Source: Escherichia phage VpaE1_ev78
Direction: 5' to 3' (one strand)
Sequence record: LR597663
Length of the DNA: 64,000 nt
Part shown: positions 1-64,000 of the stretch, in pieces
How positions within the stretch are numbered: the first letter of the stretch is position 1
How the letters are laid out: each line of letters starts with the position of its first letter
Position numbers and translations under genes: made by a program
The notes under the pieces: model-generated
Databases searched by the model: none
The model's input: the letters and a program-made list of their open reading frames with translations, nothing else
Told to the model about the DNA's origin: nothing

Positions 1-98
1 CAGAGCACAAGAAGTGTGACTACTGTAACGGAGAAGGGTATACAAGAGCAGGTTGTTGCCCTATGTGTGGCGGTTCTGGTAAAATGTTTAATAAGTAA
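1..98 (+). CDS. 3' end of an upstream gene (5'-truncated by window); C-terminus has a DnaJ-type zinc finger
   Basis: Frame 3 open from window start to TAA at 96-98; translation ...CDYCNGEGYTRAGCCPMCGGSGKMFNK has two CxxCxGxG motifs. Confidence 0.45.
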   Translation, partial: EHKKCDYCNGEGYTRAGCCPMCGGSGKMFNK

Positions 99-126
99 TT
101 TAACAGTAAACTAAGAGGAAAGTATT

Positions 127-2493
127 ATGCGCATGGTAAACGACCACGCAGAAGTGATTAAGAGTTCAACTTCTTTGGAGACATCTCAAGCACAGATTAC
201 AATGACACCTGAAATGTTCAGCCTTTTGAGTTCCGGTGTATATACCTTTAAAGAAAGGGCAGTGATTCGTGAACTGTCATGTAATGCAGTAGATGCTCAG
301 AAAGAAGCTGGAAAAGAGAATATCCCGTTCCATGTGCATTTACCTACTCGTTTTGAGCCTTACTTTGAAGTCCGTGATTTTGGAACTGGATTGACTCATG
401 ATAAAGTTATGAGTTTGTACCTAAACTACGGGGCTTCTACGAAGAATGACTCTAATGATTACATTGGTGCAATGGGTATCGGCTCAAAATCTCCATTTGC
501 AATTGCTCAGTCATTCACAGTATCTAGCTATGTTGACGGTGTTGTTAATAAGTACTCAGTTTACCTTGAGAATGGTATCCCTCAAGTAACTAAGCTTACT
601 ACCAACCCAACAAAGGAACCTAATGGCTTAGCTGTACGTGTAGCAGTTGCTGACCATCGTATCTCAAAATTCTTTGAAGAAGCTGGTCACGTATACTCAT
701 ACTTTGCTGTAAAACCAGAAAGCAATATCGAGTATGACGATGTATTAGCAGATATGAACGTCATTGCCCGTGAAGAAGGTGTTTATGATGCCATGATTCA
801 TAAGCAAAGCTGGCGTTCTAGTAGTAACAGGACAGAGTTTAATGTGGTGATGGGTAACATTGCATACCCTGTTAACATGGAAGCATTACTTGGTGATGAT
901 TTCTTCAAAGTCTTGCCAGAATTTTTCCGTAGGAGCGTAGACCTTGTAAACACCTACATGCCTATTGGTTCAGTTGCTATTGCAGCTTCTCGTGAAGCAT
1001 TGCAGATGAATGACACGACAAAAAATGTTATCATTGAGGCTACTAAAAAGATAACTGAAGCAATTACAAAGGATGTTATCAAGAAAGTTAATAGTCAACC
1101 TACACTCATGGATGCTGCACAGGCTTATGCTGAGTTACGTTTGAACTCACGAGAGATGTTTAATGCTGTGTGTCCAAAGTTAGAGTGGGGAGGCGTTAAG
1201 CTTGATTCTCTGGAAGAAGAATTACTAAACATTCGTCGTGGAATTATCTACGCAGAAGACGGCTCAGTCATTTATGAACGTGACGGTAAAGGTAATATTA
1301 AGGTTGATAGGAACGGAAACAACATCCCTAAAGTAGATTATCTTTATGACCCAGTTGCTTATGTCAAGTTCAACTCTTTAGAGAGTAAGATTCGTGCAAC
1401 AGCACTTTCCTACACTCAAGAGGCAAGTATGTTCAATATCTTTGGCGCAATGCGTAAAAGCCAAATTGAACAGTTTTTGTTTGTTATAAATGACCGTCGC
1501 AATAAAAATGGTACTGAGAAGACTGTAGGACGCAACCAAATCTTGCGTGGTGCATGTCGAGACTATGCCAGTGAGTCAAGTCTGTTTCACAGATACAATG
1601 GTATTGTCTTTGTATTCTCGACTGAAAAAGAGTTAGATGACTTAATCAATCTGCACAAACTTGATAAAAGCTTGTTAAAGATTGTGAAAATGTCTGATAA
1701 GGAACACCATTACCAGCGTAAAGAAGCTGTAAGAGGTGTTGTAAAACTCTGGAAAGCTGTTCCAGCAGAAGGTGTAGCCTCCTACAAAGAGGTGTCAGAG
1801 GACTTAGACACAATTGAAGAACCTCAGCTTTACATTAAGGCAATTGGTGACACAGTTGATGGTGAATGTTTTTGCTCATCCCCAGAAGATGTAGCTAAGT
1901 CAGTTGCTAATGTTATTGGAAAGACAGTCTATGTTTTCCGAAAAGCAAATTGGAAAAAGATACCAGAAGACTGGATTGAAGTAGATGAGAAGCTCTTGAA
2001 CGACAGCTTAACTGATGTTCATTGGATTAATCATAACAGGTATATGACACGCATCTACATGAATGGTGTTCTTGACCTTACAAGTAGCTGGATTATTGCC
2101 AGAAACTTTACATTCAATAATAGGAAGATTTCTCGTGGTTATTGCTATTCACGGGATACAAACAAAACTATCTTCCTAGAAGGTAATGAAGAGGCTGTAG
2201 AGGCAATGTTCGGTAAAATCCAATACGTTGCTGCACCATTTGCATACACTTATACTATTAGTGTATTGAAAACTTTGAAAGACTGTCTTGACAATGATAC
2301 AAAGCTTTACAAGAAAATTAAGAAAGCTGGTGACCGTATGGTCATTAAGGTGACAAACTACCTTTCAAAAAGAAAACAAGAAAACTTCTTGCTTTCTCAT
2401 TTAGATTGGAATAAAGTGTCACCCATCGAAGTGAGTAAGTTCTTAGGCTTTGATGTAAAATGTGTTCCAGAAGGGACTACAATTTATGATTAA
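127..2493 (+). CDS. rIIA: rIIA-like protein with GHKL-type ATPase domain
   Basis: 788 aa; ATG preceded by AGAGGA RBS; N-terminal GHKL motifs (ELSCNAVDA N-box, DFGTG, GxGSKSPF); followed by a second large early gene as in rIIA-rIIB pairs. Confidence 0.6.
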   Translation: MRMVNDHAEVIKSSTSLETSQAQITMTPEMFSLLSSGVYTFKERAVIRELSCNAVDAQKEAGKENIPFHVHLPTRFEPYFEVRDFGTGLTHDKVMSLYLNYGASTKNDSNDYIGAMGIGSKSPFAIAQSFTVSSYVDGVVNKYSVYLENGIPQVTKLTTNPTKEPNGLAVRVAVADHRISKFFEEAGHVYSYFAVKPESNIEYDDVLADMNVIAREEGVYDAMIHKQSWRSSSNRTEFNVVMGNIAYPVNMEALLGDDFFKVLPEFFRRSVDLVNTYMPIGSVAIAASREALQMNDTTKNVIIEATKKITEAITKDVIKKVNSQPTLMDAAQAYAELRLNSREMFNAVCPKLEWGGVKLDSLEEELLNIRRGIIYAEDGSVIYERDGKGNIKVDRNGNNIPKVDYLYDPVAYVKFNSLESKIRATALSYTQEASMFNIFGAMRKSQIEQFLFVINDRRNKNGTEKTVGRNQILRGACRDYASESSLFHRYNGIVFVFSTEKELDDLINLHKLDKSLLKIVKMSDKEHHYQRKEAVRGVVKLWKAVPAEGVASYKEVSEDLDTIEEPQLYIKAIGDTVDGECFCSSPEDVAKSVANVIGKTVYVFRKANWKKIPEDWIEVDEKLLNDSLTDVHWINHNRYMTRIYMNGVLDLTSSWIIARNFTFNNRKISRGYCYSRDTNKTIFLEGNEEAVEAMFGKIQYVAAPFAYTYTISVLKTLKDCLDNDTKLYKKIKKAGDRMVIKVTNYLSKRKQENFLLSHLDWNKVSPIEVSKFLGFDVKCVPEGTTIYD

Positions 2494-2572
2494 AGTGTTT
2501 GACAAGGGGCTTCAAAGCCCCTTAAAATAGCATCACAAAATGATTTATTAACTAACAAGAGAGAGTAATAAG

Positions 2573-3682
2573 ATGACTACTAAAACTAAAGCACAGATTG
2601 ACGCAGAAATTTACAAACTGGTTAAAGAGGGCAAGCTGACTAAAACCGCTATTGCACAGAAATTTAACACCTCAACCCGTTCAGTCGGTCGTGCTGTAGA
2701 GCGTCATGAAGCAACCTTAAAAGGGAATAAGAAGGTGACTTCTACACCAGCTACGAAGACTTTGAAGCAAGTTGCTAAGACCTTTAAAAAGAAAGCTGAC
2801 AAACCAGTTGAAAAGGTTGTTAAAGAGTCTGTACAGAAAGCTCCAGTAAATAAACTACATGAAGCTATGCAGAAAGATGACAAGATTGAGTACATGATTA
2901 CTGGTGACTCTGTAATTATGACTTATGGTTCAGAGTCTGAAATTGTTGAGTCTACTCATCCGAACTATCAAGAGATTGTAGTTCATGTTGTGAAAGGTGA
3001 GTTTAAGAAAGCCTTTGAACTGATGAACATTCGTAAGTCTATTGAAAACTTCACTCAGGGTGCTATCACAATCAAAGGTGACAAGTTATTCTACGGTGCT
3101 GTTGAGATGCGTTCTACTCTGGTTGACCGTATTCTTCACATGATGAAGACTGGAGATAAAGGTTTCGAACGTCTTGTGATGTTCTTCGAAAAACTGATGG
3201 AAAACCCATCTAAAGATTCCGTAGAACAACTTTGGGGCTTCGTATCTCACCTTGATGTTGAAATTGATGAAGAAGGCTACATCATTGGTTGGAAGAAAGT
3301 ATCTACTCGTGAAGGCAAGCTGGTTGACTCCCACACCTACAGAGTACCTAATGATTTGGGTAACATTGTAGAAATGCCACGTTGGATGGTTGATAATAAC
3401 CGTAACGTGACTTGCTCTCAAGGTCTTCATGTTGGTGCTTGGGATTATGTTCGTTGTTTCTCAGGTGATACAATTCTGAAGGTTCGTGTCCATCCACGAG
3501 ACGTTGTATCCGTACCAACTGATTACAACGATATGAAGATGCGCTCGTCTCGTTATGAAGTTGCAGCAATCGTTGATAATCAACGTAAAGTGCTGAAAGC
3601 ATGGGATGGCAAGACTGAAGCTTTACATGTCATCGTTGGTACTGCTGGAGAACTTATCTCCCAACGTAAACGTGAAATCTAA
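2573..3682 (+). CDS. rIIB: rIIB-like protein (assigned by position and size)
   Basis: 369 aa ORF immediately downstream of the rIIA-like gene; GAGAG RBS; no motif recognised by eye. Confidence 0.4.
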   Translation: MTTKTKAQIDAEIYKLVKEGKLTKTAIAQKFNTSTRSVGRAVERHEATLKGNKKVTSTPATKTLKQVAKTFKKKADKPVEKVVKESVQKAPVNKLHEAMQKDDKIEYMITGDSVIMTYGSESEIVESTHPNYQEIVVHVVKGEFKKAFELMNIRKSIENFTQGAITIKGDKLFYGAVEMRSTLVDRILHMMKTGDKGFERLVMFFEKLMENPSKDSVEQLWGFVSHLDVEIDEEGYIIGWKKVSTREGKLVDSHTYRVPNDLGNIVEMPRWMVDNNRNVTCSQGLHVGAWDYVRCFSGDTILKVRVHPRDVVSVPTDYNDMKMRSSRYEVAAIVDNQRKVLKAWDGKTEALHVIVGTAGELISQRKREI

Positions 3683-3699
3683 TAAGTAATTTCTTAAAA

Positions 3700-3725
3700 G
3701 GCTGCTTCGGCGGCCTTTTTTATTT
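3700..3725 (+). terminator. Rho-independent terminator after rIIB-like gene
   Basis: GC stem aggctgc/gcggcct with ttcg loop followed by TTTTTTA. Confidence 0.6.
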
Positions 3726-3751
3726 GTGTTTTGTGCAGAGTACTGTATAAT
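3724..3751 (+). promoter_or_regulatory. Candidate promoter (TATAAT -10, weak -35) containing a TGTGCAG motif
   Basis: TATAAT at 3746-3751; TTGTGT about 16 nt upstream; TGTGCAG also recurs in the 7890-8082 repeats. Confidence 0.35.
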
Positions 3752-3782
3752 TGTTGTCACGATAAACTAAACAGGAGAACCA

Positions 3783-4331
3783 ATGAAGAAATTGATTCTA
3801 GGTTTGTGCTTAATGTTTACAGCACACTTATCTTATGCAGTTGACTGCCCAGAGCTATCAATTAGCCAAAAAGTAAACATGTTAAAAGCTTACCAGTATG
3901 GTGAGAATAACATGGGTAAAGGTTGGGGTATCACTCTAGCTGCTATAGCCTTACAAGAGTCAGAGTTAGGTCTGAAGGTAGAGAATAAAAAGACACATGA
4001 TTATGGTATTTTCCAGAATCACTTGAAGACTGTTGTAAAGCGTAACAAAATTAGTCCTAATGTGGCTAAAAAGAAACTCTTAAAAGACTTTGACTATGCT
4101 GCAAAGGAAACGCACAAAGAACTTGAGTTTTGGACAAAGGTGCATGGTCAGCCAAAGTCAAAGAAGACTTTACAAAAAGTTTTAGCATCATATAATGCTG
4201 GGTATTCGTACAGAATCCCTAAAGCTAAGAAGTATTCTCAAGATGTCTATAACAACATGAAAGTTATTGCTCAATGTGAATTTGCAACAAACATTTCTAA
4301 GGTAAATCATGAAAAAATTAAGAAAGTCTGA
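3783..4331 (+). CDS. Secreted protein with lytic-transglycosylase (SLT)-like motifs
   Basis: 182 aa; N-terminal signal peptide MKKLILGLCLMFTAHLSYA; AIALQESELG ... DYGIFQ resembles SLT catalytic Glu-Ser and GLMQ-type motifs; GGAG RBS. Confidence 0.45.
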   Translation: MKKLILGLCLMFTAHLSYAVDCPELSISQKVNMLKAYQYGENNMGKGWGITLAAIALQESELGLKVENKKTHDYGIFQNHLKTVVKRNKISPNVAKKKLLKDFDYAAKETHKELEFWTKVHGQPKSKKTLQKVLASYNAGYSYRIPKAKKYSQDVYNNMKVIAQCEFATNISKVNHEKIKKV

Positions 4332-5004
4332 TGAAGTACTGTGTCATGCTTATGACTTACACCCTCATGAGTTAGGTCTTAATTCCTGTGTATGGACTCC
4401 AGAACAGTGTAGGGATTTTGAAGACACCGCAAGAGAAGTTGTATGTTCACTCGAAGAGTTCCACACATCAGAGCCAATTGTGAATGTTGTAGATAAAGAG
4501 ACTGGACAAACTATAGGCGTGAGTCGTGATAGCTTAGTCATAGTCAATAAAGACCTTGTAGAAAAAGGGAATCTCATCTTAGCAGATATTGATGGTGTTC
4601 TTACAAATTTTAATCACGAAGATTGCTCAACGGAATTGACTGATGGTTCATTCTCACAGTATACCAATCTTCTTGATTCTGTAAGAGCAAAGCCAACGTA
4701 TGTTTTCAATATCATTGATGCAATTGCTAATCATGCTGCCATTGGACTCTTGACAGCGAGAGGTGAATCTCAGAGAATACCTACTGAGATGTTTTTAAGG
4801 CATTACATAGAGCATGATTACATGCTTTTTATGCGTGGTTTTGGGACTAACTCTATAAGTGCAGAAAGTTTGAAAGTGAGGATGATTCAGTCTTGCATTC
4901 TGCCTTACTTTAATATAGTATGCTTTATAGAAGATACAGAGAAGAATGTGCAGAAGGTGAACAGAATCCTTCCACACATTAAAACCATGTTAGTTAAACA
5001 TTGA
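4309..5004 (+). CDS. HAD-superfamily phosphatase-like protein (possible 5'(3')-deoxyribonucleotidase)
   Basis: 231 aa; HAD motif I ILADIDGVLTN (DxDGV), downstream T/S and D motifs; overlaps previous gene by 23 nt. Confidence 0.4.
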   Translation: MKKLRKSDEVLCHAYDLHPHELGLNSCVWTPEQCRDFEDTAREVVCSLEEFHTSEPIVNVVDKETGQTIGVSRDSLVIVNKDLVEKGNLILADIDGVLTNFNHEDCSTELTDGSFSQYTNLLDSVRAKPTYVFNIIDAIANHAAIGLLTARGESQRIPTEMFLRHYIEHDYMLFMRGFGTNSISAESLKVRMIQSCILPYFNIVCFIEDTEKNVQKVNRILPHIKTMLVKH

Positions 5005-5014
5005 GAGAAAACTT

Positions 5015-5479
5015 ATGAATAATATCATTACGGTAGCACTGGACGATACGGCAAACAAATCTGAAGTAGTTCGTAAAATGATTCAAGGTAACTTTGAAGG
5101 TAAAATTTTCCGTGCTGTTAATGTAAAAGCTGATGGTAGCATTCGTGAATATCGTGCATTGTTGAACGTTAAGAAGCACGTAAAAGGTGTTGGTTCAACG
5201 ACTGCACACAAAGAAAACCTGATGACTATCTATGATATGGGTAAGGCTTCAGAGTTAGGTGCTGAAGGTATCGTTAAAGAAGGTGCTCCGTATCGCTCTT
5301 TCAATCTGGAAACTACTCTTATGCTTTCCTTTACAAGTGGTTCCAAAACAATCACTTATCTCTTTACTGATGCTGCAACGGTATCTGCTATTAAGGATAG
5401 CACTGTCAAAGCTGGCGTAGTTGCTGCTGCAAAAGCTTCTTCGATGGCTGCGAATATCCTTGCTAAAGTCCTCGGTTAA
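5015..5479 (+). CDS. Hypothetical protein
   Basis: 154 aa ORF in early operon; followed by terminator. Confidence 0.45.
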   Translation: MNNIITVALDDTANKSEVVRKMIQGNFEGKIFRAVNVKADGSIREYRALLNVKKHVKGVGSTTAHKENLMTIYDMGKASELGAEGIVKEGAPYRSFNLETTLMLSFTSGSKTITYLFTDAATVSAIKDSTVKAGVVAAAKASSMAANILAKVLG

Positions 5480-5484
5480 GGTTA

Positions 5485-5512
5485 AGATACAGGCTCCTTC
5501 GGGAGCCTTTTT
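5485..5512 (+). terminator. Rho-independent terminator
   Basis: caggctcc-ttcg-ggagcc stem-loop followed by TTTTTC. Confidence 0.65.
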
Positions 5513-5531
5513 CATTTCAGGAGATTGTTAA

Positions 5532-5879
5532 ATGACATTTAAAGAGTTCTGTCAAGCTACTTTCATAATTGTTTTCTTAGTTGGTGCAGGTGTCTGGGGA
5601 GGATACTCTTACAGAGACTATCAAGTTGCTGAAACTGAGCTAAACAATCAAAAGCTCATAAGTGTTGCTAAAGATGCTTATCAGGAAGGGTTAGTCACAC
5701 TGAGCACCAATTACAAAAATGATTTGAAAGATGTGCTTGCTAAGAATAAGCATACAAAAGAGGTACTAACATATGAAAAAACTAAGCCAGAGTTTTATAA
5801 TGTTTGTGTTACTGATAACTATGTCAGGGTGTTCAACGAACAAAGTGAGCAGTACATTCAAAAACTCCCAAGTAAGTGA
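5532..5879 (+). CDS. Hypothetical membrane protein
   Basis: 115 aa; AGGAG RBS; hydrophobic N-terminus FIIVFLVGAGVWGG; 3' end overlaps next ORF by about 100 nt in another frame, so one boundary is uncertain. Confidence 0.35.
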   Translation: MTFKEFCQATFIIVFLVGAGVWGGYSYRDYQVAETELNNQKLISVAKDAYQEGLVTLSTNYKNDLKDVLAKNKHTKEVLTYEKTKPEFYNVCVTDNYVRVFNEQSEQYIQKLPSK

Positions 5880-6042
5880 GAGTGATAAGTACACGCAAGA
5901 AGAATCACGGTATATCATCAAAGGTAACACAGGCAGTGATGTAGCAGCAGCACTTGAGTTCTACCGTGATGGGTTTTACCAGTGCACAATCAAAGCTAAT
6001 AACCTCATTGACATGATTTTATTAGGGAATAAGCAGCAATGA
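5773..6042 (+). CDS. Putative lipoprotein
   Basis: 89 aa; AAAGAGG RBS; signal peptide with lipobox-like LITMSGCS. Confidence 0.45.
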   Translation: MKKLSQSFIMFVLLITMSGCSTNKVSSTFKNSQVSESDKYTQEESRYIIKGNTGSDVAAALEFYRDGFYQCTIKANNLIDMILLGNKQQ

Positions 6043-6308
6043 CAGAGAATCAAGATACTTTTTACGTAGAAGGGTACTTACTGTTACCACGACCAAAAGA
6101 AACTTATATGCGAATCGACTTCTTGCCAACCATTATGGATAATGTTATGTGTCATATCTTTATGCAAGGTGTCACGGCACAGCTTAAGCATGTTGGTAAA
6201 GAGTGCAAAATAAAGGTTGACACTCATCCAGAAATCAAAGAGAATCACTACACATGGTTCTTACCAGACTCTAAAGAAATCTTAGCAGTTCTTAAAACGA
6301 GGAAGTAA
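6039..6308 (+). CDS. Hypothetical protein
   Basis: 89 aa ORF, start overlaps upstream stop. Confidence 0.4.
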   Translation: MTENQDTFYVEGYLLLPRPKETYMRIDFLPTIMDNVMCHIFMQGVTAQLKHVGKECKIKVDTHPEIKENHYTWFLPDSKEILAVLKTRK

Positions 6309-6310
6309 CT

Positions 6311-6637
6311 ATGCAGATTAATGGAAGAGACTTTGTAGCCGTTTACTACGAGAAAGGTAAAGAAGTTGGCGTAGCACAAGTATCTTATGGCAATGGTAAG
6401 TGGCTATATGGAACAATCGCAGTAGTAGGCACAAGAAGTGATACAAAAACTTTTAAAGATTGTGTTGACCTTCTTGAAGAATCCATCCAGAATCATTGGT
6501 GTCTGATATGGATGACTGACAACGAAGTGATAGAACGCTTCAAAAAGATTGATATCAACATTGATAGTATTGAGCATGTTGATTTATATGAACTGACTGA
6601 GAAGGTAAATTATGAGAGTAATTCTAGCCAGAGATAA
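6311..6637 (+). CDS. Hypothetical protein
   Basis: 108 aa ORF tightly packed in operon. Confidence 0.4.
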   Translation: MQINGRDFVAVYYEKGKEVGVAQVSYGNGKWLYGTIAVVGTRSDTKTFKDCVDLLEESIQNHWCLIWMTDNEVIERFKKIDINIDSIEHVDLYELTEKVNYESNSSQR

Positions 6638-6839
6638 AAAGACACGGAAAATTATCCGGTCAGCAGTATTCATTGGAAGAAATAAAGTGATTCCATTTAC
6701 AGCAAATGATGTGATAGCCTACAGGGAAAAATTAGCATTTAGTTATTGCTTGCGTGGCTTCATCTCACAACCATTGGAAGACTTCAAAAGTCGTTGTGGT
6801 AAAGGTATCATCATTCAAGAGGCAATTATCAATGGCTGA
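6612..6839 (+). CDS. Hypothetical protein
   Basis: 75 aa ORF overlapping neighbours by a few codons. Confidence 0.3.
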   Translation: MRVILARDKKTRKIIRSAVFIGRNKVIPFTANDVIAYREKLAFSYCLRGFISQPLEDFKSRCGKGIIIQEAIING

Positions 6840-7032
6840 CTTCTGCAAAGACTGTTCTATAGAAATGTTTGGACGTGATACAGGTGACTTAAAAGGTCTT
6901 ATCACTGAAGATGACTTTAAAGCTGGCTACGCAATGCCAGTAATCTGTGAAGGTTGTGGGTGTATCTGGGTAGACCACGAAGGACAGCGTGTAAAACCTT
7001 CAGAAGATAAAGAATCTTGGGAGAGATGTTAA
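6832..7032 (+). CDS. Small zinc-ribbon protein
   Basis: Internal ATG of track ORF 6754-7032 chosen to avoid overlap; MADFCKDCS...CEGCGC gives CxxC...CxxC. Confidence 0.35.
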   Translation: MADFCKDCSIEMFGRDTGDLKGLITEDDFKAGYAMPVICEGCGCIWVDHEGQRVKPSEDKESWERC

Positions 7033-7818
7033 ATGGGTATTGTAAAAATCATCAAAGGTGATATCTTTGATGCCTTTGATAAAGGCAAATTTGATATCAT
7101 TGGTCATGGTTGCAACTGTATGAATTTCATGGGTGCAGGTATTGCAGCAACTATTTCTAAGCGTTATCCAAAAGTGTATGATACTGACACAGAAGTTTAC
7201 CTGTTTGCAGGTGGCATTCGTCACAAACCCTGTGAAAATTTACTAGGTAATTTCTCTGTAGCACGTTTAAAACAAGGCCGTATAGCTAACCTTTACACCC
7301 AACTTCATACTGGTAAAGATGCCCGATACAGTGCTTTAGAGTCATCTTTGAAACAGCTTAACAGATACTGTGAAGTTAACCAGTTGAAGAAAGTTGGTCT
7401 ACCTATGATTGGTGCAGGTATCGGTGGGCTTGACCCTCAAGCTGTCACAGTTATCATTAATCAGGTGATGAAGAGTGTAGATGTTTATCTGTATGTCTAT
7501 GAAGCAAAAATGTATAATGAGTTACACTCAGGTTGGAAAAACTACTGTGAACCAGAATACTTTGCAGGTGTAGTTGTGTTCACAGATAACGAAGTTACCC
7601 TCTTCAGACGAAGAAAAGGTAAGATACATCAAAGTAACCCTCCGGTTGAAAAGATGTCTCTGAGTAACGCTCTAGTTACCCACCTGTCGAAGAGCAATCA
7701 CAGGATTGCAGTAACATTTGGCAGTGATGCAGATACTTATATCTATGCAAGAACTGATGAGGATATCGAGACAGTTTTCTCTTCACCAGAAGTTACCTTC
7801 TTAGACGCAAAGAACTAA
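7033..7818 (+). CDS. Macrodomain protein (ADP-ribose binding/processing) with C-terminal extension
   Basis: 261 aa; N-terminal about 160 aa matches macrodomain signatures: IIKGDIFDAF...IIGHGCNCMNFMGAGIAATI and VGLPMIGAGIGGLDP. Confidence 0.6.
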   Translation: MGIVKIIKGDIFDAFDKGKFDIIGHGCNCMNFMGAGIAATISKRYPKVYDTDTEVYLFAGGIRHKPCENLLGNFSVARLKQGRIANLYTQLHTGKDARYSALESSLKQLNRYCEVNQLKKVGLPMIGAGIGGLDPQAVTVIINQVMKSVDVYLYVYEAKMYNELHSGWKNYCEPEYFAGVVVFTDNEVTLFRRRKGKIHQSNPPVEKMSLSNALVTHLSKSNHRIAVTFGSDADTYIYARTDEDIETVFSSPEVTFLDAKN

Positions 7819-7889
7819 GAAACTCTGTAGAATATTCACAATAGACCAAGCCTTTCTTATCTGGTAAATTTTTCAGGTAAGGAGGGCTT

Positions 7890-8082
7890 TTTCATTTCAG
7901 AATTGTGCAGGTAGATTTCTATAGAGAAACCTGTAGAGAAAATATTGAACTCCAAAGAGAAAATTCATTTTCAAACTGTGCAGATAATCTCCAAAGAGCT
8001 TTTTCATTTTCAAAACGTGCAGACCCCGCTCAGGTCGGGCAAGAAAAATCATTTTAGATTTGTGCAGGTAGGTTTTTATAGA
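7890..8082 (+). repeat. Four tandem promoter-like repeats TTTCATTTTCA..TGTGCAGG(N9)TATAGA in a 0.5 kb leader
   Basis: TGTGCAG-type cores at about 7904, 7977, 8016 and 8061, each preceded by TTTCATTT; two copies followed 9 nt later by TATAGA. Confidence 0.5.
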
Positions 8083-8094
8083 GAGCCAGACCAA

Positions 8095-8124
8095 CCCCTC
8101 TCCCCCTCTTACTCCCCCTCTCCC
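8095..8124 (-). repeat. G-tract cluster (four runs of 4-5 G on the minus strand; C-tracts on plus)
   Basis: Plus strand cccctctccccctcttactccccctctcccc; conspicuous in an AT-rich genome. Confidence 0.5.
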
Positions 8125-8247
8125 CAAAAGTCAAGAGAAAAATTTGTAGCGGATTGAAAAATAATTCTTGATTTGTGTTCTGTTTTGTGGTAGTCGTGTG
8201 CGCCCGTTTCATTACAGTTTTGCCAAAAATATTTTTAAAATTTTTTC

Positions 8248-8276
8248 TTGACTCTTTGAACGTGGTTATCTAGTAT
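8248..8276 (+). promoter_or_regulatory. Sigma70-like promoter (TTGACT-17-TAGTAT) driving the small-ORF array
   Basis: Near-consensus -35 and -10 hexamers with 17 nt spacer, immediately upstream of a conserved 5' stem-loop. Confidence 0.6.
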
Positions 8277-8280
8277 TTGC

Positions 8281-8339
8281 ATCAACGGGGAGGGAATGAC
8301 CTTCCCCACTAAATAAAGTCCTAAACTGGAGATTCAAAA
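8281..8339 (+). promoter_or_regulatory. Cassette type A copy 1: 5'UTR stem-loop ggggagggaatgaccttcccc plus conserved RBS
   Basis: Near-identical about 60 nt unit recurs before six genes; GGAGA RBS 8 nt before ATG. Confidence 0.6.
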
Positions 8340-8720
8340 ATGGCATATCGCGCACCTAAATTCATCAATAAAGACAACTTTCGCAACGCACTGGAGAAGT
8401 CACTTGATGAAAATTTTAAAGGTAACATTATCGTTGTTCACGCATTCAATTTTAAGTATGATGTAAACGGGAATAGAATCAACCATTACACGGCAACCAT
8501 GTTAGATGGTACACTATCAAGTGAAAAAGCCGTACTGAATGCACTAGCAGGACGCGGAAAAGTATTAGTAAGATGCGATAAGCGACGTTATCAGGGTGGC
8601 GCATATGGTTATGATGATGCTGTTTATCATCTTGAAAATATGGGCTATAAAGTAGAAAAAGCTGGGGTATCGCAAATCATCGGGAGCGATGGTTATGTAA
8701 CAATCTTCAAAATTAACTGA
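8340..8720 (+). CDS. Hypothetical small early protein
   Basis: 126 aa ORF directly after type A cassette. Confidence 0.5.
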   Translation: MAYRAPKFINKDNFRNALEKSLDENFKGNIIVVHAFNFKYDVNGNRINHYTATMLDGTLSSEKAVLNALAGRGKVLVRCDKRRYQGGAYGYDDAVYHLENMGYKVEKAGVSQIIGSDGYVTIFKIN

Positions 8721-8721
8721 T

Positions 8722-8810
8722 AAAGTACTTTACAAGGGGCTTATAGTTCGATAGAGTAAGCCCCAGATAAAGAGCTTTACCACTCAATCCTAAATTGGAG
8801 AATCTGAAAA
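8722..8810 (+). promoter_or_regulatory. Cassette type B copy 1: TTTACA-17-TAGAGT promoter-like unit overlapping an 8 bp stem-loop, plus conserved RBS
   Basis: agtactttacaaggggctta...taagccccagataaagagctttaccactcaatcctaaattggaga recurs with small changes before six genes. Confidence 0.55.
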
Positions 8811-9104
8811 ATGGCTATTATCAAAAACGTTGTAATTACTGCAAAAACTCGTGATGACGCTCGCGTTATGGCTAAAAAGTTATGCGGGAAAGTTGTTGAC
8901 AATGGGAAAAAATCTGCTGTAAGATGGGGCGTAAAGGTTGATAAACAGTTGAAGTTAAAAAATTCACCGATAAACCTTTTTACATGTGTAAACACTATCG
9001 GGAAGACAAATGTATACACGAAAAAGGCATACATTAGACGCGTAGCATTAACATCCCCCATTCGTACAATGAGAGGTTATGCAAAGCTGAAAATTAACAA
9101 ATAA
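8811..9104 (+). CDS. Hypothetical small early protein
   Basis: 97 aa ORF after type B cassette. Confidence 0.5.
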   Translation: MAIIKNVVITAKTRDDARVMAKKLCGKVVDNGKKSAVRWGVKVDKQLKLKNSPINLFTCVNTIGKTNVYTKKAYIRRVALTSPIRTMRGYAKLKINK

Positions 9105-9105
9105 A

Positions 9106-9189
9106 GTACTTTACAGGGGGCTTAAAAGTTGATATCTTAAGCCCCAGATAAAGAGCTTTACCACTTAATCCTAAACTGGAGATTCAAAA
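9106..9189 (+). promoter_or_regulatory. Cassette type B copy 2
   Basis: Same conserved unit (tactttacagggggctta...taagccccagataaagagctttacc...ggaga). Confidence 0.55.
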
Positions 9190-9702
9190 ATGAAAACTGT
9201 AGACGCTACCTTTGAAGTTGTAAAAGAAAAATTTTCCATCATCTACGAAGCGGTAAATTGCTACGAAGCAAGCCATAATCTTGATAATTGGGAGTTTACA
9301 GATGACCATCAAGGCGGTGTGACTGTTAAAAATCCTAACTGTCAGCGTAATGATTTTAAATATGCAATACCTTTGCATTACAGCCTTAAACAGCTTTCAA
9401 GTGACTATGCAAAACAAGGCCGGGAAAATCCATCAAAAGAGGCTTACACAAGCTTACAGAAAGAATTAGAAAGAGATTTAGAGGCTTCAGAATACAACCT
9501 TGCCGCGAAAGTTGTCGATGCAAATGGTCAAACAATTTTAGAAAGTTTTTATCTTGGTTATGCTTTCGATTGGTGCTATCGTGACGGCGATGATTTAGAG
9601 GATAGACTAAAAGAAGAGGTGAACAATTCAGACGCAGAAACTGAAGTATTAGAACGTTTGGAATCGTTGAAAGATTCAGTGATGAATATCTTTAAGAACT
9701 AA
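9190..9702 (+). CDS. Hypothetical acidic protein
   Basis: 170 aa ORF after type B cassette. Confidence 0.5.
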   Translation: MKTVDATFEVVKEKFSIIYEAVNCYEASHNLDNWEFTDDHQGGVTVKNPNCQRNDFKYAIPLHYSLKQLSSDYAKQGRENPSKEAYTSLQKELERDLEASEYNLAAKVVDANGQTILESFYLGYAFDWCYRDGDDLEDRLKEEVNNSDAETEVLERLESLKDSVMNIFKN

Positions 9703-9705
9703 ATA

Positions 9706-9794
9706 GATTTCTTTACACGGGGTTATCAGGCTGGTAGGATAGCCCCAGATAGAGAGATTTATCAAATAAAGCCCTTAAACTAGGAGATTCTAAA
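9706..9794 (+). promoter_or_regulatory. Cassette type B, diverged copy
   Basis: tttctttacacggggtta...tagccccagatagagag...ctaggagattctaaaATG retains layout with sequence drift. Confidence 0.4.
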
Positions 9795-10091
9795 ATGAAA
9801 TTATCAAATCAAGTGCGTGAAAATCTGAGCAAATTACTCAACAAAATTGATTTCATTGAAACATCAAGGAATAGCCATGATGTTATGGAATGGTTACACG
9901 GCAAAATAAAAGGTCGTCGTGTAGTGATTTGCTTATGGAACAGTTGCAGGGAGTATAAAAAACCTGTATTGCAAGTCAATATCTATGATGACACTTTTAA
10001 AAGTCCAGTAAAGTCTAAAAGCGATTTATTAGAATCCTATGAGATAACTGTAAGTGGCAAAGTATCACGTAAAGAGGAAACACCATGTTAA
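9795..10091 (+). CDS. Hypothetical small early protein
   Basis: 98 aa ORF. Confidence 0.45.
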   Translation: MKLSNQVRENLSKLLNKIDFIETSRNSHDVMEWLHGKIKGRRVVICLWNSCREYKKPVLQVNIYDDTFKSPVKSKSDLLESYEITVSGKVSRKEETPC

Positions 10092-10417
10092 TGACTGGTA
10101 TCACTGCAATCATTGCCATTTTCGCGCTATATAAGGCATATAAAGCCTATAATCTAGCAAATAAGGCAATCACACAGCAGGTTAGCAATAACCTTGTAGA
10201 GAGCTTTCTAGGGCGTCTCAGTGATGAGCAAATAAAGCGGCTAGATATGAGCTTCAGATATAAAGCGAAAACCTATCAGATAAGTGACATCTTCAAAGAT
10301 GATTTTCAGTTAGTCGATGATTATAATTCTCTGATAAATGCTTTAAATGTCAGTGACTTAAAAGACTACTACGCTGTAATTGTTCAAGAGTTGAGCAAAC
10401 GAAAACAAAACTGTTGA
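10085..10417 (+). CDS. Hypothetical small membrane protein
   Basis: 110 aa; N-terminal hydrophobic segment LMTGITAIIAIFALY; stop codon lies inside the next promoter -35. Confidence 0.45.
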   Translation: MLMTGITAIIAIFALYKAYKAYNLANKAITQQVSNNLVESFLGRLSDEQIKRLDMSFRYKAKTYQISDIFKDDFQLVDDYNSLINALNVSDLKDYYAVIVQELSKRKQNC

Positions 10418-10442
10418 CACTGGTTTTTAGATAGATTAAATT
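10414..10442 (+). promoter_or_regulatory. Sigma70-like promoter (TTGACA-17-TAAATT)
   Basis: Consensus -35, 17 nt spacer, TAAATT -10, followed by type A stem-loop. Confidence 0.6.
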
Positions 10443-10447
10443 ACACA

Positions 10448-10506
10448 TCAACGGGGAGGGAATGACCTTCCCCACTAAATAAAGTCCTAAACTGGAGATT
10501 CAAAAA
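10448..10506 (+). promoter_or_regulatory. Cassette type A copy 2
   Basis: caacggggagggaatgaccttccccactaaataaagtcctaaactggagattcaaaaa. Confidence 0.6.
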
Positions 10507-10665
10507 ATGTTTTGTGCAGGTGATAAAGTTGTCTGGAATGATATAGATGACGGTTTATGTACGAAAGTTGTTGTTATCTTAGAAATTGATTATATCACTG
10601 GTGTTGCAACTGTAGCAGATAATGATATAATCTTTGATGTCTTAATTAGTGAACTGTCAAAATAA
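10507..10665 (+). CDS. Very small ORF (52 aa) missing from the ORF track
   Basis: ATG directly after a type A cassette with conserved RBS; open 52 codons to TAA. Confidence 0.4.
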   Translation: MFCAGDKVVWNDIDDGLCTKVVVILEIDYITGVATVADNDIIFDVLISELSK

Positions 10666-10690
10666 AATCCTTAAACTAGGAGCTTTTAAA

Positions 10691-10963
10691 ATGTATACTA
10701 CTAACAACGGTCGTACTTTAAATGTCACACTACGTCACTATGTGAACGGTGTAATGCACTTCGAGGATTTACAAGCTGAACAGCACATTTTGGATTGGCA
10801 AGTTGCAGGACTCCAAAAAACTGCTACAGGATACGGGAAAAAGATTCCAACCAGTTGGAAAGTATACTACGAAGGACGTTTGCGCAGAATTTATCAAGAT
10901 GTGCAAAGCAATAGCGCATCGAGTTACATTATAGTAAAAGGCAAAAAACTGCATTTAATGTAA
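10691..10963 (+). CDS. Hypothetical small early protein
   Basis: Start moved to ATG (MYTTNNG) after conserved RBS ctaggagcttttaaa; track start 10649 overlaps upstream ORF. Confidence 0.45.
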   Translation: MYTTNNGRTLNVTLRHYVNGVMHFEDLQAEQHILDWQVAGLQKTATGYGKKIPTSWKVYYEGRLRRIYQDVQSNSASSYIIVKGKKLHLM

Positions 10964-11049
10964 AGTACTTTACAAGGGGCTTGGAAGTTGATATCTTAAG
11001 CCCCAGATAAAGAGCTTTACCACTCAATCCTAAATTGGAGAACTTAAAA
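10964..11049 (+). promoter_or_regulatory. Cassette type B copy 3
   Basis: Conserved unit as copies 1-2. Confidence 0.55.
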
Positions 11050-11454
11050 ATGGCTATTAATAACCGTGAATTATCAATGTTAAAAGCACGTTTGACCGTT
11101 AATCGAATCAACATTATGACATCATCAGCGCCTGATGAGACATTGCACAACATTATCGGAAAGATTCAAAGCGTTATTTTAGACGTTGAAAACGTAAAAA
11201 GTTCATTGGCTGACGTTGCAGCAGGTATCACGCTAGACGGTGCGCAATATGAAATGTCCGACATGTTAGGCAAATCAAAGGTAATGAATAAAGAGCTTGA
11301 TTTAAAGATGTTCCGATTTGCTGTTAAAGTATGGCTATCCGTCGAGTATGACGCTAATTTTGCAATCGCTGATTTCTTTGCCACTTGGTTACAACGTAAT
11401 TTGACAAATCACGATTTTCGTGATGTCTGCGATGCAATTTATGCAGAACTCTAA
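11050..11454 (+). CDS. Hypothetical small early protein
   Basis: Start at ATG (MAINNREL) after conserved RBS; track start 11035 lies inside the cassette. Confidence 0.45.
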   Translation: MAINNRELSMLKARLTVNRINIMTSSAPDETLHNIIGKIQSVILDVENVKSSLADVAAGITLDGAQYEMSDMLGKSKVMNKELDLKMFRFAVKVWLSVEYDANFAIADFFATWLQRNLTNHDFRDVCDAIYAEL

Positions 11455-11462
11455 AAATTTTG

Positions 11463-11491
11463 TTGACACTGGTTTTTAGATAGATTAAATT
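11463..11491 (+). promoter_or_regulatory. Sigma70-like promoter (TTGACA-17-TAAATT), duplicate of 10414-10442
   Basis: Identical promoter sequence ttgacactggtttttagatagattaaatt. Confidence 0.6.
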
Positions 11492-11495
11492 ACAC

Positions 11496-11554
11496 ATCAA
11501 CGGGGAGGGAATGACCTTCCCCACTAAATAAAGTCCTAAACTGGAGATTCTAAA
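11496..11554 (+). promoter_or_regulatory. Cassette type A copy 3
   Basis: Conserved stem-loop and RBS unit. Confidence 0.6.
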
Positions 11555-11758
11555 ATGGCTATTATTAATGGTTTAACCATTGAAACTACACACATCAAAG
11601 ATATCAAAGTTGGCGATATAGTCCTTTCCCACGGCGTAGAAAAAACTGTCACTGCAAAGGATATCAAAGAGGATTCTTTCATGGGTAGGACTCTTTTCGG
11701 TGATTCTTATTGCTTAGGTTACCTTGCAGTTTTAAAAGTTGTCAAAAATAACAAATAA
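11555..11758 (+). CDS. Hypothetical small early protein
   Basis: 67 aa ORF after type A cassette. Confidence 0.45.
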   Translation: MAIINGLTIETTHIKDIKVGDIVLSHGVEKTVTAKDIKEDSFMGRTLFGDSYCLGYLAVLKVVKNNK

Positions 11759-11842
11759 AGTACTTTACAAGGGGCTTATAAGTCTGTAAAGTAAGCCCCA
11801 GATAAAGAGCTTTACACAATCCTTAAACTAGGAGATTAAAAA
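11759..11842 (+). promoter_or_regulatory. Cassette type B copy 4
   Basis: Conserved unit. Confidence 0.55.
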
Positions 11843-12091
11843 ATGATGAACTATTTCAATATCCCTGATACCTGCCGACTGTTGACACGAGAAGAAAACT
11901 TGGGTAAACCTTTTCTTTACCACATGCCAGATAACACACCAAAAACTTATAGTTACAATGTCAACCGTTTTACCGCATACGCTGCAAAGAACGGTTATAA
12001 GTTGGTCACTCAAAAAGTAATGCTGGTTACAATCGCTGACGAGGTTCCTACGGTTGCAGTTAAACTAATTTTCTCAAAGAAAGTTAAATAA
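11843..12091 (+). CDS. Hypothetical small early protein
   Basis: 82 aa ORF after type B cassette. Confidence 0.45.
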   Translation: MMNYFNIPDTCRLLTREENLGKPFLYHMPDNTPKTYSYNVNRFTAYAAKNGYKLVTQKVMLVTIADEVPTVAVKLIFSKKVK

Positions 12092-12178
12092 AGTACTTTA
12101 CAAGGGGCTTATAGTTCGATAAAGTAAGCCCCAGATAAAGAGCTTTACCACTAAATCCTTAAACTAGGAGATTCTAAA
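12092..12178 (+). promoter_or_regulatory. Cassette type B copy 5
   Basis: Conserved unit. Confidence 0.55.
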
Positions 12179-12721
12179 ATGAAATGCTATCACGGAACTA
12201 CTCAAGAAAATTTCCTCAACCTGATTAATAACGGTGATAAACCATCAGGCGCATGGAATTGTTCAGATATGGACGGCAATTTTTACGTGTATCCAGAAAA
12301 TAAAATCTATGGCGACGATGAGGAAGAAATAGCATCAGAGGGCATTCAGCAAGCTCTAGGCAATGCCACTATCACCGCAGCTTTTCAGATGAAGACTCAA
12401 AATATTGTTATCTTAGAACTCGATATTCCAGAGGATGAGCTAAATGATGATTATTCTTGTGATAATATGTCGAGTGTAGCAAGTTTTACAGAGTACTTTG
12501 ATGTAAATTGGATTAAAAAGGTCTATACAACAGAGTTTAACGCTATGTATTCACCTTTTTGTCTTCCTTCATTGGATAACCCAAATTTAAACTATCTTGA
12601 CGAGTCTCTGGAGCTTCTTGCTAAAAGTGTTCAACAGTCAGACAGTATTCAGGTTTTTTGTGACATCATGGATACACTAACAGGAAACATTGCAGAAGAG
12701 GATTTAAAGAGCTTTTTCTAA
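12179..12721 (+). CDS. Hypothetical highly acidic protein
   Basis: 180 aa ORF rich in Asp/Glu (DDEEEIASEG, EDELNDDYSCDN); followed by terminator. Confidence 0.5.
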   Translation: MKCYHGTTQENFLNLINNGDKPSGAWNCSDMDGNFYVYPENKIYGDDEEEIASEGIQQALGNATITAAFQMKTQNIVILELDIPEDELNDDYSCDNMSSVASFTEYFDVNWIKKVYTTEFNAMYSPFCLPSLDNPNLNYLDESLELLAKSVQQSDSIQVFCDIMDTLTGNIAEEDLKSFF

Positions 12722-12747
12722 AAACCTATGCAATCACCTTATAAACA

Positions 12748-12776
12748 CTAATCAGCCCCTTGTAGGGGCTTTTAGG
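12748..12776 (+). terminator. Rho-independent terminator
   Basis: cagcccc-ttgt-aggggct followed by TTT. Confidence 0.55.
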
Positions 12777-12787
12777 AGGCTTAAATC

Positions 12788-13030
12788 ATGCTTACAACCG
12801 TTTATCTCATCCTTTCTATTTGTAATGGCCATTCATGTGACTTTAAAGGGCTTGAAGAGTTTACAGGAAGTAAAGAAAATGCTATTCAGGTTTGCCAGAT
12901 AGCAAGACAAGACTATCCCGCCAGTGATGATATACAATGTTACTTTAAGACAGAAGATGAAGACGGTATCTATTTTGACAGCGTAGATGGTCAATATGAA
13001 ATCATCATTGAAAAGACTAGACAAGCCTGA
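12788..13030 (+). CDS. Hypothetical small early protein
   Basis: 80 aa ORF with AGGAGG RBS. Confidence 0.45.
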   Translation: MLTTVYLILSICNGHSCDFKGLEEFTGSKENAIQVCQIARQDYPASDDIQCYFKTEDEDGIYFDSVDGQYEIIIEKTRQA

Positions 13031-13051
13031 TAAAAGTCTGTAAATTACTAA

Positions 13052-13109
13052 TCAACGGGGAGGGAATAACCCCCCTACTAAATAAAGTCCTAAACTGGAG
13101 ATTCTAAAA
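13052..13109 (+). promoter_or_regulatory. Cassette type A copy 4 (variant stem)
   Basis: caacggggagggaataacccccctactaaataaagtcctaaactggagattctaaaa. Confidence 0.55.
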
Positions 13110-13451
13110 ATGGCTTATGTAACCGTAATTACCGATAAAGAGGGTTCATCTTGGTCAACTCAAGTAAGTGACAAGATGTCACCTATGCAGTGCCTAAAAT
13201 ACTTTGAACAGTGGAACAAAGGTGAGGACACAAGCCCCTTTCAAGTGATGCAGATTATCCATGTAGACAACGAAGGGAATAAAACGACGCTGAATAGTGA
13301 GTACTATGCAAGCCGTTTTGAAACAAGAAGTAAAACGATGAAGCTCTTACGTGAATCCGGTTATGCCCATATTGCCGCGCTAATCTGGGATGACCTGCTA
13401 AAAAGTCAGCGTATCAGCTATGTAAAACCTGAAAAAATATTCATCAGTTAA
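13110..13451 (+). CDS. Hypothetical small early protein
   Basis: 113 aa ORF after type A cassette. Confidence 0.5.
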   Translation: MAYVTVITDKEGSSWSTQVSDKMSPMQCLKYFEQWNKGEDTSPFQVMQIIHVDNEGNKTTLNSEYYASRFETRSKTMKLLRESGYAHIAALIWDDLLKSQRISYVKPEKIFIS

Positions 13452-13483
13452 TCAATAACTTACAAAAAACTTTTAAAAAAATG

Positions 13484-13512
13484 TTGACAATACCCCTTGA
13501 CATTGGTAACTT
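13484..13512 (+). promoter_or_regulatory. Sigma70-like promoter (TTGACA-17-TAACTT)
   Basis: Consensus -35 and 17 nt spacer. Confidence 0.5.
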
Positions 13513-13579
13513 TGTTCGAGGGGGTTTATCTAAAAGGATTCACTTAAAAGATTCTTTATAGATAAGCTTAAAAAATTGC

Positions 13580-13608
13580 TTGCAATCAGCTATCAAAACA
13601 AGTAAATT
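13580..13608 (+). promoter_or_regulatory. Sigma70-like promoter (TTGCAA-17-TAAATT)
   Basis: -35-like hexamer, 17 nt spacer, TAAATT -10, followed by type A stem-loop. Confidence 0.5.
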
Positions 13609-13610
13609 AC

Positions 13611-13668
13611 TAATCAACGGGAGGGATGACCTCCCCCACTAAATAAAATCCTAAACTGGAGATTCAAA
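13611..13668 (+). promoter_or_regulatory. Cassette type A copy 5
   Basis: caacgggagggatgacctcccccactaaataaaatcctaaactggagattcaaa. Confidence 0.55.
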
Positions 13669-13932
13669 ATGGAACACGTCGAACTGACCACAATTTTACA
13701 AATTGCAACCGACAAAGAGGATGTAGCATTATTCCACCGTATCGAAAGTGATTTGTTCAATGGTGAAATCATTAAAGAGTCTTACGAAGTTGTCGGATTC
13801 AAAGACGGTAAAGCGTTCGGATTCTTTGACCTCGACAAAGGCAAAGCGGTTACAAAATATGATGTTTTATCTTGTGAGATTCTGACAAAATACAACGAAA
13901 AAAGACTTGCAACATACACCAATATGCAGTAA
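13669..13932 (+). CDS. Hypothetical small early protein
   Basis: 87 aa ORF. Confidence 0.45.
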   Translation: MEHVELTTILQIATDKEDVALFHRIESDLFNGEIIKESYEVVGFKDGKAFGFFDLDKGKAVTKYDVLSCEILTKYNEKRLATYTNMQ

Positions 13933-13937
13933 ATTAC

Positions 13938-14012
13938 TAATCAACGGGGAGGGAATGACCTTCCCCACTAAATAAAGTCCTTAAACTACTTCCTAAACTG
14001 GAGATTCTAAAA
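13938..14012 (+). promoter_or_regulatory. Cassette type A copy 6 (with duplicated RBS segment)
   Basis: TAAATT -10 followed by conserved stem-loop; RBS region partly duplicated (cctaaact twice). Confidence 0.55.
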
Positions 14013-14261
14013 ATGGCAACTATCCGCGCAACTGTCAATGCTTATGGCTGTTATACTCTGGACGTTAAATTCGATATTGGTGGAACTGATGAATGCTTTT
14101 CATTAGTGAAGACAGTTATCAAGCAAGTCATTCCAGATTATAATCCTACTGATGACTTCTGGAAAGATGCTGTAAAAGAGGCATTAAACGATGAACATCA
14201 TTACCATTATTGGGGTGACTTAATTGTCTCCCTGTACTACAATAAACAAGGTTACAACTAA
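14013..14261 (+). CDS. Hypothetical small early protein
   Basis: 82 aa ORF, last gene of the plus-strand early array. Confidence 0.45.
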   Translation: MATIRATVNAYGCYTLDVKFDIGGTDECFSLVKTVIKQVIPDYNPTDDFWKDAVKEALNDEHHYHYWGDLIVSLYYNKQGYN

Positions 14262-14299
14262 TCGACGCAACGGGGCTAAATAGCCCCAGATACCTTCAC

Positions 14300-14330
14300 A
14301 GCCCCATTTAAGGGGCTTTTTTACGTCTAT
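14300..14330 (+). terminator. Rho-independent terminator ending the early plus-strand unit
   Basis: cagcccc-attta-aggggct followed by TTTTTTA. Confidence 0.6.
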
Positions 14331-14350
14331 GTAATAGCCTCTATACAATC

Positions 14351-14372
14351 CCTTTCCTTTCCTTTCCTTTCC
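14351..14372. repeat. Microsatellite (CCTTT)4
   Basis: cctttcctttcctttcctttcc read directly. Confidence 0.8.
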
Positions 14373-15904
14373 AGAATCTTACCAGACCTTAAAAGTAATA
14401 ACTCTATAGCTTACTCTATAACCTCTTATCAAATCAACTTAAATATAAGCCCATAACCCGAGAGGGAAGGGCAACCGTTTAAACGCTCTATAAAGCTCTA
14501 TAACGGCCTTATCAACCTAACTTAAGGGATTGCATTAACTCACCCTAAAAAGCCCTTTATAGAGCTTCCTATAGCCTTAAAAGAATCTTATAAGGGTGTA
14601 AGCTTTATCATCTCGTTAGTTATCTTGTGAACTACTAAAAAGGGCTATGAGATAGGAATCTATCGAATCCTATTGTTAGTGTCTTAAAAGTATGTTATAG
14701 GGGCTTTAAAGTTACTTCAAAGTTGCTTAAAAGGAGCTATAAAGTTACGTAAATGCTAGCCCCCTTAACATTTTCTTAACAATTTCTTAACAATCCCTAC
14801 ATAGTTATGCTTTTAAGGCACTTGTTAGCAACTTGTTAGCCCCTTGTTAAATCTCTGTTAAGACCACGTAAAAGCCTTGTAAGAGTCTTTGACATAGCCT
14901 TAAAAGCTCCTGTAAAGCCCTATAAAGAGGTATCTGTACAGTTGGGGGATAGATACTAGGAAGAGACTTAAAAGAGCTTATAAAGAGCTATAGAGAGCTT
15001 TTAAGAGGTATGTTTAAAGAATCACTAAGAAAGGAAAGGGAACGATAAGAAAAGAAGTAGTGACCATGTTAATAGCTTGTTAAAAAGATTAAACACTTGT
15101 TAGAAACTTGTTAATTATCTTAACAAAATAACTCTTAAAAATTAACTTGTTAGCTCTTGTTAGTCATCTGTTAAGATTCTGTAAAGCCTATTCAGTACTT
15201 GTTAGAAATCTGTTACAGCCTTGTTAGTTCTGTTAAGAATCTGTTAAGACCTTTGAAGAGTTGTTAAGAAGGTGTTAGAACTGTTAAGAGATTGTTAAGG
15301 ATATTTTAAAATTTTGCAAAGTACTTGTAAGGGAGCTGTTAAGGGCTACCAAGCAGATATACATCCTAATCAGATATTTTTGAGTTCCTTCAAAGACCCT
15401 AAAAAATGACTTGACAGTCCTATTTTATAAAAATTTTAAGATTCTGAATAATTACCTATACAGCCTTTTAAAAATACAGGTAATAACAGGCTTATAAGAT
15501 ACCTTGTTAGTACCGTGTTAGACCTTGTGAGATAAGGTCTGTAAAGATATTCCTGTTAAGTTTGTTAAAACAGTCTATATAGAGGCTTAGTAATACCTAG
15601 TGAACACCTATAGAGAGTATCATAGCTAACATAGAGATTAAGAGGTGTATAGGAGCTTCTAAGAAGGTGTAGAGGGATGGTTAAGGTGATTGTATAGGTT
15701 GTTAAGAAGGCTTGTTAGAGGGCTTGTTAGAAGGGTTATACAGAGGGGCTATTAAGACCACTAGATAGTTACTAAGATACTATATAGTACTATATAACTA
15801 TATAGAGAGTAAGATTAAGAAGGTTGTTAAGAAGGATAGATACTTTATTCACATATGATGGTGACCCAGAGGTTGGGACAACCGATAAAATTTTATAAAA
15901 AATA

Positions 15905-15935
15905 TAAATTTCGTAAATTTTACTCAATAAAAAGC
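15905..15935 (-). terminator. Rho-independent terminator for the minus-strand unit
   Basis: Minus-strand reading agcctcc-ttaatt-gggggct followed by TTTTTATT. Confidence 0.5.
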
Positions 15936-15963
15936 CCCCAATTAAGGAGGCTCTTAAGATATT

Positions 15964-16557
15964 TTAAATCAGTGTTTCCAGAACTGTTTTTAGGGATGAC
16001 TTAGTTGTCTGATAAAAATGAGTGAATCCGTTGTTATTATCGAATATCTGCATCATGATATCATCTCCCTTGATTGGATACACTCGGATATCATAGTGAA
16101 ACCCATTAAAGACAGCAGAACCATTACAGAACACACTAAAATCATCCACTGAGATGTACTCTTCATGACCTGTGATTTTTATACAGATACCCTTACTTGG
16201 TCTCTTAGGATTGATGTCTTCCATAATAGACATACTCTGTCCACCAAGAGATACCATCGTGACCACTTTACGGTTCTTCTGTTTAAAGTACATCTTAACT
16301 TTCTGCAAAGTGTCTTCATAGAACGGATAAGACCTTTCTACAAAGATTCCTTCAAGTGGCTCTTTACCATTTTCAACTTCTCGGTTATGCCGTACTGCAA
16401 AGATAATTTGTTCGAACCAGTCAAGATTTTCTTCGGAGAGTGCTTCCCGAATATCACTCCAATCAAGGACTAGATAGTTACCTTCAACTTCTTTTAAGTT
16501 ATCTTTTTCCATAGCTATCACACCATTATCGTAAAACTTGGTAAGCTGGAACCGCAA
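15964..16557 (-). CDS. Hypothetical protein
   Basis: 197 aa ORF, last gene of minus-strand operon. Confidence 0.45.
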   Translation of the reverse strand: MRFQLTKFYDNGVIAMEKDNLKEVEGNYLVLDWSDIREALSEENLDWFEQIIFAVRHNREVENGKEPLEGIFVERSYPFYEDTLQKVKMYFKQKNRKVVTMVSLGGQSMSIMEDINPKRPSKGICIKITGHEEYISVDDFSVFCNGSAVFNGFHYDIRVYPIKGDDIMMQIFDNNNGFTHFYQTTKSSLKTVLETLI

Positions 16558-16990
16558 ACTTGTTGCCGTTGTTCTTAATGAGGTCTTCTTCTGTTACTAA
16601 GAATGTAATCCCACACAAGTGTGTGTAGTGGCTATCATACTCAAATATTTTAAGTAAGTATTTACCATCGTGATAAACAGATTCTACTACACCTTTTGCA
16701 ACAATCTTTCCAGTCTTGAAATCTTTAAGAGGGTATACATTACCAACTTTAGGGACTGTTTTCATCTCAGGTTCTTTTAGCTTCTCACTAACTTCTACAT
16801 CACCTAGTAAGTGAGAACTTTCAAACGCTACATATTGCATATAGGCTTCTGAGCATTCCCAGATAAAACAATGTACAAGAACCTTAGCAGCATGTCTTGA
16901 GCAATTTAACTTATCACAAATTTCTTTGTACATTTCGTCTTTAGTTGAGTTGTCAAGCATTGCTCTTTGCACTACTTCTTTAACTTTCAT
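16526..16990 (-). CDS. Hypothetical protein
   Basis: 154 aa ORF. Confidence 0.45.
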   Translation of the reverse strand: MKVKEVVQRAMLDNSTKDEMYKEICDKLNCSRHAAKVLVHCFIWECSEAYMQYVAFESSHLLGDVEVSEKLKEPEMKTVPKVGNVYPLKDFKTGKIVAKGVVESVYHDGKYLLKIFEYDSHYTHLCGITFLVTEEDLIKNNGNKFAVPAYQVLR

Positions 16991-17408
16991 AAGCTCTCCG
17001 AATAACCCTATTAAGCATCTCTAAAGTCAGTTTTCCAGACTCTAAATGTGGCATAACAAGCTTTAAAGCTTTTTCAACATCATGCACAACATCTATTATA
17101 CCTTCTGCATAGGCTTCTACAAGGATATCTTTTACGTTTTGTTGGTTACCTTTTTGTGGTATCACTAGATGCATATCAAAATCATTTGCTTGAGGATGGT
17201 CACTGCCACGCCAATAACCCTCTTTGTTAAAGCTGATGTAGTTACCGTGGTAAAAGTGTATACCATTAACTTTAAACTTTTCCAGTACAAGGCATTGAAT
17301 GGGGTATTCAGTATCCCAATCCCTGACTCCTAGAGCCTTCACTGTTGCGATATACTTCTGTGTTTTTGCATCTATGATGTCAAGTTCTTGACCAGCAATG
17401 ATTTGCAT
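16980..17408 (-). CDS. Hypothetical protein
   Basis: 142 aa ORF. Confidence 0.45.
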   Translation of the reverse strand: MQIIAGQELDIIDAKTQKYIATVKALGVRDWDTEYPIQCLVLEKFKVNGIHFYHGNYISFNKEGYWRGSDHPQANDFDMHLVIPQKGNQQNVKDILVEAYAEGIIDVVHDVEKALKLVMPHLESGKLTLEMLNRVIRRAYES

Positions 17409-17462
17409 ATTCGCTACCTTCTAAGTTCTATAAAGGGGCTATCAAGTAACCCCCTCAAGTTA

Positions 17463-17687
17463 CTACTCAGACTTTTCAGTCTTCTTATCGGATTTCTTGC
17501 TAGTCTTCTTCTCAGCTTTCTGCTCAGGTTCCTTCTCAGAAGTTGCCTTGATAACCATATCAAGAAGTTCTGATAAGTCACTCTTCAGAAGCGTTACAGG
17601 CTGCTCATTATAGAAGTTTTTGTCAAGATAAACTTTAAACTCTTCTATAGAAGGAAATCCAAAAATTGGTACAGGTGTCTTAATCAT
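17463..17687 (-). CDS. Hypothetical protein with Lys/Glu-rich C-terminal tail
   Basis: 74 aa; C-terminus EKEPEQKAEKKTSKKSDKKTEKSE. Confidence 0.4.
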   Translation of the reverse strand: MIKTPVPIFGFPSIEEFKVYLDKNFYNEQPVTLLKSDLSELLDMVIKATSEKEPEQKAEKKTSKKSDKKTEKSE

Positions 17688-17763
17688 TACTTAGTCTCTC
17701 CATAGGCATCTTTTAAGATTGCCTTGTTAATCATTTCAGCGATTGCAAAACGAACACATACAG

Positions 17764-18297
17764 CTATAATTGTAGGTTGCATTCTTTACTTACCTCTTCA
17801 AGTTTAACCTCAGAGTCCTTAAGTCGTTTCTTATGAACTCTGAATATCATTAGTGAGATGATGATACCAACTAAAGGAGCAGTATACAAGTACCAGATAT
17901 CATGTAGCTTTGCAGTAATCTGTGTAATGGTCAAGTCTTGAGCTATGTAGCTGATTGCTGATACGGCTAGTAATGTTGCTAAGAAGAAAACCAGTATCAT
18001 AACAATATTCAGACAACCTCTGGCGTGGTATTCATGCTTAATGCACTTATTCTTCTCTTCAACAACCCTGTTGTAGTCATTTGTAAAGTCTCTGTAGAAA
18101 GCTTTCAAGTATTCTTGAGTGTAGCCTTCAAAGCAACCTGTACCGTACCAATAATCACCACCAAAATGTGCTATGATACCGGTATCTCCATTCGGTTTGG
18201 TTACTCTAAGAGAAGTATGATGACCAGTCTTCTGGTAATCTATTTTGTATCTTTCTTCGTAAATCATTTCCCAACCCCTCTCAATCGTTTGTTCCAC
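17764..18297 (-). CDS. Hypothetical membrane protein
   Basis: 177 aa; two hydrophobic segments in C-terminal half. Confidence 0.45.
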   Translation of the reverse strand: MEQTIERGWEMIYEERYKIDYQKTGHHTSLRVTKPNGDTGIIAHFGGDYWYGTGCFEGYTQEYLKAFYRDFTNDYNRVVEEKNKCIKHEYHARGCLNIVMILVFFLATLLAVSAISYIAQDLTITQITAKLHDIWYLYTAPLVGIIISLMIFRVHKKRLKDSEVKLEEVSKECNLQL

Positions 18298-18482
18298 TCA
18301 AGGTCAACAAGCCTTTGCAGGACTTTCCCTCTAGGTGTTACACCTTTTAAATCTGCATCGTAGCAACGGTAAAAGTCACCTTCAGCGTGTTTACCATAGC
18401 ATTTTCTGATATTCTGGCTCCTACGATACTGCTCTAACAGGGATAGTTTGTAGTAATCTTCAACTGTAGTTAACTTTTTCAT
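18264..18482 (-). CDS. Hypothetical protein
   Basis: 72 aa ORF. Confidence 0.35.
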   Translation of the reverse strand: MKKLTTVEDYYKLSLLEQYRRSQNIRKCYGKHAEGDFYRCYDADLKGVTPRGKVLQRLVDLEWNKRLRGVGK

Positions 18483-19024
18483 TCTTTCACCATAGCATTT
18501 CTGAACTGGCGTTGTGTTTCTCTTGTAATTTCGTTTGGAGTAAACCCTGCTTTTAGCATATCTCTGAAAAGAACTTCTAAATGGTTCCTCTCAATGATGT
18601 AAATAGCATTCTGAATAACTGTTTTACGCTCCTTCAGGTCACTACTAATTTCTTCGCACTTACTGGTAAGCTCTGTGTCAACTTTCTTATAGACTGGCAT
18701 AACATGTGTGTAGCAACCTTTATTAGTCTCCATGAAAAATTTAAAAGATTCTTCAGAGTCCTTTAGAGCAATCCCTATAAAGTTTTTGTAAGCACCCGTG
18801 AAAGATAAGGACTCAATCTCAGCAGTTGAGTATACAGTCCCTGCACACAGTCTTGCAGAAGTACTAAATGTGTGGTTTGGTGTTGTGTCAAAGTCTAAGT
18901 TCTTCAGTGGTCGGAAATAAACTGTACCATTGTGTGAGATGTGTGTTACAACAGCCTCAACACTCTTTGAAGGATTCTGTTTAACATACAAAATAATTTT
19001 ATCGTGTTCTTTCACTTTAGCCAT
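18479..19024 (-). CDS. Hypothetical protein
   Basis: 181 aa ORF. Confidence 0.45.
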   Translation of the reverse strand: MAKVKEHDKIILYVKQNPSKSVEAVVTHISHNGTVYFRPLKNLDFDTTPNHTFSTSARLCAGTVYSTAEIESLSFTGAYKNFIGIALKDSEESFKFFMETNKGCYTHVMPVYKKVDTELTSKCEEISSDLKERKTVIQNAIYIIERNHLEVLFRDMLKAGFTPNEITRETQRQFRNAMVKE

Positions 19025-19096
19025 ATCTACTCTCCAGAAACTAAAAAGGGAACTACCTCTCGATAGCTCCCATCATAGTCAATATTGTATACTCGG

Positions 19097-19678
19097 TCAA
19101 GAGTATTTTTTAGGCAGTAATGCACTGCGCTTGTTACTCTCTTCACTCAACAATGCAATGAAATCATCACTTTTACCTTTCCACGGGCTGAATGAAGGGA
19201 TATGTTCACGGATAGCCTCGATAACCGTCTTAAGTGCCGTGTTCTTCATCCACCAATCAGAATCTGCTGATGCCACCACGTAGTATCCACCGTCATCAGT
19301 TAAAATTGGCTCTGAAATACATGGTGAAATCAAAGTGGTGATAATTGAACCATTGTTCATGTAGTATGTGCGTTTCATAACCTTTTCAAGAAGCTTGTGA
19401 AGGTCGCCAAACAATGTTACAAGTTCTTTGTGGTCAATATCTTTTTCGAGGTTTGCTCGATACTTCAATAGTGCAGCATCAACCTCTCTGTCATTGAACT
19501 TGAAATATTGAACTTCTTCAACAAGGCAAACACTGATGTTGTTAACATTCATAGTCAACTTGCAAACTTTTGCAGGAGAGTTGATACTTGGTTGAAAAAG
19601 TGCAATACAACCTTCAATATTTCCAAAATGTTGTACCAGTGTTACTTGTGGAGTGATATTCTGTTGCTCTTCGGACAT
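19097..19678 (-). CDS. Hypothetical protein
   Basis: 193 aa ORF. Confidence 0.45.
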   Translation of the reverse strand: MSEEQQNITPQVTLVQHFGNIEGCIALFQPSINSPAKVCKLTMNVNNISVCLVEEVQYFKFNDREVDAALLKYRANLEKDIDHKELVTLFGDLHKLLEKVMKRTYYMNNGSIITTLISPCISEPILTDDGGYYVVASADSDWWMKNTALKTVIEAIREHIPSFSPWKGKSDDFIALLSEESNKRSALLPKKYS

Positions 19679-20022
19679 TACAGTTTCCTCATTAAATACT
19701 TTTTAAGTTGTGTGTTAGGTTTCTCAAAAACTTCTATAGAAGATATCTTAACAGCTTCACCACGCATACCAGTATGTTTGAATATGTAGTACTCTAACAT
19801 CCCTATGTACTTTGCTGGTAAGTCATATTTGACATACACCGTCACAGAATCTTCAAATTCAACGACCTTTGTACCATCTTTGTAGTTAAACTCTTTAGGA
19901 TGGTCGTAGTTGTCTATGTCGTACATTAAAAAGAGTCTTTTACGTTGTAAGTCAAGCTTATTTGTTAAAGACTCTTTTATATCTGAGAAGTTTTTGTACA
20001 CTGTGACATGGAGCTTACTCAT
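19678..20022 (-). CDS. Hypothetical protein
   Basis: 114 aa ORF. Confidence 0.45.
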   Translation of the reverse strand: MSKLHVTVYKNFSDIKESLTNKLDLQRKRLFLMYDIDNYDHPKEFNYKDGTKVVEFEDSVTVYVKYDLPAKYIGMLEYYIFKHTGMRGEAVKISSIEVFEKPNTQLKKYLMRKL

Positions 20023-20308
20023 CGTTAAACTCTCTGACGAAGAAATAGTTGACTTTGTTATTACCTACCATAAGGTCAAAGCAGGTATTCTCAAAAGGTT
20101 TGTTGTAGGCATCATAAGAAGTATATGAGTCAGCTACTTGTTTAGTATTGAGCTTTTTACTTGATGGGTTTAAGAGGCCACCATACAGCTTCTTGATAGC
20201 CTCTTCTACAACAGACCAGATAATCTCGTCAGTAATTTCTTCGTACAGGTCAAGTTCACGCTCTAGTGAGAAGTCACAAATAGGGAAAACAACCTGTACT
20301 TTACTCAT
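20015..20308 (-). CDS. Hypothetical protein
   Basis: 97 aa ORF. Confidence 0.4.
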   Translation of the reverse strand: MSKVQVVFPICDFSLERELDLYEEITDEIIWSVVEEAIKKLYGGLLNPSSKKLNTKQVADSYTSYDAYNKPFENTCFDLMVGNNKVNYFFVREFNDE

Positions 20309-20706
20309 TAACGAATAACCTGTGAGACTTGAATTGCTTCAGTTACTGACAAATCACCCACTTTCTCTTCTTTGATAAAAGTGAAGGTGAGTTCAACAGG
20401 CTCTTGCTCTTCTTGCTCAACTGGAACACCATTAAGCTCATCAAAGATTGACTGAGTTGTCCAGTCTTCTCCACCATCTGGATAGTGGATTACGTAGAGA
20501 GGAAACTCTGTGTCAAACCAACCAAATACAGGGCAGCCATCTTCATCATCTCGCACCCGATGAAGGGTGCTTCCAGACCCTGTAAAACGAAGGAATAAAT
20601 CTCCGTTGCACTTGAATATTACTGCGTCGGCAAAACCTATGTCTTCTCGACCATCATGACCAAATGTGTCAACCTTTACTTGAATATCTCTAACATCTTT
20701 ATTCAT
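20308..20706 (-). CDS. Hypothetical protein
   Basis: 132 aa ORF. Confidence 0.45.
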   Translation of the reverse strand: MNKDVRDIQVKVDTFGHDGREDIGFADAVIFKCNGDLFLRFTGSGSTLHRVRDDEDGCPVFGWFDTEFPLYVIHYPDGGEDWTTQSIFDELNGVPVEQEEQEPVELTFTFIKEEKVGDLSVTEAIQVSQVIR

Positions 20707-21097
20707 AAAAACCTCTCTCTGCTTGTTCGATTTTTGCTCTTAAAGCTTCGCAATGTTGTAGATGATAGTTAGCTTCTTGTTCATGTGTTGCTAACTGCCT
20801 TTCCAGAACAGTTTTATAATAACTTGCGAGTTGCTCTTTTGTCAATGGGTGCTCTGAAATAATATCAAGTCCACTTTCACCGAGAGGGTTGAATTGTCCA
20901 TGTTCGTTGACATTGTAAGTCTCAAACTTGAACAGGCCATTGTTCACAGACTCAATAGGTGACAGTTCAACAAGCTCTACAGTAAACCGTGTATATACCT
21001 TGTCACCTCTTGAAACCACATTGTTCCCGACAATGCGTACAAGCGAGCCATTACGAGTGTACTTAAAAGTTCCAAAGTCACTAGCCCAAAGTTTCAT
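20699..21097 (-). CDS. Hypothetical protein
   Basis: 132 aa ORF with GGAG RBS. Confidence 0.45.
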   Translation of the reverse strand: MKLWASDFGTFKYTRNGSLVRIVGNNVVSRGDKVYTRFTVELVELSPIESVNNGLFKFETYNVNEHGQFNPLGESGLDIISEHPLTKEQLASYYKTVLERQLATHEQEANYHLQHCEALRAKIEQAERGFYE

Positions 21098-21111
21098 AGT
21101 TTTCTCCTTAG

Positions 21112-21140
21112 AAAATAAAAAAGGCTCCCGAAGGAGCCTA
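21112..21140 (-). terminator. Rho-independent terminator downstream of endolysin gene
   Basis: Minus-strand reading ggctcc-ttcg-ggagcc followed by TTTTTTTATTTT. Confidence 0.6.
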
Positions 21141-21148
21141 TGAAGATA

Positions 21149-21613
21149 TTACTTTGGGTATACACTGTCAAGATAAATGTCAGCTTCCATTCTACGTCTG
21201 TTTTTCAGTCCGTTTGAAGTGACTTTCTTACCTTTGACTGTAACCTTGTTCCACCACTGCATAGCTTCTGCACAACCAACCTTATTACCAGCATTGTGGC
21301 GCTTGATAAATGTGGAGTCCTGCATAGCCGTGATACCAATGTTGTATGTTTCACTTACGAGTGCATCAAACTCATTCTGAGAAGTTGGAACCTTGATAGC
21401 TTTGTTAACTGCTGCAACGAACTTTTCAACATCTGCGAGAAGGTACTGTTCAGCTTGTTCAGCCGTAATTTTCATACCCATCTTAACAGGTTTGCCAGCA
21501 ATACGGATAGTCCCATACCCAATTGTTGGGATTCCAGCAGAATCTTCGTAAGCCTCTAGCTTAAGACCTTCAAAGAACTTAATAGCGTCTAAACCTTTTC
21601 TTGAGAGTTGCAT
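21149..21613 (-). CDS. Endolysin, GH24 (T4/lambda-type) lysozyme
   Basis: 154 aa; FEGLKLEAYEDSAGIPTIGYGT matches the GH24 Glu-Asp-Thr catalytic arrangement. Confidence 0.7.
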   Translation of the reverse strand: MQLSRKGLDAIKFFEGLKLEAYEDSAGIPTIGYGTIRIAGKPVKMGMKITAEQAEQYLLADVEKFVAAVNKAIKVPTSQNEFDALVSETYNIGITAMQDSTFIKRHNAGNKVGCAEAMQWWNKVTVKGKKVTSNGLKNRRRMEADIYLDSVYPK

Positions 21614-22746
21614 TATGCCTCCCCTGCTGGATTAACTGTAACTGTTGCTGCATTAGATGTTACAGAGCCACCTGCGCCAGTAACTACACAGGTGTAGCTT
21701 CCTGCATCAGCAGCGGTTGCTCCTTCTTTGGTGTAGGTTGCAGTAGTTGCATCGAGGATGTCTTCCTCATCTTTCTTCCACTGATAACCTGTTGCACCTG
21801 TTGCCACAACATTCAACGTTAAGGTCTCACCTTCATTGATTTCTTGATTGGTTGGCTGTTGAGTGATGACAGGAAGTGCATTCACAGTAACTGTTGCAGG
21901 GCTAGAAGTAACAGAACCACCTGCGCCTGTTACAACGCAAGTGTATGAACCTGCATCTGCTGGCAGAGCACCAGACTTACTATAGGTTGCATCTGTAGCC
22001 GAAGGAATGTCAGAGCCATCTTTCTTCCACTGATAACCTGTTGCACCTGTTGCAGTCACTTCCAAGTTGATGTTTCCACCCTCATTGATGGTCTGGCTAG
22101 AAGGTTGTTGTGTAATCACAGGTAGTGCGTTCACAGTCACTGTTGCTGCATCTGAGGTAACACTTGTTCCACCCTCTCCAGATACAACACAAGTGTATGA
22201 ACCAGCGTCAGAAGGTGCTACTGACTGTTTTGTGTAAGTTGCAGAATTGGCACTAGGGATGTCCTCACCATCCTTCTTCCACTGATATCCAGTGGCGTTA
22301 GTTGCTAGAATGCTTAGAGTAAGTGTGCCACCCTCATTGACTGTTTGACCTGTTGGTTGCTGAGTAATTGCTGGTGGCTTAATAGCATCCTTCAACTTAG
22401 CATTCAACATTGAGAACGGCTTAACTCTTGCCAACCATTCACAGTAAATTGTGTCAACATCTTTACCATTGATGATTGCATACTGCAAATCCATGAAGAA
22501 GTCAGCAGTTCTCATCTGTGCACCAACACTGTAAAGCAATTCATCACTAAATGGAACTTTGTAGTCTGGTTTGTAGTCAAACTTCTCAACTTCTGCAATA
22601 TCAGCTTCAGGCCAATATGAACTATAGGTAAGTGGTAAAATAGCCTCTTGATATGTTCTAAAATCATATCTCTTACCAGCCTTTACATTTGCAATGAAAC
22701 CCTTCACAAACTCTTTGAAGTCTGGGTAAGTCTTTGCTTTAATCAT
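21613..22746 (-). CDS. Protein with N-terminal domain of unknown function plus three tandem Ig-like domains
   Basis: 377 aa; about 86 aa unit ITQQP..NEG....ATGATGYQWKKDG.DIP....ATY.K.....DAGSYTCVV.G.GGSVTS..ATVTVN repeated three times. Confidence 0.55.
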   Translation of the reverse strand: MIKAKTYPDFKEFVKGFIANVKAGKRYDFRTYQEAILPLTYSSYWPEADIAEVEKFDYKPDYKVPFSDELLYSVGAQMRTADFFMDLQYAIINGKDVDTIYCEWLARVKPFSMLNAKLKDAIKPPAITQQPTGQTVNEGGTLTLSILATNATGYQWKKDGEDIPSANSATYTKQSVAPSDAGSYTCVVSGEGGTSVTSDAATVTVNALPVITQQPSSQTINEGGNINLEVTATGATGYQWKKDGSDIPSATDATYSKSGALPADAGSYTCVVTGAGGSVTSSPATVTVNALPVITQQPTNQEINEGETLTLNVVATGATGYQWKKDEEDILDATTATYTKEGATAADAGSYTCVVTGAGGSVTSNAATVTVNPAGEA

Positions 22747-23114
22747 TTCTTTTTAGCCTCTAAATGTGCGTTTAGTCTAAAATAACCTTTGTGATGCGGA
22801 GATACATCACCAACAACAATACCTTTGACCTTATAACCTTTACCAATTACATACTGGATATCCATAAGGAATCTTCCAAGACCAACAATATGGAACATTG
22901 GATATAATAGATTCTCAGAATCTGGAATATTGATTTCAGGTTTGTAGGTGCGTTGTTCGCTTGTTGGTGTAATATCTTCTTCAGGCCATTTACTGAGTCT
23001 CCATGTCAAAGGTGTTGGGATAACATCATTAAGGTTGTACCTTTCACCATTTTGCACGGAATTGATATAGGATTGTAGGAAGCAATAAAAGTCTTTTGCA
23101 CTCTTAGCCTTCAT
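22743..23114 (-). CDS. Paralog of the N-terminal domain of the Ig-repeat protein
   Basis: 123 aa; aligns with residues 1-130 of the neighbour (MKAK..DF..F...I..V..G.RY, W.PE.DI, YKP, LLY, FLMD.QY). Confidence 0.5.
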   Translation of the reverse strand: MKAKSAKDFYCFLQSYINSVQNGERYNLNDVIPTPLTWRLSKWPEEDITPTSEQRTYKPEINIPDSENLLYPMFHIVGLGRFLMDIQYVIGKGYKVKGIVVGDVSPHHKGYFRLNAHLEAKKK

Positions 23115-23161
23115 TAAATATCCTTATAAATAGTTAAAGGGGCATCAGCCCCTATTCACAC

Positions 23162-23752
23162 TTAAGCTTTGGTCTTAAGTAGGTTCTTAAGTTTTTTAAG
23201 ATTCATACTCTCATCAAACTTAAAACCAAATCCATTGACATAATCAATGAACTCGGATTTCTTACTAAGTGACAATGCGTAACTCATATCAAAGTTCTTA
23301 CTTGTTTCTGCGTCTGGACTAGAGTTCACATCAAATGAAATTTCTGTAGGTTCTTGCTTACTTTTTCTCATATTATCAACCAACAAACATGTATAGTTTG
23401 CTGGATAGAAGTTTACACTACCATCAACGTAGCTGTACTTATTATTATGGATAAGGTTTGAAAATACCTTAAGGAATGTTTCTGAGTCGTGGCAAACAAG
23501 TTTGAATTGGCTGCTCTCTCCAAGCGCAACTAATGAGTACGGACTTTCACTATCAAAGTCATAATTTGGATTCGATGCCGTTACTGTTACACGCATCAAG
23601 TTATTAGCAATAGTCTTCTGTTTAAAAGAATTTTGAACATAGTGAAGACCTCTATCACACTGATTGACTAGCTCTTTAAGTAGGTCATTTGCATATGGCG
23701 AATTAATTGATACAGAGCCATCACTATTGTAATTAAAACTTACTGTTAACAT
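23162..23752 (-). CDS. Hypothetical protein
   Basis: 196 aa ORF. Confidence 0.45.
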   Translation of the reverse strand: MLTVSFNYNSDGSVSINSPYANDLLKELVNQCDRGLHYVQNSFKQKTIANNLMRVTVTASNPNYDFDSESPYSLVALGESSQFKLVCHDSETFLKVFSNLIHNNKYSYVDGSVNFYPANYTCLLVDNMRKSKQEPTEISFDVNSSPDAETSKNFDMSYALSLSKKSEFIDYVNGFGFKFDESMNLKKLKNLLKTKA

Positions 23753-23979
23753 TTTTCAGTTCTCCTGCGATTTATAATTTTGCTGCAATAGAGAAACGAA
23801 GTAAACTCACTGGAAGAAACCATTAAGTGTTGTTCACTAGATTGAGCCATTGCCCTGAAATACATTCCAGTCAAAGCATCATAGTGACTATTCTTTCCAA
23901 TTGAGGTTATATAGCCATGACTCTTTGCAGTTTGATATAAATCTATAATATCTGCGATTTCTAATTGGGAACTACACAT
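23746..23979 (-). CDS. Hypothetical protein
   Basis: 77 aa ORF. Confidence 0.35.
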   Translation of the reverse strand: MCSSQLEIADIIDLYQTAKSHGYITSIGKNSHYDALTGMYFRAMAQSSEQHLMVSSSEFTSFLYCSKIINRRRTEKC

Positions 23980-24143
23980 AGATAATCCTCTTGTCTTCTG
24001 TAATTTTGAAAGAACAGGTACAGACCAATTTCAGAGGATGAATAGTAGATTAACTCTACCCTTTTTGATTCCTTACAGTGATTGGTATTCTTACCTTTCT
24101 TCGGTTTATTTGATTTTCTCATTAAGTCTCCTTTGTAGAACAA
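23961..24143 (-). CDS. Hypothetical basic protein, first gene of minus-strand operon
   Basis: 60 aa ORF. Confidence 0.3.
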   Translation of the reverse strand: MFYKGDLMRKSNKPKKGKNTNHCKESKRVELIYYSSSEIGLYLFFQNYRRQEDYLCVVPN

Positions 24144-24371
24144 GGCAGACCTACAGCTTTAAGTAAGATGGTACAGTAATCCATACAACAAGTCAAGAAC
24201 TATTGCAAGTTAAAAAAGTTGTTGACAAAGTACTTGACAAGGTGTAGGCTTATAAATACTTAGAAGATAACTTAAAAGGTTCCTCTAAAAAGGCTATTTA
24301 AACAGATATCTTTCTGGATATCTATCTTTTATCTTAAAAGCCTTTTAAGAGGTCTTATAAGAGGCATACCA

Positions 24372-24743
24372 ATGAAAAACAGAACAAACAAAGGCCAGTT
24401 TAAAAAAGGCCAATCTGGAAACCCATCTGGAAGACCAAAAGGCTCTCGTAACAAAAGTTCACTTGTAAAAGCTCAACTGACCATTGATAATTCTGCTGAG
24501 TTTGCTGCAAAGTTGTTTGAAGCGATTGTTACAAGGGACGCTGCTAAGCTTGCAGAGTTCGGTTTGACGACTGACGATGTAAACCTGAAGTCGATGATGG
24601 AAGCTGGTAAAACTATCATGACTCACTCAGCAGGTGAGATGAAAGCGATTGCAGCAGACACTAAGAAGACACCTGATAATGGTGGTCAGTCTCAGGCAGA
24701 TAACAAACCAACGTTCTCTGCTGTAGCGACTCTCAAAAAATAA
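24372..24743 (+). CDS. Hypothetical protein with N-terminal GNPSGRPKG motif
   Basis: 123 aa; FKKGQSGNPSGRPKGSRNKS near N-terminus. Confidence 0.45.
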   Translation: MKNRTNKGQFKKGQSGNPSGRPKGSRNKSSLVKAQLTIDNSAEFAAKLFEAIVTRDAAKLAEFGLTTDDVNLKSMMEAGKTIMTHSAGEMKAIAADTKKTPDNGGQSQADNKPTFSAVATLKK

Positions 24744-24755
24744 TTTTAAAAGGTG

Positions 24756-24785
24756 TTGACAGACTCTACAAAGTTGCTCTAAAGT
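24756..24785 (+). promoter_or_regulatory. Sigma70-like promoter (TTGACA-18-TAAAGT)
   Basis: Consensus -35 and TAAAGT -10 upstream of the vWA gene. Confidence 0.5.
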
Positions 24786-24824
24786 CTGTCACATCAAACA
24801 ACAAATGAGAGAAGAGAGTAAAAT

Positions 24825-26240
24825 ATGAGCGAATTATTTAAACATGCGCACCTTCATGCAGGTCGAACTGAAAATGGTGCTGTAAACCATACTTCATCAA
24901 TGTCTGCTCTTGTGGACTTTTATAAAGCTGCTGGTTCAAGCCGTAGCAATGTAGAAGTCTTACCAGACCTGTTCTACAAAGCTTTGCGTGAGGATGTTGA
25001 TGTTGCAGTTCGTATTTTGCTTCATATGCGAGATGTACGAGAAGGTATGGGTGAGCGTAAAGCCTTCAGAACTGTTTTGCTTCAAGCGATTGAAGACAAA
25101 GTTTTAGAGCCTGTACAGGTTCTTCGCATTATGGATAAGATTGCAGAACTTGGTCGTTTTGATGACTTCAAAATCTTCGTAGGTACTCGTTTCGAGACAG
25201 ATGCCTTCAAACATTTAGAAGCAGCATTACTAGACCCTGCAACAGCAGGTTTGGCAGCCAAGTGGCTACCACGAGTCAAACCACGTCATAAGCAGTTTGT
25301 AAAACGTTTCTGCAAGTTTGCCAACTTGAGTGAGAAAGAGTACCGCACACTGTTGTCTGCACTATCTGATACAGTTGAGCAAAAAATCTCTGCTAATGAG
25401 TTTGGTAAGATTGACTACAGTAAGATTCCTTCTCTTGCTGCTGCACGTTACCAAAAGCTGTTTAACCGTAAAGATGGAGAGCGTTACAAAGCTTACATCG
25501 AGTCCTTATCAAAGGGTGAGGCTAAGATTAATGCTGGTGCTGTTTACCCATACGATGTGATTAAATCTGTCAAGCATGGTAATGCAGATGTTGCTAATGA
25601 GCAGTGGAAAGCACTACCAAACTGGATGGCAGAAGGTGAAAACATCTTATGTATGACTGATGTTTCAAGCTCAATGTCTTGGGTGAATTTTGGCTCCATT
25701 ACTGCTCTTGATATTGGTGTATCACTTGCCTTGTATGTAGCAGAACGCAATACAGGTTGCTTTAAGGATGAGTTGATGGTTTATTCAACAAACCCTCACT
25801 TCATCGAACTGAGTGGTGATTTACGAAACCGTCATCGTCAGGTGATGCGACACGTTGAATATGGCTCAACCAACTTACAAGCAGCTTTTGACCGCATTCT
25901 TGAGATAGGTAAGAGAAACAACTTGACTCAGGAAGATATGCCAAGTAAGCTTATCATCTTCTCCGATATGGAGTTCAATCAGGTTGATGGAGCTAACGGT
26001 CGTACAAACTTTGAAGCAATTCAGAGCAAGTACAAGAAAGCTGGATATGAGATGCCACAACTGGTATTCTGGTACTTAGCAAACCGTAATGGTACTTGCG
26101 AAGTGTCTGTTAAGGATAACGGTGTAGCAATGGTATCTGGTTTCTCTCCAGCCACTTTAAAAGCTCTGCTTGGTGGTGAGAAGTTTGACCCAATCAGCGT
26201 AATGCTCAAAGCAGTAATGATTGACCGCTATATCTGGTAA
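24825..26240 (+). CDS. vWA-domain protein with helical N-terminal domain (possible TROVE/Ro60-like architecture, unverified)
   Basis: 471 aa; C-terminal about 190 aa has MIDAS-like D-x-S-x-S (MTDVSSSMS) and later acidic motif FSDMEFNQ typical of von Willebrand A domains. Confidence 0.5.
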   Translation: MSELFKHAHLHAGRTENGAVNHTSSMSALVDFYKAAGSSRSNVEVLPDLFYKALREDVDVAVRILLHMRDVREGMGERKAFRTVLLQAIEDKVLEPVQVLRIMDKIAELGRFDDFKIFVGTRFETDAFKHLEAALLDPATAGLAAKWLPRVKPRHKQFVKRFCKFANLSEKEYRTLLSALSDTVEQKISANEFGKIDYSKIPSLAAARYQKLFNRKDGERYKAYIESLSKGEAKINAGAVYPYDVIKSVKHGNADVANEQWKALPNWMAEGENILCMTDVSSSMSWVNFGSITALDIGVSLALYVAERNTGCFKDELMVYSTNPHFIELSGDLRNRHRQVMRHVEYGSTNLQAAFDRILEIGKRNNLTQEDMPSKLIIFSDMEFNQVDGANGRTNFEAIQSKYKKAGYEMPQLVFWYLANRNGTCEVSVKDNGVAMVSGFSPATLKALLGGEKFDPISVMLKAVMIDRYIW

Positions 26241-26258
26241 AAAGTTTTAAAAAGGGTA

Positions 26259-26287
26259 TTGACAATGTGTTTAATACCCTTTAATAT
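26259..26287 (+). promoter_or_regulatory. Sigma70-like promoter (TTGACA-17-TAATAT) ahead of tRNA array
   Basis: Consensus hexamers; embedded in an 8 bp inverted repeat agggtatt/aataccct. Confidence 0.55.
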
Positions 26288-26349
26288 GTTCTACATAGAA
26301 ACGAAATGAGAGCTTTTCTAAGATACTGAAAAATATTTTAAAAAAGTTC

Positions 26350-26379
26350 TTGACAATCACTAAAAAATAATGTTAAAGT
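26350..26379 (+). promoter_or_regulatory. Sigma70-like promoter (TTGACA-18-TAAAGT) ahead of first tRNA
   Basis: Consensus -35 and TAAAGT -10 about 25 nt upstream of tRNA at 26406. Confidence 0.55.
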
Positions 26380-26405
26380 GGTTACATAGAGTTTGAAAAG
26401 TTTAT

Positions 26406-26482
26406 CTCTGTTTAGCTCAGCTTGGTAGAGCGTTCCGTTTGGGGCGGTAAGGCCGGAGGTTCAAGTCCTCCAACAGAGACCA
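26406..26482 (+). tRNA. tRNA-Pro (anticodon TGG), CCA encoded
   Basis: 7 bp acceptor ctctgtt/aacagag, D-loop with GG, T-arm ggagg-ttcaagt-cctcc; hand-folded. Confidence 0.55.
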
Positions 26483-26489
26483 AATTAAT

Positions 26490-26567
26490 GTTCCAGTAGA
26501 CAAAATGGTAAAGTCACCACTCTTTCAAAGTGGATATCTGAGGGTTCAAATCCCTTCTGGAACGCCA
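26490..26567 (+). tRNA. tRNA-Glu (TTC)
   Basis: Acceptor gttccag/ctggaac, anticodon stem ccact/agtgg with loop ctTTCaa, T-loop ttcaaat, CCA encoded. Confidence 0.6.
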
Positions 26568-26574
26568 GTTTTGA

Positions 26575-26648
26575 CAGAAGACCAATTGCAGCAAACTTAA
26601 TCTTATTCATCTGAAGGTAAATCGGACAAAGAAGAGATTTGGTCTGGT
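26575..26648 (+). repeat. Inverted-repeat-bracketed element, copy 1 (cagaagacca ... tggtctgg)
   Basis: Conserved 5' end cagaagacc(a/g)..t.cagcaa and 3' end ggtctgg shared by four elements; ends are mutually complementary. Confidence 0.55.
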
Positions 26649-26658
26649 CATTAAGAAT

Positions 26659-26735
26659 TGCGGGTATAGAGAAAGGGCGTCTCACATGTCTCATTAGCAT
26701 GGTATCGGCAGGTTCGACTCCTGCACCCGCCTCCA
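26659..26735 (+). tRNA. tRNA with CAT anticodon (Met/Ile2/initiator type); acceptor register uncertain
   Basis: D-stem gaga/tctc, anticodon stem catgt/gcatg with loop ctCATta, T-arm gcagg-ttcgact-cctgc; 1-72 appears mismatched. Confidence 0.4.
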
Positions 26736-26741
26736 AATTTA

Positions 26742-26806
26742 CAGAAGACCGTTTACAGCAATATTTATTAAATTTTTAGCGGAAAAAATTGAAAGATACG
26801 GTCTGG
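26742..26806 (+). repeat. Inverted-repeat-bracketed element, copy 2
   Basis: 5' acagaagaccgtttacagcaa identical to copy 4; 3' cggtctggtaa. Confidence 0.55.
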
Positions 26807-26819
26807 TAACACTAAACAT

Positions 26820-26896
26820 GGTTAGGAAGCACATAAGGTATGTGCGGTCGCCTGTTAAGCGAATGGCACAGGGTTCGAATCCCTGACTAACCGCCA
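26820..26896 (+). tRNA. tRNA-Asn (GTT)
   Basis: D-stem gcac/gtgc, anticodon loop ctGTTaa, T-arm caggg-ttcgaat-ccctg, CCA encoded. Confidence 0.55.
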
Positions 26897-26905
26897 AATT
26901 TAAAT

Positions 26906-26993
26906 GTGTCGTTATCCCGTAGATGGTAGCGGTGGGGACTGTAAATCCCTTGTCATTGAGACTCGGTAGGTTCGACTCCTACACGGCACACCA
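26906..26993 (+). tRNA. tRNA-Tyr (GTA), long variable arm
   Basis: Acceptor gtgtcgt/acggcac, anticodon loop ctGTAaa, 88 nt with extra arm, T-arm gtagg-ttcgact-cctac, CCA encoded. Confidence 0.6.
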
Positions 26994-26998
26994 ATAAA

Positions 26999-27076
26999 GG
27001 TTATGTAGTTTAATTTGGTTAAAATACTCCCCTGTCACGGGAGATGATGAGGGTTCAAATCCCTTCGTAACCGCCA
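26999..27076 (+). tRNA. tRNA-Asp (GTC)
   Basis: Acceptor ggttatg/cgtaacc, anticodon stem ctccc/gggag with loop ctGTCac, T-loop ttcaaat, CCA encoded. Confidence 0.65.
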
Positions 27077-27137
27077 ATTTTGAGAGGGCTATTTAGCCCC
27101 TCCCTTAAAGAGTTCTTACGAGTATTCTTTAAAGGAG

Positions 27138-27211
27138 CAGAAGACCAAATACAGCAAGTTATTTAAAATTTCAAGCCAATTTAATTTTGAAAAATTTAAA
27201 ACTTGGTCTGG
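27138..27211 (+). repeat. Inverted-repeat-bracketed element, copy 3
   Basis: cagaagaccaaatacagcaag ... cttggtctgg. Confidence 0.5.
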
Positions 27212-27224
27212 CTCAACAAATTTA

Positions 27225-27355
27225 CAGAAGACCGTTTACAGCAAAACTTAACAATCTATTTCTCCGGTAAAGAAAAGGCGAAGGTTCGATTCCTTCACTC
27301 GGCAGATGTCGAGTTGGTGTAATGGTAGTACTTAAGATGATAAACAACGGTCTGG
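27225..27355 (+). ncRNA. Inverted-repeat-bracketed element, copy 4, carrying tRNA-like fragments (candidate structured ncRNA or decayed tRNA)
   Basis: Same conserved ends as copy 2; interior has a T-arm gaagg-ttcgatt-ccttc (27280-27296), a 7 bp hairpin (27297-27314) and a D-arm-like tggtgtaatggtagtac, but no anticodon arm. Confidence 0.4.
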
Positions 27356-27504
27356 TAATTATCTTTGTAGATAAGTTATTAAGCTTACCTGTGAGTATGC
27401 GACCACAAAGGGTGAAAGGGTAAATTCTAGATTTAAACCCAAAAAGGCACATCGCTACAGACCTTAAGCAAGTCTGGGTAGCTTATCTACAAAGATAATT
27501 TAAT

Positions 27505-27580
27505 GGAAGTGTAGCAGAATGGTGATGCGGCAGACTTTTAATCTGACAGGCGATGGGTTCGAATCCCTCCACTTCTACCA
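27505..27580 (+). tRNA. tRNA-Lys (TTT)
   Basis: Acceptor ggaagtg/cacttct, anticodon loop ctTTTaa, T-loop ttcgaat, CCA encoded; T-stem appears short. Confidence 0.5.
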
Positions 27581-27584
27581 ATAT

Positions 27585-27661
27585 GGTTCAGTCGCAGATA
27601 AGGTAATGCAAGGGTCTCATAAGCCCTATGAATGTGGGTTCGATTCCCATCTGAACCTCCA
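27585..27661 (+). tRNA. tRNA-Met (CAT)
   Basis: Acceptor ggttcag/ctgaacc, anticodon stem agggt/gccct with loop ctCATaa, T-arm gtggg-ttcgatt-cccat, CCA encoded. Confidence 0.6.
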
Positions 27662-27662
27662 A

Positions 27663-27738
27663 GCTGGTATAGTTAAGAAGGTTATAACACTCCCCTGATA
27701 AGGGAACATCGGTGGTTCGATTCCACCTACCAGTACCA
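27663..27738 (+). tRNA. tRNA-Ile (GAT)
   Basis: Acceptor gctggta/taccagt, D-stem gtta/taac, anticodon loop ctGATaa, T-arm ggtgg-ttcgatt-ccacc, CCA encoded. Confidence 0.65.
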
Positions 27739-27753
27739 ATTTCAATAAAGTTG

Positions 27754-27782
27754 TTGACATTGAGATGTGACTACTTTATAGT
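27754..27782 (+). promoter_or_regulatory. Sigma70-like promoter (TTGACA-17-TATAGT) inside tRNA region
   Basis: Consensus -35, 17 nt spacer, TATAGT -10. Confidence 0.55.
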
Positions 27783-27986
27783 AACCTTAGTTTTCGTTGC
27801 GTAGCGTCTATTTTGCAAATTTAAAATAAATGCAAACGACAATGTTTTTCTGGCAGTAGCTTGATAGGCTAAACACCAGTGAGGTCTTCCAATCCCTCAT
27901 CAAAGAATTTGGCGTACTCGCCCACGGTATGATTAATAAGGTGGGCATCTTTAAGGGCTTTCTAAGAGAGTCTTTAAAGATAATTA

Positions 27987-28068
27987 CGGGGCGTATCTCA
28001 GCGGTCTTCTAAACCGCCGTTAACCGAGTAAGTGGAGTATGCGGGTTCGAGTCCTGCCGCCTCGACCA
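27987..28068 (+). tRNA. Atypical tRNA-like gene (no clear D-arm; anticodon-type loop ctTCTaa); identity unresolved
   Basis: Acceptor cggggcg/cgcctcg, T-arm gcggg-ttcgagt-cctgc and CCA present; only one perfect 5 bp stem-loop in the body, 23 nt between it and the T-arm. Confidence 0.3.
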
Positions 28069-28082
28069 ATTTTGGAGAAATC

Positions 28083-28430
28083 ATGAAAACTTGTATTAGG
28101 TGCAAACTTAGCAAGGATGAAAATGATTTCTACATGAAAGATGGTAGGAGAACTCATTCATACTGTAAAAAGTGTGTTAATGAGCAAACCATAGAAAGAC
28201 AAAGAGCACTTAAACTCTCAGCTATTGAGTACAAAGGTGGGGTTTGTCACGATTGTGGTAAAAAGTATCATCCAGCAGTGTATGACTTCCATCATTTGAA
28301 TCCTTCAGAGAAAGATTTTAACATTGGTCATAGGAAAAGCCTTAAGTTCTCTCAAGAACTAAAAGATGAACTTGACAAATGTGTTTTGCTATGTTCAAAT
28401 TGCCATAGGGTAAGACATGCAAAGTATTAG
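28083..28430 (+). CDS. HNH endonuclease with N-terminal zinc finger
   Basis: Start at ATG (MKTCIRCK) with GGAG RBS; CxxC...CxxC then DFHHLNP...LLCSNCHRVRH (HNH motif); track start 28032 lies in the upstream tRNA. Confidence 0.6.
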   Translation: MKTCIRCKLSKDENDFYMKDGRRTHSYCKKCVNEQTIERQRALKLSAIEYKGGVCHDCGKKYHPAVYDFHHLNPSEKDFNIGHRKSLKFSQELKDELDKCVLLCSNCHRVRHAKY

Positions 28431-28573
28431 TTAGCAGATTACTTAGACGACCTAAGCGGGTCTTCCTGTAGGGAGGTGGTCTGTATCTCATGTTTTCCAG
28501 AACATGTAAATAATCTGAGAAGAAGCTTGACAGTGTTGAGATAACAGGGTAAGCTTCGAATTATAGTTTTAAT

Positions 28574-28644
28574 AGGGGTGAGCTATGGCAGCAATAGAGT
28601 CTCCAAAATTCTTGATTAGAGTTCGAATCTCTACACCCCTGCCA
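28574..28644 (+). tRNA. tRNA-Trp (CCA)
   Basis: Acceptor aggggtg/cacccct, anticodon loop ctCCAaa, T-arm tagag-ttcgaat-ctcta, CCA encoded. Confidence 0.5.
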
Positions 28645-28658
28645 GAACAGGTGCTTGT

Positions 28659-29063
28659 ATGAAACTTTGTAGAAAATGTTCTCAAGAAAAGCCTTTAAGC
28701 TGCTTTCATAAAAGAGGTAATGGCTATCAGTCTGCTTGCAAAGATTGTAAAGCTAAGTACTCAGCAAAGAGATACAAAGAAGACCCTACTTATAAAGCAA
28801 AAAGAAAAGTTAGGGCAAAATATGACAAAAAGAGGAACAGAGAGTTCCTTAGTAGATATAAAAAGTTTTGCAAATGCAGAATATGTGGCGAATCTGAGCC
28901 AGTAGCTTTGGATTTTCATCACTTAGACCCTAAAGAGAAAGATTTTGCTCCAAGCAATCTTAAAACTTACTCTAGGGGCACTATTAAGCGTGAAGTCCGT
29001 AAGTGTGTTGTGCTTTGTTCAAACTGTCATAGGAAAGTTCATGAAGGACTGTTAAGTATTTAA
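28659..29063 (+). CDS. HNH endonuclease with N-terminal zinc finger (paralog of 28083-28430)
   Basis: 134 aa; CRKCSQEK...CKDC zinc finger and DFHHLDPKEKDF...VLCSNCHRKVH HNH motif. Confidence 0.6.
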   Translation: MKLCRKCSQEKPLSCFHKRGNGYQSACKDCKAKYSAKRYKEDPTYKAKRKVRAKYDKKRNREFLSRYKKFCKCRICGESEPVALDFHHLDPKEKDFAPSNLKTYSRGTIKREVRKCVVLCSNCHRKVHEGLLSI

Positions 29064-29076
29064 CAGTCTTATTAGG

Positions 29077-29164
29077 GGTAGGTAGCGGCTAATGGTAGCC
29101 AAACTGTCTTGAAAACAGTTGCCACTGTAGAGATACGGTGAGGGTTCGACTCCTTTACTTACCG
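29077..29164 (+). tRNA. tRNA-Ser (TGA), long variable arm
   Basis: Acceptor ggtaggt/acttacc, anticodon stem actgt/acagt with loop ctTGAaa, 88 nt with extra arm. Confidence 0.6.
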
Positions 29165-29323
29165 CCTAATAAGATTTAAAGCCAAGCTTCATTCGGATGT
29201 TGCTTTGGTATCCCGCGTGTATTGTTGTACACACTGATAAAGCACCTAGTAGGTGTCACGGAGAAGAGATAATATCAAGCTCTCCAAAGGTTCTAGTCAC
29301 CGGATTAAACAAGACTATGCAAA

Positions 29324-29350
29324 GACCTTTTTAGGTCTTTTTAGAGGGCT
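29324..29350 (+). terminator. Terminator-like hairpin
   Basis: aaagacc-ttttta-ggtcttt followed by TTAG. Confidence 0.4.
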
Positions 29351-29421
29351 TCTAAGGTTATTACAGCTTGTTGTGGAACCTTGTTGCTTAGGTTCTTAGA
29401 AGTTCTCTAAAAAGATTTAAT

Positions 29422-29499
29422 GGGAGATTGACGGTAATTGGTAAACCTATCTCGCTTAGAACGAGATGTTTGAGGGTTCGAATCCCTTGTCTCCTACCA
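29422..29499 (+). tRNA. tRNA with anticodon TAG (Leu-type) but short variable loop
   Basis: Acceptor gggagat/gtctcct, perfect anticodon stem tctcg/cgaga with loop ctTAGaa, T-arm gaggg-ttcgaat-ccctt, CCA encoded; only 5 nt variable region. Confidence 0.45.
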
Positions 29500-29506
29500 A
29501 ATTAAT

Positions 29507-29582
29507 GCAGGTGTAGCAAAATGGTTATGCGGCTGACTCTTAATCAGTAAGACGATGGGTTCAATTCCCTCCACCTGTACCA
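29507..29582 (+). tRNA. tRNA-Lys (CTT)
   Basis: Acceptor gcaggtg/cacctgt, anticodon loop ctCTTaa, T region gatgggttcaattccctcc like the Lys(TTT) gene, CCA encoded. Confidence 0.5.
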
Positions 29583-29587
29583 AAAAT

Positions 29588-29663
29588 GGGGTCATAGTTT
29601 ATATGGTTAAAATTCGAGTTTTGCAAACTTGGGAACTGAGTTCAATTCTCAGTGACTCCACCA
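29588..29663 (+). tRNA. tRNA-Ala (TGC)
   Basis: Acceptor ggggtca/tgactcc, anticodon stem cgagt/acttg with loop ttTGCaa, T-arm ctgag-ttcaatt-ctcag, CCA encoded. Confidence 0.6.
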
Positions 29664-29669
29664 ATTAGT

Positions 29670-29744
29670 GCATCCATAGTTTAAACGGGAAAATTACAGT
29701 CTTCCAAACTGAGGTTGAGGGTTCGATTCCCTCTGGATGCTCCA
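29670..29744 (+). tRNA. tRNA-Gly (TCC)
   Basis: Acceptor gcatcca/tggatgc, anticodon loop ctTCCaa, T-arm gaggg-ttcgatt-ccctc, CCA encoded. Confidence 0.6.
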
Positions 29745-29751
29745 AATTAAT

Positions 29752-29827
29752 GCTCCTATCGTATAATTGGCTATTACGGTTGCCTTGTAAGTAACTTATC
29801 AGGGTTCGAATCCTTGTGGGAGCACCA
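29752..29827 (+). tRNA. tRNA-Thr (TGT)
   Basis: Acceptor gctccta/tgggagc, anticodon stem gttgc/gtaac with loop ctTGTaa, T-loop ttcgaat, CCA encoded. Confidence 0.6.
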
Positions 29828-29924
29828 ATTTAGAGGTCAAGTGAAAGACCGCTTTGAGTCAACTGAAGACCGTAACAAATTCCACGGAGTTGAGTTAGCG
29901 GCACAACTCCAGACCTCTTCTCAC

Positions 29925-29999
29925 ACTCGCTTAGTTTATATGGTAAAACACCACCCTTACAAGATGAAGAAAAAGGTTCAAGTCCTTTAGTGAGTACCA
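29925..29999 (+). tRNA. tRNA, anticodon uncertain (possibly TAC, Val)
   Basis: Acceptor actcgct/agtgagt, T-arm aaagg-ttcaagt-ccttt, CCA encoded; anticodon stem pairs poorly. Confidence 0.4.
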
Positions 30000-30000
30000 T

Positions 30001-30078
30001 GTTCCAGTATCCCAATTGGCAGAGGATGCAAGCTCAAACCTTGTACTAGTGATGGTTCGAATCCATCTTGGAACACCA
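30001..30078 (+). tRNA. tRNA with anticodon CAA (Leu-type) but short variable loop
   Basis: Acceptor gttccag/ttggaac, anticodon stem gcaag/cttgt with loop ctCAAac, T-arm gatgg-ttcgaat-ccatc, CCA encoded. Confidence 0.45.
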
Positions 30079-30083
30079 ATTTT

Positions 30084-30159
30084 GCAGGATTAGTTCAAAT
30101 GGATAGAGCAACAGTCTACGAAGCTGTTAATAGGGGTTCAAATCCCTTATCCTGCGCCA
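30084..30159 (+). tRNA. tRNA-Arg (ACG)
   Basis: Acceptor gcaggat/atcctgc, anticodon stem acagt/gctgt with loop ctACGaa, T-loop ttcaaat, CCA encoded. Confidence 0.6.
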
Positions 30160-30178
30160 ATTTAAAGAGGCTATTTAG

Positions 30179-30736
30179 ATGAGATATTTGAAGTATGCTT
30201 CATGGATTTTCTTAGCTTTGTTAGAACCATTTGCAGCAATCTTAGCAGTTATCTTAGCACCTTTTGTAGTTCCATTCTACAGTGAGAAGAAAGGACACTT
30301 ACCTTTCGGGTTCAGATGGATGGAGACATATGACAACCCAATTGATGGTGATGAAGGTCACGTTAAAAGATGGGCTAATATTAGATGGATTGGTAAACTA
30401 GGTGTCTACATGCAAAGAGTCGGATGGCTCTGGAGAAACAAAGCTTATAACTTCTCTTACCATGTGTTAGGAAGAGATGTAAAAGATGTTACTAAGTGGA
30501 AAGGTAATATCAACGTAAGTTCTAACCCTGAAGATAATCAGACAGGTTATCTCCTAATGTGGAACAGTAATGCTTGGGGATTATTCGCTTTTACCCCATC
30601 AATTAAAATCTTTGGTAAACAGTTTTACTGGAGAATTTATATTGGGTGGAAGCTAAAAAGTGTTGTCCCAGAAGAAAGAGCATTCTCAAGGGAAAGAGTT
30701 ATGTTGGCATTCTTTATTCATCCACTAAGAAAGTAA
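30179..30736 (+). CDS. Hypothetical membrane protein embedded in tRNA array
   Basis: 185 aa; AAGAGG RBS; hydrophobic N-terminus WIFLALLEPFAAILAVILAPFVVPF; Trp-rich. Confidence 0.5.
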   Translation: MRYLKYASWIFLALLEPFAAILAVILAPFVVPFYSEKKGHLPFGFRWMETYDNPIDGDEGHVKRWANIRWIGKLGVYMQRVGWLWRNKAYNFSYHVLGRDVKDVTKWKGNINVSSNPEDNQTGYLLMWNSNAWGLFAFTPSIKIFGKQFYWRIYIGWKLKSVVPEERAFSRERVMLAFFIHPLRK

Positions 30737-30744
30737 AGATTTAA

Positions 30745-30820
30745 AGGGGATTAGTTTACAAGGTTAAAACCTCGGTCTTTGAAATCGAAGAAGTTGGTTC
30801 AATTCCAACATCCCCCGCCA
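30745..30820 (+). tRNA. tRNA-Gln (TTG)
   Basis: Acceptor aggggat/atccccc with 1-72 mismatch, anticodon loop ctTTGaa, T-arm gttgg-ttcaatt-ccaac, CCA encoded. Confidence 0.5.
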
Positions 30821-30822
30821 AT

Positions 30823-30901
30823 GCTCCATTACTCCAATTGGCAGAGAGGCCAGACTTAAAATCTGTGTTATGTATCGGTTCGAATCCGATATGGAGTACC
30901 A
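30823..30901 (+). tRNA. tRNA with anticodon TAA (Leu-type), atypical fold
   Basis: Acceptor gctccat/atggagt, 4 bp anticodon stem with loop ctTAAaa, T-arm atcgg-ttcgaat-ccgat, CCA encoded; 8 nt variable region. Confidence 0.4.
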
Positions 30902-30905
30902 AATT

Positions 30906-30981
30906 TAGCGGTATAGCATAACTGGCAATGCAGCAGCCTCTGAAGCTGTCCTATTAAGGTTCAAATCCTTATGCCGCTGCC
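30906..30981 (+). tRNA. tRNA-Gln (CTG)
   Basis: Acceptor agcggta/tgccgct, anticodon stem gcagc/gctgt with loop ctCTGaa, T-loop ttcaaat, CCA encoded. Confidence 0.5.
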
Positions 30982-31012
30982 ACTTCTAAGGATTCTTACG
31001 AGAGTCCTTAAA

Positions 31013-31088
31013 TGTGGCCTTATCATAAATGGTAATGACCCATGCTGTGAACATGGTCTATACGGGTTCAAATCCCGTAGGTCACCCC
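31013..31088 (+). tRNA. tRNA-His (GTG)
   Basis: Acceptor gtggcct/aggtcac, D-stem tcat/atga, perfect anticodon stem ccatg/catgg with loop ctGTGaa, discriminator C, CCA encoded. Confidence 0.65.
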
Positions 31089-31092
31089 AATT

Positions 31093-31168
31093 TATAGTCC
31101 AAGTAGCTTATATGGTTAAAGCGCGTGTCTGAAAAACATGAGAAGAGGGTTCAAATCCCACTGGACTA
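31093..31168 (+). tRNA. tRNA-Phe (GAA)
   Basis: Perfect 7 bp acceptor tagtcca/tggacta, anticodon stem cgtgt/acatg with loop ctGAAaa, T-loop ttcaaat. Confidence 0.6.
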
Positions 31169-31187
31169 CCAATTTCAAAGGTGCTTA

Positions 31188-31922
31188 ATGAAAGAGATGA
31201 CAGAACAAGGTAAGGAGATTTTTAATCTCTTAAAAACCGGTAAAGGGTTCTCTAACCCACTTATTACTGGTGCAGCAGTTCTCGGTGGAACCGTAGCTGC
31301 TTCTACATCACTTGTAAGCTCTATTAGTTCTGTAACAGACCCTACAATGAAGGAGAAACTTGTTGCTGCTGGACTTACAACAGTCCTTCTAAACAGCTTT
31401 ACAACAAGCCTTACAAGCACTACAGCAACTACTAAAACTCTGACAGACTACGGTCAAAAGTCTATTGATGAGTTTTCATCACGTATGCAGGTAGCAAAGG
31501 GGTATTCCAATGTTATGGGTGCAGCAGGAGAACAAGTTGGTTGTACACCATTCAGTGGTATCATGGGTGTTGCTACAGAGTATGGTCAAAAAGCTATTGA
31601 CATGATGAACAGTACACTAGATAGTGTTAATGGTGTGTTAAGTGACTTGCAAGATGCTATTGATAAGGGTCTTGATACTGTTTCTGATTTAGCTAATCAG
31701 GCTGTTAGTAAGATTAATGAAGGTATTTCAAAGATTACAGCTTATGCAGATGAAGTTGTGCAGATGATTGAAGAAGAAGCTGCCCTTATTGCAGAGTACC
31801 TTAAAACGAATATCAATGGGTTCTTAGCAGGTATCTTACCAGACTGGTTTGATGATGCCTGTAAAACTGGTGTGATTGACACTATTGCAACACCAGAAAT
31901 GAAGAGCGCATTACAGAAATAA
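31188..31922 (+). CDS. Hypothetical Ser/Thr-rich protein
   Basis: Start at internal ATG (MKEMTEQ) with AAAGGTG RBS, because track start 31125 lies inside tRNA-Phe. Confidence 0.45.
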   Translation: MKEMTEQGKEIFNLLKTGKGFSNPLITGAAVLGGTVAASTSLVSSISSVTDPTMKEKLVAAGLTTVLLNSFTTSLTSTTATTKTLTDYGQKSIDEFSSRMQVAKGYSNVMGAAGEQVGCTPFSGIMGVATEYGQKAIDMMNSTLDSVNGVLSDLQDAIDKGLDTVSDLANQAVSKINEGISKITAYADEVVQMIEEEAALIAEYLKTNINGFLAGILPDWFDDACKTGVIDTIATPEMKSALQK

Positions 31923-31924
31923 AT

Positions 31925-32017
31925 GGAAGATTAACCCTAAAAGGTAAGGGAGCAGTTTGCTAAACTGCCAGTAGCTGAGAAATCGGTGTACCAGTTCAAG
32001 TCTGGTATCTTCCTCCA
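31925..32017 (+). tRNA. tRNA-Ser (GCT), long variable arm
   Basis: Acceptor ggaagat/atcttcc, anticodon stem gcagt/actgc with loop ttGCTaa, 93 nt with extra arm, CCA encoded. Confidence 0.65.
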
Positions 32018-32021
32018 ATTT

Positions 32022-32097
32022 GAATCCGTGACAGAAATGGCTATGTGCCTGTCTGCAAAACAGGTTTATAAGGGTTCGAGTCCCTTCGGATTCTCCA
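32022..32097 (+). tRNA. tRNA-Cys (GCA)
   Basis: Acceptor gaatccg/cggattc, anticodon stem cctgt/acagg with loop ctGCAaa, T-arm aaggg-ttcgagt-ccctt, CCA encoded. Confidence 0.65.
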
Positions 32098-32262
32098 AGT
32101 TATTTTACTCTCTCTCAATTAAAATAATAATAATGCCCTGCTATAAGTATTCTTCCTTTCGCTACCGAAGAGTATTTTTAGACAGGGCTTTTTTACAGAG
32201 TTATACTTTATAAGAAGGCTTATACAGTATGTCTCTGACGTACATTGTGGTTTCTCCTTGAC

Positions 32263-32292
32263 GGTCTCTGTGCCGTCTTTTTTAAGGAGAAA
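32263..32292 (+). terminator. Rho-independent terminator closing the tRNA unit
   Basis: gacggtctc-tgt-gccgtc followed by TTTTTTAA, just upstream of the structural operon RBS. Confidence 0.55.
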
Positions 32293-32319
32293 CATGGTTA
32301 ATTATTTGGAGAAAACATA

Positions 32320-32520
32320 ATGAGTGAGACCGTTTATAAAGAACTTTATGAAGCTAATAAGAAGCTAGAATTTATGCAGAATACTATCATGGCAATTGCA
32401 GACAGATTGTCTGTAGCAACAGGTATTGATATTAAAGAAGCATCTATGGATGCACTTCTTGATGCTGTTGATGCAAAGTTCGAAGTTAAGAAAGAAGAGA
32501 CTGCTACAGACTCTGAATAA
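32320..32520 (+). CDS. Small protein upstream of large terminase
   Basis: 66 aa ORF with GGAGA RBS; too small to call a small terminase with confidence. Confidence 0.4.
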   Translation: MSETVYKELYEANKKLEFMQNTIMAIADRLSVATGIDIKEASMDALLDAVDAKFEVKKEETATDSE

Positions 32521-32541
32521 TTCTATTTGCGGAGGCGCTTA

Positions 32542-34143
32542 ATGGACTTAAATGCTGTTAAGCAGAAGCGAGTGGAAGATGTTAGGAAAGTCCTAGCTGG
32601 AGAGTTGGGGCTTTCTGATGAAGTAAAAGAAATTATCAAATCATTCGGTAAAGACCCCTCTAAATTCCTTCCAACTCAAATTCTGACTTTATTAAGATAC
32701 ACACCAGACCAAGTTCGCCTTATCTTTAAATTGATGACTGATAAGAACTATGTAGCCCCTCAACCGGGTTCTCAAGAGGTCTTTTTAAATACTAATGCTG
32801 ACTTGGTTCTTTATGGTGGTGCTGCTGGTGCTGGTAAAACTGCTGCATTGTTAATGGACTCTTTAAGATTTATTGAAGACCCTAACTATAATGCTGTATA
32901 TTTCCGTCGAAATACAACACAGTTACAAGGTGGTTTATGGCCTGCTGCAAAGAAACTATTTGGTAAGTTTGGTGGGATTCCTCACGAGCAGAAGATGACT
33001 ATCACATTCCCTTCTGGGGCAACTATCAAGTTTACCTACCTAGAACTTGAAAAGCACGCTGAAGGTCATCAGGGTATTGAATACTCAGCTATTTACTTTG
33101 ACGAAGGTACACACTTCTCTGCTTCACAGATTTCATACCTACAAACCCGTCTACGTTCTGGTGCTGAAGGCGATTCATACATGAAGATTTCCATGAACCC
33201 AGACAGAGACCATTTTATTTATGATTGGGTAGAACCATTCTTAGATGAAGAAGGTTATCCAGACCCTGAAAAGTGTGGTCGTATTCGTTGGTATGTAATG
33301 AATGATGGTGTGATGGTTTCTGATTGGGAGAGAGACAAGATTCTTGAAATGTTCCCTCTTGAGATTCCTCAAACATACACCTTTATCTCTGGTACGATTG
33401 ATGATAACCCAATCCTTGACTTCTTAGAGCCTAAGTACCGTGGTAAGTTGGAAAACAACACCCCTGTAAACGTTGCAAGACTTCGTTTCGGTAACTGGAA
33501 GGCTCGTGCAGAAGGTTCAAACTATTGGCAAAGACAATGGTGTGAAATTGTTGATTCACTCCCAGAAGATGTATTTGATGTTAGAGCATGGGACTTAGCA
33601 GCAACTTTACCATCTGAGATTAACCCTAATCCAGACTGGACAGCAGGTGTTAAGATGGGTAAATCTAAAAAAGACGGTTGCTATTATATCATTGATGTAG
33701 TAAGATTTAGAGATAGACCCTCTGGAGTCGAAACACAAATTAATTTGACTGCTGAAAGTGACGGTAAGCGAACTGGTATTTTTATCCCTCAAGACCCAGG
33801 CGCTGCTGGTAAATCCTACGCAACATCCCTCATCAGGAAACTTGCCGAGAAAGGCTATCGTGCAAGAGCTAAACCAACAAATAAAGATAAAGTTACCCGA
33901 TTTGCGGGGTTTTCTGCTGCTTCTGAAGCTGGACTTGTAAAAGTCTTGAGAGGTAGTTGGAACGAAGCTTACTTCCAAGAACTTGAAGGCTTTTGTGGTG
34001 ATGGTAAAACTAAAGATGACCAAGTGGATGCTACCAGTGATGCTTTCAACAGTCTTAACGAAGTTAAATTATTCAAGCCACCATCAATGGGTGCTCACAC
34101 AGACTTAGTGAGAGGAAACCCATATGAGGGGCTTAGACGTTGA
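32542..34143 (+). CDS. Terminase large subunit
   Basis: About 533 aa from ATG after GGAGG RBS (track used TTG at 32527); Walker A-like GGAAGAGKT; first gene of head operon. Confidence 0.6.
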   Translation: MDLNAVKQKRVEDVRKVLAGELGLSDEVKEIIKSFGKDPSKFLPTQILTLLRYTPDQVRLIFKLMTDKNYVAPQPGSQEVFLNTNADLVLYGGAAGAGKTAALLMDSLRFIEDPNYNAVYFRRNTTQLQGGLWPAAKKLFGKFGGIPHEQKMTITFPSGATIKFTYLELEKHAEGHQGIEYSAIYFDEGTHFSASQISYLQTRLRSGAEGDSYMKISMNPDRDHFIYDWVEPFLDEEGYPDPEKCGRIRWYVMNDGVMVSDWERDKILEMFPLEIPQTYTFISGTIDDNPILDFLEPKYRGKLENNTPVNVARLRFGNWKARAEGSNYWQRQWCEIVDSLPEDVFDVRAWDLAATLPSEINPNPDWTAGVKMGKSKKDGCYYIIDVVRFRDRPSGVETQINLTAESDGKRTGIFIPQDPGAAGKSYATSLIRKLAEKGYRARAKPTNKDKVTRFAGFSAASEAGLVKVLRGSWNEAYFQELEGFCGDGKTKDDQVDATSDAFNSLNEVKLFKPPSMGAHTDLVRGNPYEGLRR

Positions 34144-34159
34144 TAGCTAGGTGAGAAGA

Positions 34160-35626
34160 ATGGCAGATATTACAGAAACACAAGAAAGCTTACCACCATT
34201 TAGAATGGGTGAAGTAGGTTCTTTGGGTCTGAAGGTTAAGAATGGAAGAATCTATGAAGAACCTCGTCAGGCACTAAGGTTCCCTGAAAGTATTAAAACT
34301 TTCCAATTAATGATGCGTGACCCTGCTGTAGCAGCATCTGTAAATATTATTAAGATGTTTGTCAGAAAAGTCAACTGGAGATTCGTACCTCCAAAGGGAA
34401 AAGAGCAAGACCCTAAAATGCTTGAAAGAGCAGACTTCTTTAATTCTTTAATGGATGACATGGAGCATGATTGGGCAGATTTTATTAACTCTGTAATGTC
34501 ATTCTGCACTTATGGGTTCTGTGTTAACGAAAAGGTTTATAAGAAACGTCAGGGTAAAAAAGGAAAGTACCAGTCGAAATTTGATGATGGTCTAATTGGG
34601 TGGGCTAAATTACCAATTAGAAACCAATCAACACTTGATAAGTGGTATTTTGACGAAGACTTTAGAAAAGTTACTGGTGTTAGGCAGAATCTGAGAAATG
34701 TTTCACATATTGCTGGAGCAATTAATCTCGGAGAAAGACCACTAACAAGAAAACTTCCACGAGCTAAATTCATGCTGTTTAAGTATGACGATGAATATGG
34801 AAACCCAGAAGGTCGCTCACCATTACTTAATGCTTATGTACCGTGGAAGTATAAAGTTCAGATTGAAGAGTACGAAGCTGTTGGTGTCTCAAGAGATTTA
34901 GTAGGTATGCCAAAGATTGGTTTACCACCAGATTATCTGGATGAAAATGCAGAACCTGAAAAGAAAGCTTTCGTACAATACTGCAAAACTGTTGTTAACG
35001 ATATGATTGCTAATGATAGAGCGGGTTTAATCTGGCCTAGATATATCGACCCAGAAACTAAAGAGGATATTTTCGAGTTCTCATTAGTTTCTAGACAGGG
35101 TGCTAAAGCATACGATACAGGTTCTATTATTGACAGATATTCCAAGCAGATTATGATGGCATTTATGTCAGATGTTCTTGCTATGGGTCAGTCAAAATAC
35201 GGTTCATTCTCTCTTGCAGATTCTAAGACAAGCTTACTAGCGATGTCAGTAGATATTCTGCTTAAGCAAATTAAGAACGTAATTAACCGTGACTTAGTTG
35301 CACAGACTTATGCTCTTAATATGTGGGATGATGAAGAACATGTACAAATCACATATGATGATATCGAAACTCCAGACCTTGAAGCAATTGGTTCTTATAT
35401 TCAGAAGACTGTTGCAGTAGGTGCTTTGGAAGTTGACAAAGAGCTATCTAACAAGCTTAGAGAGCATATTGGTCTTCCTCCTGCTGATGAATCTCAGCCA
35501 GTATCTGAAAAGCTTTCTCCAAATAGTCAAAGCCGCTCAGGAGATGGTTATAAGACCGCTGGAGAAGGTACTGCAAAGACACCTTCAGCAAAAGACCCAA
35601 GCACAGCAAATAAGGCAAATAAATAA
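34160..35626 (+). CDS. Portal protein
   Basis: About 489 aa directly after terminase; ATG with GGTGA RBS (track used GTG at 34151); assigned by position and size. Confidence 0.5.
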   Translation: MADITETQESLPPFRMGEVGSLGLKVKNGRIYEEPRQALRFPESIKTFQLMMRDPAVAASVNIIKMFVRKVNWRFVPPKGKEQDPKMLERADFFNSLMDDMEHDWADFINSVMSFCTYGFCVNEKVYKKRQGKKGKYQSKFDDGLIGWAKLPIRNQSTLDKWYFDEDFRKVTGVRQNLRNVSHIAGAINLGERPLTRKLPRAKFMLFKYDDEYGNPEGRSPLLNAYVPWKYKVQIEEYEAVGVSRDLVGMPKIGLPPDYLDENAEPEKKAFVQYCKTVVNDMIANDRAGLIWPRYIDPETKEDIFEFSLVSRQGAKAYDTGSIIDRYSKQIMMAFMSDVLAMGQSKYGSFSLADSKTSLLAMSVDILLKQIKNVINRDLVAQTYALNMWDDEEHVQITYDDIETPDLEAIGSYIQKTVAVGALEVDKELSNKLREHIGLPPADESQPVSEKLSPNSQSRSGDGYKTAGEGTAKTPSAKDPSTANKANK

Positions 35627-36126
35627 TGGCTGAAGTTATCTCTATTTCAAATGCTACACGAGTGCATTCGTATAGGGGTGTCCTTATCATCACTGATAAG
35701 TTATCTGTAGAGGCTGGCTCAAGGGTCAGCCTTTCAGGTTATGTTAGTGATGGTGGAATCTCTGACGTTTTCACTATTTGCAGGTTACTTGATGCACCAA
35801 TGAGTGGAAAACCGTTTATTTCAGGAAATTGTAGTGAAATTGTTAAAATTCCATTTGACAGTTCATGCCTTTTGGGTGTAAAGTTATATAACTGCGAGAA
35901 TAAACGTATCAATGTTAATAGCATTGAAGCCGCTTTCATTACCCTCGATACTGCATTTCAATCTCCAATGACAGTTAATAAAGAAACAAACAGACTTGAA
36001 TACATTTTTTCACAAAATGATTACAAAGTACTTGTCAAAGGTAAAGTATATGATATGATTGTAAATGTGGTAGATGAATCTGGTAACCATTCAACAGTCC
36101 TTAAACAAAAAGTAAGGTTTAATTAA
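35626..36126 (+). CDS. Hypothetical head-module protein
   Basis: 166 aa; start overlaps portal stop (TAATG). Confidence 0.45.
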   Translation: MAEVISISNATRVHSYRGVLIITDKLSVEAGSRVSLSGYVSDGGISDVFTICRLLDAPMSGKPFISGNCSEIVKIPFDSSCLLGVKLYNCENKRINVNSIEAAFITLDTAFQSPMTVNKETNRLEYIFSQNDYKVLVKGKVYDMIVNVVDESGNHSTVLKQKVRFN

Positions 36127-36458
36127 TGGGAACATTAACTATTGATGGTAAGAATAAAATCCTCGCCACGCTAACCCCAACGACTATTATTTTACACAAT
36201 GTAGACCCAACGGCAGACCCTACAGCAAATAAGGTTACTCAGCCAGTGGCTATTTATTTTTCTGAACCGGATAATGGCTTAATTGCCTCAGAAGACACAG
36301 TTAATATTACTGTCCCAGCTTCTGCAACGGTCTCACACTATAGCTTGTGGGATGCTAACGATAAATGCGTGGCAACTGGTGCTCTTAGCAAACCTCAATT
36401 CTTTGCTGAAGAAGGTATCTATGTTATCTCTTCAGTCTCTGTAGATTTAAACAAATAG
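36126..36458 (+). CDS. Hypothetical head-module protein
   Basis: 110 aa; start overlaps upstream stop. Confidence 0.45.
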   Translation: MGTLTIDGKNKILATLTPTTIILHNVDPTADPTANKVTQPVAIYFSEPDNGLIASEDTVNITVPASATVSHYSLWDANDKCVATGALSKPQFFAEEGIYVISSVSVDLNK

Positions 36459-36469
36459 GGTGAGTAAAA

Positions 36470-37816
36470 ATGAGTTCGAATATCTTCAGACTTGCTGATA
36501 GATTATTCAACCAACCTTTACTAGCCACTGAATCATTAGCTCACTCAGCAGCAACTTATGTGAATAACAGATTGCTGGGTGATGTCCAAGCAGCAGTAAA
36601 CTTTGATAAACCTAAAGGTGAAGCAAGAAGTCTTTTAAAAGTAAAAGATGATATTGCTATTATCCCTATTATGGGTGGCTTAACCCATCGTATGACATTC
36701 ATTGATGCAATGTGCACAGGTGGTTTAAGTTCTTATGAAGGTTTACGCAGAGGCTTTGACGAAGCTTTAGCAGATGAGTCAATTAAGACTATTGTTCTGC
36801 ACATTGATTCTGGTGGTGGTGAAGCTTCAGGTTGCTTTGAATTAGCACGTCACATTATGGCTTCAAGAGGCCAAAAGAAAATTATTGCTTATGTAGATGA
36901 GTTCGCTTGTTCCGCTGCATATGCTCTTGCATCTTCTGCTGAAGAAATTATTGCATCACCAGATGCAGATGTTGGTTCTATTGGTGTAATCATGGTTCAT
37001 CAGGAATTAACTAAGGCATTTGAAAAGAATGGCGTAACAATTAACGTCATCAAAGCTGGTGAGTTTAAAGGTATGGGTTCACCATTCCAAGCACTTTCAG
37101 AAGAAAGCAAAGAAAGACTTCAAAAGAGAATTAATGATACCTACGCAACCTTTACAGGTTTTGTAGCTGAATCTCGTAATCTCTCTGAAGAAGCTGTAAA
37201 GAATACTGAGGCGAATGTTTATTCTGCTCAGGAAGCTCTTGAACTTGGTTTAATTAATTCAATCATGTCTCAAGATGATTTCTTAAATTACTTACAAGGT
37301 TCTGAAGAGGCTCCTGTAAGTTTAAACGTTAACAATTCAGGTGAAGAAATGACTGAACAAGAAAAGCAAGAACTAGAAGCTTTGCGTCTTCAGGTTGCTC
37401 AAATGAAAGCTAAAGAACAGGAAGCTGCTTTGTCAGATTTGACTAATAAGATTTCTGCTTCTGCTGAAGCTTTTGGGTTTGATGCAAAAGAAGCTGCAAC
37501 GACTATTTTAGGTGCTGGTCTTGACAACCCTCTGAGTGTTCTGTTTATGAATGCTATGGAAGGTGCTAACCAGAAACTTAATGAAACTATCGCGTCCCAT
37601 GCTTCTGCAATGGAAGAAAAAGAATCAGAAATTACCAAGCTGAAAGAAACTGCTGGTGCTGTTCTTGAACATTCCAACGCTATGGAAGAAATGGGTAATG
37701 ACGGCGAAGCTGATTTGGTTGAAGAAGAAAAAGAACCAGCTAAGAATGCTTCCGAAGACACCGCTGAACAACGCAAACTGGCTCTCCAGAATGCTCTAAA
37801 ATCTCTTATCAAATAA
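36470..37816 (+). CDS. Prohead protease (S49/ClpP-like) fused to a C-terminal scaffold-like coiled-coil region
   Basis: 448 aa; TIVLHIDSGGGEASG and DEFACSAAYALASSAEEIIASP resemble SppA/ClpP-family motifs; C-terminal 150 aa is Glu/Ala/Lys-rich. Confidence 0.55.
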   Translation: MSSNIFRLADRLFNQPLLATESLAHSAATYVNNRLLGDVQAAVNFDKPKGEARSLLKVKDDIAIIPIMGGLTHRMTFIDAMCTGGLSSYEGLRRGFDEALADESIKTIVLHIDSGGGEASGCFELARHIMASRGQKKIIAYVDEFACSAAYALASSAEEIIASPDADVGSIGVIMVHQELTKAFEKNGVTINVIKAGEFKGMGSPFQALSEESKERLQKRINDTYATFTGFVAESRNLSEEAVKNTEANVYSAQEALELGLINSIMSQDDFLNYLQGSEEAPVSLNVNNSGEEMTEQEKQELEALRLQVAQMKAKEQEAALSDLTNKISASAEAFGFDAKEAATTILGAGLDNPLSVLFMNAMEGANQKLNETIASHASAMEEKESEITKLKETAGAVLEHSNAMEEMGNDGEADLVEEEKEPAKNASEDTAEQRKLALQNALKSLIK

Positions 37817-37827
37817 GGAACACAATA

Positions 37828-38205
37828 ATGGCATATCAAGGTTTTACTAAGTTAGGTAACAGAGAACCTCTGAATGATATCATTCTTTGGGAACAGATTA
37901 CCCCAACAGGTCACTCTCGTAAAGAGTACACTCCAGTTGCTTCAACAGAATACCGTGTAGGTGAAGTTCTGAAAGCAGACGGTACTAAAGTTGCAGCAGG
38001 GGAAGAAGCTCAGGCTGACTCTGTATGTATCGTTAACTTCTACGCAGACTCACAACTGTCTTATCATGGTCAGTTGAAAGTTGTTGGTATTTACCGTGAC
38101 GCAGAACTAAAAGACCTGCTTACTCTTGAATCAGGTGTTGATGCTGATGCAGTCAAGACAGCTCTGGCTGCTAAAGGTATTGATTTCGTACCAACTGGCC
38201 TGTAA
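37828..38205 (+). CDS. Putative head decoration protein
   Basis: 125 aa ORF between protease and capsid genes; assigned by position. Confidence 0.35.
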   Translation: MAYQGFTKLGNREPLNDIILWEQITPTGHSRKEYTPVASTEYRVGEVLKADGTKVAAGEEAQADSVCIVNFYADSQLSYHGQLKVVGIYRDAELKDLLTLESGVDADAVKTALAAKGIDFVPTGL

Positions 38206-38238
38206 TAACAATAATAAGACATTCTGGAGAATTTTACA

Positions 38239-39345
38239 ATGTTGACTAATTCTGAAAAAAGCAGATTTTTCCTTGCTGACCTGACTGGTGAAGTCCAGTC
38301 TATCCCAAACACTTATGGGTATATTTCCAACTTAGGTCTATTCCGTTCAGCACCAATCACCCAAACTACTTTCCTTATGGACTTGACTGATTGGGATGTT
38401 AGCTTGCTTGATGCGGTAGACCGTGATAGCCGTAAAGCAGAGACTAGCGCACCTGAGCGTGTTCGTCAAATCAGCTTCCCAATGATGTACTTCAAAGAAG
38501 TTGAAAGCATTACTCCTGATGAGATTCAGGGTGTACGTCAGCCAGGCACTGCAAACGAACTGACTACTGAAGCTGTAGTACGTGCTAAGAAGCTGATGAA
38601 GATTCGTACCAAGTTCGATATTACTCGTGAGTTCCTGTTTATGCAAGCTCTGAAGGGTAAAGTTGTTGATGCTCGTGGTACTCTGTACGCTGACCTGTAC
38701 AAGCAGTTCGACGTTGAGAAGAAGACTATTTACTTCGACCTTGACAATCCTAATGCTGATATCGACGCTTCTATTGAAGAACTGCGTATGCACATGGAAG
38801 ATGAAGCTAAGACTGGCACTGTAATCAACGGTGAAGAGATTCACGTAGTTGTTGACCGTGTATTCTTCAGCAAACTGGTTAAGCATCCTAAGATTCGTGA
38901 TGCTTATCTTGCACAGCAGACTCCACTGGCTTGGCAACAGATTACTGGTTCTCTGAGAACTGGTGGTGCTGACGGCGTTCAGGCTCATATGAATACTTTC
39001 TACTACGGTGGTGTTAAGTTTGTCCAGTACAACGGTAAGTTCAAAGACAAGCGTGGTAAGGTTCACACTCTGGTTAGCATTGACAGCGTAGCAGACACTG
39101 TTGGTGTTGGTCATGCTTTCCCTAACGTAGCTATGCTGGGTGAAGCTAACAACATCTTCGAAGTTGCATATGGTCCATGTCCTAAGATGGGTTACGCAAA
39201 TACACTTGGTCAGGAACTGTACGTATTCGAATACGAAAAAGACCGTGACGAAGGTATTGACTTCGAAGCTCACTCTTACATGCTGCCATACTGTACTCGT
39301 CCTCAGTTGCTGGTAGATGTTCGCGCTGACGCTAAAGGCGAATGA
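38239..39345 (+). CDS. Major capsid protein
   Basis: 368 aa directly after protease/decoration genes; strong RBS context. Confidence 0.5.
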   Translation: MLTNSEKSRFFLADLTGEVQSIPNTYGYISNLGLFRSAPITQTTFLMDLTDWDVSLLDAVDRDSRKAETSAPERVRQISFPMMYFKEVESITPDEIQGVRQPGTANELTTEAVVRAKKLMKIRTKFDITREFLFMQALKGKVVDARGTLYADLYKQFDVEKKTIYFDLDNPNADIDASIEELRMHMEDEAKTGTVINGEEIHVVVDRVFFSKLVKHPKIRDAYLAQQTPLAWQQITGSLRTGGADGVQAHMNTFYYGGVKFVQYNGKFKDKRGKVHTLVSIDSVADTVGVGHAFPNVAMLGEANNIFEVAYGPCPKMGYANTLGQELYVFEYEKDRDEGIDFEAHSYMLPYCTRPQLLVDVRADAKGE

Positions 39346-39366
39346 TATTCTTAAGGAGGGTTATGA

Positions 39367-39816
39367 ATGTGTTATACAGGCGACCCAGCCAATAACCCTC
39401 TTGATAGAGTAAGAATCCTCTGCACAGACACCAATAATGATGAAATTCTTATTGAACAGTCTGTGCTAGAGTGGTTCTATCTAGAATCTGGAAAGGATGA
39501 AAAGAAAGCAGCCATCAAAGCTCTTAAATATTTACTCTTTCAAGTAGCCAAGATGGGAGATGAGAAGGTTGGTGGTGTTTATTTACGTAACTCTTCCAGA
39601 TTCAAATCTCTGAAAGCTGTTTATGACGACCTTGTTAAAAGCTCTGTTTCAGGACTACCCTATGCAGGTGGTATTAATCAGTGTGACATTGATATGCGTC
39701 GTCAGAATCCTTGCTCTGTCAAGAAATACACAGAATATGGTGATGCTGCCAGATACGAAGGCAGAGATTACTGCAACCGTGTTAATGGCGTATTTATTAT
39801 CGAGCGAGATGAATAA
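39367..39816 (+). CDS. Head-tail connector/completion protein (positional)
   Basis: 149 aa ORF after capsid gene. Confidence 0.35.
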   Translation: MCYTGDPANNPLDRVRILCTDTNNDEILIEQSVLEWFYLESGKDEKKAAIKALKYLLFQVAKMGDEKVGGVYLRNSSRFKSLKAVYDDLVKSSVSGLPYAGGINQCDIDMRRQNPCSVKKYTEYGDAARYEGRDYCNRVNGVFIIERDE

Positions 39817-40298
39817 TGGTTAAAAGGGTTATTCACCCCGCTAGAGCAAAATTAGTCGGGGCTATGAAGAACTTGCAAACGGCTAATGCTCAAGTTGGGT
39901 ATTTTCAAGAACAAGGTCAACATAGCTCTGGTTTTTCTTATCCTGCTTTAATGTATTTACAAGAAGTTATTGGGGTTCCTTCAGCTTCTGGTAAAGTATA
40001 TCGTAGGTTGTTTGAAATCACTATGATGCTAAACAGACAGACCTTGTTAGAGCAGACTAAGAAGAATCTATATAAGCAACTTAGCAGTCTCAACACAGAC
40101 CCTTCAAATACCTTAGAAGCATTTGCAAAGAATGCTCAAAAGGCAATTAAAAGGGGTTTTGGTAATTCTGCTATCCTCCCTCCTAACGCACCTTCCACAG
40201 TCAAGAAAAAAGGCTTTAATGCACCTCTTGTTGAGACAGGTGACTTAAGAGATAACCTTGCTTATAAAATTTCTACTAAGAAGGGTATTAAGAAATGA
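39816..40298 (+). CDS. Head-tail joining protein (positional)
   Basis: 160 aa ORF. Confidence 0.35.
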   Translation: MVKRVIHPARAKLVGAMKNLQTANAQVGYFQEQGQHSSGFSYPALMYLQEVIGVPSASGKVYRRLFEITMMLNRQTLLEQTKKNLYKQLSSLNTDPSNTLEAFAKNAQKAIKRGFGNSAILPPNAPSTVKKKGFNAPLVETGDLRDNLAYKISTKKGIKK

Positions 40299-40696
40299 GA
40301 CTCTTAAACAGACACAGCTTTGTAGTAAAGCGTAAAGTCTCTGAAGACGGTTATTATAATGATGATGGTGATTGGGTAGCTTCACAAGATATTGTAGAGG
40401 TTAACTGTAAAGGTAATATCCAGCCATATATCAAAGGTTCTGTAAAGAATGGTACACAGATTGCTTTACCGGAAGGTATTAGACTAACCGATACAAGAAT
40501 CCTGTATACTACATATAAACTTAGAACTTCAGATGATGTAGAGTGGAATGAGTCTGATATTGTTATGATTGATGGTCATGAGTATGAAGTATTTATGACT
40601 ATGGATTGGTCACAGCAATTAGCCCATACATCCCATTATGAATATATCATTATTAGAAGGGATAAAATGAATGCAGTTAGAAACAGCAGAACTTGA
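40295..40696 (+). CDS. Hypothetical structural protein
   Basis: 133 aa ORF. Confidence 0.35.
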   Translation: MRLLNRHSFVVKRKVSEDGYYNDDGDWVASQDIVEVNCKGNIQPYIKGSVKNGTQIALPEGIRLTDTRILYTTYKLRTSDDVEWNESDIVMIDGHEYEVFMTMDWSQQLAHTSHYEYIIIRRDKMNAVRNSRT

Positions 40697-41270
40697 AAAA
40701 GGTCTAGTTAGAACCTTAGTGGATGTTATTGGTCACAGATTAGCTCGTGATAAAAATAATAGACCAAACGTAATTAGAGCTTACCCTTCTGATAACTCAA
40801 ATGACAAAGGTTTAAAACCTGACCAGCCATTTATTACCGTATATTGTCAAGATGCTGCAACACCTTATGGTTGGGTTCTTGATAAGTTTGTTGAAGATGA
40901 TGTAGTTTGTTACAGAATCGCTTTTCAGATTCCTGTATTGATTACGGTAAATGGTAAAGGTGCTCACAGTATTATGCTTGAGCTTAAACAAAGATTAGAG
41001 ATGAGTTCAGTCAGAGATTTAATCCTTGAAGAAACAGGAGCTACAGTATTAGACACTGGAGCAATCCCTAACGATTACACTTATCTCAATACAGATTTCG
41101 AAAATTCTGCGCCTCTTGTTGTAACTCTTGTAAAAAACTCAGTCCTGAAAGATGAACGTGGAAGTATTATTGAGCGTGTCATTGTTGATGGTGAGTTGGT
41201 TTATGAAGAAGGGCAAGAGCCACCAGAATATACTATCCATCTAGATGTAGACTCCAAAGGGGTAAAATAA
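40671..41270 (+). CDS. Tail completion/terminator protein (positional)
   Basis: 199 aa ORF immediately upstream of sheath-like gene. Confidence 0.35.
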   Translation: MQLETAELEKGLVRTLVDVIGHRLARDKNNRPNVIRAYPSDNSNDKGLKPDQPFITVYCQDAATPYGWVLDKFVEDDVVCYRIAFQIPVLITVNGKGAHSIMLELKQRLEMSSVRDLILEETGATVLDTGAIPNDYTYLNTDFENSAPLVVTLVKNSVLKDERGSIIERVIVDGELVYEEGQEPPEYTIHLDVDSKGVK

Positions 41271-42623
41271 ATGTGGAATCCAATTGTTAATGTAGGTATT
41301 ACATTGAACACCGCAGGAACTACAAGAGAAGGTTTTGGTTTGCCACTATTCTTAGCTTCAACAGATAACTTTGAAGAAAGAGTGCGTGGTTATACTTCCT
41401 TAACTGAAGTTGCTGAAGATTTCGATGAGAATACTGCTGCATATAAGGCTGCTAAACAACTTTGGAGTCAGACTCCTAAAGTAACTCAGCTTTATATTGG
41501 TAGACGCGCTATGCAGTACACTGTATCAATTCCTGATGAGGTTACTGAGAGCACGGACTACTCAATTACTGTAGCTGTCGGTGGGGGAATGTCACAACCA
41601 TTCCAGTACACCTCACAAGGTGAAGATACTGCCGAGAATGTATTACAACAGTTTAAAACACAGATTGAAGCTGACCAATCAATTAAAGATAAAGTTTCAG
41701 TCAATGTTACTGGTAGCAACGGTTCTGCCACAATGGTCATCTCCAAAGCTGGTGACAATGATTTCGTGAAGGTAACCACTACAGCACAAACTGTGTCTAT
41801 TGCAAGCACAACTGCTGATACAGCGTCAACTGCTCTGGCAGCTATTGAAGCTTATTCTACCGACTGGTATTTCATTGCAGCAGAAGGCAGAACTCAACAG
41901 TTTGTTTTGGCAATGGCTTCTGAGATTCAGGCTCGTAAGAAAATCTTCTTCACAGCTAACTCTGATGTAGCAGCACTGCAAGGTACAGAATTAAATAGTG
42001 CAAATGATGTTCCAGCACAGCTTGCTAAGAGTATGTATACTCGCACAGTTTGCTTGTGGCATCACACAGCGGCAGAAGATTATCCAGAGATGGCATATAT
42101 TGCTTATGGCGCTCCATACGATGCAGGGTCAATTGCTTGGGGTAATGCTCAGTTGACTGGTGTAGCTGCTTCTTTACAGCCAGCTAATAAGAGACCTCTG
42201 ACAAGCATTCAGAAGTCAGCTTTAGATGTACGTCACTGTAACTTTATCGACCTTGATGGTGGTGTTCCAGTGGTTCGTAGAGGGATTACTTCTGGTGGGG
42301 AATGGATTGATATCGTCCGTGGTGTTGACTGGTTAGAATCAGACCTGAAAACTTCTCTGAGAGACTTGCTAATTAACCAGAAGGGTGGTAAGATTACTTA
42401 TGATGATACTGGTATTACCCGTATTCGTCAAGTCATTGAAACCTCTCTACAAAGAGCAGTCAACAGAAACTTCCTGTCATCTTACACAGTTAATGTTCCT
42501 AAAGCCTCTCAAGTTGCTTTGGCAGACAAGAAAGCTCGTATCCTGAAAGATGTTACCTTCGCAGGTATCTTAGCAGGGGCTATCTTGGATGTTGACTTGA
42601 AAGGTACAGTGGCTTACGAATAA
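41271..42623 (+). CDS. Tail sheath-like protein
   Basis: 450 aa followed by a 148 aa tube-sized gene, chaperone pair and tape measure: the sheath-tube order of contractile tails. Confidence 0.45.
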   Translation: MWNPIVNVGITLNTAGTTREGFGLPLFLASTDNFEERVRGYTSLTEVAEDFDENTAAYKAAKQLWSQTPKVTQLYIGRRAMQYTVSIPDEVTESTDYSITVAVGGGMSQPFQYTSQGEDTAENVLQQFKTQIEADQSIKDKVSVNVTGSNGSATMVISKAGDNDFVKVTTTAQTVSIASTTADTASTALAAIEAYSTDWYFIAAEGRTQQFVLAMASEIQARKKIFFTANSDVAALQGTELNSANDVPAQLAKSMYTRTVCLWHHTAAEDYPEMAYIAYGAPYDAGSIAWGNAQLTGVAASLQPANKRPLTSIQKSALDVRHCNFIDLDGGVPVVRRGITSGGEWIDIVRGVDWLESDLKTSLRDLLINQKGGKITYDDTGITRIRQVIETSLQRAVNRNFLSSYTVNVPKASQVALADKKARILKDVTFAGILAGAILDVDLKGTVAYE

Positions 42624-42638
42624 TAGAGGTAAATTGGA

Positions 42639-43085
42639 ATGGCTATGTATCAGCAATATTCCCCTAAAGACGTTGTATGTAGCTGGAATGGTATTGCCAT
42701 TGAAGGCTTTGCCCCAGACTCATTTTTACGTCTACAGAGAACATCACCACTTATCACACCAGTTGTAGGTGCAGGTGGTCAGGTTGCTCTGACAAGAAAT
42801 GCAGACAAGACAGGTACTATTGAGATTGAGCTAATGCAGACTTCTCTCTCTAACCAGATGCTTTCTGCAATTCAAGCTAAACAAGACAACATGGAACTTG
42901 AAGAAGATATCTCTTCTAACTTCGTAATCTACGACCCATCAGGCTCTGTTCTGGCAACTGGTATTAATGCTTGGTTGCAGGAATTACCACAGATTGAACT
43001 TGGGCGTGACCAGAACTCTAAAACTTGGATTTTTGGTTGTGAGAAGCTAGACTACACTTCTACAATTCCAGCGTCAAGTGTTTAA
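42639..43085 (+). CDS. Tail tube protein
   Basis: 148 aa after sheath-like gene; followed by terminator-like hairpin. Confidence 0.45.
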   Translation: MAMYQQYSPKDVVCSWNGIAIEGFAPDSFLRLQRTSPLITPVVGAGGQVALTRNADKTGTIEIELMQTSLSNQMLSAIQAKQDNMELEEDISSNFVIYDPSGSVLATGINAWLQELPQIELGRDQNSKTWIFGCEKLDYTSTIPASSV

Positions 43086-43094
43086 TAAATCCTA

Positions 43095-43130
43095 TAAGGG
43101 GGAGACTTTAAAAGGTCTTCCCCTTTTTTG
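43095..43130 (+). terminator. Terminator/attenuator hairpin after tube gene
   Basis: gggggagac-ttaaaa-ggtcttcccc followed by TTTTTTG. Confidence 0.5.
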
Positions 43131-43158
43131 TTTCTTTTAAAAGTATTAAGGAATCACA

Positions 43159-43557
43159 ATGAAAACAGAATCTAAAGTAATTAATGGTAAGAAAGTAAAT
43201 ATCGTTCTGCTTGGGGCAAGAGATGGGATTAAGATGTCTATGAAGCTGGGTAAAATTGTTGTTCCAACATTTGCACAGATGCTGTCAAGTCTGACTGACA
43301 AGGGTAAGAAAGAAGCTCCAATGGTTCCATTTAAAGAACTTGTTGAAGCTTGTTTTGACAGAATTGAAGAAATTAACCTTGAAGAAATGGCTACCCTGTT
43401 ATTTCAAGGGGCAACTGTTGATGACTTCCCACTTAATATTGATACATACTTCCAAGCAAACTATGGTGAATTTATTGATTACTTAGCATTTGCGCTGGAG
43501 GCAAACTTCGGAAGTTTTTTCGAAGCAAGCATTTTCAAAAGCCTAACTTCTCAGTAA
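43159..43557 (+). CDS. Tail assembly chaperone (G-like)
   Basis: 132 aa upstream of tape measure; contains slippery heptamer T_TTT_TTC near its 3' end. Confidence 0.5.
   Translation: MKTESKVINGKKVNIVLLGARDGIKMSMKLGKIVVPTFAQMLSSLTDKGKKEAPMVPFKELVEACFDRIEEINLEEMATLLFQGATVDDFPLNIDTYFQANYGEFIDYLAFALEANFGSFFEASIFKSLTSQ
43515..43521 (+). other. Candidate -1 programmed ribosomal frameshift site (T TTT TTC)
   Basis: X_XXY_YYZ heptamer in the zero frame of 43159-43557; the -1 frame stays open from here through 43799. Confidence 0.5.
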
Positions 43558-43559
43558 AC

Positions 43560-43798
43560 ATGGGTAACACTCTACAGACACCACTGACTGATGCTGCTGT
43601 AGAGGCAACCTATGAAGAAGCAGACGAGATGAAATTTGTGCTTGCTATTTATGGTATGGAAGGGTGTAAAGAAACACTTGACCAACTCTTTGCTATGACA
43701 TTCTCTGATTTATTATCATTGAGACAATTTCTTGAAATTCAGAGGTCGTATAAAGAGGAAATTGCTTACAACGAACTTAGAAGAGCAGGAAAAATGTA

Positions 43799-43799
<1 letters not shown>
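43560..43799 (+). CDS. Tail assembly chaperone extension (T-like; probably made as a frameshift fusion)
   Basis: 79 aa ORF in the -1 frame relative to upstream chaperone, ending at tape measure start. Confidence 0.45.
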
Positions 43800-51797
<7,998 letters not shown>

Positions 51798-51799
51798 TA

Positions 51800-52987
51800 A
51801 TGGCGGTAGGTGAAATTCAAATTAGTGCCTTGCCTCAAGCAGCCTTACCAATTGACCTTAGTGATATCTTCCATCTTAAGCAGGGTATTGAGGATAAGAG
51901 ATGTACTCTTGAGCAATTACTTGCTCCACACTCAAGCCTAAGAAATAACCCTCATGGTGTTACTAAAACACAAATTGGTTTAGATAACGTTATCAATGCT
52001 CTTCAGTTAGTTGCTGCAAATAACTTATCAGACGTTACTAATGTAGCTCAGGCAAGAGCAAATCTACAGATTATGTCTTCAGAAGAGGTTAATAATCTTG
52101 TTCAACAGCATATTCAGGACAAGAGCAACCCACATAATACAACTAAGGCACAGGTAGGGTTGAGTAATGTTCAGAACTGGACAACATCTAACCTTTATAA
52201 TGAAGATGCAGATAAGTATGCTACAGCAAGAGCAGTAAATAACTTGTACAAGGCTGTTCAGGCTTCCTATCCAGTAGGTACTATCCATCTTTCCATGAAC
52301 TCTGCAAACCCTTCTACATATTTAATTTGTGGAGGAACTTGGGAGTTAGTTTCAAAAGGTAGAGCATTGGTTGGTTATGACTCTGACACAAGACCAGCAG
52401 GTTCTGTATTTGGTGCTTCAACTGTCACTTTGTCAGTTAATAACATGCCTCAACACTCTCACTCTGTGTCTCTTAGTGGTGGTGGTCATACTCATAATGC
52501 AACGGTGTCAATTTCAACTTTTGATTATGGAACTAAGACTACCAATTCTTTTGACTATGGAACAAAGACTACTAACACAACAGGTAACCACAACCATGTT
52601 GGTAGTGGGTCAACAAGTACTGCTGGTGCTCACAACCACAGATTGACACATGAAGCAGGCGGTGGCCTATCGGAAAGACCTGCAATGGTTTGGTCTACAA
52701 GAAATGACCAATCGTGGTACTCAGCAGATGCTGTCTGTGAAGTCGCTGGTGCACATACCCACTCTTTCAGTGTTACCACCAACACAACTGGTAACCACAA
52801 CCATACAGTAGGTATTGGTGCTCACAGCCACACAGTTGGTATTGGTTCGCATACACATAATGGTACTGTAACAGTTTCTTCTTCTGAACATACGCATAGC
52901 GGGAACACTAATAGTGTTGGTGGAGGACAAGCTTTCAACATTGAGCAGCCATCCTTCGTACTGTATGTATGGCAGAGAACAGCTTAA
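51800..52987 (+). CDS. Tail fibre protein with tail-collar domain and His-rich (HxH) C-terminus
   Basis: 395 aa; NPH..TK.Q.GL.NV repeats, YPVGTIHLSMNSANPSTYLICGGTWELVSKGRALVG collar motif, then HSHSVS...HTHN...FDYGTKTTN...NHNH...AHSHTVGIGSHTHN. Confidence 0.6.
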   Translation: MAVGEIQISALPQAALPIDLSDIFHLKQGIEDKRCTLEQLLAPHSSLRNNPHGVTKTQIGLDNVINALQLVAANNLSDVTNVAQARANLQIMSSEEVNNLVQQHIQDKSNPHNTTKAQVGLSNVQNWTTSNLYNEDADKYATARAVNNLYKAVQASYPVGTIHLSMNSANPSTYLICGGTWELVSKGRALVGYDSDTRPAGSVFGASTVTLSVNNMPQHSHSVSLSGGGHTHNATVSISTFDYGTKTTNSFDYGTKTTNTTGNHNHVGSGSTSTAGAHNHRLTHEAGGGLSERPAMVWSTRNDQSWYSADAVCEVAGAHTHSFSVTTNTTGNHNHTVGIGAHSHTVGIGSHTHNGTVTVSSSEHTHSGNTNSVGGGQAFNIEQPSFVLYVWQRTA

Positions 52988-53000
52988 TTTCTTTACAGGG

Positions 53001-53026
53001 GCTTTATAGCCCCTTTTAAGAGGAAA
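53001..53026 (+). terminator. Terminator-like hairpin between the two fibre genes
   Basis: ggggct-ttat-agcccc followed by TTTTAAG. Confidence 0.45.
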
Positions 53027-53033
53027 ATTTATA

Positions 53034-55382
53034 ATGGCAGACTACAAATTGAGTGAATTAAACTCAATCGACACAATCCGTTCAGATGACCTTCTTCATG
53101 TCAGAGTTAAAAAGAGACCTGAAATGCTGGGTGATGAAGACCGTCGAATGACCTATCAAGACTTCTTAGCATCTTTTAAGCTTGAGAGATTTGTTCAGAT
53201 TGCTGGTAGCACTATGACAGGTGACTTAGGGATTGTTAAGTTACTTTATGGTGGTAAGGTAGTATTTAACCCAACAGGCTCTTCTGAGATTAATATTGGG
53301 GATGTTTTAAAGACTTTTAAAATCAACGCAAATGGCCTTAAACTGACTATTGCAGACACTTCAAGGTCGGCAACTGTTTATCATACTCTGAATAAGCCAA
53401 GCCCTAATGAACTTGGGATGAGAACTAATGAAGAGAATGATGCAAGGTATGCAAGACTAGCTATCACAAACACATTCTCTGGAACTCAAAATATTCAAGG
53501 TGATGCTAACTTACTTCGCCTTAGAAACCAAAATGCAAATAATGCACAATATATCGAAGGTGTAAACCTAGATGGCTCGGCTAGATGGTGGGTTGGTATT
53601 GGTAGTAATGGCTCTGACGAAGTAAAGCTGTACAATAACAAATACAACTCAGCCTTGACTGTTGCAAGTAATGTCTCTGTTAATAAGTCTTTAGCAATCA
53701 CTGGTCAAGTTCAACCTTCTGACTTCTCTAACTTAGATGCTAGATACTTTACTCAGACAGTAGCTAATCAGAGATTTGCACAGTTAGCTGCGAATAACAA
53801 TTTCACTGGCACTAACACGTTTAGCAGAAACCTACGTATTATCAGTGACGGTGCTGCTTTAAGGTTGAAAAATGCAACAACTAGCTCACTATACATTCAG
53901 GGTGTTGACTCTCAGAACACTAACAGGTGGTATGTAGGGAACGGGGATAACACAGCCTCTGTGCTGCTAAACAACTATGTACACGGTTCAAATATCAGGC
54001 TTGATAATGGCTATATCTCAGTCAACCAGAACTTCAGAATCACTGGTCAAGTTCAACCTTCGGATTGGACTAATATTGACTCTAGATATATTCCGGCAGC
54101 AACTTTGAGTAACCTACCTAAGCTTAATGTTGCTAACACATTTGTGAATGTGCAAACTATTGTATCAAATAATGAAGGCGTAGTATTAAGAAACTTAACA
54201 CAGGGGCAGCCACAATATATCCGTGGTGTTGATACCCAGAATGTATCTAGTTGGTGGGTAGGTGTGGGTGGCACAAATTCTACTGATGTGGCATTAAACA
54301 ACAGCTACTCTGGGACTCAAATTACTCTTATGCCTTCAGCGATTAAGGCTAATAAGAACCTAACCATTACTGGTCAAGTTCAACCTTCTGATTGGTCTAA
54401 CTTAGATGCTAGATATTTTGTTAAAACTCAGTTATTAAACCAATCCTTAATGACTGTTTCTGTAGATAACCTTGAAAACCCTTCAGGTTTTAATCTTGGA
54501 TATTCAGGTTTTGTCAGAAACAATCAGGTTGCTAGTGGACTGAGAGAATTGGCAATTCATGTTGCTCACTCTAATAAGACTGCTGCACATGCAAGAGGAA
54601 TCTCTTTTGTGTATGGCTCAAATGGACTGGCAACATTTACCTATGCCTATGACAAAAATGGTGACTATGCCGGAGAGGCACAGCTTTACACAACTGATTT
54701 TAAACCAACCCCTTCAGATATCGGTGCATACACTAAAGCTGAAACTGACCAGAAGATTGCACAGGCAGTAAGTGACTCTACAGACCTTAATAAAATCTAT
54801 CCAGTAGGTATTGTAACGTGGTTTAACAGTAATGTTGACCCTAATACAGCGTTGCCTGGGTTAACTTGGACGTACCTTAACAATGGTGTTGGTAGAACTA
54901 TCAGGATTGCAGCAGCAAACGGTTCAGATGTTGCTACAACAGGTGGTTCAGATTCTGTGACGCTAGCTGTTGGTAACTTACCATCACACACCCATAGTTT
55001 CTCTGCTACCACTTCATCTTTTGATTATGGTACGAAGAACACTAATAGTACTGGTGCACATACCCATTCAGTTAGTGGTACTGCTGCATCTGCTGGGCAA
55101 CACGCACACAGAATTTCACAGGGTGACAACGCTAACGTTTCATCAGGTAGAGTCGCATCTTCAAACTCTGCTCAGACCCATGTTGGTTGGACTGAAAATG
55201 ATGGTGTTCACACCCACTCAGTTAGTGGTACTGCTGCATCTGCTGGTGGACATGCTCACTCTGTAGGTATTGGTGCTCATAGCCACACAGTTAGTGGTAA
55301 CACTGGTGGTACAGGTTCTGGTTCAGCATTTAGTGTTACTAACCAGTTCTACAAGTTAATGGCTTGGGTAAGAACTGCTTAA
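53034..55382 (+). CDS. Large tail fibre protein with three internal repeats, tail-collar domain and HxH-rich C-terminus
   Basis: 782 aa; three about 110 aa repeats each ending ITGQVQPSD(F/W)(S/T)N(L/I)D(A/S)RY; YPVGIVTWFNSNVDP collar motif; C-terminal FDYGTKNTN and repeated H.H. Confidence 0.6.
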   Translation: MADYKLSELNSIDTIRSDDLLHVRVKKRPEMLGDEDRRMTYQDFLASFKLERFVQIAGSTMTGDLGIVKLLYGGKVVFNPTGSSEINIGDVLKTFKINANGLKLTIADTSRSATVYHTLNKPSPNELGMRTNEENDARYARLAITNTFSGTQNIQGDANLLRLRNQNANNAQYIEGVNLDGSARWWVGIGSNGSDEVKLYNNKYNSALTVASNVSVNKSLAITGQVQPSDFSNLDARYFTQTVANQRFAQLAANNNFTGTNTFSRNLRIISDGAALRLKNATTSSLYIQGVDSQNTNRWYVGNGDNTASVLLNNYVHGSNIRLDNGYISVNQNFRITGQVQPSDWTNIDSRYIPAATLSNLPKLNVANTFVNVQTIVSNNEGVVLRNLTQGQPQYIRGVDTQNVSSWWVGVGGTNSTDVALNNSYSGTQITLMPSAIKANKNLTITGQVQPSDWSNLDARYFVKTQLLNQSLMTVSVDNLENPSGFNLGYSGFVRNNQVASGLRELAIHVAHSNKTAAHARGISFVYGSNGLATFTYAYDKNGDYAGEAQLYTTDFKPTPSDIGAYTKAETDQKIAQAVSDSTDLNKIYPVGIVTWFNSNVDPNTALPGLTWTYLNNGVGRTIRIAAANGSDVATTGGSDSVTLAVGNLPSHTHSFSATTSSFDYGTKNTNSTGAHTHSVSGTAASAGQHAHRISQGDNANVSSGRVASSNSAQTHVGWTENDGVHTHSVSGTAASAGGHAHSVGIGAHSHTVSGNTGGTGSGSAFSVTNQFYKLMAWVRTA

Positions 55383-55461
55383 TCCCTTGTTGACTGATTG
55401 TTAAGATGGTGTTAATATTCTTTATGGGTATTCTCACCATCTTGGCTGATGAGGTGATTAA

Positions 55462-55656
55462 ATGCCTACAATCCTAGCAATTCTTCTAAAAAATCTAGGT
55501 AGCTTCTTCTGGAAACTCATTTTATCCCTTCTAAGTGAATACATGATTGAGAAAGTGTTCTTTAAGCTTGCAAGATACCTTGCGAGTAAAACAGACACGC
55601 CTATTGATGATGAGTTCGTAGATAACTTAGAAAAAGCTTTTAAGGGGGAGAAATAA
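55462..55656 (+). CDS. Small membrane protein (holin-like candidate)
   Basis: 64 aa; GAGGTGA RBS; hydrophobic N-terminal segment. Confidence 0.4.
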   Translation: MPTILAILLKNLGSFFWKLILSLLSEYMIEKVFFKLARYLASKTDTPIDDEFVDNLEKAFKGEK

Positions 55657-56028
55657 ATGAAGTGGCTAGAGGAAGCTTTTAAAAATAATATTGGTGCAAT
55701 TGTAGTTGGTATTTTTAGTGTTATTGGGATGTATACCACTATGCAAGTTTCAAGTGGTAAGCAAGAAGTGTCTGTCACAACAAAGTTACAGCAGCTAGAT
55801 AATTATTCCAAAAGTAACTATTCAGCTATTCGTGATTTACAGTCTGACATGAGACTGATTCAGCTAGGGATGGAGAACCAGAAAGTTCAGTTAGAGAATG
55901 TTAAGGGTGAAAACGCAAAACTTACCAAAACTCTTGATAAATTCTCTGACAGTGTGAACAATCTGGCTCAATCAGTATCAGCCCTCCAAGCTATTACTGA
56001 AAAGAACACAAAGAATACTGAAAAATAA
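55657..56028 (+). CDS. Small membrane-anchored coiled-coil protein (lysis accessory/spanin-like candidate)
   Basis: 123 aa; N-terminal TM segment IGAIVVGIFSVIGMYTTM then helical region. Confidence 0.4.
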   Translation: MKWLEEAFKNNIGAIVVGIFSVIGMYTTMQVSSGKQEVSVTTKLQQLDNYSKSNYSAIRDLQSDMRLIQLGMENQKVQLENVKGENAKLTKTLDKFSDSVNNLAQSVSALQAITEKNTKNTEK

Positions 56029-56035
56029 AGTTTAA

Positions 56036-56062
56036 GGCTCCTTTTTACGGGAGCCTTTTTTG
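56036..56062. terminator. Bidirectional rho-independent terminator between convergent operons
   Basis: ggctcc-tttttac-gggagcc with T-runs on both strands. Confidence 0.65.
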
Positions 56063-56064
56063 TT

Positions 56065-56964
56065 TTACTTACCTACTGACAGAGGTGCTTCAATCTTCCC
56101 TGCATGTTGGTAGTTGTTAATTCCACCAATAAAGTCACTTGCAGTAAGATGTTTTAAGTCACTTAAAGTGTTAAGCTGTACACCAATCTCAAAAGTAGGT
56201 GCATGAAACTCTTCATTGTTCATCAGTTCATAGACCTGCTTCATATGGTTATGATAAATCTGAGTATCTCCAAAGACACCTATCAAGTATCGTGGAGTGT
56301 ATCCAGTCATCTTGCAAAGAACTTCCAGAATAAAACCATAAGATGCAATGTTAAACGGAAGTCCTAAAAAGGTGTCTACAGAACGTTGATACCATTGTAA
56401 GTCAACTTCACCTTCGTTAGTGATATAAATCTGAAACAGAACATGACAAGGTGCTAAAGCCATTGAGTTAGCTGCAATATCTGCTGCATTCCAAGCATTA
56501 ACAAGCATGTAACGGTCTGTGATATCACCTTTCATCTTCGTTACTAAGGTCTCTAACTGGTCTACAACACAACCATTATGACCTTCAAAGTTTCTCCACT
56601 GAACCCCGTAGATTCTCCCACCTGCATCCTCTAACCAATCTTGTTCAGAAGAATAGTTAGAGCTTAACCAGCGTTTAAAATCATCTGACCAGATAGTCCA
56701 GCGTTCCCCATCATTTTCACCCCAAGTACGGTAACGAAGTTCACCAAGCTTATTCTCACCGTTCAGGAACCATAAAGCTTCCCCAATAACTTGCCTTGTA
56801 AACACCTGTTTAGATGTTAAGAGTGGGAAACCAGTACGCATATCAAAACGAAACTGTGGTGGAGCAAATGCAGAGATAACATCTCCAGTTCTTGTAGTAC
56901 GCAGTTCACCAACGGATAAAACATGGTTCAGGATATTTTTGTAACTTGTATCTGCTTGTGACAT
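56065..56964 (-). CDS. thyA: Thymidylate synthase (ThyA family)
   Basis: 299 aa; FPLLTSK, EALWFLNGE, ALAPCHVLFQIYI (catalytic Cys), QRSVDTFLGLPFNIASY; Asn conserved in PFNIAS indicates dUMP specificity. Confidence 0.75.
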   Translation of the reverse strand: MSQADTSYKNILNHVLSVGELRTTRTGDVISAFAPPQFRFDMRTGFPLLTSKQVFTRQVIGEALWFLNGENKLGELRYRTWGENDGERWTIWSDDFKRWLSSNYSSEQDWLEDAGGRIYGVQWRNFEGHNGCVVDQLETLVTKMKGDITDRYMLVNAWNAADIAANSMALAPCHVLFQIYITNEGEVDLQWYQRSVDTFLGLPFNIASYGFILEVLCKMTGYTPRYLIGVFGDTQIYHNHMKQVYELMNNEEFHAPTFEIGVQLNTLSDLKHLTASDFIGGINNYQHAGKIEAPLSVGK

Positions 56965-56965
56965 A

Positions 56966-57511
56966 TCAAAAGTGTCCTTTTACTTGTGGAACATAAATTT
57001 CAAAGGTTGCTTTACCATCCTCTGATGGTTTTGACTGTACCTTTGTAAATACACGGTTATCATACAGCTTCTCAAAGAAGTTTTCAAAAGGTAAATACAC
57101 AGTGGCCTCTTCAGTAACTTTATGGAAAACTGTATGGAAAACTACACCAGCATACGGCAAAGCATTGACAAGAACACCTGCACCACCAATTACAAAGACA
57201 TCTTCATCAATAGAGCTATCAAGATACTTCAAAAATGCTCCAAAGGATTCTTTACTGGCCTTAGCATACATTACATCATCTTTGTCAAAGTCTATACCCA
57301 AATATGGAACAGAGTTCGTTAAGACGAGGTTTGTACGTTCTGGTAATGGTTTGCTACCCAGAGTCTTAAAAGTCTCATTACCCATTACTACTAAGTTATC
57401 TTTAGTGAGTCTCTTAAACTCTTGCATATCCTGTTTATGTCGAGGCCACGGCATACCAGTTGGAGTACCAAACTCCCCATTTTCACCACTTGCAAAGATT
57501 AATTTAATCAT
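56966..57511 (-). CDS. folA: Dihydrofolate reductase
   Basis: 181 aa; GMPWPRHKQDMQEFKRLT resembles the DHFR N-terminal motif; adjacent to thyA. Confidence 0.65.
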   Translation of the reverse strand: MIKLIFASGENGEFGTPTGMPWPRHKQDMQEFKRLTKDNLVVMGNETFKTLGSKPLPERTNLVLTNSVPYLGIDFDKDDVMYAKASKESFGAFLKYLDSSIDEDVFVIGGAGVLVNALPYAGVVFHTVFHKVTEEATVYLPFENFFEKLYDNRVFTKVQSKPSEDGKATFEIYVPQVKGHF

Positions 57512-57768
57512 TTTGTAAATCCTTTCTTAATGAACCAGTTGATAACACTCTTCACAGCTTTACTACGATGGTAGATAAAATGTGGAGAGGGTTGGTATGA
57601 ACCATAAGCCCAGAAAGCGATAATTTCATTACACCCTGTGCATCGGGTACTTTCTTCAGCAATATGACCGTTGACTATTTCACTTACCTCACCTTGTAAG
57701 TCTGTACACCCGCAATGTGGACAACGGATAGGTGTTCCATCAGACTCATAGCAGTGTTCAATTTTCAT
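57508..57768 (-). CDS. Small zinc-ribbon protein
   Basis: 86 aa; CPHCGC ... CTGC. Confidence 0.4.
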   Translation of the reverse strand: MKIEHCYESDGTPIRCPHCGCTDLQGEVSEIVNGHIAEESTRCTGCNEIIAFWAYGSYQPSPHFIYHRSKAVKSVINWFIKKGFTK

Positions 57769-58284
57769 CTATTTAACCTCAAAAACTGGTTCAAGAACCA
57801 ATATAAAGTCTACACAGTCATCTTCTTCATCCAGAATACCATCAAAGTTCTTAGGTACAAAGTCGAAGAGGCTCATAGAATATCGGTCAGAAGTAACCCT
57901 GATAGTGTTCCCTATATTCTCTACAGTTAATATTGTACGGCTTTCTGTTACCTCACTTAGAAGATTACTCACAAAGTCATCTAAGAAGTGTTTCATCAGT
58001 GACTTGAAGCCTTTAGGGTAATCTGTACCAGAGTATGTTTCAATCTGAGGAACAAGCTTAACATTTATACTAGTCTTTGTTAAGAACGTTTTAGAGAACA
58101 TGCTATCAGGTAGCTTACAAACAGTCTTTCCAGTACCTTCATGTTCAATCTCAACAAAACCAGCTTCGTCGCCACATGTAACTATTTTAAAAGATGCTTC
58201 ATTCTCATACTGTGAAGCCATAAACTTTTTAAGCATCTCTTTAAGGAAATCTGCATGAGCATCTTGTAAGTAGATATCAATCAT
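57769..58284 (-). CDS. Hypothetical protein
   Basis: 171 aa ORF. Confidence 0.45.
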   Translation of the reverse strand: MIDIYLQDAHADFLKEMLKKFMASQYENEASFKIVTCGDEAGFVEIEHEGTGKTVCKLPDSMFSKTFLTKTSINVKLVPQIETYSGTDYPKGFKSLMKHFLDDFVSNLLSEVTESRTILTVENIGNTIRVTSDRYSMSLFDFVPKNFDGILDEEDDCVDFILVLEPVFEVK

Positions 58285-58297
58285 AGTTAATCACCTA

Positions 58298-58657
58298 TTA
58301 TGGGAACAAACATTTAATGTCATCGTTTTTGAAAACGAAGCTTGTGTAGTTGTGACCGTCAACATCCAGCCAAACAGCTTGAACATCTACACCATCAAGA
58401 TTGTGGTAAAGCTCTTTGATGAAGTGGTCTTTCACAATCTGGCTGCTAGTTGTCTCCAGCTTAATGTTTGAGATTGCTGAACCTACAGCCATATAACCCA
58501 TGACACGTTTCTTCTCAGTGTGCTTAATCTTACCATCTTTGTAAGCCATAATGAGATTGGAAAGAATCTTCACACCATAATACTTTTCAAGGTGAGTAGG
58601 TGCACCATAAAAGCCTAATGCAAAGTTTTCAGAGTGGATAATGTTTTCACGTTTCAT
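58298..58657 (-). CDS. Hypothetical protein
   Basis: 119 aa ORF. Confidence 0.45.
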   Translation of the reverse strand: MKRENIIHSENFALGFYGAPTHLEKYYGVKILSNLIMAYKDGKIKHTEKKRVMGYMAVGSAISNIKLETTSSQIVKDHFIKELYHNLDGVDVQAVWLDVDGHNYTSFVFKNDDIKCLFP

Positions 58658-58658
58658 A

Positions 58659-58988
58659 TTAATCTGCCAGCCTTAAATTAAAATTAACACCAAATTTTTC
58701 GCATACTTCCAACATATACTCAAGGGAGACATTACCAGTGAGGTGGATTATGTTGGATACGCGAGCCTGAGAGATACCACAAATTTTAGCAACTTGCTCT
58801 TGAGAAAGACCTCTGGATTTAATCTCTCTCTTAAAACGATGTGCAACGAAATCTCTCATTTCGTCTACATCCATTGGACAAATATAACTCTCCATTTCAG
58901 CCTCTCTGTCAGCCTCCCAATCATCTTGTGGAGCATAAGGGTCAAAAACCTCATTCATCTTTCTTCTTCCGTTTTCGTGAAGTGTCAA
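58659..58988 (-). CDS. Helix-turn-helix DNA-binding protein (XRE-like)
   Basis: 109 aa; C-terminal LSQEQVAKICGISQARVSNIIHLTGNVSLEYMLEVCEKFGV resembles an XRE-family HTH. Confidence 0.5.
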   Translation of the reverse strand: MTLHENGRRKMNEVFDPYAPQDDWEADREAEMESYICPMDVDEMRDFVAHRFKREIKSRGLSQEQVAKICGISQARVSNIIHLTGNVSLEYMLEVCEKFGVNFNLRLAD

Positions 58989-59163
58989 TCAATGAATCTA
59001 TGTTTGTAGCCCTAACCTTTTCACGTTCATCGTTAAGATAATCATCAAGAGCCTTTTCAATCTGTGAATCATCTTGACAGATAACTGTAAAGACTGTAAA
59101 GCCGTCTGTATCATCAATTATCTTACCATAACCGCTTCTGGGATGTAACTTTTTAAGAGCCAT
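58951..59163 (-). CDS. Hypothetical protein
   Basis: 70 aa ORF overlapping downstream gene start. Confidence 0.3.
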   Translation of the reverse strand: MALKKLHPRSGYGKIIDDTDGFTVFTVICQDDSQIEKALDDYLNDEREKVRATNIDSLIDTSRKRKKKDE

Positions 59164-59164
59164 A

Positions 59165-59548
59165 TCAAATACCTGTGCAGCTTCTGTTTTCTAAGAAATA
59201 CTCAACACCATACATAGCTTTTTGCATCAAATCTTCTTTAAACTGGATACGATGATTGAGCATAGCCTGTACATCAATATCATCAGGGTGCTTCTCTTTA
59301 ATATTTGCAGATTGCAGGAAATACTCTGCAAGAACACGATACTGATAGTCAGTTACCTTATCAGTCATCTCTGTTAAAGACTCTTCAGAGATTGGTTTAA
59401 GTAGCTCACCATTAGCCAGAGCAACACCTTTAACAATCTGGCAAGTGTCTTCTGGAACTCCTGATAAATCCACATTTGGAAGTTCTGTTGCATTGACTGG
59501 TAAATTCATTGACATAACCATTGCAGCAGCTAATAAAATCTTTTTCAT
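59165..59548 (-). CDS. Secreted protein (signal peptide)
   Basis: 127 aa; N-terminal MKKILLAAAMVMSMNLPVNA. Confidence 0.45.
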   Translation of the reverse strand: MKKILLAAAMVMSMNLPVNATELPNVDLSGVPEDTCQIVKGVALANGELLKPISEESLTEMTDKVTDYQYRVLAEYFLQSANIKEKHPDDIDVQAMLNHRIQFKEDLMQKAMYGVEYFLENRSCTGI

Positions 59549-59820
59549 AATGACCTCAAAGTTATATTAAATTTTGTATTACATTGAGTATAAAAATAAG
59601 CTATAACACCTGACTTGTCAACAGATTTTATAGCTTATTTGGCAGATTTTTTATAAGGCTACTGCCATCCTTCCATACCAGACCACACCATGCCAAACCA
59701 GACTTCACATCACCTTACCGTGCAATACATTACTTAAAAACCCTCTTAAAAGACTCTTAAGTTATGCTGGTGAGTACCTGTTGGTTTATGCTGCTCAGTA
59801 TACTCACCAAATTTTCTATG

Positions 59821-60009
59821 TCAACAGCTTTCTAATAAAGTTTTATGAAGATTTTGCTTAACAACCCGCCTCACATGCCTGTGCTCTTTCTTAATAAAGA
59901 GTGACCTCTTCTTGACAGAGCGCCTATTCTTGTAGGTATCACTAGGATACTTATCATGAACCGGACAACAGCTACCCGGATTTGTAAACTTGATAATCTC
60001 TCTTTTCAC
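59821..60009 (-). CDS. Small basic protein
   Basis: 62 aa, Lys/Arg-rich. Confidence 0.3.
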   Translation of the reverse strand: MKREIIKFTNPGSCCPVHDKYPSDTYKNRRSVKKRSLFIKKEHRHVRRVVKQNLHKTLLESC

Positions 60010-61148
60010 TATTCATAATCCCTAATAACTAGCCCAACAGGGAACTGTAAAGAACCCTTACGAGTCATCTTCTGGAACTGAACCGTTAAAGGCTTCCCGA
60101 TAAACTCTTCAGGATGTTCAGCAAGATACTGTTTCTTCTCATGAGTAGTCTTCCATGAGACATCTACAAAGACGTTAGGAAGAGTCTCTACAACGAACTT
60201 GCCATGACCGCGTTTATCGGTCTTTACACCAGTCACTTTAAACTCTTCAGTGTGCATCTTCTTGTGTTTAATCAAGAAGTAAGAACGGTGACAACACTCA
60301 TAGAAGGAGTCTTCAGAGATTGAACGGTACATTGCACCTTCAAACTTAGCTTCAACCCACTTATCATGAGCTTCATCAAACTCTTCCCAAGAATTTACAC
60401 GACGAGATTTGACAGGAACAACTTTACAGCCATCTCTGAAGTCATTCAATGGTGAAGTCTCAATAATATCTCTACGCTCAGGCCACGTCTTAGTGCTGTC
60501 ACAAATATCATACCAGTAAAACTTGAGTAGGCGACGGTCAGGATTGTCTTCATTTTTAATCATAGAGACAATATCTTCTAAATCCCACCCATGAGCATAA
60601 ATCTCACCATCAAACTCATCAACATCTTTGTGGAGCCTTAACATTGCCATAATGTCAGGTATTAGCTCAGTAGGGATTTTATAAACAGTATTCTCACGAG
60701 AGTATGCTGTAAATACACTACCAATGCTTAAGTGTCTTGAAATTCTACAACGGACACCATCAAGTTTTGGTTGAGCATCAGCAGGAAATATCAAATACTT
60801 TGCATGACTAACCTTTGCAGCATCATGAGCAAGCTGTACACCTACCTTCTCAGTATTCTGTGCAGACTCTTTTGTGTAAGCATAACCTTTGCGGTCAACT
60901 TGCTTTTTATACTTAGCAGCAACTTCAAAGAGGGCTTGCTGTTCAGCGTTACGCTCATTCTTTTTACCGATGTTTTTAGGTTCTGCTGTATACTCTTCAA
61001 ACATCATCTTGCCATTTTCTTTACCGTAGGTTGTAATAACTTTGTCACCTACAGCAACGCATGACCAGACGTTGAAGGAACCATCTTTATTTTGTTTGTA
61101 CAGAATTGTCATTTTTAACCTCTGAGTGATACCAAGTCTTGCAAGCAT
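60009..61148 (-). CDS. ATP-dependent DNA ligase
   Basis: 379 aa (true start may be internal MTILYKQ); motif I KLDGVRCRI, DGEIYAHG, EGAMYRS, LIKHKK; C-terminal OB-like region. Confidence 0.7.
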   Translation of the reverse strand: MLARLGITQRLKMTILYKQNKDGSFNVWSCVAVGDKVITTYGKENGKMMFEEYTAEPKNIGKKNERNAEQQALFEVAAKYKKQVDRKGYAYTKESAQNTEKVGVQLAHDAAKVSHAKYLIFPADAQPKLDGVRCRISRHLSIGSVFTAYSRENTVYKIPTELIPDIMAMLRLHKDVDEFDGEIYAHGWDLEDIVSMIKNEDNPDRRLLKFYWYDICDSTKTWPERRDIIETSPLNDFRDGCKVVPVKSRRVNSWEEFDEAHDKWVEAKFEGAMYRSISEDSFYECCHRSYFLIKHKKMHTEEFKVTGVKTDKRGHGKFVVETLPNVFVDVSWKTTHEKKQYLAEHPEEFIGKPLTVQFQKMTRKGSLQFPVGLVIRDYE

Positions 61149-61305
61149 TACATGCGTAAAGCTCTAAGTCATTTTTATCTGGTTTATGGAAACAGTTTGA
61201 CCCACAACGACACCGGAATAGTTTACCATCAACACGAAGAATGAATGTTTCAAGCTCACCATCTTCTGTAAGAACTGCGTTCTTAAATTTATCTTCTACA
61301 GTCAT
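61087..61305 (-). CDS. Small zinc-ribbon protein
   Basis: 72 aa; CRCGSNC ... CNAC; overlaps the annotated ligase start, favouring an internal ligase start. Confidence 0.35.
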   Translation of the reverse strand: MTVEDKFKNAVLTEDGELETFILRVDGKLFRCRCGSNCFHKPDKNDLELYACNACKTWYHSEVKNDNSVQTK

Positions 61306-61508
61306 TTTCTCTTACCGCCAATCTCTACGTCAATAACTTGAACATCACCAGCAACATCAAACTTATGAATGATGCTTTCCACAGTGTAAGTCCAACCATC
61401 AATGCGAACCAGCTCACCTTCTCGTGGAACTATTGGATTACGTTGAGCTACGGTTGTAGTGGAGTGAACAACATCATAACAGTAGATATAGTTTACTAGG
61501 ACTTCCAT
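61302..61508 (-). CDS. Hypothetical protein
   Basis: Track ORF 61302-61607 shortened to an internal Met to avoid overlap with the lipoprotein gene. Confidence 0.3.
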   Translation of the reverse strand: MEVLVNYIYCYDVVHSTTTVAQRNPIVPREGELVRIDGWTYTVESIIHKFDVAGDVQVIDVEIGGKRK

Positions 61509-61518
61509 CGTGAAAACC

Positions 61519-61779
61519 TCACTCAATAACCGTAGTATGTGATTGCCCATTTTTGCCATAGCTATAAGATGTTGTTGTTTGAGAGTTTGGGCATCTGACA
61601 ACAACAATATCTCTACTTATAGCATCACCATGTAACTTGTATACTCTGCAATCTTGCATCTCTGGTGGGAGGCTGTAAGAAGCATTTTTATCTTCATAAG
61701 AAGGGTTGCAGCCAGATAGAAAAATAACACCAAGCGCAATTACTGCTTTCCACATAACACTTCTCCTATTACTGTTCAC
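61519..61779 (-). CDS. Putative lipoprotein
   Basis: Signal peptide with lipobox MWKAVIALGVIFLSGC (start may be this internal Met). Confidence 0.45.
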   Translation of the reverse strand: MNSNRRSVMWKAVIALGVIFLSGCNPSYEDKNASYSLPPEMQDCRVYKLHGDAISRDIVVVRCPNSQTTTSYSYGKNGQSHTTVIE

Positions 61780-62011
61780 GATGTTCTACTTCTCTGTATG
61801 TACGTCGGTAGTTTATGATAAGAGGTGCTAATTCATTGCTTTTAACATTTGAACGTAACAGTTGCCAATCAAAACCTTTACCGACTCTTCCATACAAACT
61901 AAATAATTTTACTTTGCGTTTCATTTTGGTATACCAATACTCAGAGGTCAATATTAATACGTTCGCCCTTAAGGACTCCTGTACGGTCTCTTGCAATCTT
62001 GCCGTCAACAA
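61769..62011 (-). CDS. Hypothetical protein
   Basis: 80 aa ORF. Confidence 0.3.
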   Translation of the reverse strand: MLTARLQETVQESLRANVLILTSEYWYTKMKRKVKLFSLYGRVGKGFDWQLLRSNVKSNELAPLIINYRRTYREVEHREQ

Positions 62012-62168
62012 TAAGGATATGTGCAGCCCTTAAAGAGTCACCATTAAAAGCTTTTACGAACTTACTAGGCATCACTACAATGGACATCTCCTGAATCAAC
62101 TCTGGAGTATAGCAATTGTCGTGAAGTTGCTGAATAACGTCTGCAAGTGTCATTTTTGATGTCTCCAA
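61941..62168 (-). CDS. Hypothetical protein
   Basis: 75 aa ORF. Confidence 0.3.
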   Translation of the reverse strand: METSKMTLADVIQQLHDNCYTPELIQEMSIVVMPSKFVKAFNGDSLRAAHILIVDGKIARDRTGVLKGERINIDL

Positions 62169-62359
62169 TACTCAATGTCAATAAGTTCTTGTGCAATGCT
62201 TTTCAGATTACCTTTCAAGAAAACCTTCTCAGAACCTGAAATAGATGAATTGTCAATTAACCTGTTCATCCTCTCAAACAACTTCTGCTTACGATTCTTG
62301 ATAGTCTCCTTTGAAGCACCTTTCATCATTGCTGCATGGGTTCTTCCACGATGGCTCAT
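62150..62359 (-). CDS. Hypothetical protein
   Basis: 69 aa ORF. Confidence 0.3.
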   Translation of the reverse strand: MSHRGRTHAAMMKGASKETIKNRKQKLFERMNRLIDNSSISGSEKVFLKGNLKSIAQELIDIEYWRHQK

Positions 62360-62410
62360 AAGCCCTCCTATATAAGATATAGTATAAGGTACTCTTCCCT
62401 GAGCACCTTG

Positions 62411-62977
62411 TCAACTTAGTTTTGCAAACTCTCCGTGGAGTTTAGTAGCAGCTTCACAGTAAGCTTTATGGGCTTCTTCAGGTGTGTCATAGTATCCTAA
62501 TGACATCTTTTTACCTTTATAGCTTATTTGCGCAACCCACCTACCAGACTTCTTCTTCAGGCTTACACCCTTATAGCCTGATTTATTGGTGGATAGTTTG
62601 CTTTTATTCCAAGCACTTTGGTAGTCATCTGCTTCTCTTAAGTTTGCAATCCTGTTATCAAGGGAGTCCCCGTTAATATGGTCAATAACACCTTTCGGTA
62701 ACCTGCCATACACGTACAGCCATGCGAGTCTGTGCGCTTTATGTGCTTTCTTGTCAAAATAGATAGTAATCTGCTTATGACCAGTTGAGTCAATCTGAAT
62801 GCTCCCCGCTACCTGTCCTGCGTGCTGACTATTAAAAACTTTAACAGCCTTTGAGTCACCCTCTCTACGAAGCCAAGTAAAGACCCCTGTTTCGGGGTCA
62901 TAGTGTAGTAGTTCCTTTAAACGTTCTTGTGTAATCATTTTGTCACCATTAATGCACTTCCAACCACGATTTACCAA
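62411..62977 (-). CDS. HNH homing endonuclease with AP2-type DNA-binding domain
   Basis: 188 aa; HRLAWLYVYGRLPKGVIDHINGDSLDNRIANLR (HNH) then YKGVSLKKKSGRWVAQISYKGKKMSLGYYDTPEEAHKAY (AP2-like); start overlaps 3' end of DNA polymerase gene. Confidence 0.7.
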   Translation of the reverse strand: MVNRGWKCINGDKMITQERLKELLHYDPETGVFTWLRREGDSKAVKVFNSQHAGQVAGSIQIDSTGHKQITIYFDKKAHKAHRLAWLYVYGRLPKGVIDHINGDSLDNRIANLREADDYQSAWNKSKLSTNKSGYKGVSLKKKSGRWVAQISYKGKKMSLGYYDTPEEAHKAYCEAATKLHGEFAKLS

Positions 62978-64000
62978 CCTTACCAGTACCAGTTACCAGT
63001 GTTTCACTCTTTAGTCCTAAGTTCTTAGAGGCTTGCCCGTAATACCAATCAGTGACAGCTTTCACCTCTGCCGTCATACTTTCTGGGCATTCCCAACTCG
63101 TCTCGTCGTGATAGGAGCACAATAAACGAGCACCTATAGCTGGTTTGCGACCGTTCAACTTCATCAAACCTTCGTCAATCATACGACGGCAAGCAAGGTT
63201 AATTGCCTCGTTCTGAATCTGACTTTCCGAACCCATGAGCAAATAATTCAATAGCTTATGCGGAGATTTACACCACAACCAAGCTCCAGCAACCTTTACA
63301 AAACCCCCTTTAGAGATTGCAGCAGTCTTACCAAACACCTCTTCAAGTGCCTTTTTAGTTGCTTTGTAGTCAGCTTCCAAGTCATCTAGTAGCTTCTTAA
63401 TTTTAGGCAAACGAATAAAGTAAGTTTGTTTAGTCAGTGCACCTTCCTGAGTAGTTGCAGCTTTAATCGTCTTAGCAAACTTCTCATCCCCTGCACCGAA
63501 CAGCAGTGCATAGATACCATTCTTAGCTTTCTTACGGCCTTTGCTAATCTCATGAAGAAGGTTCTCATCCTGAGTAGCTCGACAAGTCAAGATGTCCTGC
63601 TCATCATTCAAGCTAAAGTAAATACTGTTCAGTGTATGTGCATCAGTCCCTGAATAGACAACGTACAGGTCATTCTCAGAGTCATAGCGAAGGTACTTAT
63701 CAATCTCTGGGTTGAGGTACTCATCAAAATGTTTGCAGTAATAGCGTCCATCTTCTTGACGAATGAACTCAATCTCTTCTTTACCTTGCGTTACCGCTTT
63801 GGTGAAGTCTTTATCGCCCATAAAGTTACAAAGAAGAACTAGCTGGGCTGAGTTCATATCTACAGAGACAACGTTAGTACCTTCCTCACAAATCCACACT
63901 GCCCTCATTGGTTCTCCATAGACAGCAGCACCAGACGGTACGTTTACAATACCATACTGTGTCATACGTCCAGTTGAAGTACCAAACACCATTGCACCAG
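62949..64000 (-). CDS. DNA polymerase, family A (C-terminal polymerase domain only; gene continues beyond window end)
   Basis: Motif A-like VSVDMNSAQLVLL, motif B-like RKKAKNGIYALLFGAG, motif C SYHDETSW, C-terminus SWLEVH; the Met at 63992 is probably not the true start. Confidence 0.65.
   Translation of the reverse strand, partial: GAMVFGTSTGRMTQYGIVNVPSGAAVYGEPMRAVWICEEGTNVVSVDMNSAQLVLLCNFMGDKDFTKAVTQGKEEIEFIRQEDGRYYCKHFDEYLNPEIDKYLRYDSENDLYVVYSGTDAHTLNSIYFSLNDEQDILTCRATQDENLLHEISKGRKKAKNGIYALLFGAGDEKFAKTIKAATTQEGALTKQTYFIRLPKIKKLLDDLEADYKATKKALEEVFGKTAAISKGGFVKVAGAWLWCKSPHKLLNYLLMGSESQIQNEAINLACRRMIDEGLMKLNGRKPAIGARLLCSYHDETSWECPESMTAEVKAVTDWYYGQASKNLGLKSETLVTGTGKVGKSWLEVH

Follow-up and report, generated by a model that had tools for sequence, protein, structure and literature searches.

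The 377-residue protein encoded next to the endolysin in the stretch of DNA analysed here (64,000 nucleotides, hereafter the window) is, at a probability that we put at about 0.9, the hexamer-centre decoration protein of the Felixounavirus capsid, orthologous to Hex-Dec of Bas63 (Escherichia phage JohannRWettstein), gp20 of Sf14 and gp36 of Felix O1. The window is 99% identical at the DNA level to Felixounavirus LF110P2, and is a Felixounavirus genome. We refer to the protein as Hex-Dec, to its N-terminal capsid-binding domain as CapBD and to the major capsid protein as MCP. This Ig-repeat gene is already known: two 2025 cryo-EM papers solved Hex-Dec on the capsid and noted both the odd position of its gene and the variable number of Ig domains (PMC12609058, PMC11821841). 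The decoration reading is correct and nothing in the main feature is new. The new detail is a conserved, translationally coupled copy of CapBD that lies upstream, lacks a display module and is unreported, which we regard as a modest lead.

Identity and capsid contacts of Hex-Dec

Using phmmer, the window protein aligns near-identically with Bas63 Hex-Dec (9ncf_S) over residues 1-372 (E = 1.4e-277), and with Sf14 gp20 (9c2d_S) from residue 1 onward (E = 1.2e-167); it is ~95% identical to the Bas63 ortholog and homologous to Sf14 gp20 over its full length. In these orthologs, the 60 pentamer-proximal (facet-edge) hexamers of a T=9 capsid each carry one monomer at their centre, bound through an N-terminal, helical CapBD of ~118 residues (PMC12609058, PMC11821841). 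The Bas63 maps place CapBD density at the facet-edge hexamer centres of a protein with four predicted Ig domains, the gene for which is >10 kb away from the structural module (PMC12609058). Sf14 gp20 is detected by MS, fills only 60 of the 80 hexamers in a single orientation and forms salt bridges from Arg79 and Arg107 to Asp221 of the MCP (PMC11821841). Felix O1 gp36, encoded by ORF36 adjoining the lysin ORF35, is among the MS-identified virion proteins. Both contact residues, R79 and R107, are present in the window Hex-Dec and are invariant in the Hex-Dec alignment, and the window MCP, ~99% identical to that of Bas63 (9ncf_A; phmmer E = 3e-247), carries Asp at residue 221. The capsid location, known from cryo-EM of Bas63 and Sf14, is assigned to the window protein by orthology. 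An AlphaFold2 (AF2) model of full-length Hex-Dec is poor in the CapBD part (pLDDT 30-50), which was left unused, with the solved structures standing in for it.

The initial annotation had listed three options side by side, namely an accessory to lysis, a surface-adhesion factor and a decoration protein whose gene lies apart from the head module; the last of these is borne out by the Bas63 and Sf14 cryo-EM and by the Sf14 and Felix O1 virion MS, and the first is dealt with below. It had also given the N-terminal domain as 130 residues, which we shorten to about 118-124. A tail location, as implied by the names “tail protein” and “major tail protein” that dozens of records and PHROG 3995 use, the latter given to Felix O1 gp36 in 2010, is scarcely credible: these names stem from virion MS and Ig-domain similarity rather than from localization, two independent cryo-EM studies find Hex-Dec on capsid hexamers, and the sheath and tube proteins of Bas63 and Sf14 are the products of different genes (PMC12609058, PMC11821841). 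We reject the tail reading as contradicted by the published structures, and most records that now carry such a name should read “hexamer-centre (Hoc-like) head decoration protein.”

Organization and expression of the cassette

The 377-residue ORF, the adjoining 123-residue ORF and the lysozyme neighbor all exist as first described, and they form a three-gene cassette that ends with the endolysin (Table 1).

Table 1. Features of the Hex-Dec cassette and the gene for its binding partner in the window
Feature	Position	Strand	Basis or remark
Intrinsic terminator-like hairpin and T-run, closing the cassette	21122..21139	minus	annotated terminator in wV8, AYO145A and Mordin
Endolysin ORF, 154 aa	21149-21613	minus	Pfam Phage_lysozyme PF00959, E = 6.8e-41
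Hex-Dec ORF, 377 aa	21613-22746	minus	ORF exists as earlier described
Hex-Dec stop codon (TAA)	21613-21615	minus	
Ig-like domain 3 and short C-terminal tail, aa 292-377	21616..21873	minus	Pfam, repeat boundaries, model
Ig-like domain 2, aa 209-291	21874..22122	minus	Pfam, repeat boundaries, model
Ig-like domain 1, aa 125-208	22123..22374	minus	Pfam Ig_3/I-set; repeat boundaries; pLDDT >90
Hex-Dec CapBD, aa 1-118	22393..22746	minus	carries the MCP-contact residues R79 and R107; ~95% identical to the modelled CapBD of 9ncf_S
ATGA stop/start overlap of paralog and Hex-Dec (translational coupling)	22743..22746	minus	sequence; junctions of 11 phages compared
CapBD paralog ORF, 123 aa	22743-23114	minus	upstream neighbor of Hex-Dec
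GGGGC-TGAT-GCCCC hairpin in the gap between gene 43 and the paralog, upstream cassette boundary	23139..23152	minus	
Major capsid protein (MCP), binding partner of Hex-Dec	38239..39345	plus	~15.5 kb from the Hex-Dec gene

The order paralog, Hex-Dec, endolysin is common to Felixounavirus, Mooglevirus, Suspvirus and a divergent 87-kb metagenomic phage. The endolysin ATG and the Hex-Dec TAA share one base, and in every Ounavirinae phage examined, including Erwinia and Hafnia phages that have no paralog, Hex-Dec directly precedes the endolysin, its stop codon overlapping the endolysin start codon. Bas63, Sf14 and Felix O1 likewise encode Hex-Dec outside the structural module and beside the endolysin. 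The label “p13” on the lysin of wV8 and Felix O1 was considered as a proteomics label and rejected, since it denotes similarity to APSE-1 P13.

This invariant neighborhood, together with an endolysin that consists of a single Phage_lysozyme domain, is what would favor a lysis accessory, in which the Ig protein would serve as the cell-wall or carbohydrate-binding module of an enzyme that itself has no binding domain. Single-domain lysozymes are, on the other hand, usual in phages of Gram-negative hosts. Cryo-EM puts the N-terminal domain of the ortholog in hexamer centres, MS finds the ortholog in virions, and the capsid-contact residues and MCP D221 are conserved in the window. A role in lysis is thus highly improbable, and we reject it as contradicted by the published structures.

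The upstream hairpin (23139..23152) is an annotated rho-independent terminator in wV8, AYO145A and Mordin and is kept in Suspvirus EP1. From the gene overlaps and the terminator hairpins on both flanks, Hex-Dec is therefore probably co-expressed with the endolysin, at a time that would coincide with the completion of virions. A search upstream of the cassette found no promoter motif specific to the phage, the hairpin-to-ATG sequence CTATTTATAAGGA having 3 matches in the window versus 2.8 expected, and sigma-70-like sites around the cassette occur at or below their frequency in shuffled sequence. The timing of transcription is inferred, and no pertinent transcriptomic work on Felixounavirus turned up in a search of the literature.

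A frameshift or readthrough linking Hex-Dec to its neighbor had been suggested as a check. Such a programmed −1 shift, at GCT AAA AAG before the paralog stop, would yield a fusion of two CapBDs and three Ig domains, and in the window Hex-Dec does lie in the −1 frame relative to the paralog, with an AAA AAG lysine pair two codons ahead of the paralog stop. The motif is T AAA AAG, however, which falls short of a complete A AAA AAG heptamer; wV8 has a disrupted version (GAA AAG), and Mooglevirus has none (GCT AAG AAA TGA). In Suspvirus, the two genes overlap by 8 nt and Hex-Dec is read in the +1 frame, and a lineage with a paralog pseudogene keeps Hex-Dec with its own ATG. Neither the slippery-like motif nor the relative frame is conserved across genera at the junctions of the 11 phages, and we reject the fusion as barely conceivable.

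The Ig-like repeats and their number

That the protein contains three tandem Ig-like domains is confirmed by Pfam (Ig_3, E = 9.7e-34; Ig_2, 1.8e-27; I-set, 8.2e-26; three stretches each), by the AF2 model, in which residues 125-372 form beta-sandwiches with pLDDT >90, and by Foldseek, which matches the Ig region to titin I67-I69, Robo and LRIG1 at E = 1e-19 to 1e-21. In phmmer, this region is also hit by the Ig domain of T5 pb10 (5lxk_A, E = 2.8e-12). The units measure 84, 83 and 86 residues, with start-to-start spacings of 249 and 252 bp in the DNA, which replaces the initial estimate of ~258 bp or ~86 residues per repeat. Repetition at the DNA level, also proposed there, holds for conserved cores of 33-48 nt, which are all that a repeat search across the units recovers; identity between units is only 63-66% in DNA, lower than the 67-71% in protein, and Tandem Repeats Finder called no ~250-bp array in positions 20000-25000 because the units are too diverged at the DNA level.

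The number of Ig units ranges from one to four among close relatives, with one in EC6 and SP116, two in Felix O1, VpaE1 and SEP1, three in the window, wV8 and Sf14, and four in Bas63. Domain 2 of the window is missing from two-Ig orthologs such as VpaE1, and the deletion junctions differ (GYQWKK in Felix O1 and EC6; NALPVITQQP in VpaE1). Unit number may change through in-register recombination between repeats. The three I-set domains would form a flexible fibre that extends outward from the capsid in the manner of Hoc; it would not be a structural cement and would probably adhere weakly and multivalently to glycans, surfaces or other virions. This putative adhesive role is drawn from analogy with T4 Hoc, and the surface-adhesion option of the initial annotation fits it.

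A coupled paralog of the capsid-binding domain

The 123-residue ORF, whose orthologs are Felix O1 ORF37, Sf14 gp21 and bas63_0125, is a true paralog of the Hex-Dec CapBD alone, without Ig domains, as initially annotated. The relationship far exceeds chance: BLASTP aligns it to the Hex-Dec N terminus with 38% identity over 101 residues (E = 3e-17), phmmer matches it to 9ncf_S in an alignment covering residues 2-117 (E = 1.2e-11), and the PHROG families of the two proteins (4463, function unknown, for the paralog and 3995 for Hex-Dec) cross-match. Its structure model, of only moderate quality (pLDDT 66, pTM 0.68), superimposes in Foldseek on 9ncf_S with a TM score of 0.65 and on the other solved CapBD with 0.61 (probability 1.00), and these two are the only PDB matches below E = 0.7. 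Identities of 45-77% among paralogs, 57-86% among CapBDs and 32-42% between the two groups therefore indicate one old duplication.

The paralog is a genuine gene and evolves under purifying selection. About 233 of 252 records carry it intact, at 122-124 residues, as does a metagenomic phage in which it is only 45% identical, and its ribosome-binding site (RBS) and ATGA coupling to Hex-Dec are conserved. Omega averages 0.126 over 21 pairs with dS up to >1, compared with 0.044 for CapBD; in the same phage pair, the paralog retains 45% identity and CapBD 57%. Thirty-one positions, spread over the whole domain, are invariant between paralogs and CapBDs. The position of R79 is an invariant Gly in the paralog, and that of R107 is His or Gln in Felixounavirus, Mooglevirus and Suspvirus and Arg only in the distant P0099. 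In one viable lineage, the paralog is a pseudogene that has lost its ATG, carries indels and lacks roughly 190-225 bp of its interior. Phages with a paralog pseudogene include SP116 and fKMPT1, and isolates with the allele come from China, India, Spain and Egypt.

The published list of Felix O1 virion proteins detected by MS does not contain ORF37. The paralog is unmentioned in the Sf14 paper and its two supplements (PMC11821841) and in the main text of the Bas63 paper (PMC12609058), and the maps of these phages, both of which encode it, have no reported density on the 20 true three-fold hexamers. The points that we count against a capsid-binding paralog are the replacement of R79 and R107, the absence from Felix O1 MS, the lack of three-fold density and the pseudogene allele.

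A soluble protein that stays out of the virion, such as a Hex-Dec chaperone or partner or one with no connection to the capsid, is a serious possibility that still falls short of probable. The loss of both Arg contacts, evolution faster than that of CapBD in both identity and omega (0.13 versus 0.04), the Felix O1 proteome, the capsid maps with no extra density and the conserved, tight translational coupling to Hex-Dec speak for it; the retained CapBD fold predicted at TM 0.65 and the invariant positions spanning the whole domain speak against it, and positive evidence for another partner is nil. Our best guess, a tentative one, is instead that the paralog is a dispensable, Ig-less binder of capsid hexamers that would modulate where or how much Hex-Dec binds, acting transiently in assembly or at sites or occupancies hidden by icosahedral averaging. 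Rather doubtful is a second, Ig-less hexamer-binding protein that the published maps and proteomes have missed. As such, the paralog might cap the 20 true three-fold hexamers inaccessible to Hex-Dec, where icosahedral averaging would smear a monomer on the strict three-fold axis to one-third density; alternatively, it might sit transiently at procapsid hexamer centres and would then dictate the arrangement of the 60 Hex-Dec fibres on each capsid. That the paralog is a decaying leftover of the duplication with no function is very unlikely: a clear pseudogene does occur in one lineage of viable phages, but the broad retention of an intact gene, the low mean omega at dS up to >1 and the conserved RBS and ATGA coupling argue otherwise.

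If the paralog does bind hexamers, it would represent a decoration protein whose duplicate shed the display domain and turned into a site-specific plug or a regulator of decoration. The paralog could reveal how decoration proteins reach site specificity (60 of 80 hexamers) and could serve as a minimal anchor for phage display with capsids of the Felix O1 type.

Comparison with known decoration proteins

The Ig domain of T5 pb10 is detectably homologous to the Hex-Dec Ig domains (5lxk_A, E = 2.8e-12; 8zvi_a residues 81-159). T5 pb10 has a single Ig domain, and its capsid-binding domain does not match CapBD, the alignment being confined to query residues 132-207 against 81-159 of 8zvi_a. Hex-Dec lacks the pb10-type N-terminal capsid-binding domain that defines the T5 pb10 family and falls outside it.

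The likeness to T4 Hoc is functional and architectural: both are hexamer-centre monomers in which a string of Ig domains projects from a small capsid-binding domain, and decoration of the Hoc type is dispensable and thought to be adhesive (PMC12609058, PMC11821841). The domain order is reversed, with the Ig domains N-terminal and the capsid binder C-terminal in Hoc, and the capsid-binding domains differ in topology and share no sequence similarity (PMC12609058). Unlike T4 Hoc, Hex-Dec is found on only 60 of 80 hexamers and in one orientation (PMC11821841). The PHROG families named “Hoc-like head decoration” match Hex-Dec only at residues ~120-370, that is, in the Ig region. Hex-Dec works like Hoc, yet is not a member of the T4 Hoc family.

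The CapBD family is tiny. A word-indexed protein search with CapBD returned close relatives only, and it took an exhaustive HMMER search to find distant members; among 1.84 billion proteins, the family comprises only 12 representatives at 50% clustering. Kolesnikvirus, Hafnia phages and the metagenomic P0101-P0105 share the N-terminal CapBD, and in the Erwinia and Hafnia phages, the gene adjoins the endolysin, without a stand-alone upstream paralog. On visual inspection, CapBD relatives outside Felixounavirus display other modules, namely an Ig domain resembling Big_2, an Ig domain of a different type or a tail rich in lysine. Finally, Bas63 Hex-Dec (9ncf S), Sf14 gp20 (9c2d S) and Felix O1 gp36 are direct orthologs that have in common with the window protein the CapBD, R79 and R107, MCP D221, the Ig type and the position between paralog and endolysin; only the number of Ig domains differs, with three in the window and Sf14, four in Bas63 and two in Felix O1.

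Identity and Ig repeats of Hex-Dec

The 377-residue protein matches chain S of PDB entry 9ncf, the "immunoglobulin-like domain protein" of phage Bas63, with an E value of 1.4e-277 and near-identity over residues 1 to 372, and also matches chain S of the Sf14 entry 9c2d (E = 1.2e-167). It is a decoration protein that has already been solved and published and is not new. The Bas63 protein was named Hex-Dec; its gene lies >10 kb outside the structural module, and its four Ig domains are predicted, not resolved in the structure (PMC12609058). The Sf14 ortholog, gp20, was found in virions by MS and is a monomer that occupies only the pentamer-proximal hexamers; its first 118 residues do the binding, and R79 and R107 are salt-bridged to capsid protein residue D221 (PMC11821841). 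Both Arg residues are present in Hex-Dec of the window and invariant among relatives. In Felix O1, the ortholog gp36 adjoins the lysin gp35 and appears, mislabeled "major tail protein," in a 2010 list of MS-identified virion proteins. The initial annotation had offered three roles for this protein. The one that holds, and that the literature had already established (PMC12609058, PMC11821841), is decoration of the capsid by a protein whose gene lies apart from the head module; an accessory role in lysis finds no support, and surface adhesion would correspond to the Hoc-like role of the Ig fiber proposed by both cryo-EM papers.

The three tandem Ig-like domains noted initially are recovered by Pfam (Ig_3, E = 9.7e-34; Ig_2, 1.8e-27; I-set, 8.2e-26), by an AF2 model in which residues 125 to 372 form three β-sandwiches with pLDDT >90, and by Foldseek matches of this model to titin I67–I69, Robo, and LRIG1 (E = 1e-19 to 1e-21). 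The observation is real and the initial structural reading sound, with small corrections: the units (84, 83, and 86 residues) are spaced by 249 and 252 bp in the DNA, not about 258 bp. They share 67 to 71% identity as protein and only 63 to 66% as DNA, and TRF called no array over them. Copy number varies among relatives, with one Ig unit in EC6 and SP116, two in Felix O1, VpaE1, and SEP1, three in the window, wV8, AYO145A, and Sf14, and four in Bas63; one to three were reported for other felixounaviruses (PMC12609058). Since the junctions differ between phages, falling at the conserved GYQWKK motif in Felix O1 and EC6 and at the NALPVITQQP linker in VpaE1, the alignments point to repeated, independent in-register recombination between Ig units. 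In Shigella phage Z31 (locus L004, 2998–3570), which also lacks the paralog described below, Hex-Dec is split into a 134-residue ORF holding only the capsid-binding domain (CapBD) and a 55-residue fragment; either a naturally Ig-less decoration protein or an error of sequencing could explain the split.

Most records label the Ig gene "tail protein" or "hypothetical protein," a "tail" misannotation that spread from Felix O1 gp36. Among ~250 records with Hex-Dec orthologs, "tail protein," "putative tail protein," and "major tail protein" are widespread, and PHROG 3995, the Hex-Dec family, is categorized as "tail." What remains of value here is the correction of this annotation together with a conserved CapBD-only paralog, so far undescribed.

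A conserved CapBD-only paralog in the lysozyme cassette

The three minus-strand ORFs exist as initially described. The paralog stop overlaps the Hex-Dec start (ATGA), and the Hex-Dec TAA shares one base with the lysozyme ATG. The region is 99% identical in Felixounavirus LF110P2 and 94 to 97% in many Felix O1-like phages.

Features of the cassette, the capsid gene, and paralog remnants in relatives
Feature	Coordinates	Strand	Remarks
Paralog ORF, 123 aa	22743-23114	minus	
Hex-Dec (Ig) ORF, 377 aa	21613-22746	minus	
Lysozyme ORF, 154 aa	21149-21613	minus	
GC-rich hairpin ahead of cassette	23139-23152		terminator annotation in wV8, AYO145A, Mordin
Strong hairpin and T-run after cassette	21122-21139		terminator annotation in wV8, AYO145A, Mordin
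Capsid protein	38239-39345		~99% identical to Bas63 capsid protein; D221 present
Paralog pseudogene remnant, SP116	L007 2309-2503		
Paralog pseudogene remnant, Z31	L004 2806-3000		
Paralog pseudogene remnants, loci L018, L019, L020			

Annotation of the 123-residue product as a paralog of the N-terminal domain is borne out by whole-length homology to CapBD (BLASTP, 3e-17; phmmer to 9ncf_S, 1.2e-11) and by an AF2 model of moderate confidence (pLDDT 66, pTM 0.68) whose only PDB matches are the solved CapBDs 9ncf_S (TM 0.65) and 9c2d_S (TM 0.61). Thirty-one positions are invariant in the alignment of paralogs and CapBDs. Felixouna-, Moogle-, and Suspvirus all carry the gene upstream of Hex-Dec, including the two phages with solved structures (Sf14 gp21, bas63_0125). 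An 87-kb ENA metagenome scaffold from a divergent Ounavirinae-like phage (locus L013, 4001–5726) keeps the exact cassette, with a 122-residue paralog, a 298-residue Hex-Dec, and lysozyme, at only 45% identity to the window for the paralog versus 57% for CapBD. Kolesnikvirus and a Hafnia phage keep Hex-Dec beside the endolysin, yet the interval separating it from gene 43 holds no paralog. Because paralogs are closer to each other (45–77% identity) than to any CapBD (32–42%), we infer one old duplication.

Relative to the paralog, Hex-Dec of the window is read in frame −1, and GCT AAA AAG lies ahead of the paralog stop. The programmed frameshift raised initially does not hold, as neither motif nor relative frame is conserved: the slippery-like motif is disrupted in wV8 and missing from Mooglevirus, and in Suspvirus the two genes overlap by 8 nt and Hex-Dec is in frame +1. 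The junction reflects ordinary translational coupling and no recoding.

Several side observations concern the surroundings and the database records. The divergent intergenic region at 24144–24371, between the minus-strand operon and a plus-strand DUF5681 gene, holds two short 12-bp tandem repeats (24305–24327 and 24342–24364) and σ70-like sites on the minus strand, and is probably an early promoter/regulatory region serving both arms. A 471-residue protein (24825–26240, plus strand) with DUF2828, DUF7788, and a weak vWA match directly precedes an array of 26 tRNA genes (26406–32097, plus strand); its Felix O1 homolog is named "RNA-binding protein" in RefSeq, and it is possibly a Ro60/TROVE-like RNA-handling protein beside the phage tRNAs. 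GU169904.1, a 147-kb record labeled Staphylococcus phage SA1, contains both paralog and Hex-Dec of Felixounavirus (~143190–143558; 99% identity); chimerism or contamination of the assembly is probable. The 109-kb record MG969406.1 (Salmonella phage GE_vB_B3) exceeds its relatives by ~22 kb in length and has four CapBD matches versus the usual two; a duplicated region or concatenated assembly is the likely cause.

Loss and possible function of the paralog

A single pseudogene allele recurs in five phages isolated in China, India, Spain, and Egypt: the ATG is lost, and the same internal deletion of ~190 to 225 bp leaves a ~190-bp remnant with later small indels. Hex-Dec of these phages is intact or shortened. 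This pattern indicates a single pseudogenization event that persists in nature, and a paralog-level match is missing in ~19 of 252 records. Mean ω is 0.126 for the paralog versus 0.044 for CapBD; it is a functional gene, if less constrained than CapBD, and a dead relic is unlikely. Being conserved and constrained, yet a pseudogene or missing in some phages, the paralog is beneficial but dispensable.

Our main reading, to which we assign a probability of about 0.3, is that the paralog is a putative Ig-less hexamer binder, transient or masked by symmetry averaging, that would modulate Hex-Dec placement. We rate a function away from the capsid at much the same probability. The R79 position is an invariant Gly and the R107 position His or Gln in Felixouna-, Moogle-, and Suspvirus paralogs, and Felix O1 ORF37, the paralog, is not among the virion proteins detected by MS in the 2010 list. 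For the 20 true three-fold hexamers, no density is described in either cryo-EM paper (PMC12609058, PMC11821841), and the paralog goes without mention in the Sf14 paper and two of its supplements (PMC11821841) and in the Bas63 main text (PMC12609058).

Relationship to known decoration proteins

Hex-Dec resembles T4 Hoc and T5 pb10 in its mode of action, a monomer with an Ig fiber seated in hexamer centers, but is a member of neither family: it has the opposite domain order to Hoc, its CapBD is topologically distinct (PMC12609058), and Hoc-like PHROGs and T5 pb10 align with its Ig region only. When 1.84 billion representatives were searched exhaustively with HMMER, only 12 clusters proved to carry the Hex-Dec CapBD; in distant members it is fused to other display modules, judged by eye to be a lysine-rich tail or Ig domains of Big_2-like type. 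CapBD thus seems to serve as a modular anchor confined to Ounavirinae-like phages.

What the first reader, a model, noticed from the sequence alone, without database searches (positions are those of the whole stretch)
24825..26240. vWA-domain protein just upstream of the tRNA array; possible Ro60/TROVE-like partner for tRNA-like RNAs
The C-terminal about 190 aa carries a MIDAS-type D-x-S-x-S motif (MTDVSSSMS) and later conserved acidic positions, as in von Willebrand A domains. The N-terminal about 270 aa looks helical. A helical N-terminal domain followed by a vWA domain is the layout of Ro60 orthologues, which bind tRNA-like Y RNAs. The gene has its own sigma70-like promoter and sits next to the tRNA and tRNA-like elements. 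The TROVE assignment is a hypothesis from architecture only.
Basis: inference. Interest (0 to 1): 0.6.

Follow-up and report, generated by a model that had tools for sequence, protein, structure and literature searches.

The report
Phage Ro60-like protein with Y-like RNAs
This Felix O1-type phage gene encodes a ring-shaped RNA-binding protein that resembles the human Ro60 autoantigen in predicted fold only, and the tRNA cluster just downstream encodes a so far unannotated family of small structured RNAs (one a tRNA mimic) that are its likely partners, a gene pairing that recurs in about half of the unrelated phage groups examined.

Summary
Window 24825-26240 (+) is a 471-aa ORF with a helical N-terminal part and a C-terminal vWA domain carrying a complete MIDAS motif. 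The first tRNA starts 165 nt downstream.

The RNA side appears to be new. Four elements in the adjacent tRNA array (26572-27358) share a covarying two-part basal helix and a CAGCAA motif. One of them (27222-27358) carries a permuted T arm, closed acceptor hairpin and D arm, as YrlA Y RNAs do. A covariance model built only from Felix-like phages finds full-length matches next to DUF2828 genes, on the same strand, in Klebsiella, Cronobacter, Sinorhizobium, Bacillus, Enterococcus and Mycobacterium phages. It finds none in the tRNA region of phage T5, where no such gene is annotated.

Best reading: a sequence-divergent Ro60/Y-RNA system. Binding and physiological role are untested.

The parts
24756..24785 (+). 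sigma70-like promoter candidate for the gene (TTGACA-18-TAAAGT)
   Evidence: 10 of 12 consensus positions matched, with a perfect -35 box, 40 nt upstream of the ATG. This is a consensus match only.
24825..26240 (+). CDS of 471 aa: Ro60-fold protein of the DUF2828/DUF7788 family (PHROG 850)
24825..25619 (+). N-terminal helical-repeat domain (aa 1-265), equivalent to the TROVE/HEAT ring of Ro60. It includes the N-terminal strand motif T15-E-N-G-A and the conserved motifs R69-D-x-R-x-G-x-G-E-R, G110-R-W-D-D and A-K146-W-L-P-R
25644..26174 (+). vWA domain (aa 274-450) with MIDAS residues D279, S281, S283, T349 and D381
   Evidence: Pfam DUF7788 E 5e-44 and VWA_2 E 7.5e-4. The profile aligns to the Ro60 MIDAS region specifically. 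All five residues are invariant across 14 lineages.
26190..26237 (+). C-terminal helix (aa 456-471) that follows the vWA domain, so the vWA domain is inserted in the helical domain as in Ro60 and phiRo60
   Evidence: helix 456-464. The phiRo60 domain description is in PMC12135203. Whether this helix packs back onto the helical domain is inferred, because model coordinates could not be inspected.
26259..26379 (+). two promoter-like sites (26259-26287 and 26350-26379) ahead of the tRNA / Y-like RNA array
   Evidence: both match 10 of 12 positions with a perfect TTGACA.
26572..26650 (+). E1: simple Y-like RNA candidate between tRNA-Glu and tRNA-Met (outer stem UGAC/GUCA, AGA bulge, inner stem AGACCAA/UUGGUCU, UGCAGCAA motif, G bulge)
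   Evidence: R1 scores it 35.8 bits. Syntenic copies in diverged relatives carry compensatory changes.
26739..26809 (+). E2: simple Y-like RNA candidate between tRNA-Met and tRNA-Asn
   Evidence: R1 scores it 47.5 bits. It also gives a sub-threshold match of 20.5 bits to Rfam Dicty_Class_I_RNA.
27135..27214 (+). E3: simple Y-like RNA candidate
   Evidence: (folding z-score -2.68). R1 did not list it at E<=1, but its counterpart in L084 scores 25.9 bits.
27222..27358 (+). E4: YrlA-like RNA. Same basal helix and UACAGCAA motif, then an anticodon-arm-like hairpin, a T arm (27280-27296), a closed 7-bp acceptor-like hairpin and a D arm with GG
   Evidence: 98% of cells paired; 14 of 30 pairs show compensatory changes; the Rfam tRNA model aligns the anticodon arm, variable region and T arm.
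26406..32097 (+). array of 26 tRNA genes in which E1-E4 are embedded, interrupted by HNH endonuclease ORFs

Best explanation
The gene encodes a Ro60-type protein: a helical-repeat ring with an inserted vWA/MIDAS domain. It belongs to the sequence-distinct DUF2828/DUF7788 family.

Proposed mechanism:
1. The protein is made from its own promoter.
2. The adjacent tRNA array is transcribed from the two promoter-like sites that follow the gene.
3. The host enzymes that cut out the tRNAs also release four small RNAs, E1-E4, that lie between them.
4. Each of these RNAs has a covarying two-part basal helix (an A-N-A bulge on the 5' strand, invariant AG...CU pairs, a single bulged G) next to a single-stranded CAGCAA motif. 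This module sits where canonical YrlA RNAs carry their GNCGAA Ro-binding motif, and it is the likely docking site for the protein.
5. E4 adds a permuted tRNA-like domain (T arm, closed acceptor hairpin, D arm), as YrlA does.
6. By analogy with Rsr/YrlA/PNPase and with phiRo60/Yrl/PNPase, the resulting particle would either act on misfolded or damaged RNAs, above all tRNAs, or capture a host exoribonuclease during infection.

Shown here: the predicted fold, the retained MIDAS site, the existence and covariation of the RNAs, and the gene-RNA linkage in seven of the 14 phage groups examined.
Inferred: protein-RNA binding, RNA maturation by tRNA-processing enzymes, and the downstream role.
For: Fold:
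- AlphaFold2 model with pLDDT 89 and pTM 0.89.
- The 12 best Foldseek matches in the PDB are all Ro60 proteins aligned over their full length (E 7e-9 to 4e-7, TM 0.40-0.66); the next match is a vWA domain alone at E about 1e-3.
- The MIDAS residues are invariant.
- The only weak sequence matches of the family profile to vWA proteins in the PDB are Ro60 itself.

RNAs:
- The 5' motif CAGAAGACCNNNTNCAGCAA occurs four times in 800 nt and nowhere else in the window without mismatches (0.79 matches expected).
- All four elements fold to the same basal structure.
- Syntenic copies in relatives whose protein is 54-80% identical carry compensatory changes in both stems.
- For E4-type elements RNAalifold predicts the basal helix, T arm, closed acceptor hairpin and D arm, with 14 of 30 pairs compensatory.
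- 98% of cells are paired against 86% in shuffles; the covariation score is 0.334 against 0.120, reached by 0 of 500 shuffles.

Linkage:
- Model R1, built only from Felix-like phages, gives full-length matches of 46-68 bits within about 2.7 kb of the DUF2828 gene, on the same strand, in Klebsiella, Cronobacter, Sinorhizobium, Bacillus, Enterococcus and Mycobacterium phages.
- The cross-lineage alignment is 96% paired, with 27 of 30 pairs compensatory.
- A descriptor for the T arm, closed acceptor hairpin and D arm finds 15 sites, all on the gene's strand, against 0.2 per shuffled replicate.
- Rfam YrlA gives sub-threshold matches (34-38 bits, E 6e-5 to 9e-4) on the same sites in three lineages, and aligns CAGCAA to its GNCGAA motif.
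- In the tRNA region of T5, where no such gene is annotated, the best R1 matches are partial, tRNA-type and at most 23 bits.

Context:
- tRNA arrays lie on the same strand as the gene in most lineages.
- An RtcB-type 'tRNA splicing ligase', RNA ligases or CCA-adding enzymes lie nearby in Listeria, Xanthomonas and Cronobacter phages.

Precedent:
- YrlA genes lie within 4 kb of Ro60 genes on the same strand (PMC4201824).
- Phage phiRo60 binds Yrl RNAs and host PNPase (PMC12135203).
Against: - There is no Pfam TROVE match. hhalign against human Ro60 aligns only the vWA part, with probability 42%.
- The structure is a prediction, and I could not inspect coordinates for ring closure or surface charge.
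- E4 gives no Rfam YrlA match at E<=10, and the canonical GNCGAA motif is absent.
- In Vibrio and Xanthomonas phages no convincing element was found. In Campylobacter, Fusobacterium, Listeria and the two Staphylococcus phage groups the matches were weak or ambiguous.
- The cross-lineage alignment A3 was fitted to the model, so its pair counts lean towards the model's structure.
- In Felix-like phages and in Staphylococcus phage 6ec the gene sits between a small-terminase-like gene and the large terminase gene, and one database record calls a homologue 'structural protein'.
- No expression, processing or binding data exist for this phage.
Confidence: 0.65

Rival explanations
1. The protein has a Ro60 fold and checks the quality of phage or host tRNAs directly, for instance by binding misfolded or cleaved tRNAs through a central cavity. 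Under this view E1-E4 are not its ligands. They are structured spacers that guide processing of the polycistronic tRNA transcript.
For: The gene lies next to tRNA arrays in most lineages examined. E1-E4 sit a few nucleotides from tRNA ends. Ro60 is known to bind misfolded RNAs without any Y RNA (PMC12135203 introduction).
Against: The same RNA module accompanies the gene where there is no dense tRNA array around it: Mycobacterium phage Whirlwind, Sinorhizobium phiM7 and Cronobacter LPCS28. The T5 tRNA array has no such elements. A sequence motif conserved across phages of different bacterial phyla suits a protein-binding site better than a spacer.
Confidence: 0.15
2. It is a vWA/MIDAS protein that works through protein-protein contacts in DNA packaging or virion assembly, either as a co-chaperone or as a minor structural protein. 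The resemblance to Ro60 would then be only a shared scaffold.
For: The gene lies between a DUF5681 (small-terminase-like) gene and the large terminase gene in Felix-like phages, and between the small and large terminase genes in Staphylococcus phage 6ec. One record names a homologue 'structural protein'. MIDAS sites usually bind protein ligands.
Against: Most lineages place the gene beside tRNA or RNA-repair genes, not beside terminase genes. No AAA+ MoxR-type partner is annotated nearby. The full-length fold match is to Ro60 alone. The linked RNA family would be left unexplained.
Confidence: 0.08
3. The particle is an anti-defence decoy. The tRNA-like RNA, held by the protein, would soak up or mislead host nucleases or sensors that target tRNAs, rather than taking part in RNA quality control.
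For: E4 mimics the elbow of a tRNA (T and D arms) but lacks a normal acceptor end. Phage tRNA arrays and RNA-repair genes are commonly read as counter-measures to tRNA cleavage (my own knowledge). Overexpression of the cluster L homologue LeBron gp53 is moderately toxic to the host (PMC13148394).
Against: There is no direct evidence. The simple elements E1-E3 have no tRNA-like part. The one phage Ro60 protein studied so far acts on PNPase.
Confidence: 0.1

Closest known systems
Ro60 / Rsr (TROVE + vWA) with Y RNAs, in particular bacterial Rsr with YrlA (Chen et al. 2014, PMC4201824)
   Same: - Predicted fold: a helical-repeat ring with an inserted vWA domain and a complete MIDAS site.
- Partner-RNA genes lie within a few kb on the same strand.
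- There are several RNAs per locus, and at least one carries a permuted tRNA-like domain in the order T arm, closed acceptor stem, D arm.
- Association with RNA repair genes in some genomes.
   Different: - No TROVE Pfam match; identity to Ro60 is 10-14% in the structural alignments.
- The helical domain is about 85 residues shorter than in vertebrate Ro60.
- The RNA carries CAGCAA and an AG...CU-G basal helix instead of GNCGAA or GGUCCGA.
- The RNAs are embedded in a phage tRNA array rather than placed next to the gene as separate units.
phiRo60 of Thermus phage phiLo with Yrl1 and Yrl2 (PMC12135203; PDB 9kop, 9l5y)
   Same: - A phage-encoded Ro60-fold protein of similar size (502 aa against 471 aa).
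- The vWA domain is inserted in the helical domain.
- Similar spacing of the metal-binding residues: D322/S324/T391/D416 there, D279/S281/T349/D381 here.
- Y-like RNA genes lie nearby.
   Different: - No detectable sequence similarity: the family profile does not find it in the PDB at E<=10.
- Yrl1 and Yrl2 carry a CGAA motif and lie upstream of the gene.
- Binding to RNA and to PNPase has been shown there and has not been tested here.
'Ro-like RNA-binding protein' of cluster L mycobacteriophages (for example Whirlwind gp55 and LeBron gp53), PHROG 850
   Same: The same protein family: 34% identity over the full length, with the same Pfam domains. An R1 match of 48 bits lies 100 nt downstream of Whirlwind gp55.
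   Different: These phages are temperate siphoviruses with a single nearby tRNA gene rather than a large array. In the literature I searched, the only experimental datum is toxicity of LeBron gp53 on overexpression.
Class I RNAs of dictyostelid amoebae (Rfam RF01414; Kjellin et al. 2021, PMC7919456)
   Same: - A terminal stem of variable, covarying sequence flanked by conserved (A)AG at the 5' end and CUG(U) at the 3' end.
- An adjacent single-stranded motif, CCUUACAGCAA, whose most conserved positions (U3, C6, C9, A10, A11) are all present in the phage UUUACAGCAA.
- A variable remainder and a length of about 60 nt.
- The Rfam model gives sub-threshold matches exactly on phage elements.
   Different: - These are eukaryotic RNAs transcribed from their own promoters.
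- They have no outer stem and no tRNA-like versions.
- The phage scores (16-25 bits) are far below the gathering score of 41.5.
- Their known direct binder is an RRM protein, CIBP.
- Whether Dictyostelium has a DUF2828 protein could not be checked here.

Membership tests
DUF2828/DUF7788 phage protein family (PF11443 + PF25043; PHROG 850) | Significant matches to both Pfam models and to the PHROG profile over the full length | tested here: met
   PF25043 E 4.8e-44, PF11443 E 6.3e-30, and phrog_850 E 6.4e-184 covering residues 1-471. 709 phage records hold a homologue.
Ro60 / TROVE family | Match to the Pfam TROVE model (PF05731), or sequence similarity to Ro60 orthologues across the helical domain | tested here: not met
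   No TROVE match at E<=1. phmmer and the family profile against the PDB give only a weak match to the Ro60 vWA region, E about 0.5. hhalign against human Ro60 aligns residues 265-381 only, probability 42%.
Ro60 / TROVE family | Three-dimensional architecture: a helical-repeat ring with an inserted vWA domain | tested here: met
Ro60 / TROVE family | MIDAS motif (DxSxS...T...D) in the vWA domain | tested here: met
   D279, S281, S283, T349 and D381 are invariant in 16 proteins from 14 lineages.
Ro60 / TROVE family | Y RNA gene or genes close by on the same strand | tested here: met
   E1-E4 lie 330-1120 nt downstream on the + strand. Related RNAs lie within about 2.7 kb of the gene in six other lineages, all on the gene's strand.
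Ro60 / TROVE family | Binding of Y RNA, and of misfolded RNA in the central cavity; association with PNPase or other exoribonucleases | not testable with these tools
   This needs biochemistry or RNA immunoprecipitation.
YrlA RNA (Rfam RF02553), for element E4 | Rfam gathering score (69 bits) and the 5' GNCGAA(N)G motif | tested here: not met
   No YrlA match at E<=10 in the window. Related phage elements reach 34-38 bits. CAGCAA occupies the position of the motif.
YrlA RNA (Rfam RF02553), for element E4 | Architecture: terminal stem, then T arm, closed acceptor-like stem and D arm in that order | tested here: met
   The RNAalifold consensus and the pair counts support it, including a 7-bp acceptor-like hairpin in which 6 of 7 pairs show compensatory changes.
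Dictyostelid Class I RNA (Rfam RF01414), for elements E1-E3 | Rfam gathering score (41.5 bits); terminal 6-bp stem plus the 11-nt CCUUACAGCAA motif | tested here: not met
   The score is not met: 20.5 bits for E2, 16.6 for E3, and 24-25 for two Klebsiella-phage elements. The stem, the motif and the flanking G...CUG are present by inspection.
MoxR-associated vWA co-chaperones | An adjacent AAA+ MoxR ATPase gene | tested here: not met
   No such gene is annotated within 6 kb in wV8 or in the other 13 lineages. Neighbouring proteins were not all scanned individually.

The most novel reading that the evidence does not exclude
DUF2828/DUF7788 proteins and RNAs built as 'AAG - variable stem - UACAGCAA ... 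stem - CUG' may form an ancient ribonucleoprotein system, parallel to Ro60 and Y RNAs, that is shared by phages and eukaryotes.

On this reading the abundant Class I RNAs of dictyostelid amoebae are the eukaryotic counterpart of the phage RNAs found here, and their conserved partner would be a DUF2828 protein. [quoted passage not shown]

The idea rests on the matching RNA architecture and motif and on my recollection that Pfam describes DUF2828 as found in eukaryotes and viruses. I could not check that recollection, nor whether Dictyostelium has such a protein, because the AlphaFold-database library was unavailable and the 2011 pull-down paper is not held.
Probability: 0.2. Interest if true: 0.88.

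Novelty: new variant of a known kind. Interest (0 to 1): 0.7.

Why it matters
Ro60/Y-RNA particles are a conserved RNA surveillance device that is still poorly understood. Only one phage version, from a Thermus phage, has been studied biochemically.

- If the reading here is right, a second Ro60-type family that is unrelated in sequence is present in about 1.4% of deposited phage genomes (709 of 50,697 records). These include Felix O1-like phages and phages of Listeria, Staphylococcus, Enterococcus, Campylobacter, Vibrio and Mycobacterium.
- In seven of the 14 phage groups examined it comes with its own class of partner RNAs, which current annotation misses because they sit below Rfam thresholds inside tRNA arrays.
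- That would give a function to 'junk' spacers in phage tRNA clusters, and a defined RNA motif (CAGCAA plus a bulged helix) to test for binding.
- It offers tractable E. coli and Salmonella phage systems in which to ask what Ro60-type particles do during infection: tRNA repair or quality control, capture of PNPase, or defence evasion.
- The motif shared with Dictyostelium Class I RNAs, if it is more than coincidence, would point to a protein partner for an RNA class whose function is open.

Tried and rejected
- Direct sequence routes to Ro60 gave little. phmmer and the family profile against the PDB gave only E of about 0.5 on the Ro60 MIDAS region. hhalign of the family alignment against human Ro60 aligned only the vWA part. 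I ran no further search on building a TROVE profile, because the structural result was already decisive.
- Rfam at gathering thresholds sees only tRNAs in the window. YrlA gives no match on E4 even at E<=10.
- The literature search for DUF2828 found five papers that only mention it in passing, with no functional study.
- The supplementary tables of Chen 2014, which list the phages concerned, are not held. Instead I showed by tblastn that the Mycobacterium-phage homologues all have genomes of 68-77 kb in the rows listed (cluster L size). No record of about 155 kb appeared, which is the genome size of the cluster C1 phages to which I believe ET08 belongs.
- The 3' half-motif GGTCTGGT on its own is not informative (50 matches, 35 expected).
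- The AlphaFold-database fold search, meant to find eukaryotic DUF2828 proteins, was unavailable. Avesson 2011 and Aspegren 2004 are not held, and the Kjellin supplements do not describe DDB_G0281243.
- R1 with filters off found nothing convincing in Vibrio, Campylobacter, Xanthomonas or Fusobacterium phage loci, and only matches of 14-20 bits in the two Staphylococcus phage groups.
- I judged some R1 and descriptor matches to be false positives caused by tandem tRNAs (for example L006 2078-2207, window 29416-29551 and L009 4613-4746). The confident matches all score at least 35 bits.
Full report
**1. What is there**

The window is a Felixounavirus (Felix O1-like myovirus). Positions 23000-30000 are about 97% identical to phage wV8 and to many Salmonella and E. 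coli phages.

The ORF 24825..26240 (+) is real: ATG start, 471 aa. It follows a DUF5681 gene (24372-24743) in a rightward transcription unit. That unit continues through 26 tRNA genes (26406-32097), interrupted by HNH endonuclease ORFs, to the large terminase gene.

A promoter-like site with a perfect -35 box lies 40 nt upstream of the ATG. Two more lie between the gene and the first tRNA.

**2. The protein**

Pfam assigns DUF2828 (residues 171-264, E 6e-30) and DUF7788 (275-455, E 5e-44), plus a weak VWA_2 match. There is no TROVE match. PHROG 850, labelled 'RNA-binding protein', matches end to end (E 6e-184).

tblastn finds full-length homologues in 709 of 50,697 phage records. Their hosts include Escherichia, Salmonella, Mycobacterium, Vibrio, Listeria, Staphylococcus, Campylobacter, Enterococcus, Bacillus and others. 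Depositors call them 'RNA-binding protein', 'Ro-like RNA binding protein', 'DUF2828', 'vWFA protein' and, once, 'structural protein'.

An AlphaFold2 model built on 46 homologues is confident: pLDDT 89.2, pTM 0.89. It shows about 18 helices, then a vWA domain, then a final helix.

- Foldseek against the PDB: the 12 best matches are all Ro60 proteins aligned over their full length. They are Thermus phage phiLo Ro60 (9kop, 9l5y), Xenopus Ro60 (1yvr, 1yvp, 2i91), human Ro60 (9nfa and others) and Deinococcus Rsr (2nvo), with E from 7e-9 to 4e-7. The next match is a vWA domain alone, at E about 1e-3.

Sequence methods barely see the relationship. The family profile finds only the Ro60 MIDAS region at E about 0.5, and hhalign against human Ro60 aligns the vWA part only.

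Across 16 proteins from 14 phage lineages (26-58% identical to the window protein) the following are invariant: the five MIDAS residues, and T15, G18, R69, G74, G76, G110, D114, K146, E185 and W261 in the helical domain.

Two features of the model recall known Ro60 structures. The N-terminal segment is predicted as a beta strand (residues 20-22); in Xenopus Ro60 the N-terminus adds strands alongside the vWA domain. The helix after the vWA domain mirrors the split-domain arrangement described for phiRo60. Both comparisons are inferences, because I could not inspect the model's coordinates.

**3. The neighbouring RNAs**

Reading the spacers of the tRNA array showed four repeats that begin CAGAAGACCnnnTnCAGCAA. 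There are four exact matches in 800 nt and none elsewhere in the 64 kb, against 0.79 expected at the search setting used.

Each folds into the same base:
- an outer stem of 4 bp whose sequence differs between copies (UGAC/GUCA, UUAC/GUAA, GAGC/GCUC);
- a three-base bulge, AGA;
- an inner stem of 7-8 bp that starts with AG and ends with CU;
- one bulged G on the 3' side;
- a single-stranded (U/A)(A/G)CAGCAA directly after the 5' strand of the inner stem.

E1 (26572-26650), E2 (26739-26809) and E3 (27135-27214) have short variable tops.

E4 (27222-27358) carries, in order:
- an anticodon-arm-like hairpin;
- a T arm, GAAGG-UUCGAUU-CCUUC;
- a closed 7-bp hairpin, ACUCGGC-AGAU-GUCGAGU;
- the dinucleotide UG;
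- a D arm, GUGU-AAUGGUA-GUAC.

This order (T arm, closed acceptor stem, D arm) is the one that defines YrlA, the tRNA-mimicking Y RNA bound by bacterial Ro60 (PMC4201824).

**4. Conservation and covariation**

About 25 Felix-like contigs in IMG/VR carry the same four elements with the same spacing.

In more distant relatives, whose protein is 54-80% identical and whose gene order is the same (DUF5681, DUF2828, tRNA array, terminase), the elements at the corresponding positions keep the structure while changing sequence:
- inner stem: AGACCAA/UUGGUCU becomes AGUAUC/GAUACU or AGAAUC/GAUUCU;
- outer stem: UGAC/GUCA becomes GAAC/GUUC;
- closed acceptor-like hairpin: ACUCGGC/GUCGAGU becomes ACACG/CGUGU, CGUGG/CCACG or CGCUCCCA/UGGGAGUG.

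For 12 distinct E4-type sequences, RNAalifold predicts all six helices on its own, and 14 of 30 pairs show compensatory changes. The pair counts give 98% of cells paired against 86% in shuffles, and a covariation score of 0.334 against 0.120 that none of 500 shuffles reaches. With the 3' partners slid by 1-3 columns the score is at most 0.109.

**5. Linkage to the protein in other phage groups**

I fetched the DUF2828 locus from 13 further phage groups.

The gene lies on the same strand as nearby tRNA genes:
- inside or beside a tRNA array in phages of Klebsiella (22 nt from the nearest tRNA), Campylobacter (about 200 nt), Bacillus (650 nt), Listeria (660 nt) and Enterococcus (1.3 kb);
- within 1-3.5 kb of tRNA genes in the Mycobacterium, Staphylococcus 6ec, Sinorhizobium, Cronobacter and Vibrio phages.

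RNA-repair or tRNA-maturation genes are close in three cases: an RtcB-type 'tRNA splicing ligase' and an RNA ligase in Listeria, and an RNA ligase or a CCA-adding enzyme in Xanthomonas and Cronobacter.

A simple descriptor for a T arm, a closed hairpin and a D arm finds 15 sites in 292 kb. All are on the strand of the gene. Shuffled sequence gives 0.2 per replicate.

The covariance model R1, built only from the Felix-like E4 alignment, finds full-length matches in six other groups, all on the gene's strand and within about 2.7 kb of the gene:

| Phage group (locus) | Match | Bits |
|---|---|---|
| Enterococcus (L091) | 5340-5472 | 68 |
| Enterococcus (L091) | 5525-5653 | 40 |
| Klebsiella (L002) | 7840-7961 | 65 |
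| Klebsiella (L002) | 7699-7830 | 58 |
| Bacillus (L009) | 4200-4333 | 60 |
| Mycobacterium phage Whirlwind (L005) | 7517-7654 | 48 |
| Cronobacter (L088) | 7941-8070 | 46.5 |
| Sinorhizobium (L008) | 3276-3407 | 46 |
| Sinorhizobium (L008) | 4528-4652 | 29 |

The aligned matches share this consensus:
- an outer stem, then A;
- AG followed by 5-7 further paired bases;
- two or three bases, then CAGCAA;
- the V hairpin, T arm, closed acceptor-like hairpin and D arm;
- the returning strand of the stem, ending in CU;
- a G or U, then the outer stem.

In this alignment 96% of cells are paired and 27 of 30 pairs show compensatory changes. The G:C pair of the AG...CU end is invariant. The caveat is that this alignment was fitted to the model.

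Independent support comes from Rfam. Its YrlA model gives sub-threshold matches (34-38 bits; gathering score 69; E 6e-5 to 9e-4) on exactly these sites in the Mycobacterium, Klebsiella and Sinorhizobium phages. In its alignment the phage CAGCAA falls on the model's GNCGAA Ro-binding motif.

Controls:
- In the 64-kb window, R1 matches only E4, E2 and E1, plus low-scoring tandem tRNAs.
- In the tRNA region of phage T5 (25 tRNAs and 8 annotated stable RNAs in 30 kb, with no gene of this kind annotated), R1 gives only partial tRNA-type matches of at most 23 bits.

Limits:
- Two groups (Vibrio, Xanthomonas) gave nothing convincing.
- Five groups gave only weak or ambiguous candidates: Campylobacter, Fusobacterium, Listeria and the two Staphylococcus phage groups.
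- Overall, seven of the 14 groups, counting the Felix-like phages, have a strong match.

**6. How it probably works**

The best-supported reading is a Ro60/Y-RNA system in a divergent guise.
- Shown here: a predicted Ro60 fold with an intact MIDAS site; a family of structured RNAs with strong covariation; and their conserved same-strand linkage to the gene in phages of Proteobacteria, Firmicutes and Actinobacteria.
- Inferred: the protein binds the bulged helix and CAGCAA module.
- Inferred: the RNAs are released from the tRNA transcript by the tRNA-processing enzymes, because their outer stems begin and end a few nucleotides from tRNA ends.
- Inferred: the particle acts on damaged or misfolded tRNAs, or recruits or blocks a host exoribonuclease. 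Rsr, YrlA and PNPase do this in bacteria, and phiRo60 with its Yrl RNAs does it to Thermus PNPase.

The only experimental hint for this family that I found is that LeBron gp53, a cluster L 'Ro-like RNA-binding protein', is moderately toxic when overexpressed in M. smegmatis (PMC13148394).

**7. What is already known**

The published phage YrlA RNAs (Chen 2014) were sought in genomes annotated as encoding TROVE-domain proteins. The Mycobacterium-phage homologues of the present family listed by tblastn have genomes of 68-77 kb, the size of cluster L. No record of about 155 kb appears, which is the size of the cluster C1 phages to which I believe the published example ET08 belongs (my own knowledge). 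The RNA partners of DUF2828 proteins therefore seem not to have been described. I found no paper on them, and Rfam does not annotate them at its thresholds.

I rate the whole as a new variant of a known kind.

**8. An unexpected echo**

Rfam's model of Dictyostelium Class I RNAs gave weak matches exactly on simple phage elements: 25 and 24 bits on two Klebsiella-phage elements, 20.5 on E2 and 16.6 on E3, against a gathering score of 41.5.

Class I RNAs are abundant RNAs of about 60 nt whose function is unknown. They are described as a terminal stem of variable, covarying sequence, flanked by conserved AAG and CUGU, next to an 11-nt motif, CCUUACAGCAA. The most conserved positions of that motif are U3, C6, C9, A10 and A11 (PMC7919456). 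Example sequences are; DdR-21 reads GUUGAC-CUUACAGCAA...GUCAAC-UG. The phage element E2 reads AAGACCG-UUUACAGCAA...CGGUCU-GG, which has the same plan and the same conserved positions.

One of the four proteins pulled down with a Class I RNA, DDB_G0281243, has no known function. I could not check whether it, or any dictyostelid protein, belongs to DUF2828. This remains a lead, and I give it a probability of about 0.2.

**9. Verdict**

- Observation: confirmed.
- Interpretation: supported at the level of fold and genomic context, with the caveat that the protein is not a sequence member of the TROVE family.
- The most valuable outcome is the partner-RNA family and its recognisable motif, which make the hypothesis directly testable.

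Noticed in passing
window 27357-27506 (+): A fifth structured element directly after E4 and before tRNA-Lys. It has a closing stem of about 24 bp around a multi-branched core, with a minimum free energy of -47.9 kcal/mol and a z-score of -5.95. A hairpin loop with CUUAAGCAAG recurs at the same position in diverged relatives. It has no CAGCAA motif in the window, but in L085 the corresponding region seems to be enclosed by a basal helix of the CAGCA type.
   Followed up: partly
window 27740-28070 (+): A promoter-like TTGACA is followed by about 230 nt without an ORF that give weak Rfam matches to permuted tmRNA and tmRNA (29 and 16 bits). A tRNA-like sequence at 27987-28065 is detected by Rfam (31.7 bits) but not by ARAGORN, and it overlaps the start of the HNH ORF 28032-28430.
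   Followed up: no
L002 7551-7604 and 7635-7689; window 26747-26805 and 27143-27210: Sub-threshold matches to Rfam Dicty_Class_I_RNA (25, 24, 20.5 and 16.6 bits) fall exactly on simple CAGCAA elements. These elements share the stem, the UACAGCAA motif and the flanking G...CUG with dictyostelid Class I RNAs.
   Followed up: partly
window 24372-24743 (+): A DUF5681 protein of 123 aa with a basic N-terminus (KGQSGNPSGRPKGSRNK) lies directly upstream, and this position is conserved in all the Felix-like relatives examined. In Staphylococcus phage 6ec the gene at the same position is annotated as the small terminase subunit, so DUF5681 may be the small terminase that is otherwise not annotated in these phages.
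   Followed up: no
window 28032-28430 and 28659-29063 (+): Two paralogous HNH endonuclease ORFs sit inside the tRNA array. Their number and positions differ between related phages, which suggests mobile homing endonucleases.
   Followed up: no
window 26251-26282 (+): A 12-bp hairpin directly after the stop codon contains the -35 box of the first promoter-like site of the tRNA array. It could act as a terminator that overlaps a promoter.
   Followed up: no
window 21613-22746 (-): A protein annotated as a tail protein carries three tandem immunoglobulin-like repeats in its C-terminal two thirds. The number of repeats varies among relatives, whose proteins are 294-470 aa long.
   Followed up: no
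L093 (phage T5, NC_005859 28000-41600): The tRNA region of T5 carries eight annotated 'stable RNAs with unknown functions', three of them described as tRNA-like. None resembles the CAGCAA family according to R1. They may be a different solution to a similar problem.
   Followed up: partly
L087 9238-9338 and L085 9487-9587: A second tRNA-like variant in distant Felix-like relatives has the same basal helix and a T arm, but a 7-bp A/U-rich closed hairpin and a reduced D arm. R1 scores these at 45 and 41 bits.
   Followed up: partly

What the first reader, a model, noticed from the sequence alone, without database searches (positions are those of the whole stretch)
26575..27355. Family of inverted-repeat-bracketed elements in the tRNA array, one carrying tRNA-like fragments (candidate tRNA-mimic ncRNA)
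Four elements (26575-26648, 26742-26806, 27138-27211, 27225-27355) share a conserved 5' end (cagaagacc[a/g]..t.cagcaa; copies 2 and 4 are identical over 21 nt) and a complementary 3' end (ggtctgg), with variable interiors of 40-115 nt. A fifth, minimal hairpin version sits at 27458-27477. Copy 4 contains a canonical T-arm, a 7 bp hairpin and a D-arm-like segment but no anticodon arm, so it is not a normal tRNA. Paired ends enclosing a tRNA-like module is the general architecture of bacterial Y-RNA-type tRNA mimics, and a vWA-domain protein is encoded just upstream. Alternatively these are decayed tRNA genes invaded by a small mobile palindromic element.
Basis: partly seen in the sequence, partly recalled or inferred. 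Interest (0 to 1): 0.7.

Follow-up and report, generated by a model that had tools for sequence, protein, structure and literature searches.

The report
Phage Y RNAs beside Ro60 gene
Five small structured RNA genes at the head of this Felix O1-like phage's tRNA cluster, one of them a tRNA mimic, are most likely the "Y RNA" partners of the Ro60-like protein encoded just upstream. That protein is 97% identical to one shown experimentally in phage Bas63 to counter a bacterial anti-phage defence.

Summary
The window is a Felixounavirus. The "vWA protein" upstream (24825-26240) is a Ro60 homolog by predicted fold. It is 97% identical to Bas63 gp130, a published counter of the ppl defence.

Four elements (26572-26650, 26739-26809, 27135-27214, 27222-27358) share one module:
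- a 4-bp outer helix;
- an AGA loop opposite a bulged G;
- a 7-8-bp inner helix;
- an unpaired UNCAGCAA motif.

A fifth RNA (27357-27500) carries a minimal version of the module inside a 22-bp terminal stem.

Element 4 adds a V stem, a T arm, a 7-bp acceptor-like hairpin and a D arm. This is the YrlA tRNA-mimic layout.

A covariance model built from it recovers relatives next to Ro-homolog genes in distant phages, including a mycobacteriophage. In that alignment 97.7% of pair positions (one sequence at one base pair) form standard pairs, and 22 of 26 pairs show compensatory changes. A motif-and-helix pattern scan finds the module within 700 nt of the gene, on the same strand, in 44 of 65 distant viral loci, against 1 locus on the opposite strand. 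Phage T5's tRNA region lacks it.

Rfam's YrlA model matches relatives only below threshold and does not match the window copy. The published Ro-binding motif is absent. I file this as a new variant of a known kind. Expression and binding are untested.

The parts
24756..24785 (+). Sigma-70-like promoter match upstream of the Ro60-homolog gene
   Evidence: TTGACA-18-TAAAGT, 10 of 12. This is a consensus match only.
24825..26240 (+). Ro60 homolog gene (471 aa; alpha-helical repeat ring plus vWA domain with a DxSxS MIDAS motif). Ortholog of Bas63 gp130.
   Evidence: Pfam DUF2828 + DUF7788. AlphaFold model pLDDT 88.2. Top 11 Foldseek PDB hits are all Ro60/Rsr/phiLo Ro60. D279, S281, S283, T349 and D381 are invariant in 36 homologs. 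97% identical to bas63_0130. No sequence-level hit to Ro60 or TROVE.
26259..26379 (+). Two tandem sigma-70-like promoters (26259-26287 and 26350-26379) that would drive the tRNA / Y-like RNA precursor
   Evidence: TTGACA-17-TAATAT and TTGACA-18-TAAAGT with a TG extension. They lie in a duplicated 28-nt block (D6). No terminator-like site was found between them and 27500 on the + strand.
26572..26650 (+). Y-like RNA 1 (short), in the spacer between tRNA-Glu and tRNA-Met
   Evidence: Outer helix TGAC/GTCA, AGA loop opposite bulged G, inner helix AGACCAA/TTGGTCT, then TTGCAGCAA. Model R1 scores 45.2 bits, E 8e-6. Conserved in all Felixounavirus loci, with two alternative interiors.
26739..26809 (+). 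Y-like RNA 2 (short), in the spacer between tRNA-Met and tRNA-Asn
   Evidence: Outer helix TTAC/GTAA, inner helix AGACCGT/ACGGTCT, then TTACAGCAA. R1 scores 56.9 bits, E 4e-8. In relatives the outer helix changes to TTGC/GCAA.
27135..27214 (+). Y-like RNA 3 (short), with an AT-rich interior hairpin
   Evidence: Outer helix GAGC/GCTC, inner helix AGACCAA/TTGGTCT, then ATACAGCAA. Fold energy -12.3 kcal/mol, z -2.0. The window copy is missed by R1 with default filters; its Bas63 homolog scores 24.8 bits.
27222..27358 (+). Y-like RNA 4, the YrlA-type tRNA mimic. Outer helix 27222-27225/27355-27358. AGA loop 27226-27228. Inner helix 27229-27236/27346-27353. Bulged G 27354. TACAGCAA 27237-27244. V stem-loop 27259-27275. 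T arm 27280-27296. Acceptor-like hairpin 27297-27314. U8-G9 27315-27316. D arm 27317-27331.
   Evidence: Sequence. RNAalifold consensus on 10 homologs recovers all five helices, 15 of 26 pairs compensatory. R1 scores 136 bits. The acceptor-like stem covaries between lineages: ACTCGGC/GTCGAGT, ACCCTTC/GAAGGGT, CGCTCCCA/TGGGAGTG, TTCCCCG/CGGGGAA.
27357..27500 (+). Y-like RNA 5. A 22-bp terminal stem (27357-27378 / 27479-27500) encloses small hairpins and the minimal module 27454-27482: CAGAC - CUUAAGCAA loop - GUCUG, bulged G(s), GCUA/UAGC.
   Evidence: Inverted repeat I1, 95% complementary. MFE -48.3 kcal/mol, z -7.2. In SUSP-like relatives both the terminal stem and the minimal hairpin (AAACC/GGTTT, loop CTTTAGCAA) keep pairing through changes on both sides; 7 of 32 pairs are compensatory, but only two lineages were compared.
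26406..27738 (+). Nine flanking tRNA genes (Pro, Glu, Met, Asn, Tyr, Asp, Lys, Met, Ile), whose processing would release the spacer RNAs
   Evidence: ARAGORN and Rfam tRNA.

Best explanation
These are five phage-encoded Y RNAs: non-coding partner RNAs of the Ro60-like protein encoded immediately upstream.

Proposed course of events:
1. Inferred. The RNAs are transcribed with the tRNAs from the two promoters at 26259-26379, as one precursor.
2. Inferred. RNase P and the 3'-end tRNA-processing nucleases cut out the tRNAs. That liberates the spacers, whose paired ends protect them from exonucleases.
3. Inferred from co-occurrence and from analogy to Ro60/Y RNA. The shared module is the docking site for the Ro60 homolog. 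The module consists of the outer helix, the AGA loop opposite a bulged G, the inner helix beginning AG and ending CU, and the unpaired UNCAGCAA.
4. The anatomy is shown; the partner is inferred. The variable interiors are effector modules. RNA 4 presents a tRNA-shaped domain (T arm, 7-bp acceptor-like stem, D arm) in which the anticodon arm is replaced by the Ro-binding stem, as in bacterial YrlA. This domain would recruit a tRNA-recognising or RNA-decay enzyme. Host PNPase is the precedent, in Deinococcus and in Thermus phage phiLo.

The resulting RNP would reshape RNA decay or RNA quality control during infection and contribute to the protein's anti-defence role.
For: Protein:
- Ro60 fold.
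- 97% identical to Bas63 gp130. The PhageMaP preprint reports that gp130 is Ro60-like and counters the ppl defence (10.1101/2024.10.10.617714).

RNA anatomy:
- Four full modules and one minimal module lie within 930 nt, all on the gene's strand.
- RNAalifold independently predicts the outer helix, inner helix, T arm, acceptor-like stem and D arm.

Covariation, on 62 distinct matches to model R1:
- 97.7% of pair positions form standard pairs, against 70.2% after shuffling and 32-43% when partners are slid.
- 22 of 26 pairs change on both sides.
- Covariation score 0.38 against 0.10, reached by 0 of 500 shuffles.

Conserved unpaired signature:
- U23, C25, G27, C28 and A29 are invariant in 62 of 62; the bulged G in 59 of 62.

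Association with the gene:
- 136 of 137 R1 matches are on the gene's strand.
- Full-length matches lie next to Ro homologs only 39-47% identical: L073, L019, L028, L036, L080, L020.
- The module lies within 700 nt of the gene on the same strand in 44 of 65 distant loci, against 1 locus on the opposite strand.
- Three tandem modules follow the Ro-like gene of mycobacteriophage Kingsolomon.
- Three tandem modules precede the gene in Listeria phage AG20.

Negative control: T5's 40-kb tRNA region gives no full-length match; best 18 bits.

Link to the known family: relatives' tRNA-like domains match Rfam YrlA over its full length, at 28-40 bits and E down to 9e-8.

Layout: it agrees with the published description of YrlA (PMC4201824).
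Against: - There are no expression, processing or binding data for these RNAs anywhere.
- The window's own copy 4 gets no Rfam YrlA match even at E <= 10, and no relative reaches the 69-bit gathering score.
- The published Ro-binding motifs are absent from the stem. Neither GNCGAAN0-1G nor GGUCCGA is found there. The only GGCGAAG in copy 4 lies in the T stem and is not conserved in relatives.
- Bas63 gp130 alone, expressed from a plasmid or from the T7 genome, restores plaquing on ppl hosts. The phage RNAs are therefore not required for that phenotype.
- The tRNA-like member is missing in relatives whose protein is 63-64% identical (L082, L087). It is half deleted in L008. So it is dispensable.
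- The covariation counts come from an alignment fitted to the model, and the pattern-scan hits were selected for pairing.
Confidence: 0.75

Rival explanations
1. The stems are cis-acting punctuation of the tRNA operon. They would be processing, stability or attenuation hairpins that help mature the polycistronic tRNA precursor. They would have no relation to the Ro homolog and no function as free RNAs.
For: All five lie in inter-tRNA spacers, a few nucleotides after a tRNA 3' end. No terminator-like site separates them from the tRNAs. Other spacers of the same array also form closed stems, for example 29828-29924.
Against: The same module occurs next to the Ro-homolog gene where no tRNA is adjacent, as in mycobacteriophage Kingsolomon, where the nearest tRNA lies about 2.7 kb upstream. 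In Listeria phage AG20 it sits between a promoter and the gene. It lies within 700 nt of the gene in 44 of 65 distant loci. It is absent from T5's tRNA region and from the remaining 4.5 kb of this phage's own array. A processing hairpin would not need an invariant unpaired UNCAGCAA or a complete T arm / acceptor stem / D arm domain.
Confidence: 0.08
2. The module is a protein-binding operator that regulates the Ro homolog rather than working with it: an autoregulatory leader or decoy. The protein would bind the module to repress its own translation, or the tandem copies would titrate the protein.
For: In many distant loci a short module ends directly at the ribosome-binding site of the Ro-homolog gene (...CUGaaagga...CUGaggaga). 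In Listeria phage AG20 three copies sit in the gene's leader. gp130 works without the phage RNAs against ppl.
Against: In this window the modules lie downstream of the gene and behind their own promoters, so they cannot act on its translation in cis. Copy 4's conserved tRNA-like domain has no role in such a scheme. Bacterial Y RNAs are likewise co-transcribed with rsr yet act in trans (PMC4201824). This reading still requires the protein to bind the module, so it overlaps the best explanation.
Confidence: 0.1
3. One reading: these are decayed or rearranged tRNA genes (or a 3' half plus a 5' half of neighbouring tRNAs) invaded by a small mobile palindromic element. They would have no function.
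For: The T-arm-then-D-arm order is what the junction of two tandem tRNA genes gives; Chen et al. flag this as a false-positive source. One relative shows recombination between the T arm of copy 4 and the T arm of tRNA-Lys (L008).
Against: The positions are syntenic across Felixounavirus and relatives whose protein is 52-64% identical. All helices, including the acceptor-like stem, are kept by compensatory changes. The module is on one strand only and occurs nowhere else in the 64 kb. No target-site duplications are evident from reading the flanks. The unpaired motif is invariant from mycobacteriophages to coliphages.
Confidence: 0.02
4. Copy 4 is a circularly permuted or split tRNA gene. After cleavage in the acceptor-like loop, and perhaps ligation, it would yield a functional or decoy tRNA.
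For: The order is 3' half then 5' half. The 7-bp acceptor-like stem plus the 5-bp T stem form a minimal RNase P substrate. M. smegmatis YrlA is cleaved there and receives CCA (PMC4201824).
Against: There is no anticodon stem-loop. The region between the D arm and the terminal stem is an A-rich strand (27332-27345). No bulge-helix-bulge motif was seen on reading the sequence, and bacteria are not known to have the splicing endonuclease needed for permuted tRNAs (background knowledge). RNase P cleavage would be compatible with the Y RNA reading rather than an alternative to it.
Confidence: 0.05

Closest known systems
YrlA (Rfam RF02553), the tRNA-mimicking bacterial Y RNA bound by the Ro60 ortholog Rsr (Chen et al. 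2014, PMC4201824). Also reported in mycobacteriophages with annotated TROVE proteins.
   Same: Encoded beside a Ro60 homolog on the same strand. Terminal stem formed by the 5' and 3' ends. Interior ordered V stem, T arm, acceptor-like stem-loop, D arm, with no anticodon arm. Accompanied by shorter Y RNAs. The tRNA-like domains of relatives align over the full length of the Rfam model.
   Different: The Ro-binding part differs: AG-helix / UNCAGCAA / CU-bulged G instead of GNCGAAN0-1G. No copy reaches the Rfam gathering score, and the window copy is not detected at all. The partner protein belongs to Pfam DUF2828/DUF7788, not TROVE. The genes are embedded in a tRNA array. Five copies.
YrlB and other short bacterial Y RNAs (Salmonella, M. 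smegmatis, D. radiodurans Yrn2)
   Same: Short stem-loop RNAs sharing only the presumed Ro-binding stem with the tRNA-like member, encoded in tandem with it.
   Different: Copies 1-3 and 5 have unrelated interiors and a different conserved motif. Their existence as RNAs is untested.
Yrl1/Yrl2 of Thermus phage phiLo with phage Ro60 (PMC12135203; PDB 9KOP, 9L5Y)
   Same: Phage-encoded Ro60 homolog with adjacent predicted Y-like RNAs. That protein's structures are among the best fold matches of this protein. That study shows RNA binding and a ternary complex with host PNPase in vitro.
   Different: The phiLo RNAs were picked by a CGAA motif in an internal bulge and lie upstream of the gene. No tRNA-like domain and no tRNA array are described there.
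Bas63 gp130 (PhageMaP preprint, 10.1101/2024.10.10.617714)
   Same: The same protein (97% identity) in the same locus. [quoted passage not shown]
   Different: No Y RNA was identified there. The candidates found here are not the annotated tRNAs but the spacers between them. In the Bas63 record, two minus-strand 'hypothetical protein' CDS (bas63_0137 and bas63_0138) cover part of this stretch: copy 3, copy 4 and part of RNA 5.
Stable small RNAs of the phage T5 tRNA region (RNA1, RNA2, RNA3, RNAI, RNAIII, RNAIV; annotated 'stable RNA with unknown functions', some 'tRNA-like')
   Same: Non-tRNA RNAs encoded between the tRNA genes of a large lytic coliphage.
   Different: No sequence or structure match to the present model (best 18 bits, partial). 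No Ro homolog is annotated in the 40 kb of T5 examined.
Metazoan Y RNAs (Rfam RF00019)
   Same: Ends pair into a stem with a bulge that binds Ro60, with a variable effector loop and several paralogs per genome (background knowledge; PMC4201824).
   Different: No sequence similarity. No Rfam match.

Membership tests
Y RNA (functional class: non-coding RNA partner of a Ro60-family protein) | Encoded adjacent to, and on the same strand as, a Ro60 ortholog | tested here: met
   The gene at 24825-26240 has a Ro60 fold. The elements start 332 nt downstream on the same strand. The same adjacency holds in 44 of 65 distant loci.
Y RNA (functional class: non-coding RNA partner of a Ro60-family protein) | The 5' and 3' ends pair into a stem interrupted by a bulge or internal loop | tested here: met
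   Outer helix 4 bp, AGA loop opposite a bulged G, inner helix 7-8 bp. 96.9% and 98.6% of pair positions are paired, and 10 of 11 pairs have changes on both sides.
Y RNA (functional class: non-coding RNA partner of a Ro60-family protein) | Physically bound by the Ro60 protein; accumulates as a stable RNA | not testable with these tools
   No transcriptome or binding data for any Felixounavirus were found.
Y RNA (functional class: non-coding RNA partner of a Ro60-family protein) | Published Ro-binding sequence in the stem (GGUCCGA in animals and Deinococcus; GNCGAAN0-1G in YrlA/YrlB) | tested here: not met
   The stem 5' strand reads CAGAAGACC. The conserved motif is UNCAGCAA. The single GGCGAAG of copy 4 lies in the T stem and is not conserved.
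YrlA (Rfam RF02553) | tRNA-like domain ordered (V), T arm, acceptor-like stem-loop, D arm, with no anticodon arm | tested here: met
   Copy 4, 27259-27331. RNAalifold consensus with compensatory pairs in the T, acceptor-like and D helices.
YrlA (Rfam RF02553) | Score at or above the Rfam gathering threshold (69 bits) | tested here: not met
   Window copy 4: no match at E <= 10. Relatives score 28-39.6 bits over the full model length, E 9e-8 to 0.07. The hit in a mycobacteriophage shows that the library holds the model.
YrlA (Rfam RF02553) | tRNA-type modifications (dihydrouridine, pseudouridine); recognition by RNase P or the CCA-adding enzyme | not testable with these tools
   Only the sequence prerequisites can be seen, by reading: U8, A14, G18-G19, A21, a UUCGAUU T loop, and a 7-bp acceptor-like stem.
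Ro60 / TROVE protein family (for the upstream gene) | Helical-repeat ring followed by a vWA domain with a MIDAS motif | tested here: met
   The model is all-helical over residues 28-263, followed by an alpha/beta vWA domain. TM-score 0.47-0.66 to Ro60 chains over about 515-555 aligned columns. DxSxS...T...D is invariant.
Ro60 / TROVE protein family (for the upstream gene) | Sequence-level match to Pfam TROVE or to solved Ro60 sequences | tested here: not met
   Pfam gives DUF2828, DUF7788 and a weak VWA_2 only. phmmer and a 36-sequence profile find no Ro60 chain in the PDB at E <= 10.
tRNA | Complete cloverleaf with an anticodon arm | tested here: not met
   ARAGORN makes no call in 27077-27504. 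The Rfam tRNA model gives 22.0-22.6 bits, partial, below its 29-bit threshold.

The most novel reading that the evidence does not exclude
The module (AG-helix, unpaired UNCAGCAA, CU plus a bulged G) is the cognate RNA ligand of the whole DUF2828/DUF7788 clade of phage Ro60 homologs. It would define a pan-phage Y RNA superfamily spanning myco-, Listeria, Vibrio-type and enterobacterial phages, one that current Rfam models miss.

In Felixounaviruses the Ro/Y RNP, matured by the host's tRNA-processing machinery, would be an anti-defence device. The tRNA-shaped member would tether a host nuclease or tRNA-handling enzyme, or act as a tRNA decoy, to blunt defences such as ppl.
Probability: 0.25. Interest if true: 0.8.

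Novelty: new variant of a known kind. Interest (0 to 1): 0.6.

Why it matters
Bas63 gp130 is one of the few phage Ro60 homologs with a demonstrated phenotype: it counters the ppl defence and transfers that protection to T7. Its RNA partners were only guessed to be "some tRNA genes".

This analysis names five concrete candidate RNAs with exact boundaries. It also gives a conserved docking module with testable nucleotides (ACAGCAA and the bulged G), and a tRNA-mimic member. Binding, processing and genetic tests can therefore be designed directly.

The analysis also suggests that a large clade of phage Ro60-like proteins comes with its own Y RNA class, which existing covariance models do not detect. 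These proteins are annotated as DUF2828, vWFA protein, hypothetical protein or "RNA-binding protein"; 709 phage records carry one.

Finally, it corrects annotation. The stretch is currently unannotated, or carries spurious minus-strand ORFs.

Tried and rejected
- Rfam at gathering threshold on the window and on 15 loci found only tRNAs. An E <= 10 search of the window region gave no Y RNA family. YrlA appeared only below threshold, and only in relatives.
- Sequence searches of the protein against the PDB, singly and as a profile, found nothing relevant. NCBIfam gave nothing. Only the fold comparison revealed Ro60.
- BLASTN of the RNA region beyond Ounavirinae returned only tRNA matches.
It was replaced by scans anchored on the motif.
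- A regular expression meant to collect copy-4 homologs failed, but it exposed the L008 deletion.
- The Listeria phage CKA15 paper reports abundant non-coding transcripts near its Ro homolog. I could not map them onto the three modules I found in the related phage AG20, so I do not count them as evidence of expression.
- The supplementary tables of Chen et al. 2014 and two Wolin-laboratory reviews are not held. I therefore could not check which phages they listed. Their text says that only genomes with annotated TROVE proteins were searched.
- The CTGAAGACC at 29863 is not a sixth copy. It has no CAGCAA motif and a different stem.
- The permuted-tRNA, mobile-palindrome and processing-hairpin readings are treated under the rival explanations.
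Full report
**What the window is.** The stretch 24500-28100 is 96-97% identical to Felix O1-like phages (Felixounavirus: Alf5, wV8, heid and others), with 314 matching phage records. The finding lies at the head of a 26-tRNA array, directly downstream of a 471-aa ORF at 24825-26240.

**Checking the observation.** It holds.
- CAGAAGACC occurs exactly at 26575, 26742, 27138 and 27225, all on the + strand.
- AGACCN5CAGCAA matches exactly only at those four places in 64 kb; with up to 1 mismatch, 7 matches are found against about 1 expected.
- Each copy ends in GGTCTGG, and the ends pair.
It is separated from the inner 7-8-bp helix by AGA on the 5' side and a single bulged G on the 3' side.
- The full elements are therefore 26572-26650, 26739-26809, 27135-27214 and 27222-27358.
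- Copy 4 contains a T arm (27280-27296), a 7-bp hairpin (27297-27314), U8-G9 and a D arm (27317-27331), preceded by a small V stem-loop (27259-27275). It has no anticodon arm.
- ARAGORN and the Rfam tRNA model do not accept copy 4 as a tRNA.
- The "fifth minimal hairpin" exists (27454-27482). It is nested in a 144-nt RNA closed by a 22-bp stem (27357-27378 / 27479-27500; MFE -48.3 kcal/mol, z -7.2).

**The upstream protein is a Ro60 homolog.**
- Pfam sees only DUF2828 + DUF7788 and a weak VWA_2 match.
- Sequence searches against the PDB find nothing.
- An AlphaFold model built on 36 homologs (pLDDT 88.2, pTM 0.88) has Ro60 chains as its 11 best Foldseek PDB matches: Xenopus Ro60, human Ro60, Deinococcus Rsr and Thermus phage phiLo Ro60. 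These align along the length of the protein (E 5e-8 to 1e-6, TM 0.47-0.66). Isolated vWA domains follow only after a 1000-fold gap in E-value.
- The MIDAS residues DxSxS...T...D are invariant.
- tblastn finds the family in 709 phage records. Homologs 31-34% identical in mycobacteriophages are annotated "Ro-like RNA binding protein".
- The protein is 97% identical to bas63_0130 of phage Bas63.
- The PhageMaP preprint reports that Bas63 gp130 resembles Ro60, counters the ppl defence, and confers this on T7 when expressed alone. [quoted passage not shown]

**The RNAs are conserved and structured.**
- All Felixounavirus loci fetched through the protein (L001-L016, L098) carry the elements at the same positions.
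- Relatives whose protein is 52-64% identical (L082-L084, L086-L092) carry them with different helix sequences that still pair. Inner helices include AGACCGT, AGACTCT, AGTGTC, AGTATC, AGAATC and AGAAGCT. Outer helices include TTAC/GTAA, TTGC/GCAA, TGAC/GTCA and TTAT/ATAA.
- The acceptor-like stem of the copy-4 class is replaced wholesale yet stays complementary: ACTCGGC/GTCGAGT, ACCCTTC/GAAGGGT, CGCTCCCA/TGGGAGTG, TTCCCCG/CGGGGAA.
- RNAalifold on ten copy-4 homologs predicted, unprompted, the outer helix, inner helix, T arm, acceptor-like stem and D arm. 15 of 26 pairs show compensatory change.
- A covariance model built from that alignment (R1) was run over 875 kb. It gave 137 matches with E <= 1, of which 136 are on the strand of the Ro-homolog gene.
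- On the 76 matches with E <= 1e-4 (62 distinct): 97.7% of pair positions form standard pairs, against 70.2% after shuffling and 32-43% with partners slid. 22 of 26 pairs change on both sides. The covariation score is 0.38 against 0.10, reached by 0 of 500 shuffles.
- That alignment is fitted to the model, so the numbers lean towards the structure. The independent RNAalifold result and the by-eye compensations do not share this bias.
- The unpaired positions are the most conserved of all. U-N-C-A-G-C-A-A follows the inner helix directly; five of its positions are invariant in 62 of 62. The helix starts with AG and ends with CU. The bulged G is present in 59 of 62.
- RNA 5 also keeps its terminal stem and its minimal hairpin through changes on both sides in SUSP-like relatives (AGAC/GTCT becomes AAACC/GGTTT; loop CTTAAGCAA becomes CTTTAGCAA). 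Only two lineages were compared.

**The module travels with the Ro-homolog gene, not with tRNAs.**
- R1 finds full-length copy-4-like RNAs directly beside the gene in metagenomic phage contigs whose protein is only 39-47% identical. Examples: L073 at 80.7 bits; L019 with three copies of 45-63 bits plus a weaker fourth match (28.6 bits, E 0.019); L028, L036, L080 and L020.
- It also finds one, at 35 bits, 96 nt after the Ro-like gene of mycobacteriophage Kingsolomon. There, reading the sequence shows three tandem elements, each a helix followed by ACAGCAA, the middle one with T arm, acceptor-like stem and D arm. That protein is also DUF2828 + DUF7788.
- A motif-anchored pattern scan (7-bp helix, 1-4 nt, C[ACU]GCA, partner strand followed by G) finds at least one hit within 700 nt of the gene on its strand in 44 of 65 distant loci: 60 sites in 89 kb. 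The opposite strand has 1 site. The remaining 396 kb has 27 sites on both strands together.
- Listeria phage AG20 has three tandem modules between a promoter and the gene.
- As a negative control, 40 kb of phage T5 holding its tRNA genes gives only partial matches of 18 bits or less at tRNA-tRNA junctions. The pattern scan finds a single chance-level hit there.

**Relation to known Y RNAs.**
- Chen et al. 2014 describe YrlA as a Ro-binding stem plus a tRNA-like domain ordered V, T, acceptor stem-loop, D. It is encoded within 4 kb of the Ro60 gene on the same strand, alongside shorter Y RNAs. M. smegmatis YrlA has a 7-bp acceptor stem, is cut by RNase P and receives CCA (PMC4201824).
- Copy 4 has precisely this anatomy.
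- Rfam's YrlA model (RF02553) is in the library. It matches, over its full length but below the 69-bit gathering score, the homologous RNAs of Kingsolomon (37.9 bits), Klebsiella phage FBKp34 (39.6 bits, E 9e-8), L019, L028 and L091.
- These are the copies with a canonical GCUCAG...GAGC D arm. The window's copy has GUGU/GUAC and is not detected.
- The alignment to the Rfam consensus shows that the tRNA-like core aligns well, while the 5' "ggCgaA" Ro-binding segment does not.
- The published motif GNCGAAN0-1G is replaced here by the AG-helix / UNCAGCAA / CU-G signature.
- Chen et al. searched only genomes annotated with a TROVE protein, so this protein clade was outside their survey.
- No paper in the searchable library links Felixounavirus to identified Y RNAs. 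The nearest statements are the Bas63 speculation and a similar speculation for Listeria phage CKA15.
- Thermus phage phiLo provides direct precedent for a phage Ro60 binding adjacent Y-like RNAs and host PNPase in vitro (PMC12135203).

**How it most likely works.**
- Shown: the anatomy, the conservation, the covariation, the linkage to a Ro60-fold gene, and the similarity of the tRNA-like domain to YrlA.
- Inferred: transcription with the tRNAs from the tandem promoters at 26259-26287 and 26350-26379, since no terminator-like site intervenes.
- Inferred: release of the spacers when RNase P and the 3'-end processing nucleases excise the flanking tRNAs. RNAs 1 and 2 each fill one inter-tRNA spacer. 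RNAs 3, 4 and 5 share the Asp-Lys spacer.
- Inferred: protection of the ends by the outer helix, and docking of the Ro homolog on the bulged stem with its adjacent single-stranded UNCAGCAA.
- Inferred: recruitment of a tRNA-recognising or RNA-decay enzyme by the tRNA-shaped domain of RNA 4, giving a RYPER-like RNP that alters RNA turnover or quality control in the infected cell.
- Possible: cleavage of RNA 4 by RNase P in the acceptor-like loop (27307/27308), because the stem is 7 bp as in M. smegmatis YrlA.

**Reasons for caution.**
- There are no expression or binding data.
- gp130 alone suffices against ppl.
- The tRNA-like member is absent from relatives whose protein is 63-64% identical (L082, L087). 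It is half deleted in one Felixounavirus contig (L008).
- In many distant phages a short module abuts the gene's ribosome-binding site, which suggests an additional or alternative autoregulatory role.

**Verdict.** These are Y RNAs of the YrlA/YrlB kind, but with a different, clade-specific docking module. They pair with a Ro60 clade that sequence profiles do not recognise, and they are embedded in a tRNA operon. That makes them a new variant of a known kind.

The finding turns a published guess about an experimentally validated anti-defence protein into specific, testable RNA candidates.

Noticed in passing
window 27754-27990 (+): The best sigma-70-like promoter of the region (27754-27782, 11 of 12) is followed by a 200-nt non-coding stretch that folds unusually well (MFE -62.5 kcal/mol, z -4.0). 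It draws weak Rfam tmRNA and permuted-tmRNA hits (16-29 bits). An atypical tRNA follows at 27987-28065, seen by Rfam (31.7 bits) but not by ARAGORN. This may be another structured RNA.
   Followed up: partly
window 27222-27452 (-): A 76-aa minus-strand ORF lies exactly on RNA 4 and RNA 5. The Bas63 record annotates two 'hypothetical protein' CDS in the same place (bas63_0137 and bas63_0138). One-nucleotide indels between close relatives break the frame, so these CDS are probably spurious.
   Followed up: partly
L008 6450-6583 (IMGVR_UViG_2706796742_000001): A natural deletion joins the T arm of RNA 4 to the T arm of tRNA-Lys. It removes the 3' half of RNA 4, RNA 5 and the 5' part of the tRNA. 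This looks like recombination between T-arm sequences, and shows these parts are dispensable.
   Followed up: no
L100 3122-3385 (Listeria phage vB_LmoM_AG20, NC_020871): Three tandem AG-helix / ACAGCAA / CUG elements sit between a TTGACA promoter and the Ro-homolog gene. An RtcB-type 'tRNA splicing ligase' gene lies 1.2 kb downstream, echoing the bacterial rsr-yrlBA-rtcBA arrangement. A paper on the related phage CKA15 found the Ro homolog in purified virions.
   Followed up: partly
L019, L022, L025, L059, L076, L081 (just upstream of position 4001): In many distant phage contigs a short module ends directly at the Shine-Dalgarno sequence of the Ro-homolog gene (...CUGaaagga...CUGaggaga). This suggests the protein may autoregulate through its own leader.
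   Followed up: no
L099 (phage T5, NC_005859, record 30284-33949 and 40848-41566): T5's tRNA region carries eight annotated 'stable RNAs with unknown functions', three of them called tRNA-like. They are unrelated to the present family by the covariance model. They show that non-tRNA RNAs in phage tRNA arrays are an old, unresolved theme.
   Followed up: partly
L086 6003-6113; L039 5895-6015 and 6025-6137; L044 7751-7868 and 8019-8136; L048 8184-8302: Rfam tRNA hits of 111-121 nt lie near Ro-homolog genes of distant phages (Klebsiella FBKp34, Aeromonas Aeh1-like). They are either tRNAs with long insertions or misread junctions. ARAGORN does not call the FBKp34 one.
   Followed up: no
window 29828-29924 (+): The spacer between tRNA-Thr and tRNA-Val is closed by AGAGGTC/GACCTCT and contains CTGAAGACC, but no CAGCAA motif. 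It is a different stem-closed spacer and not a member of the family.
   Followed up: yes
window 28083-28430 and 28659-29063 (+): Two small Cys-rich ORFs inside the tRNA array end in HNH-like motifs (CSNCHR..H). They are probably homing endonucleases, as in other phage tRNA regions. This is from reading the translations only.
   Followed up: no
L083 5606-5703; L084 5607-5681; L088 5091-5161; L090 5098-5168: Relatives whose protein is about 55% identical have an extra 500-600-nt non-coding gap between the Ro-homolog gene and the first tRNA. It contains an aberrant tRNA-like call (ARAGORN 'tRNA-???'; Rfam tRNA 30-39 bits at L083 and L084). The window lacks this gap.
   Followed up: no
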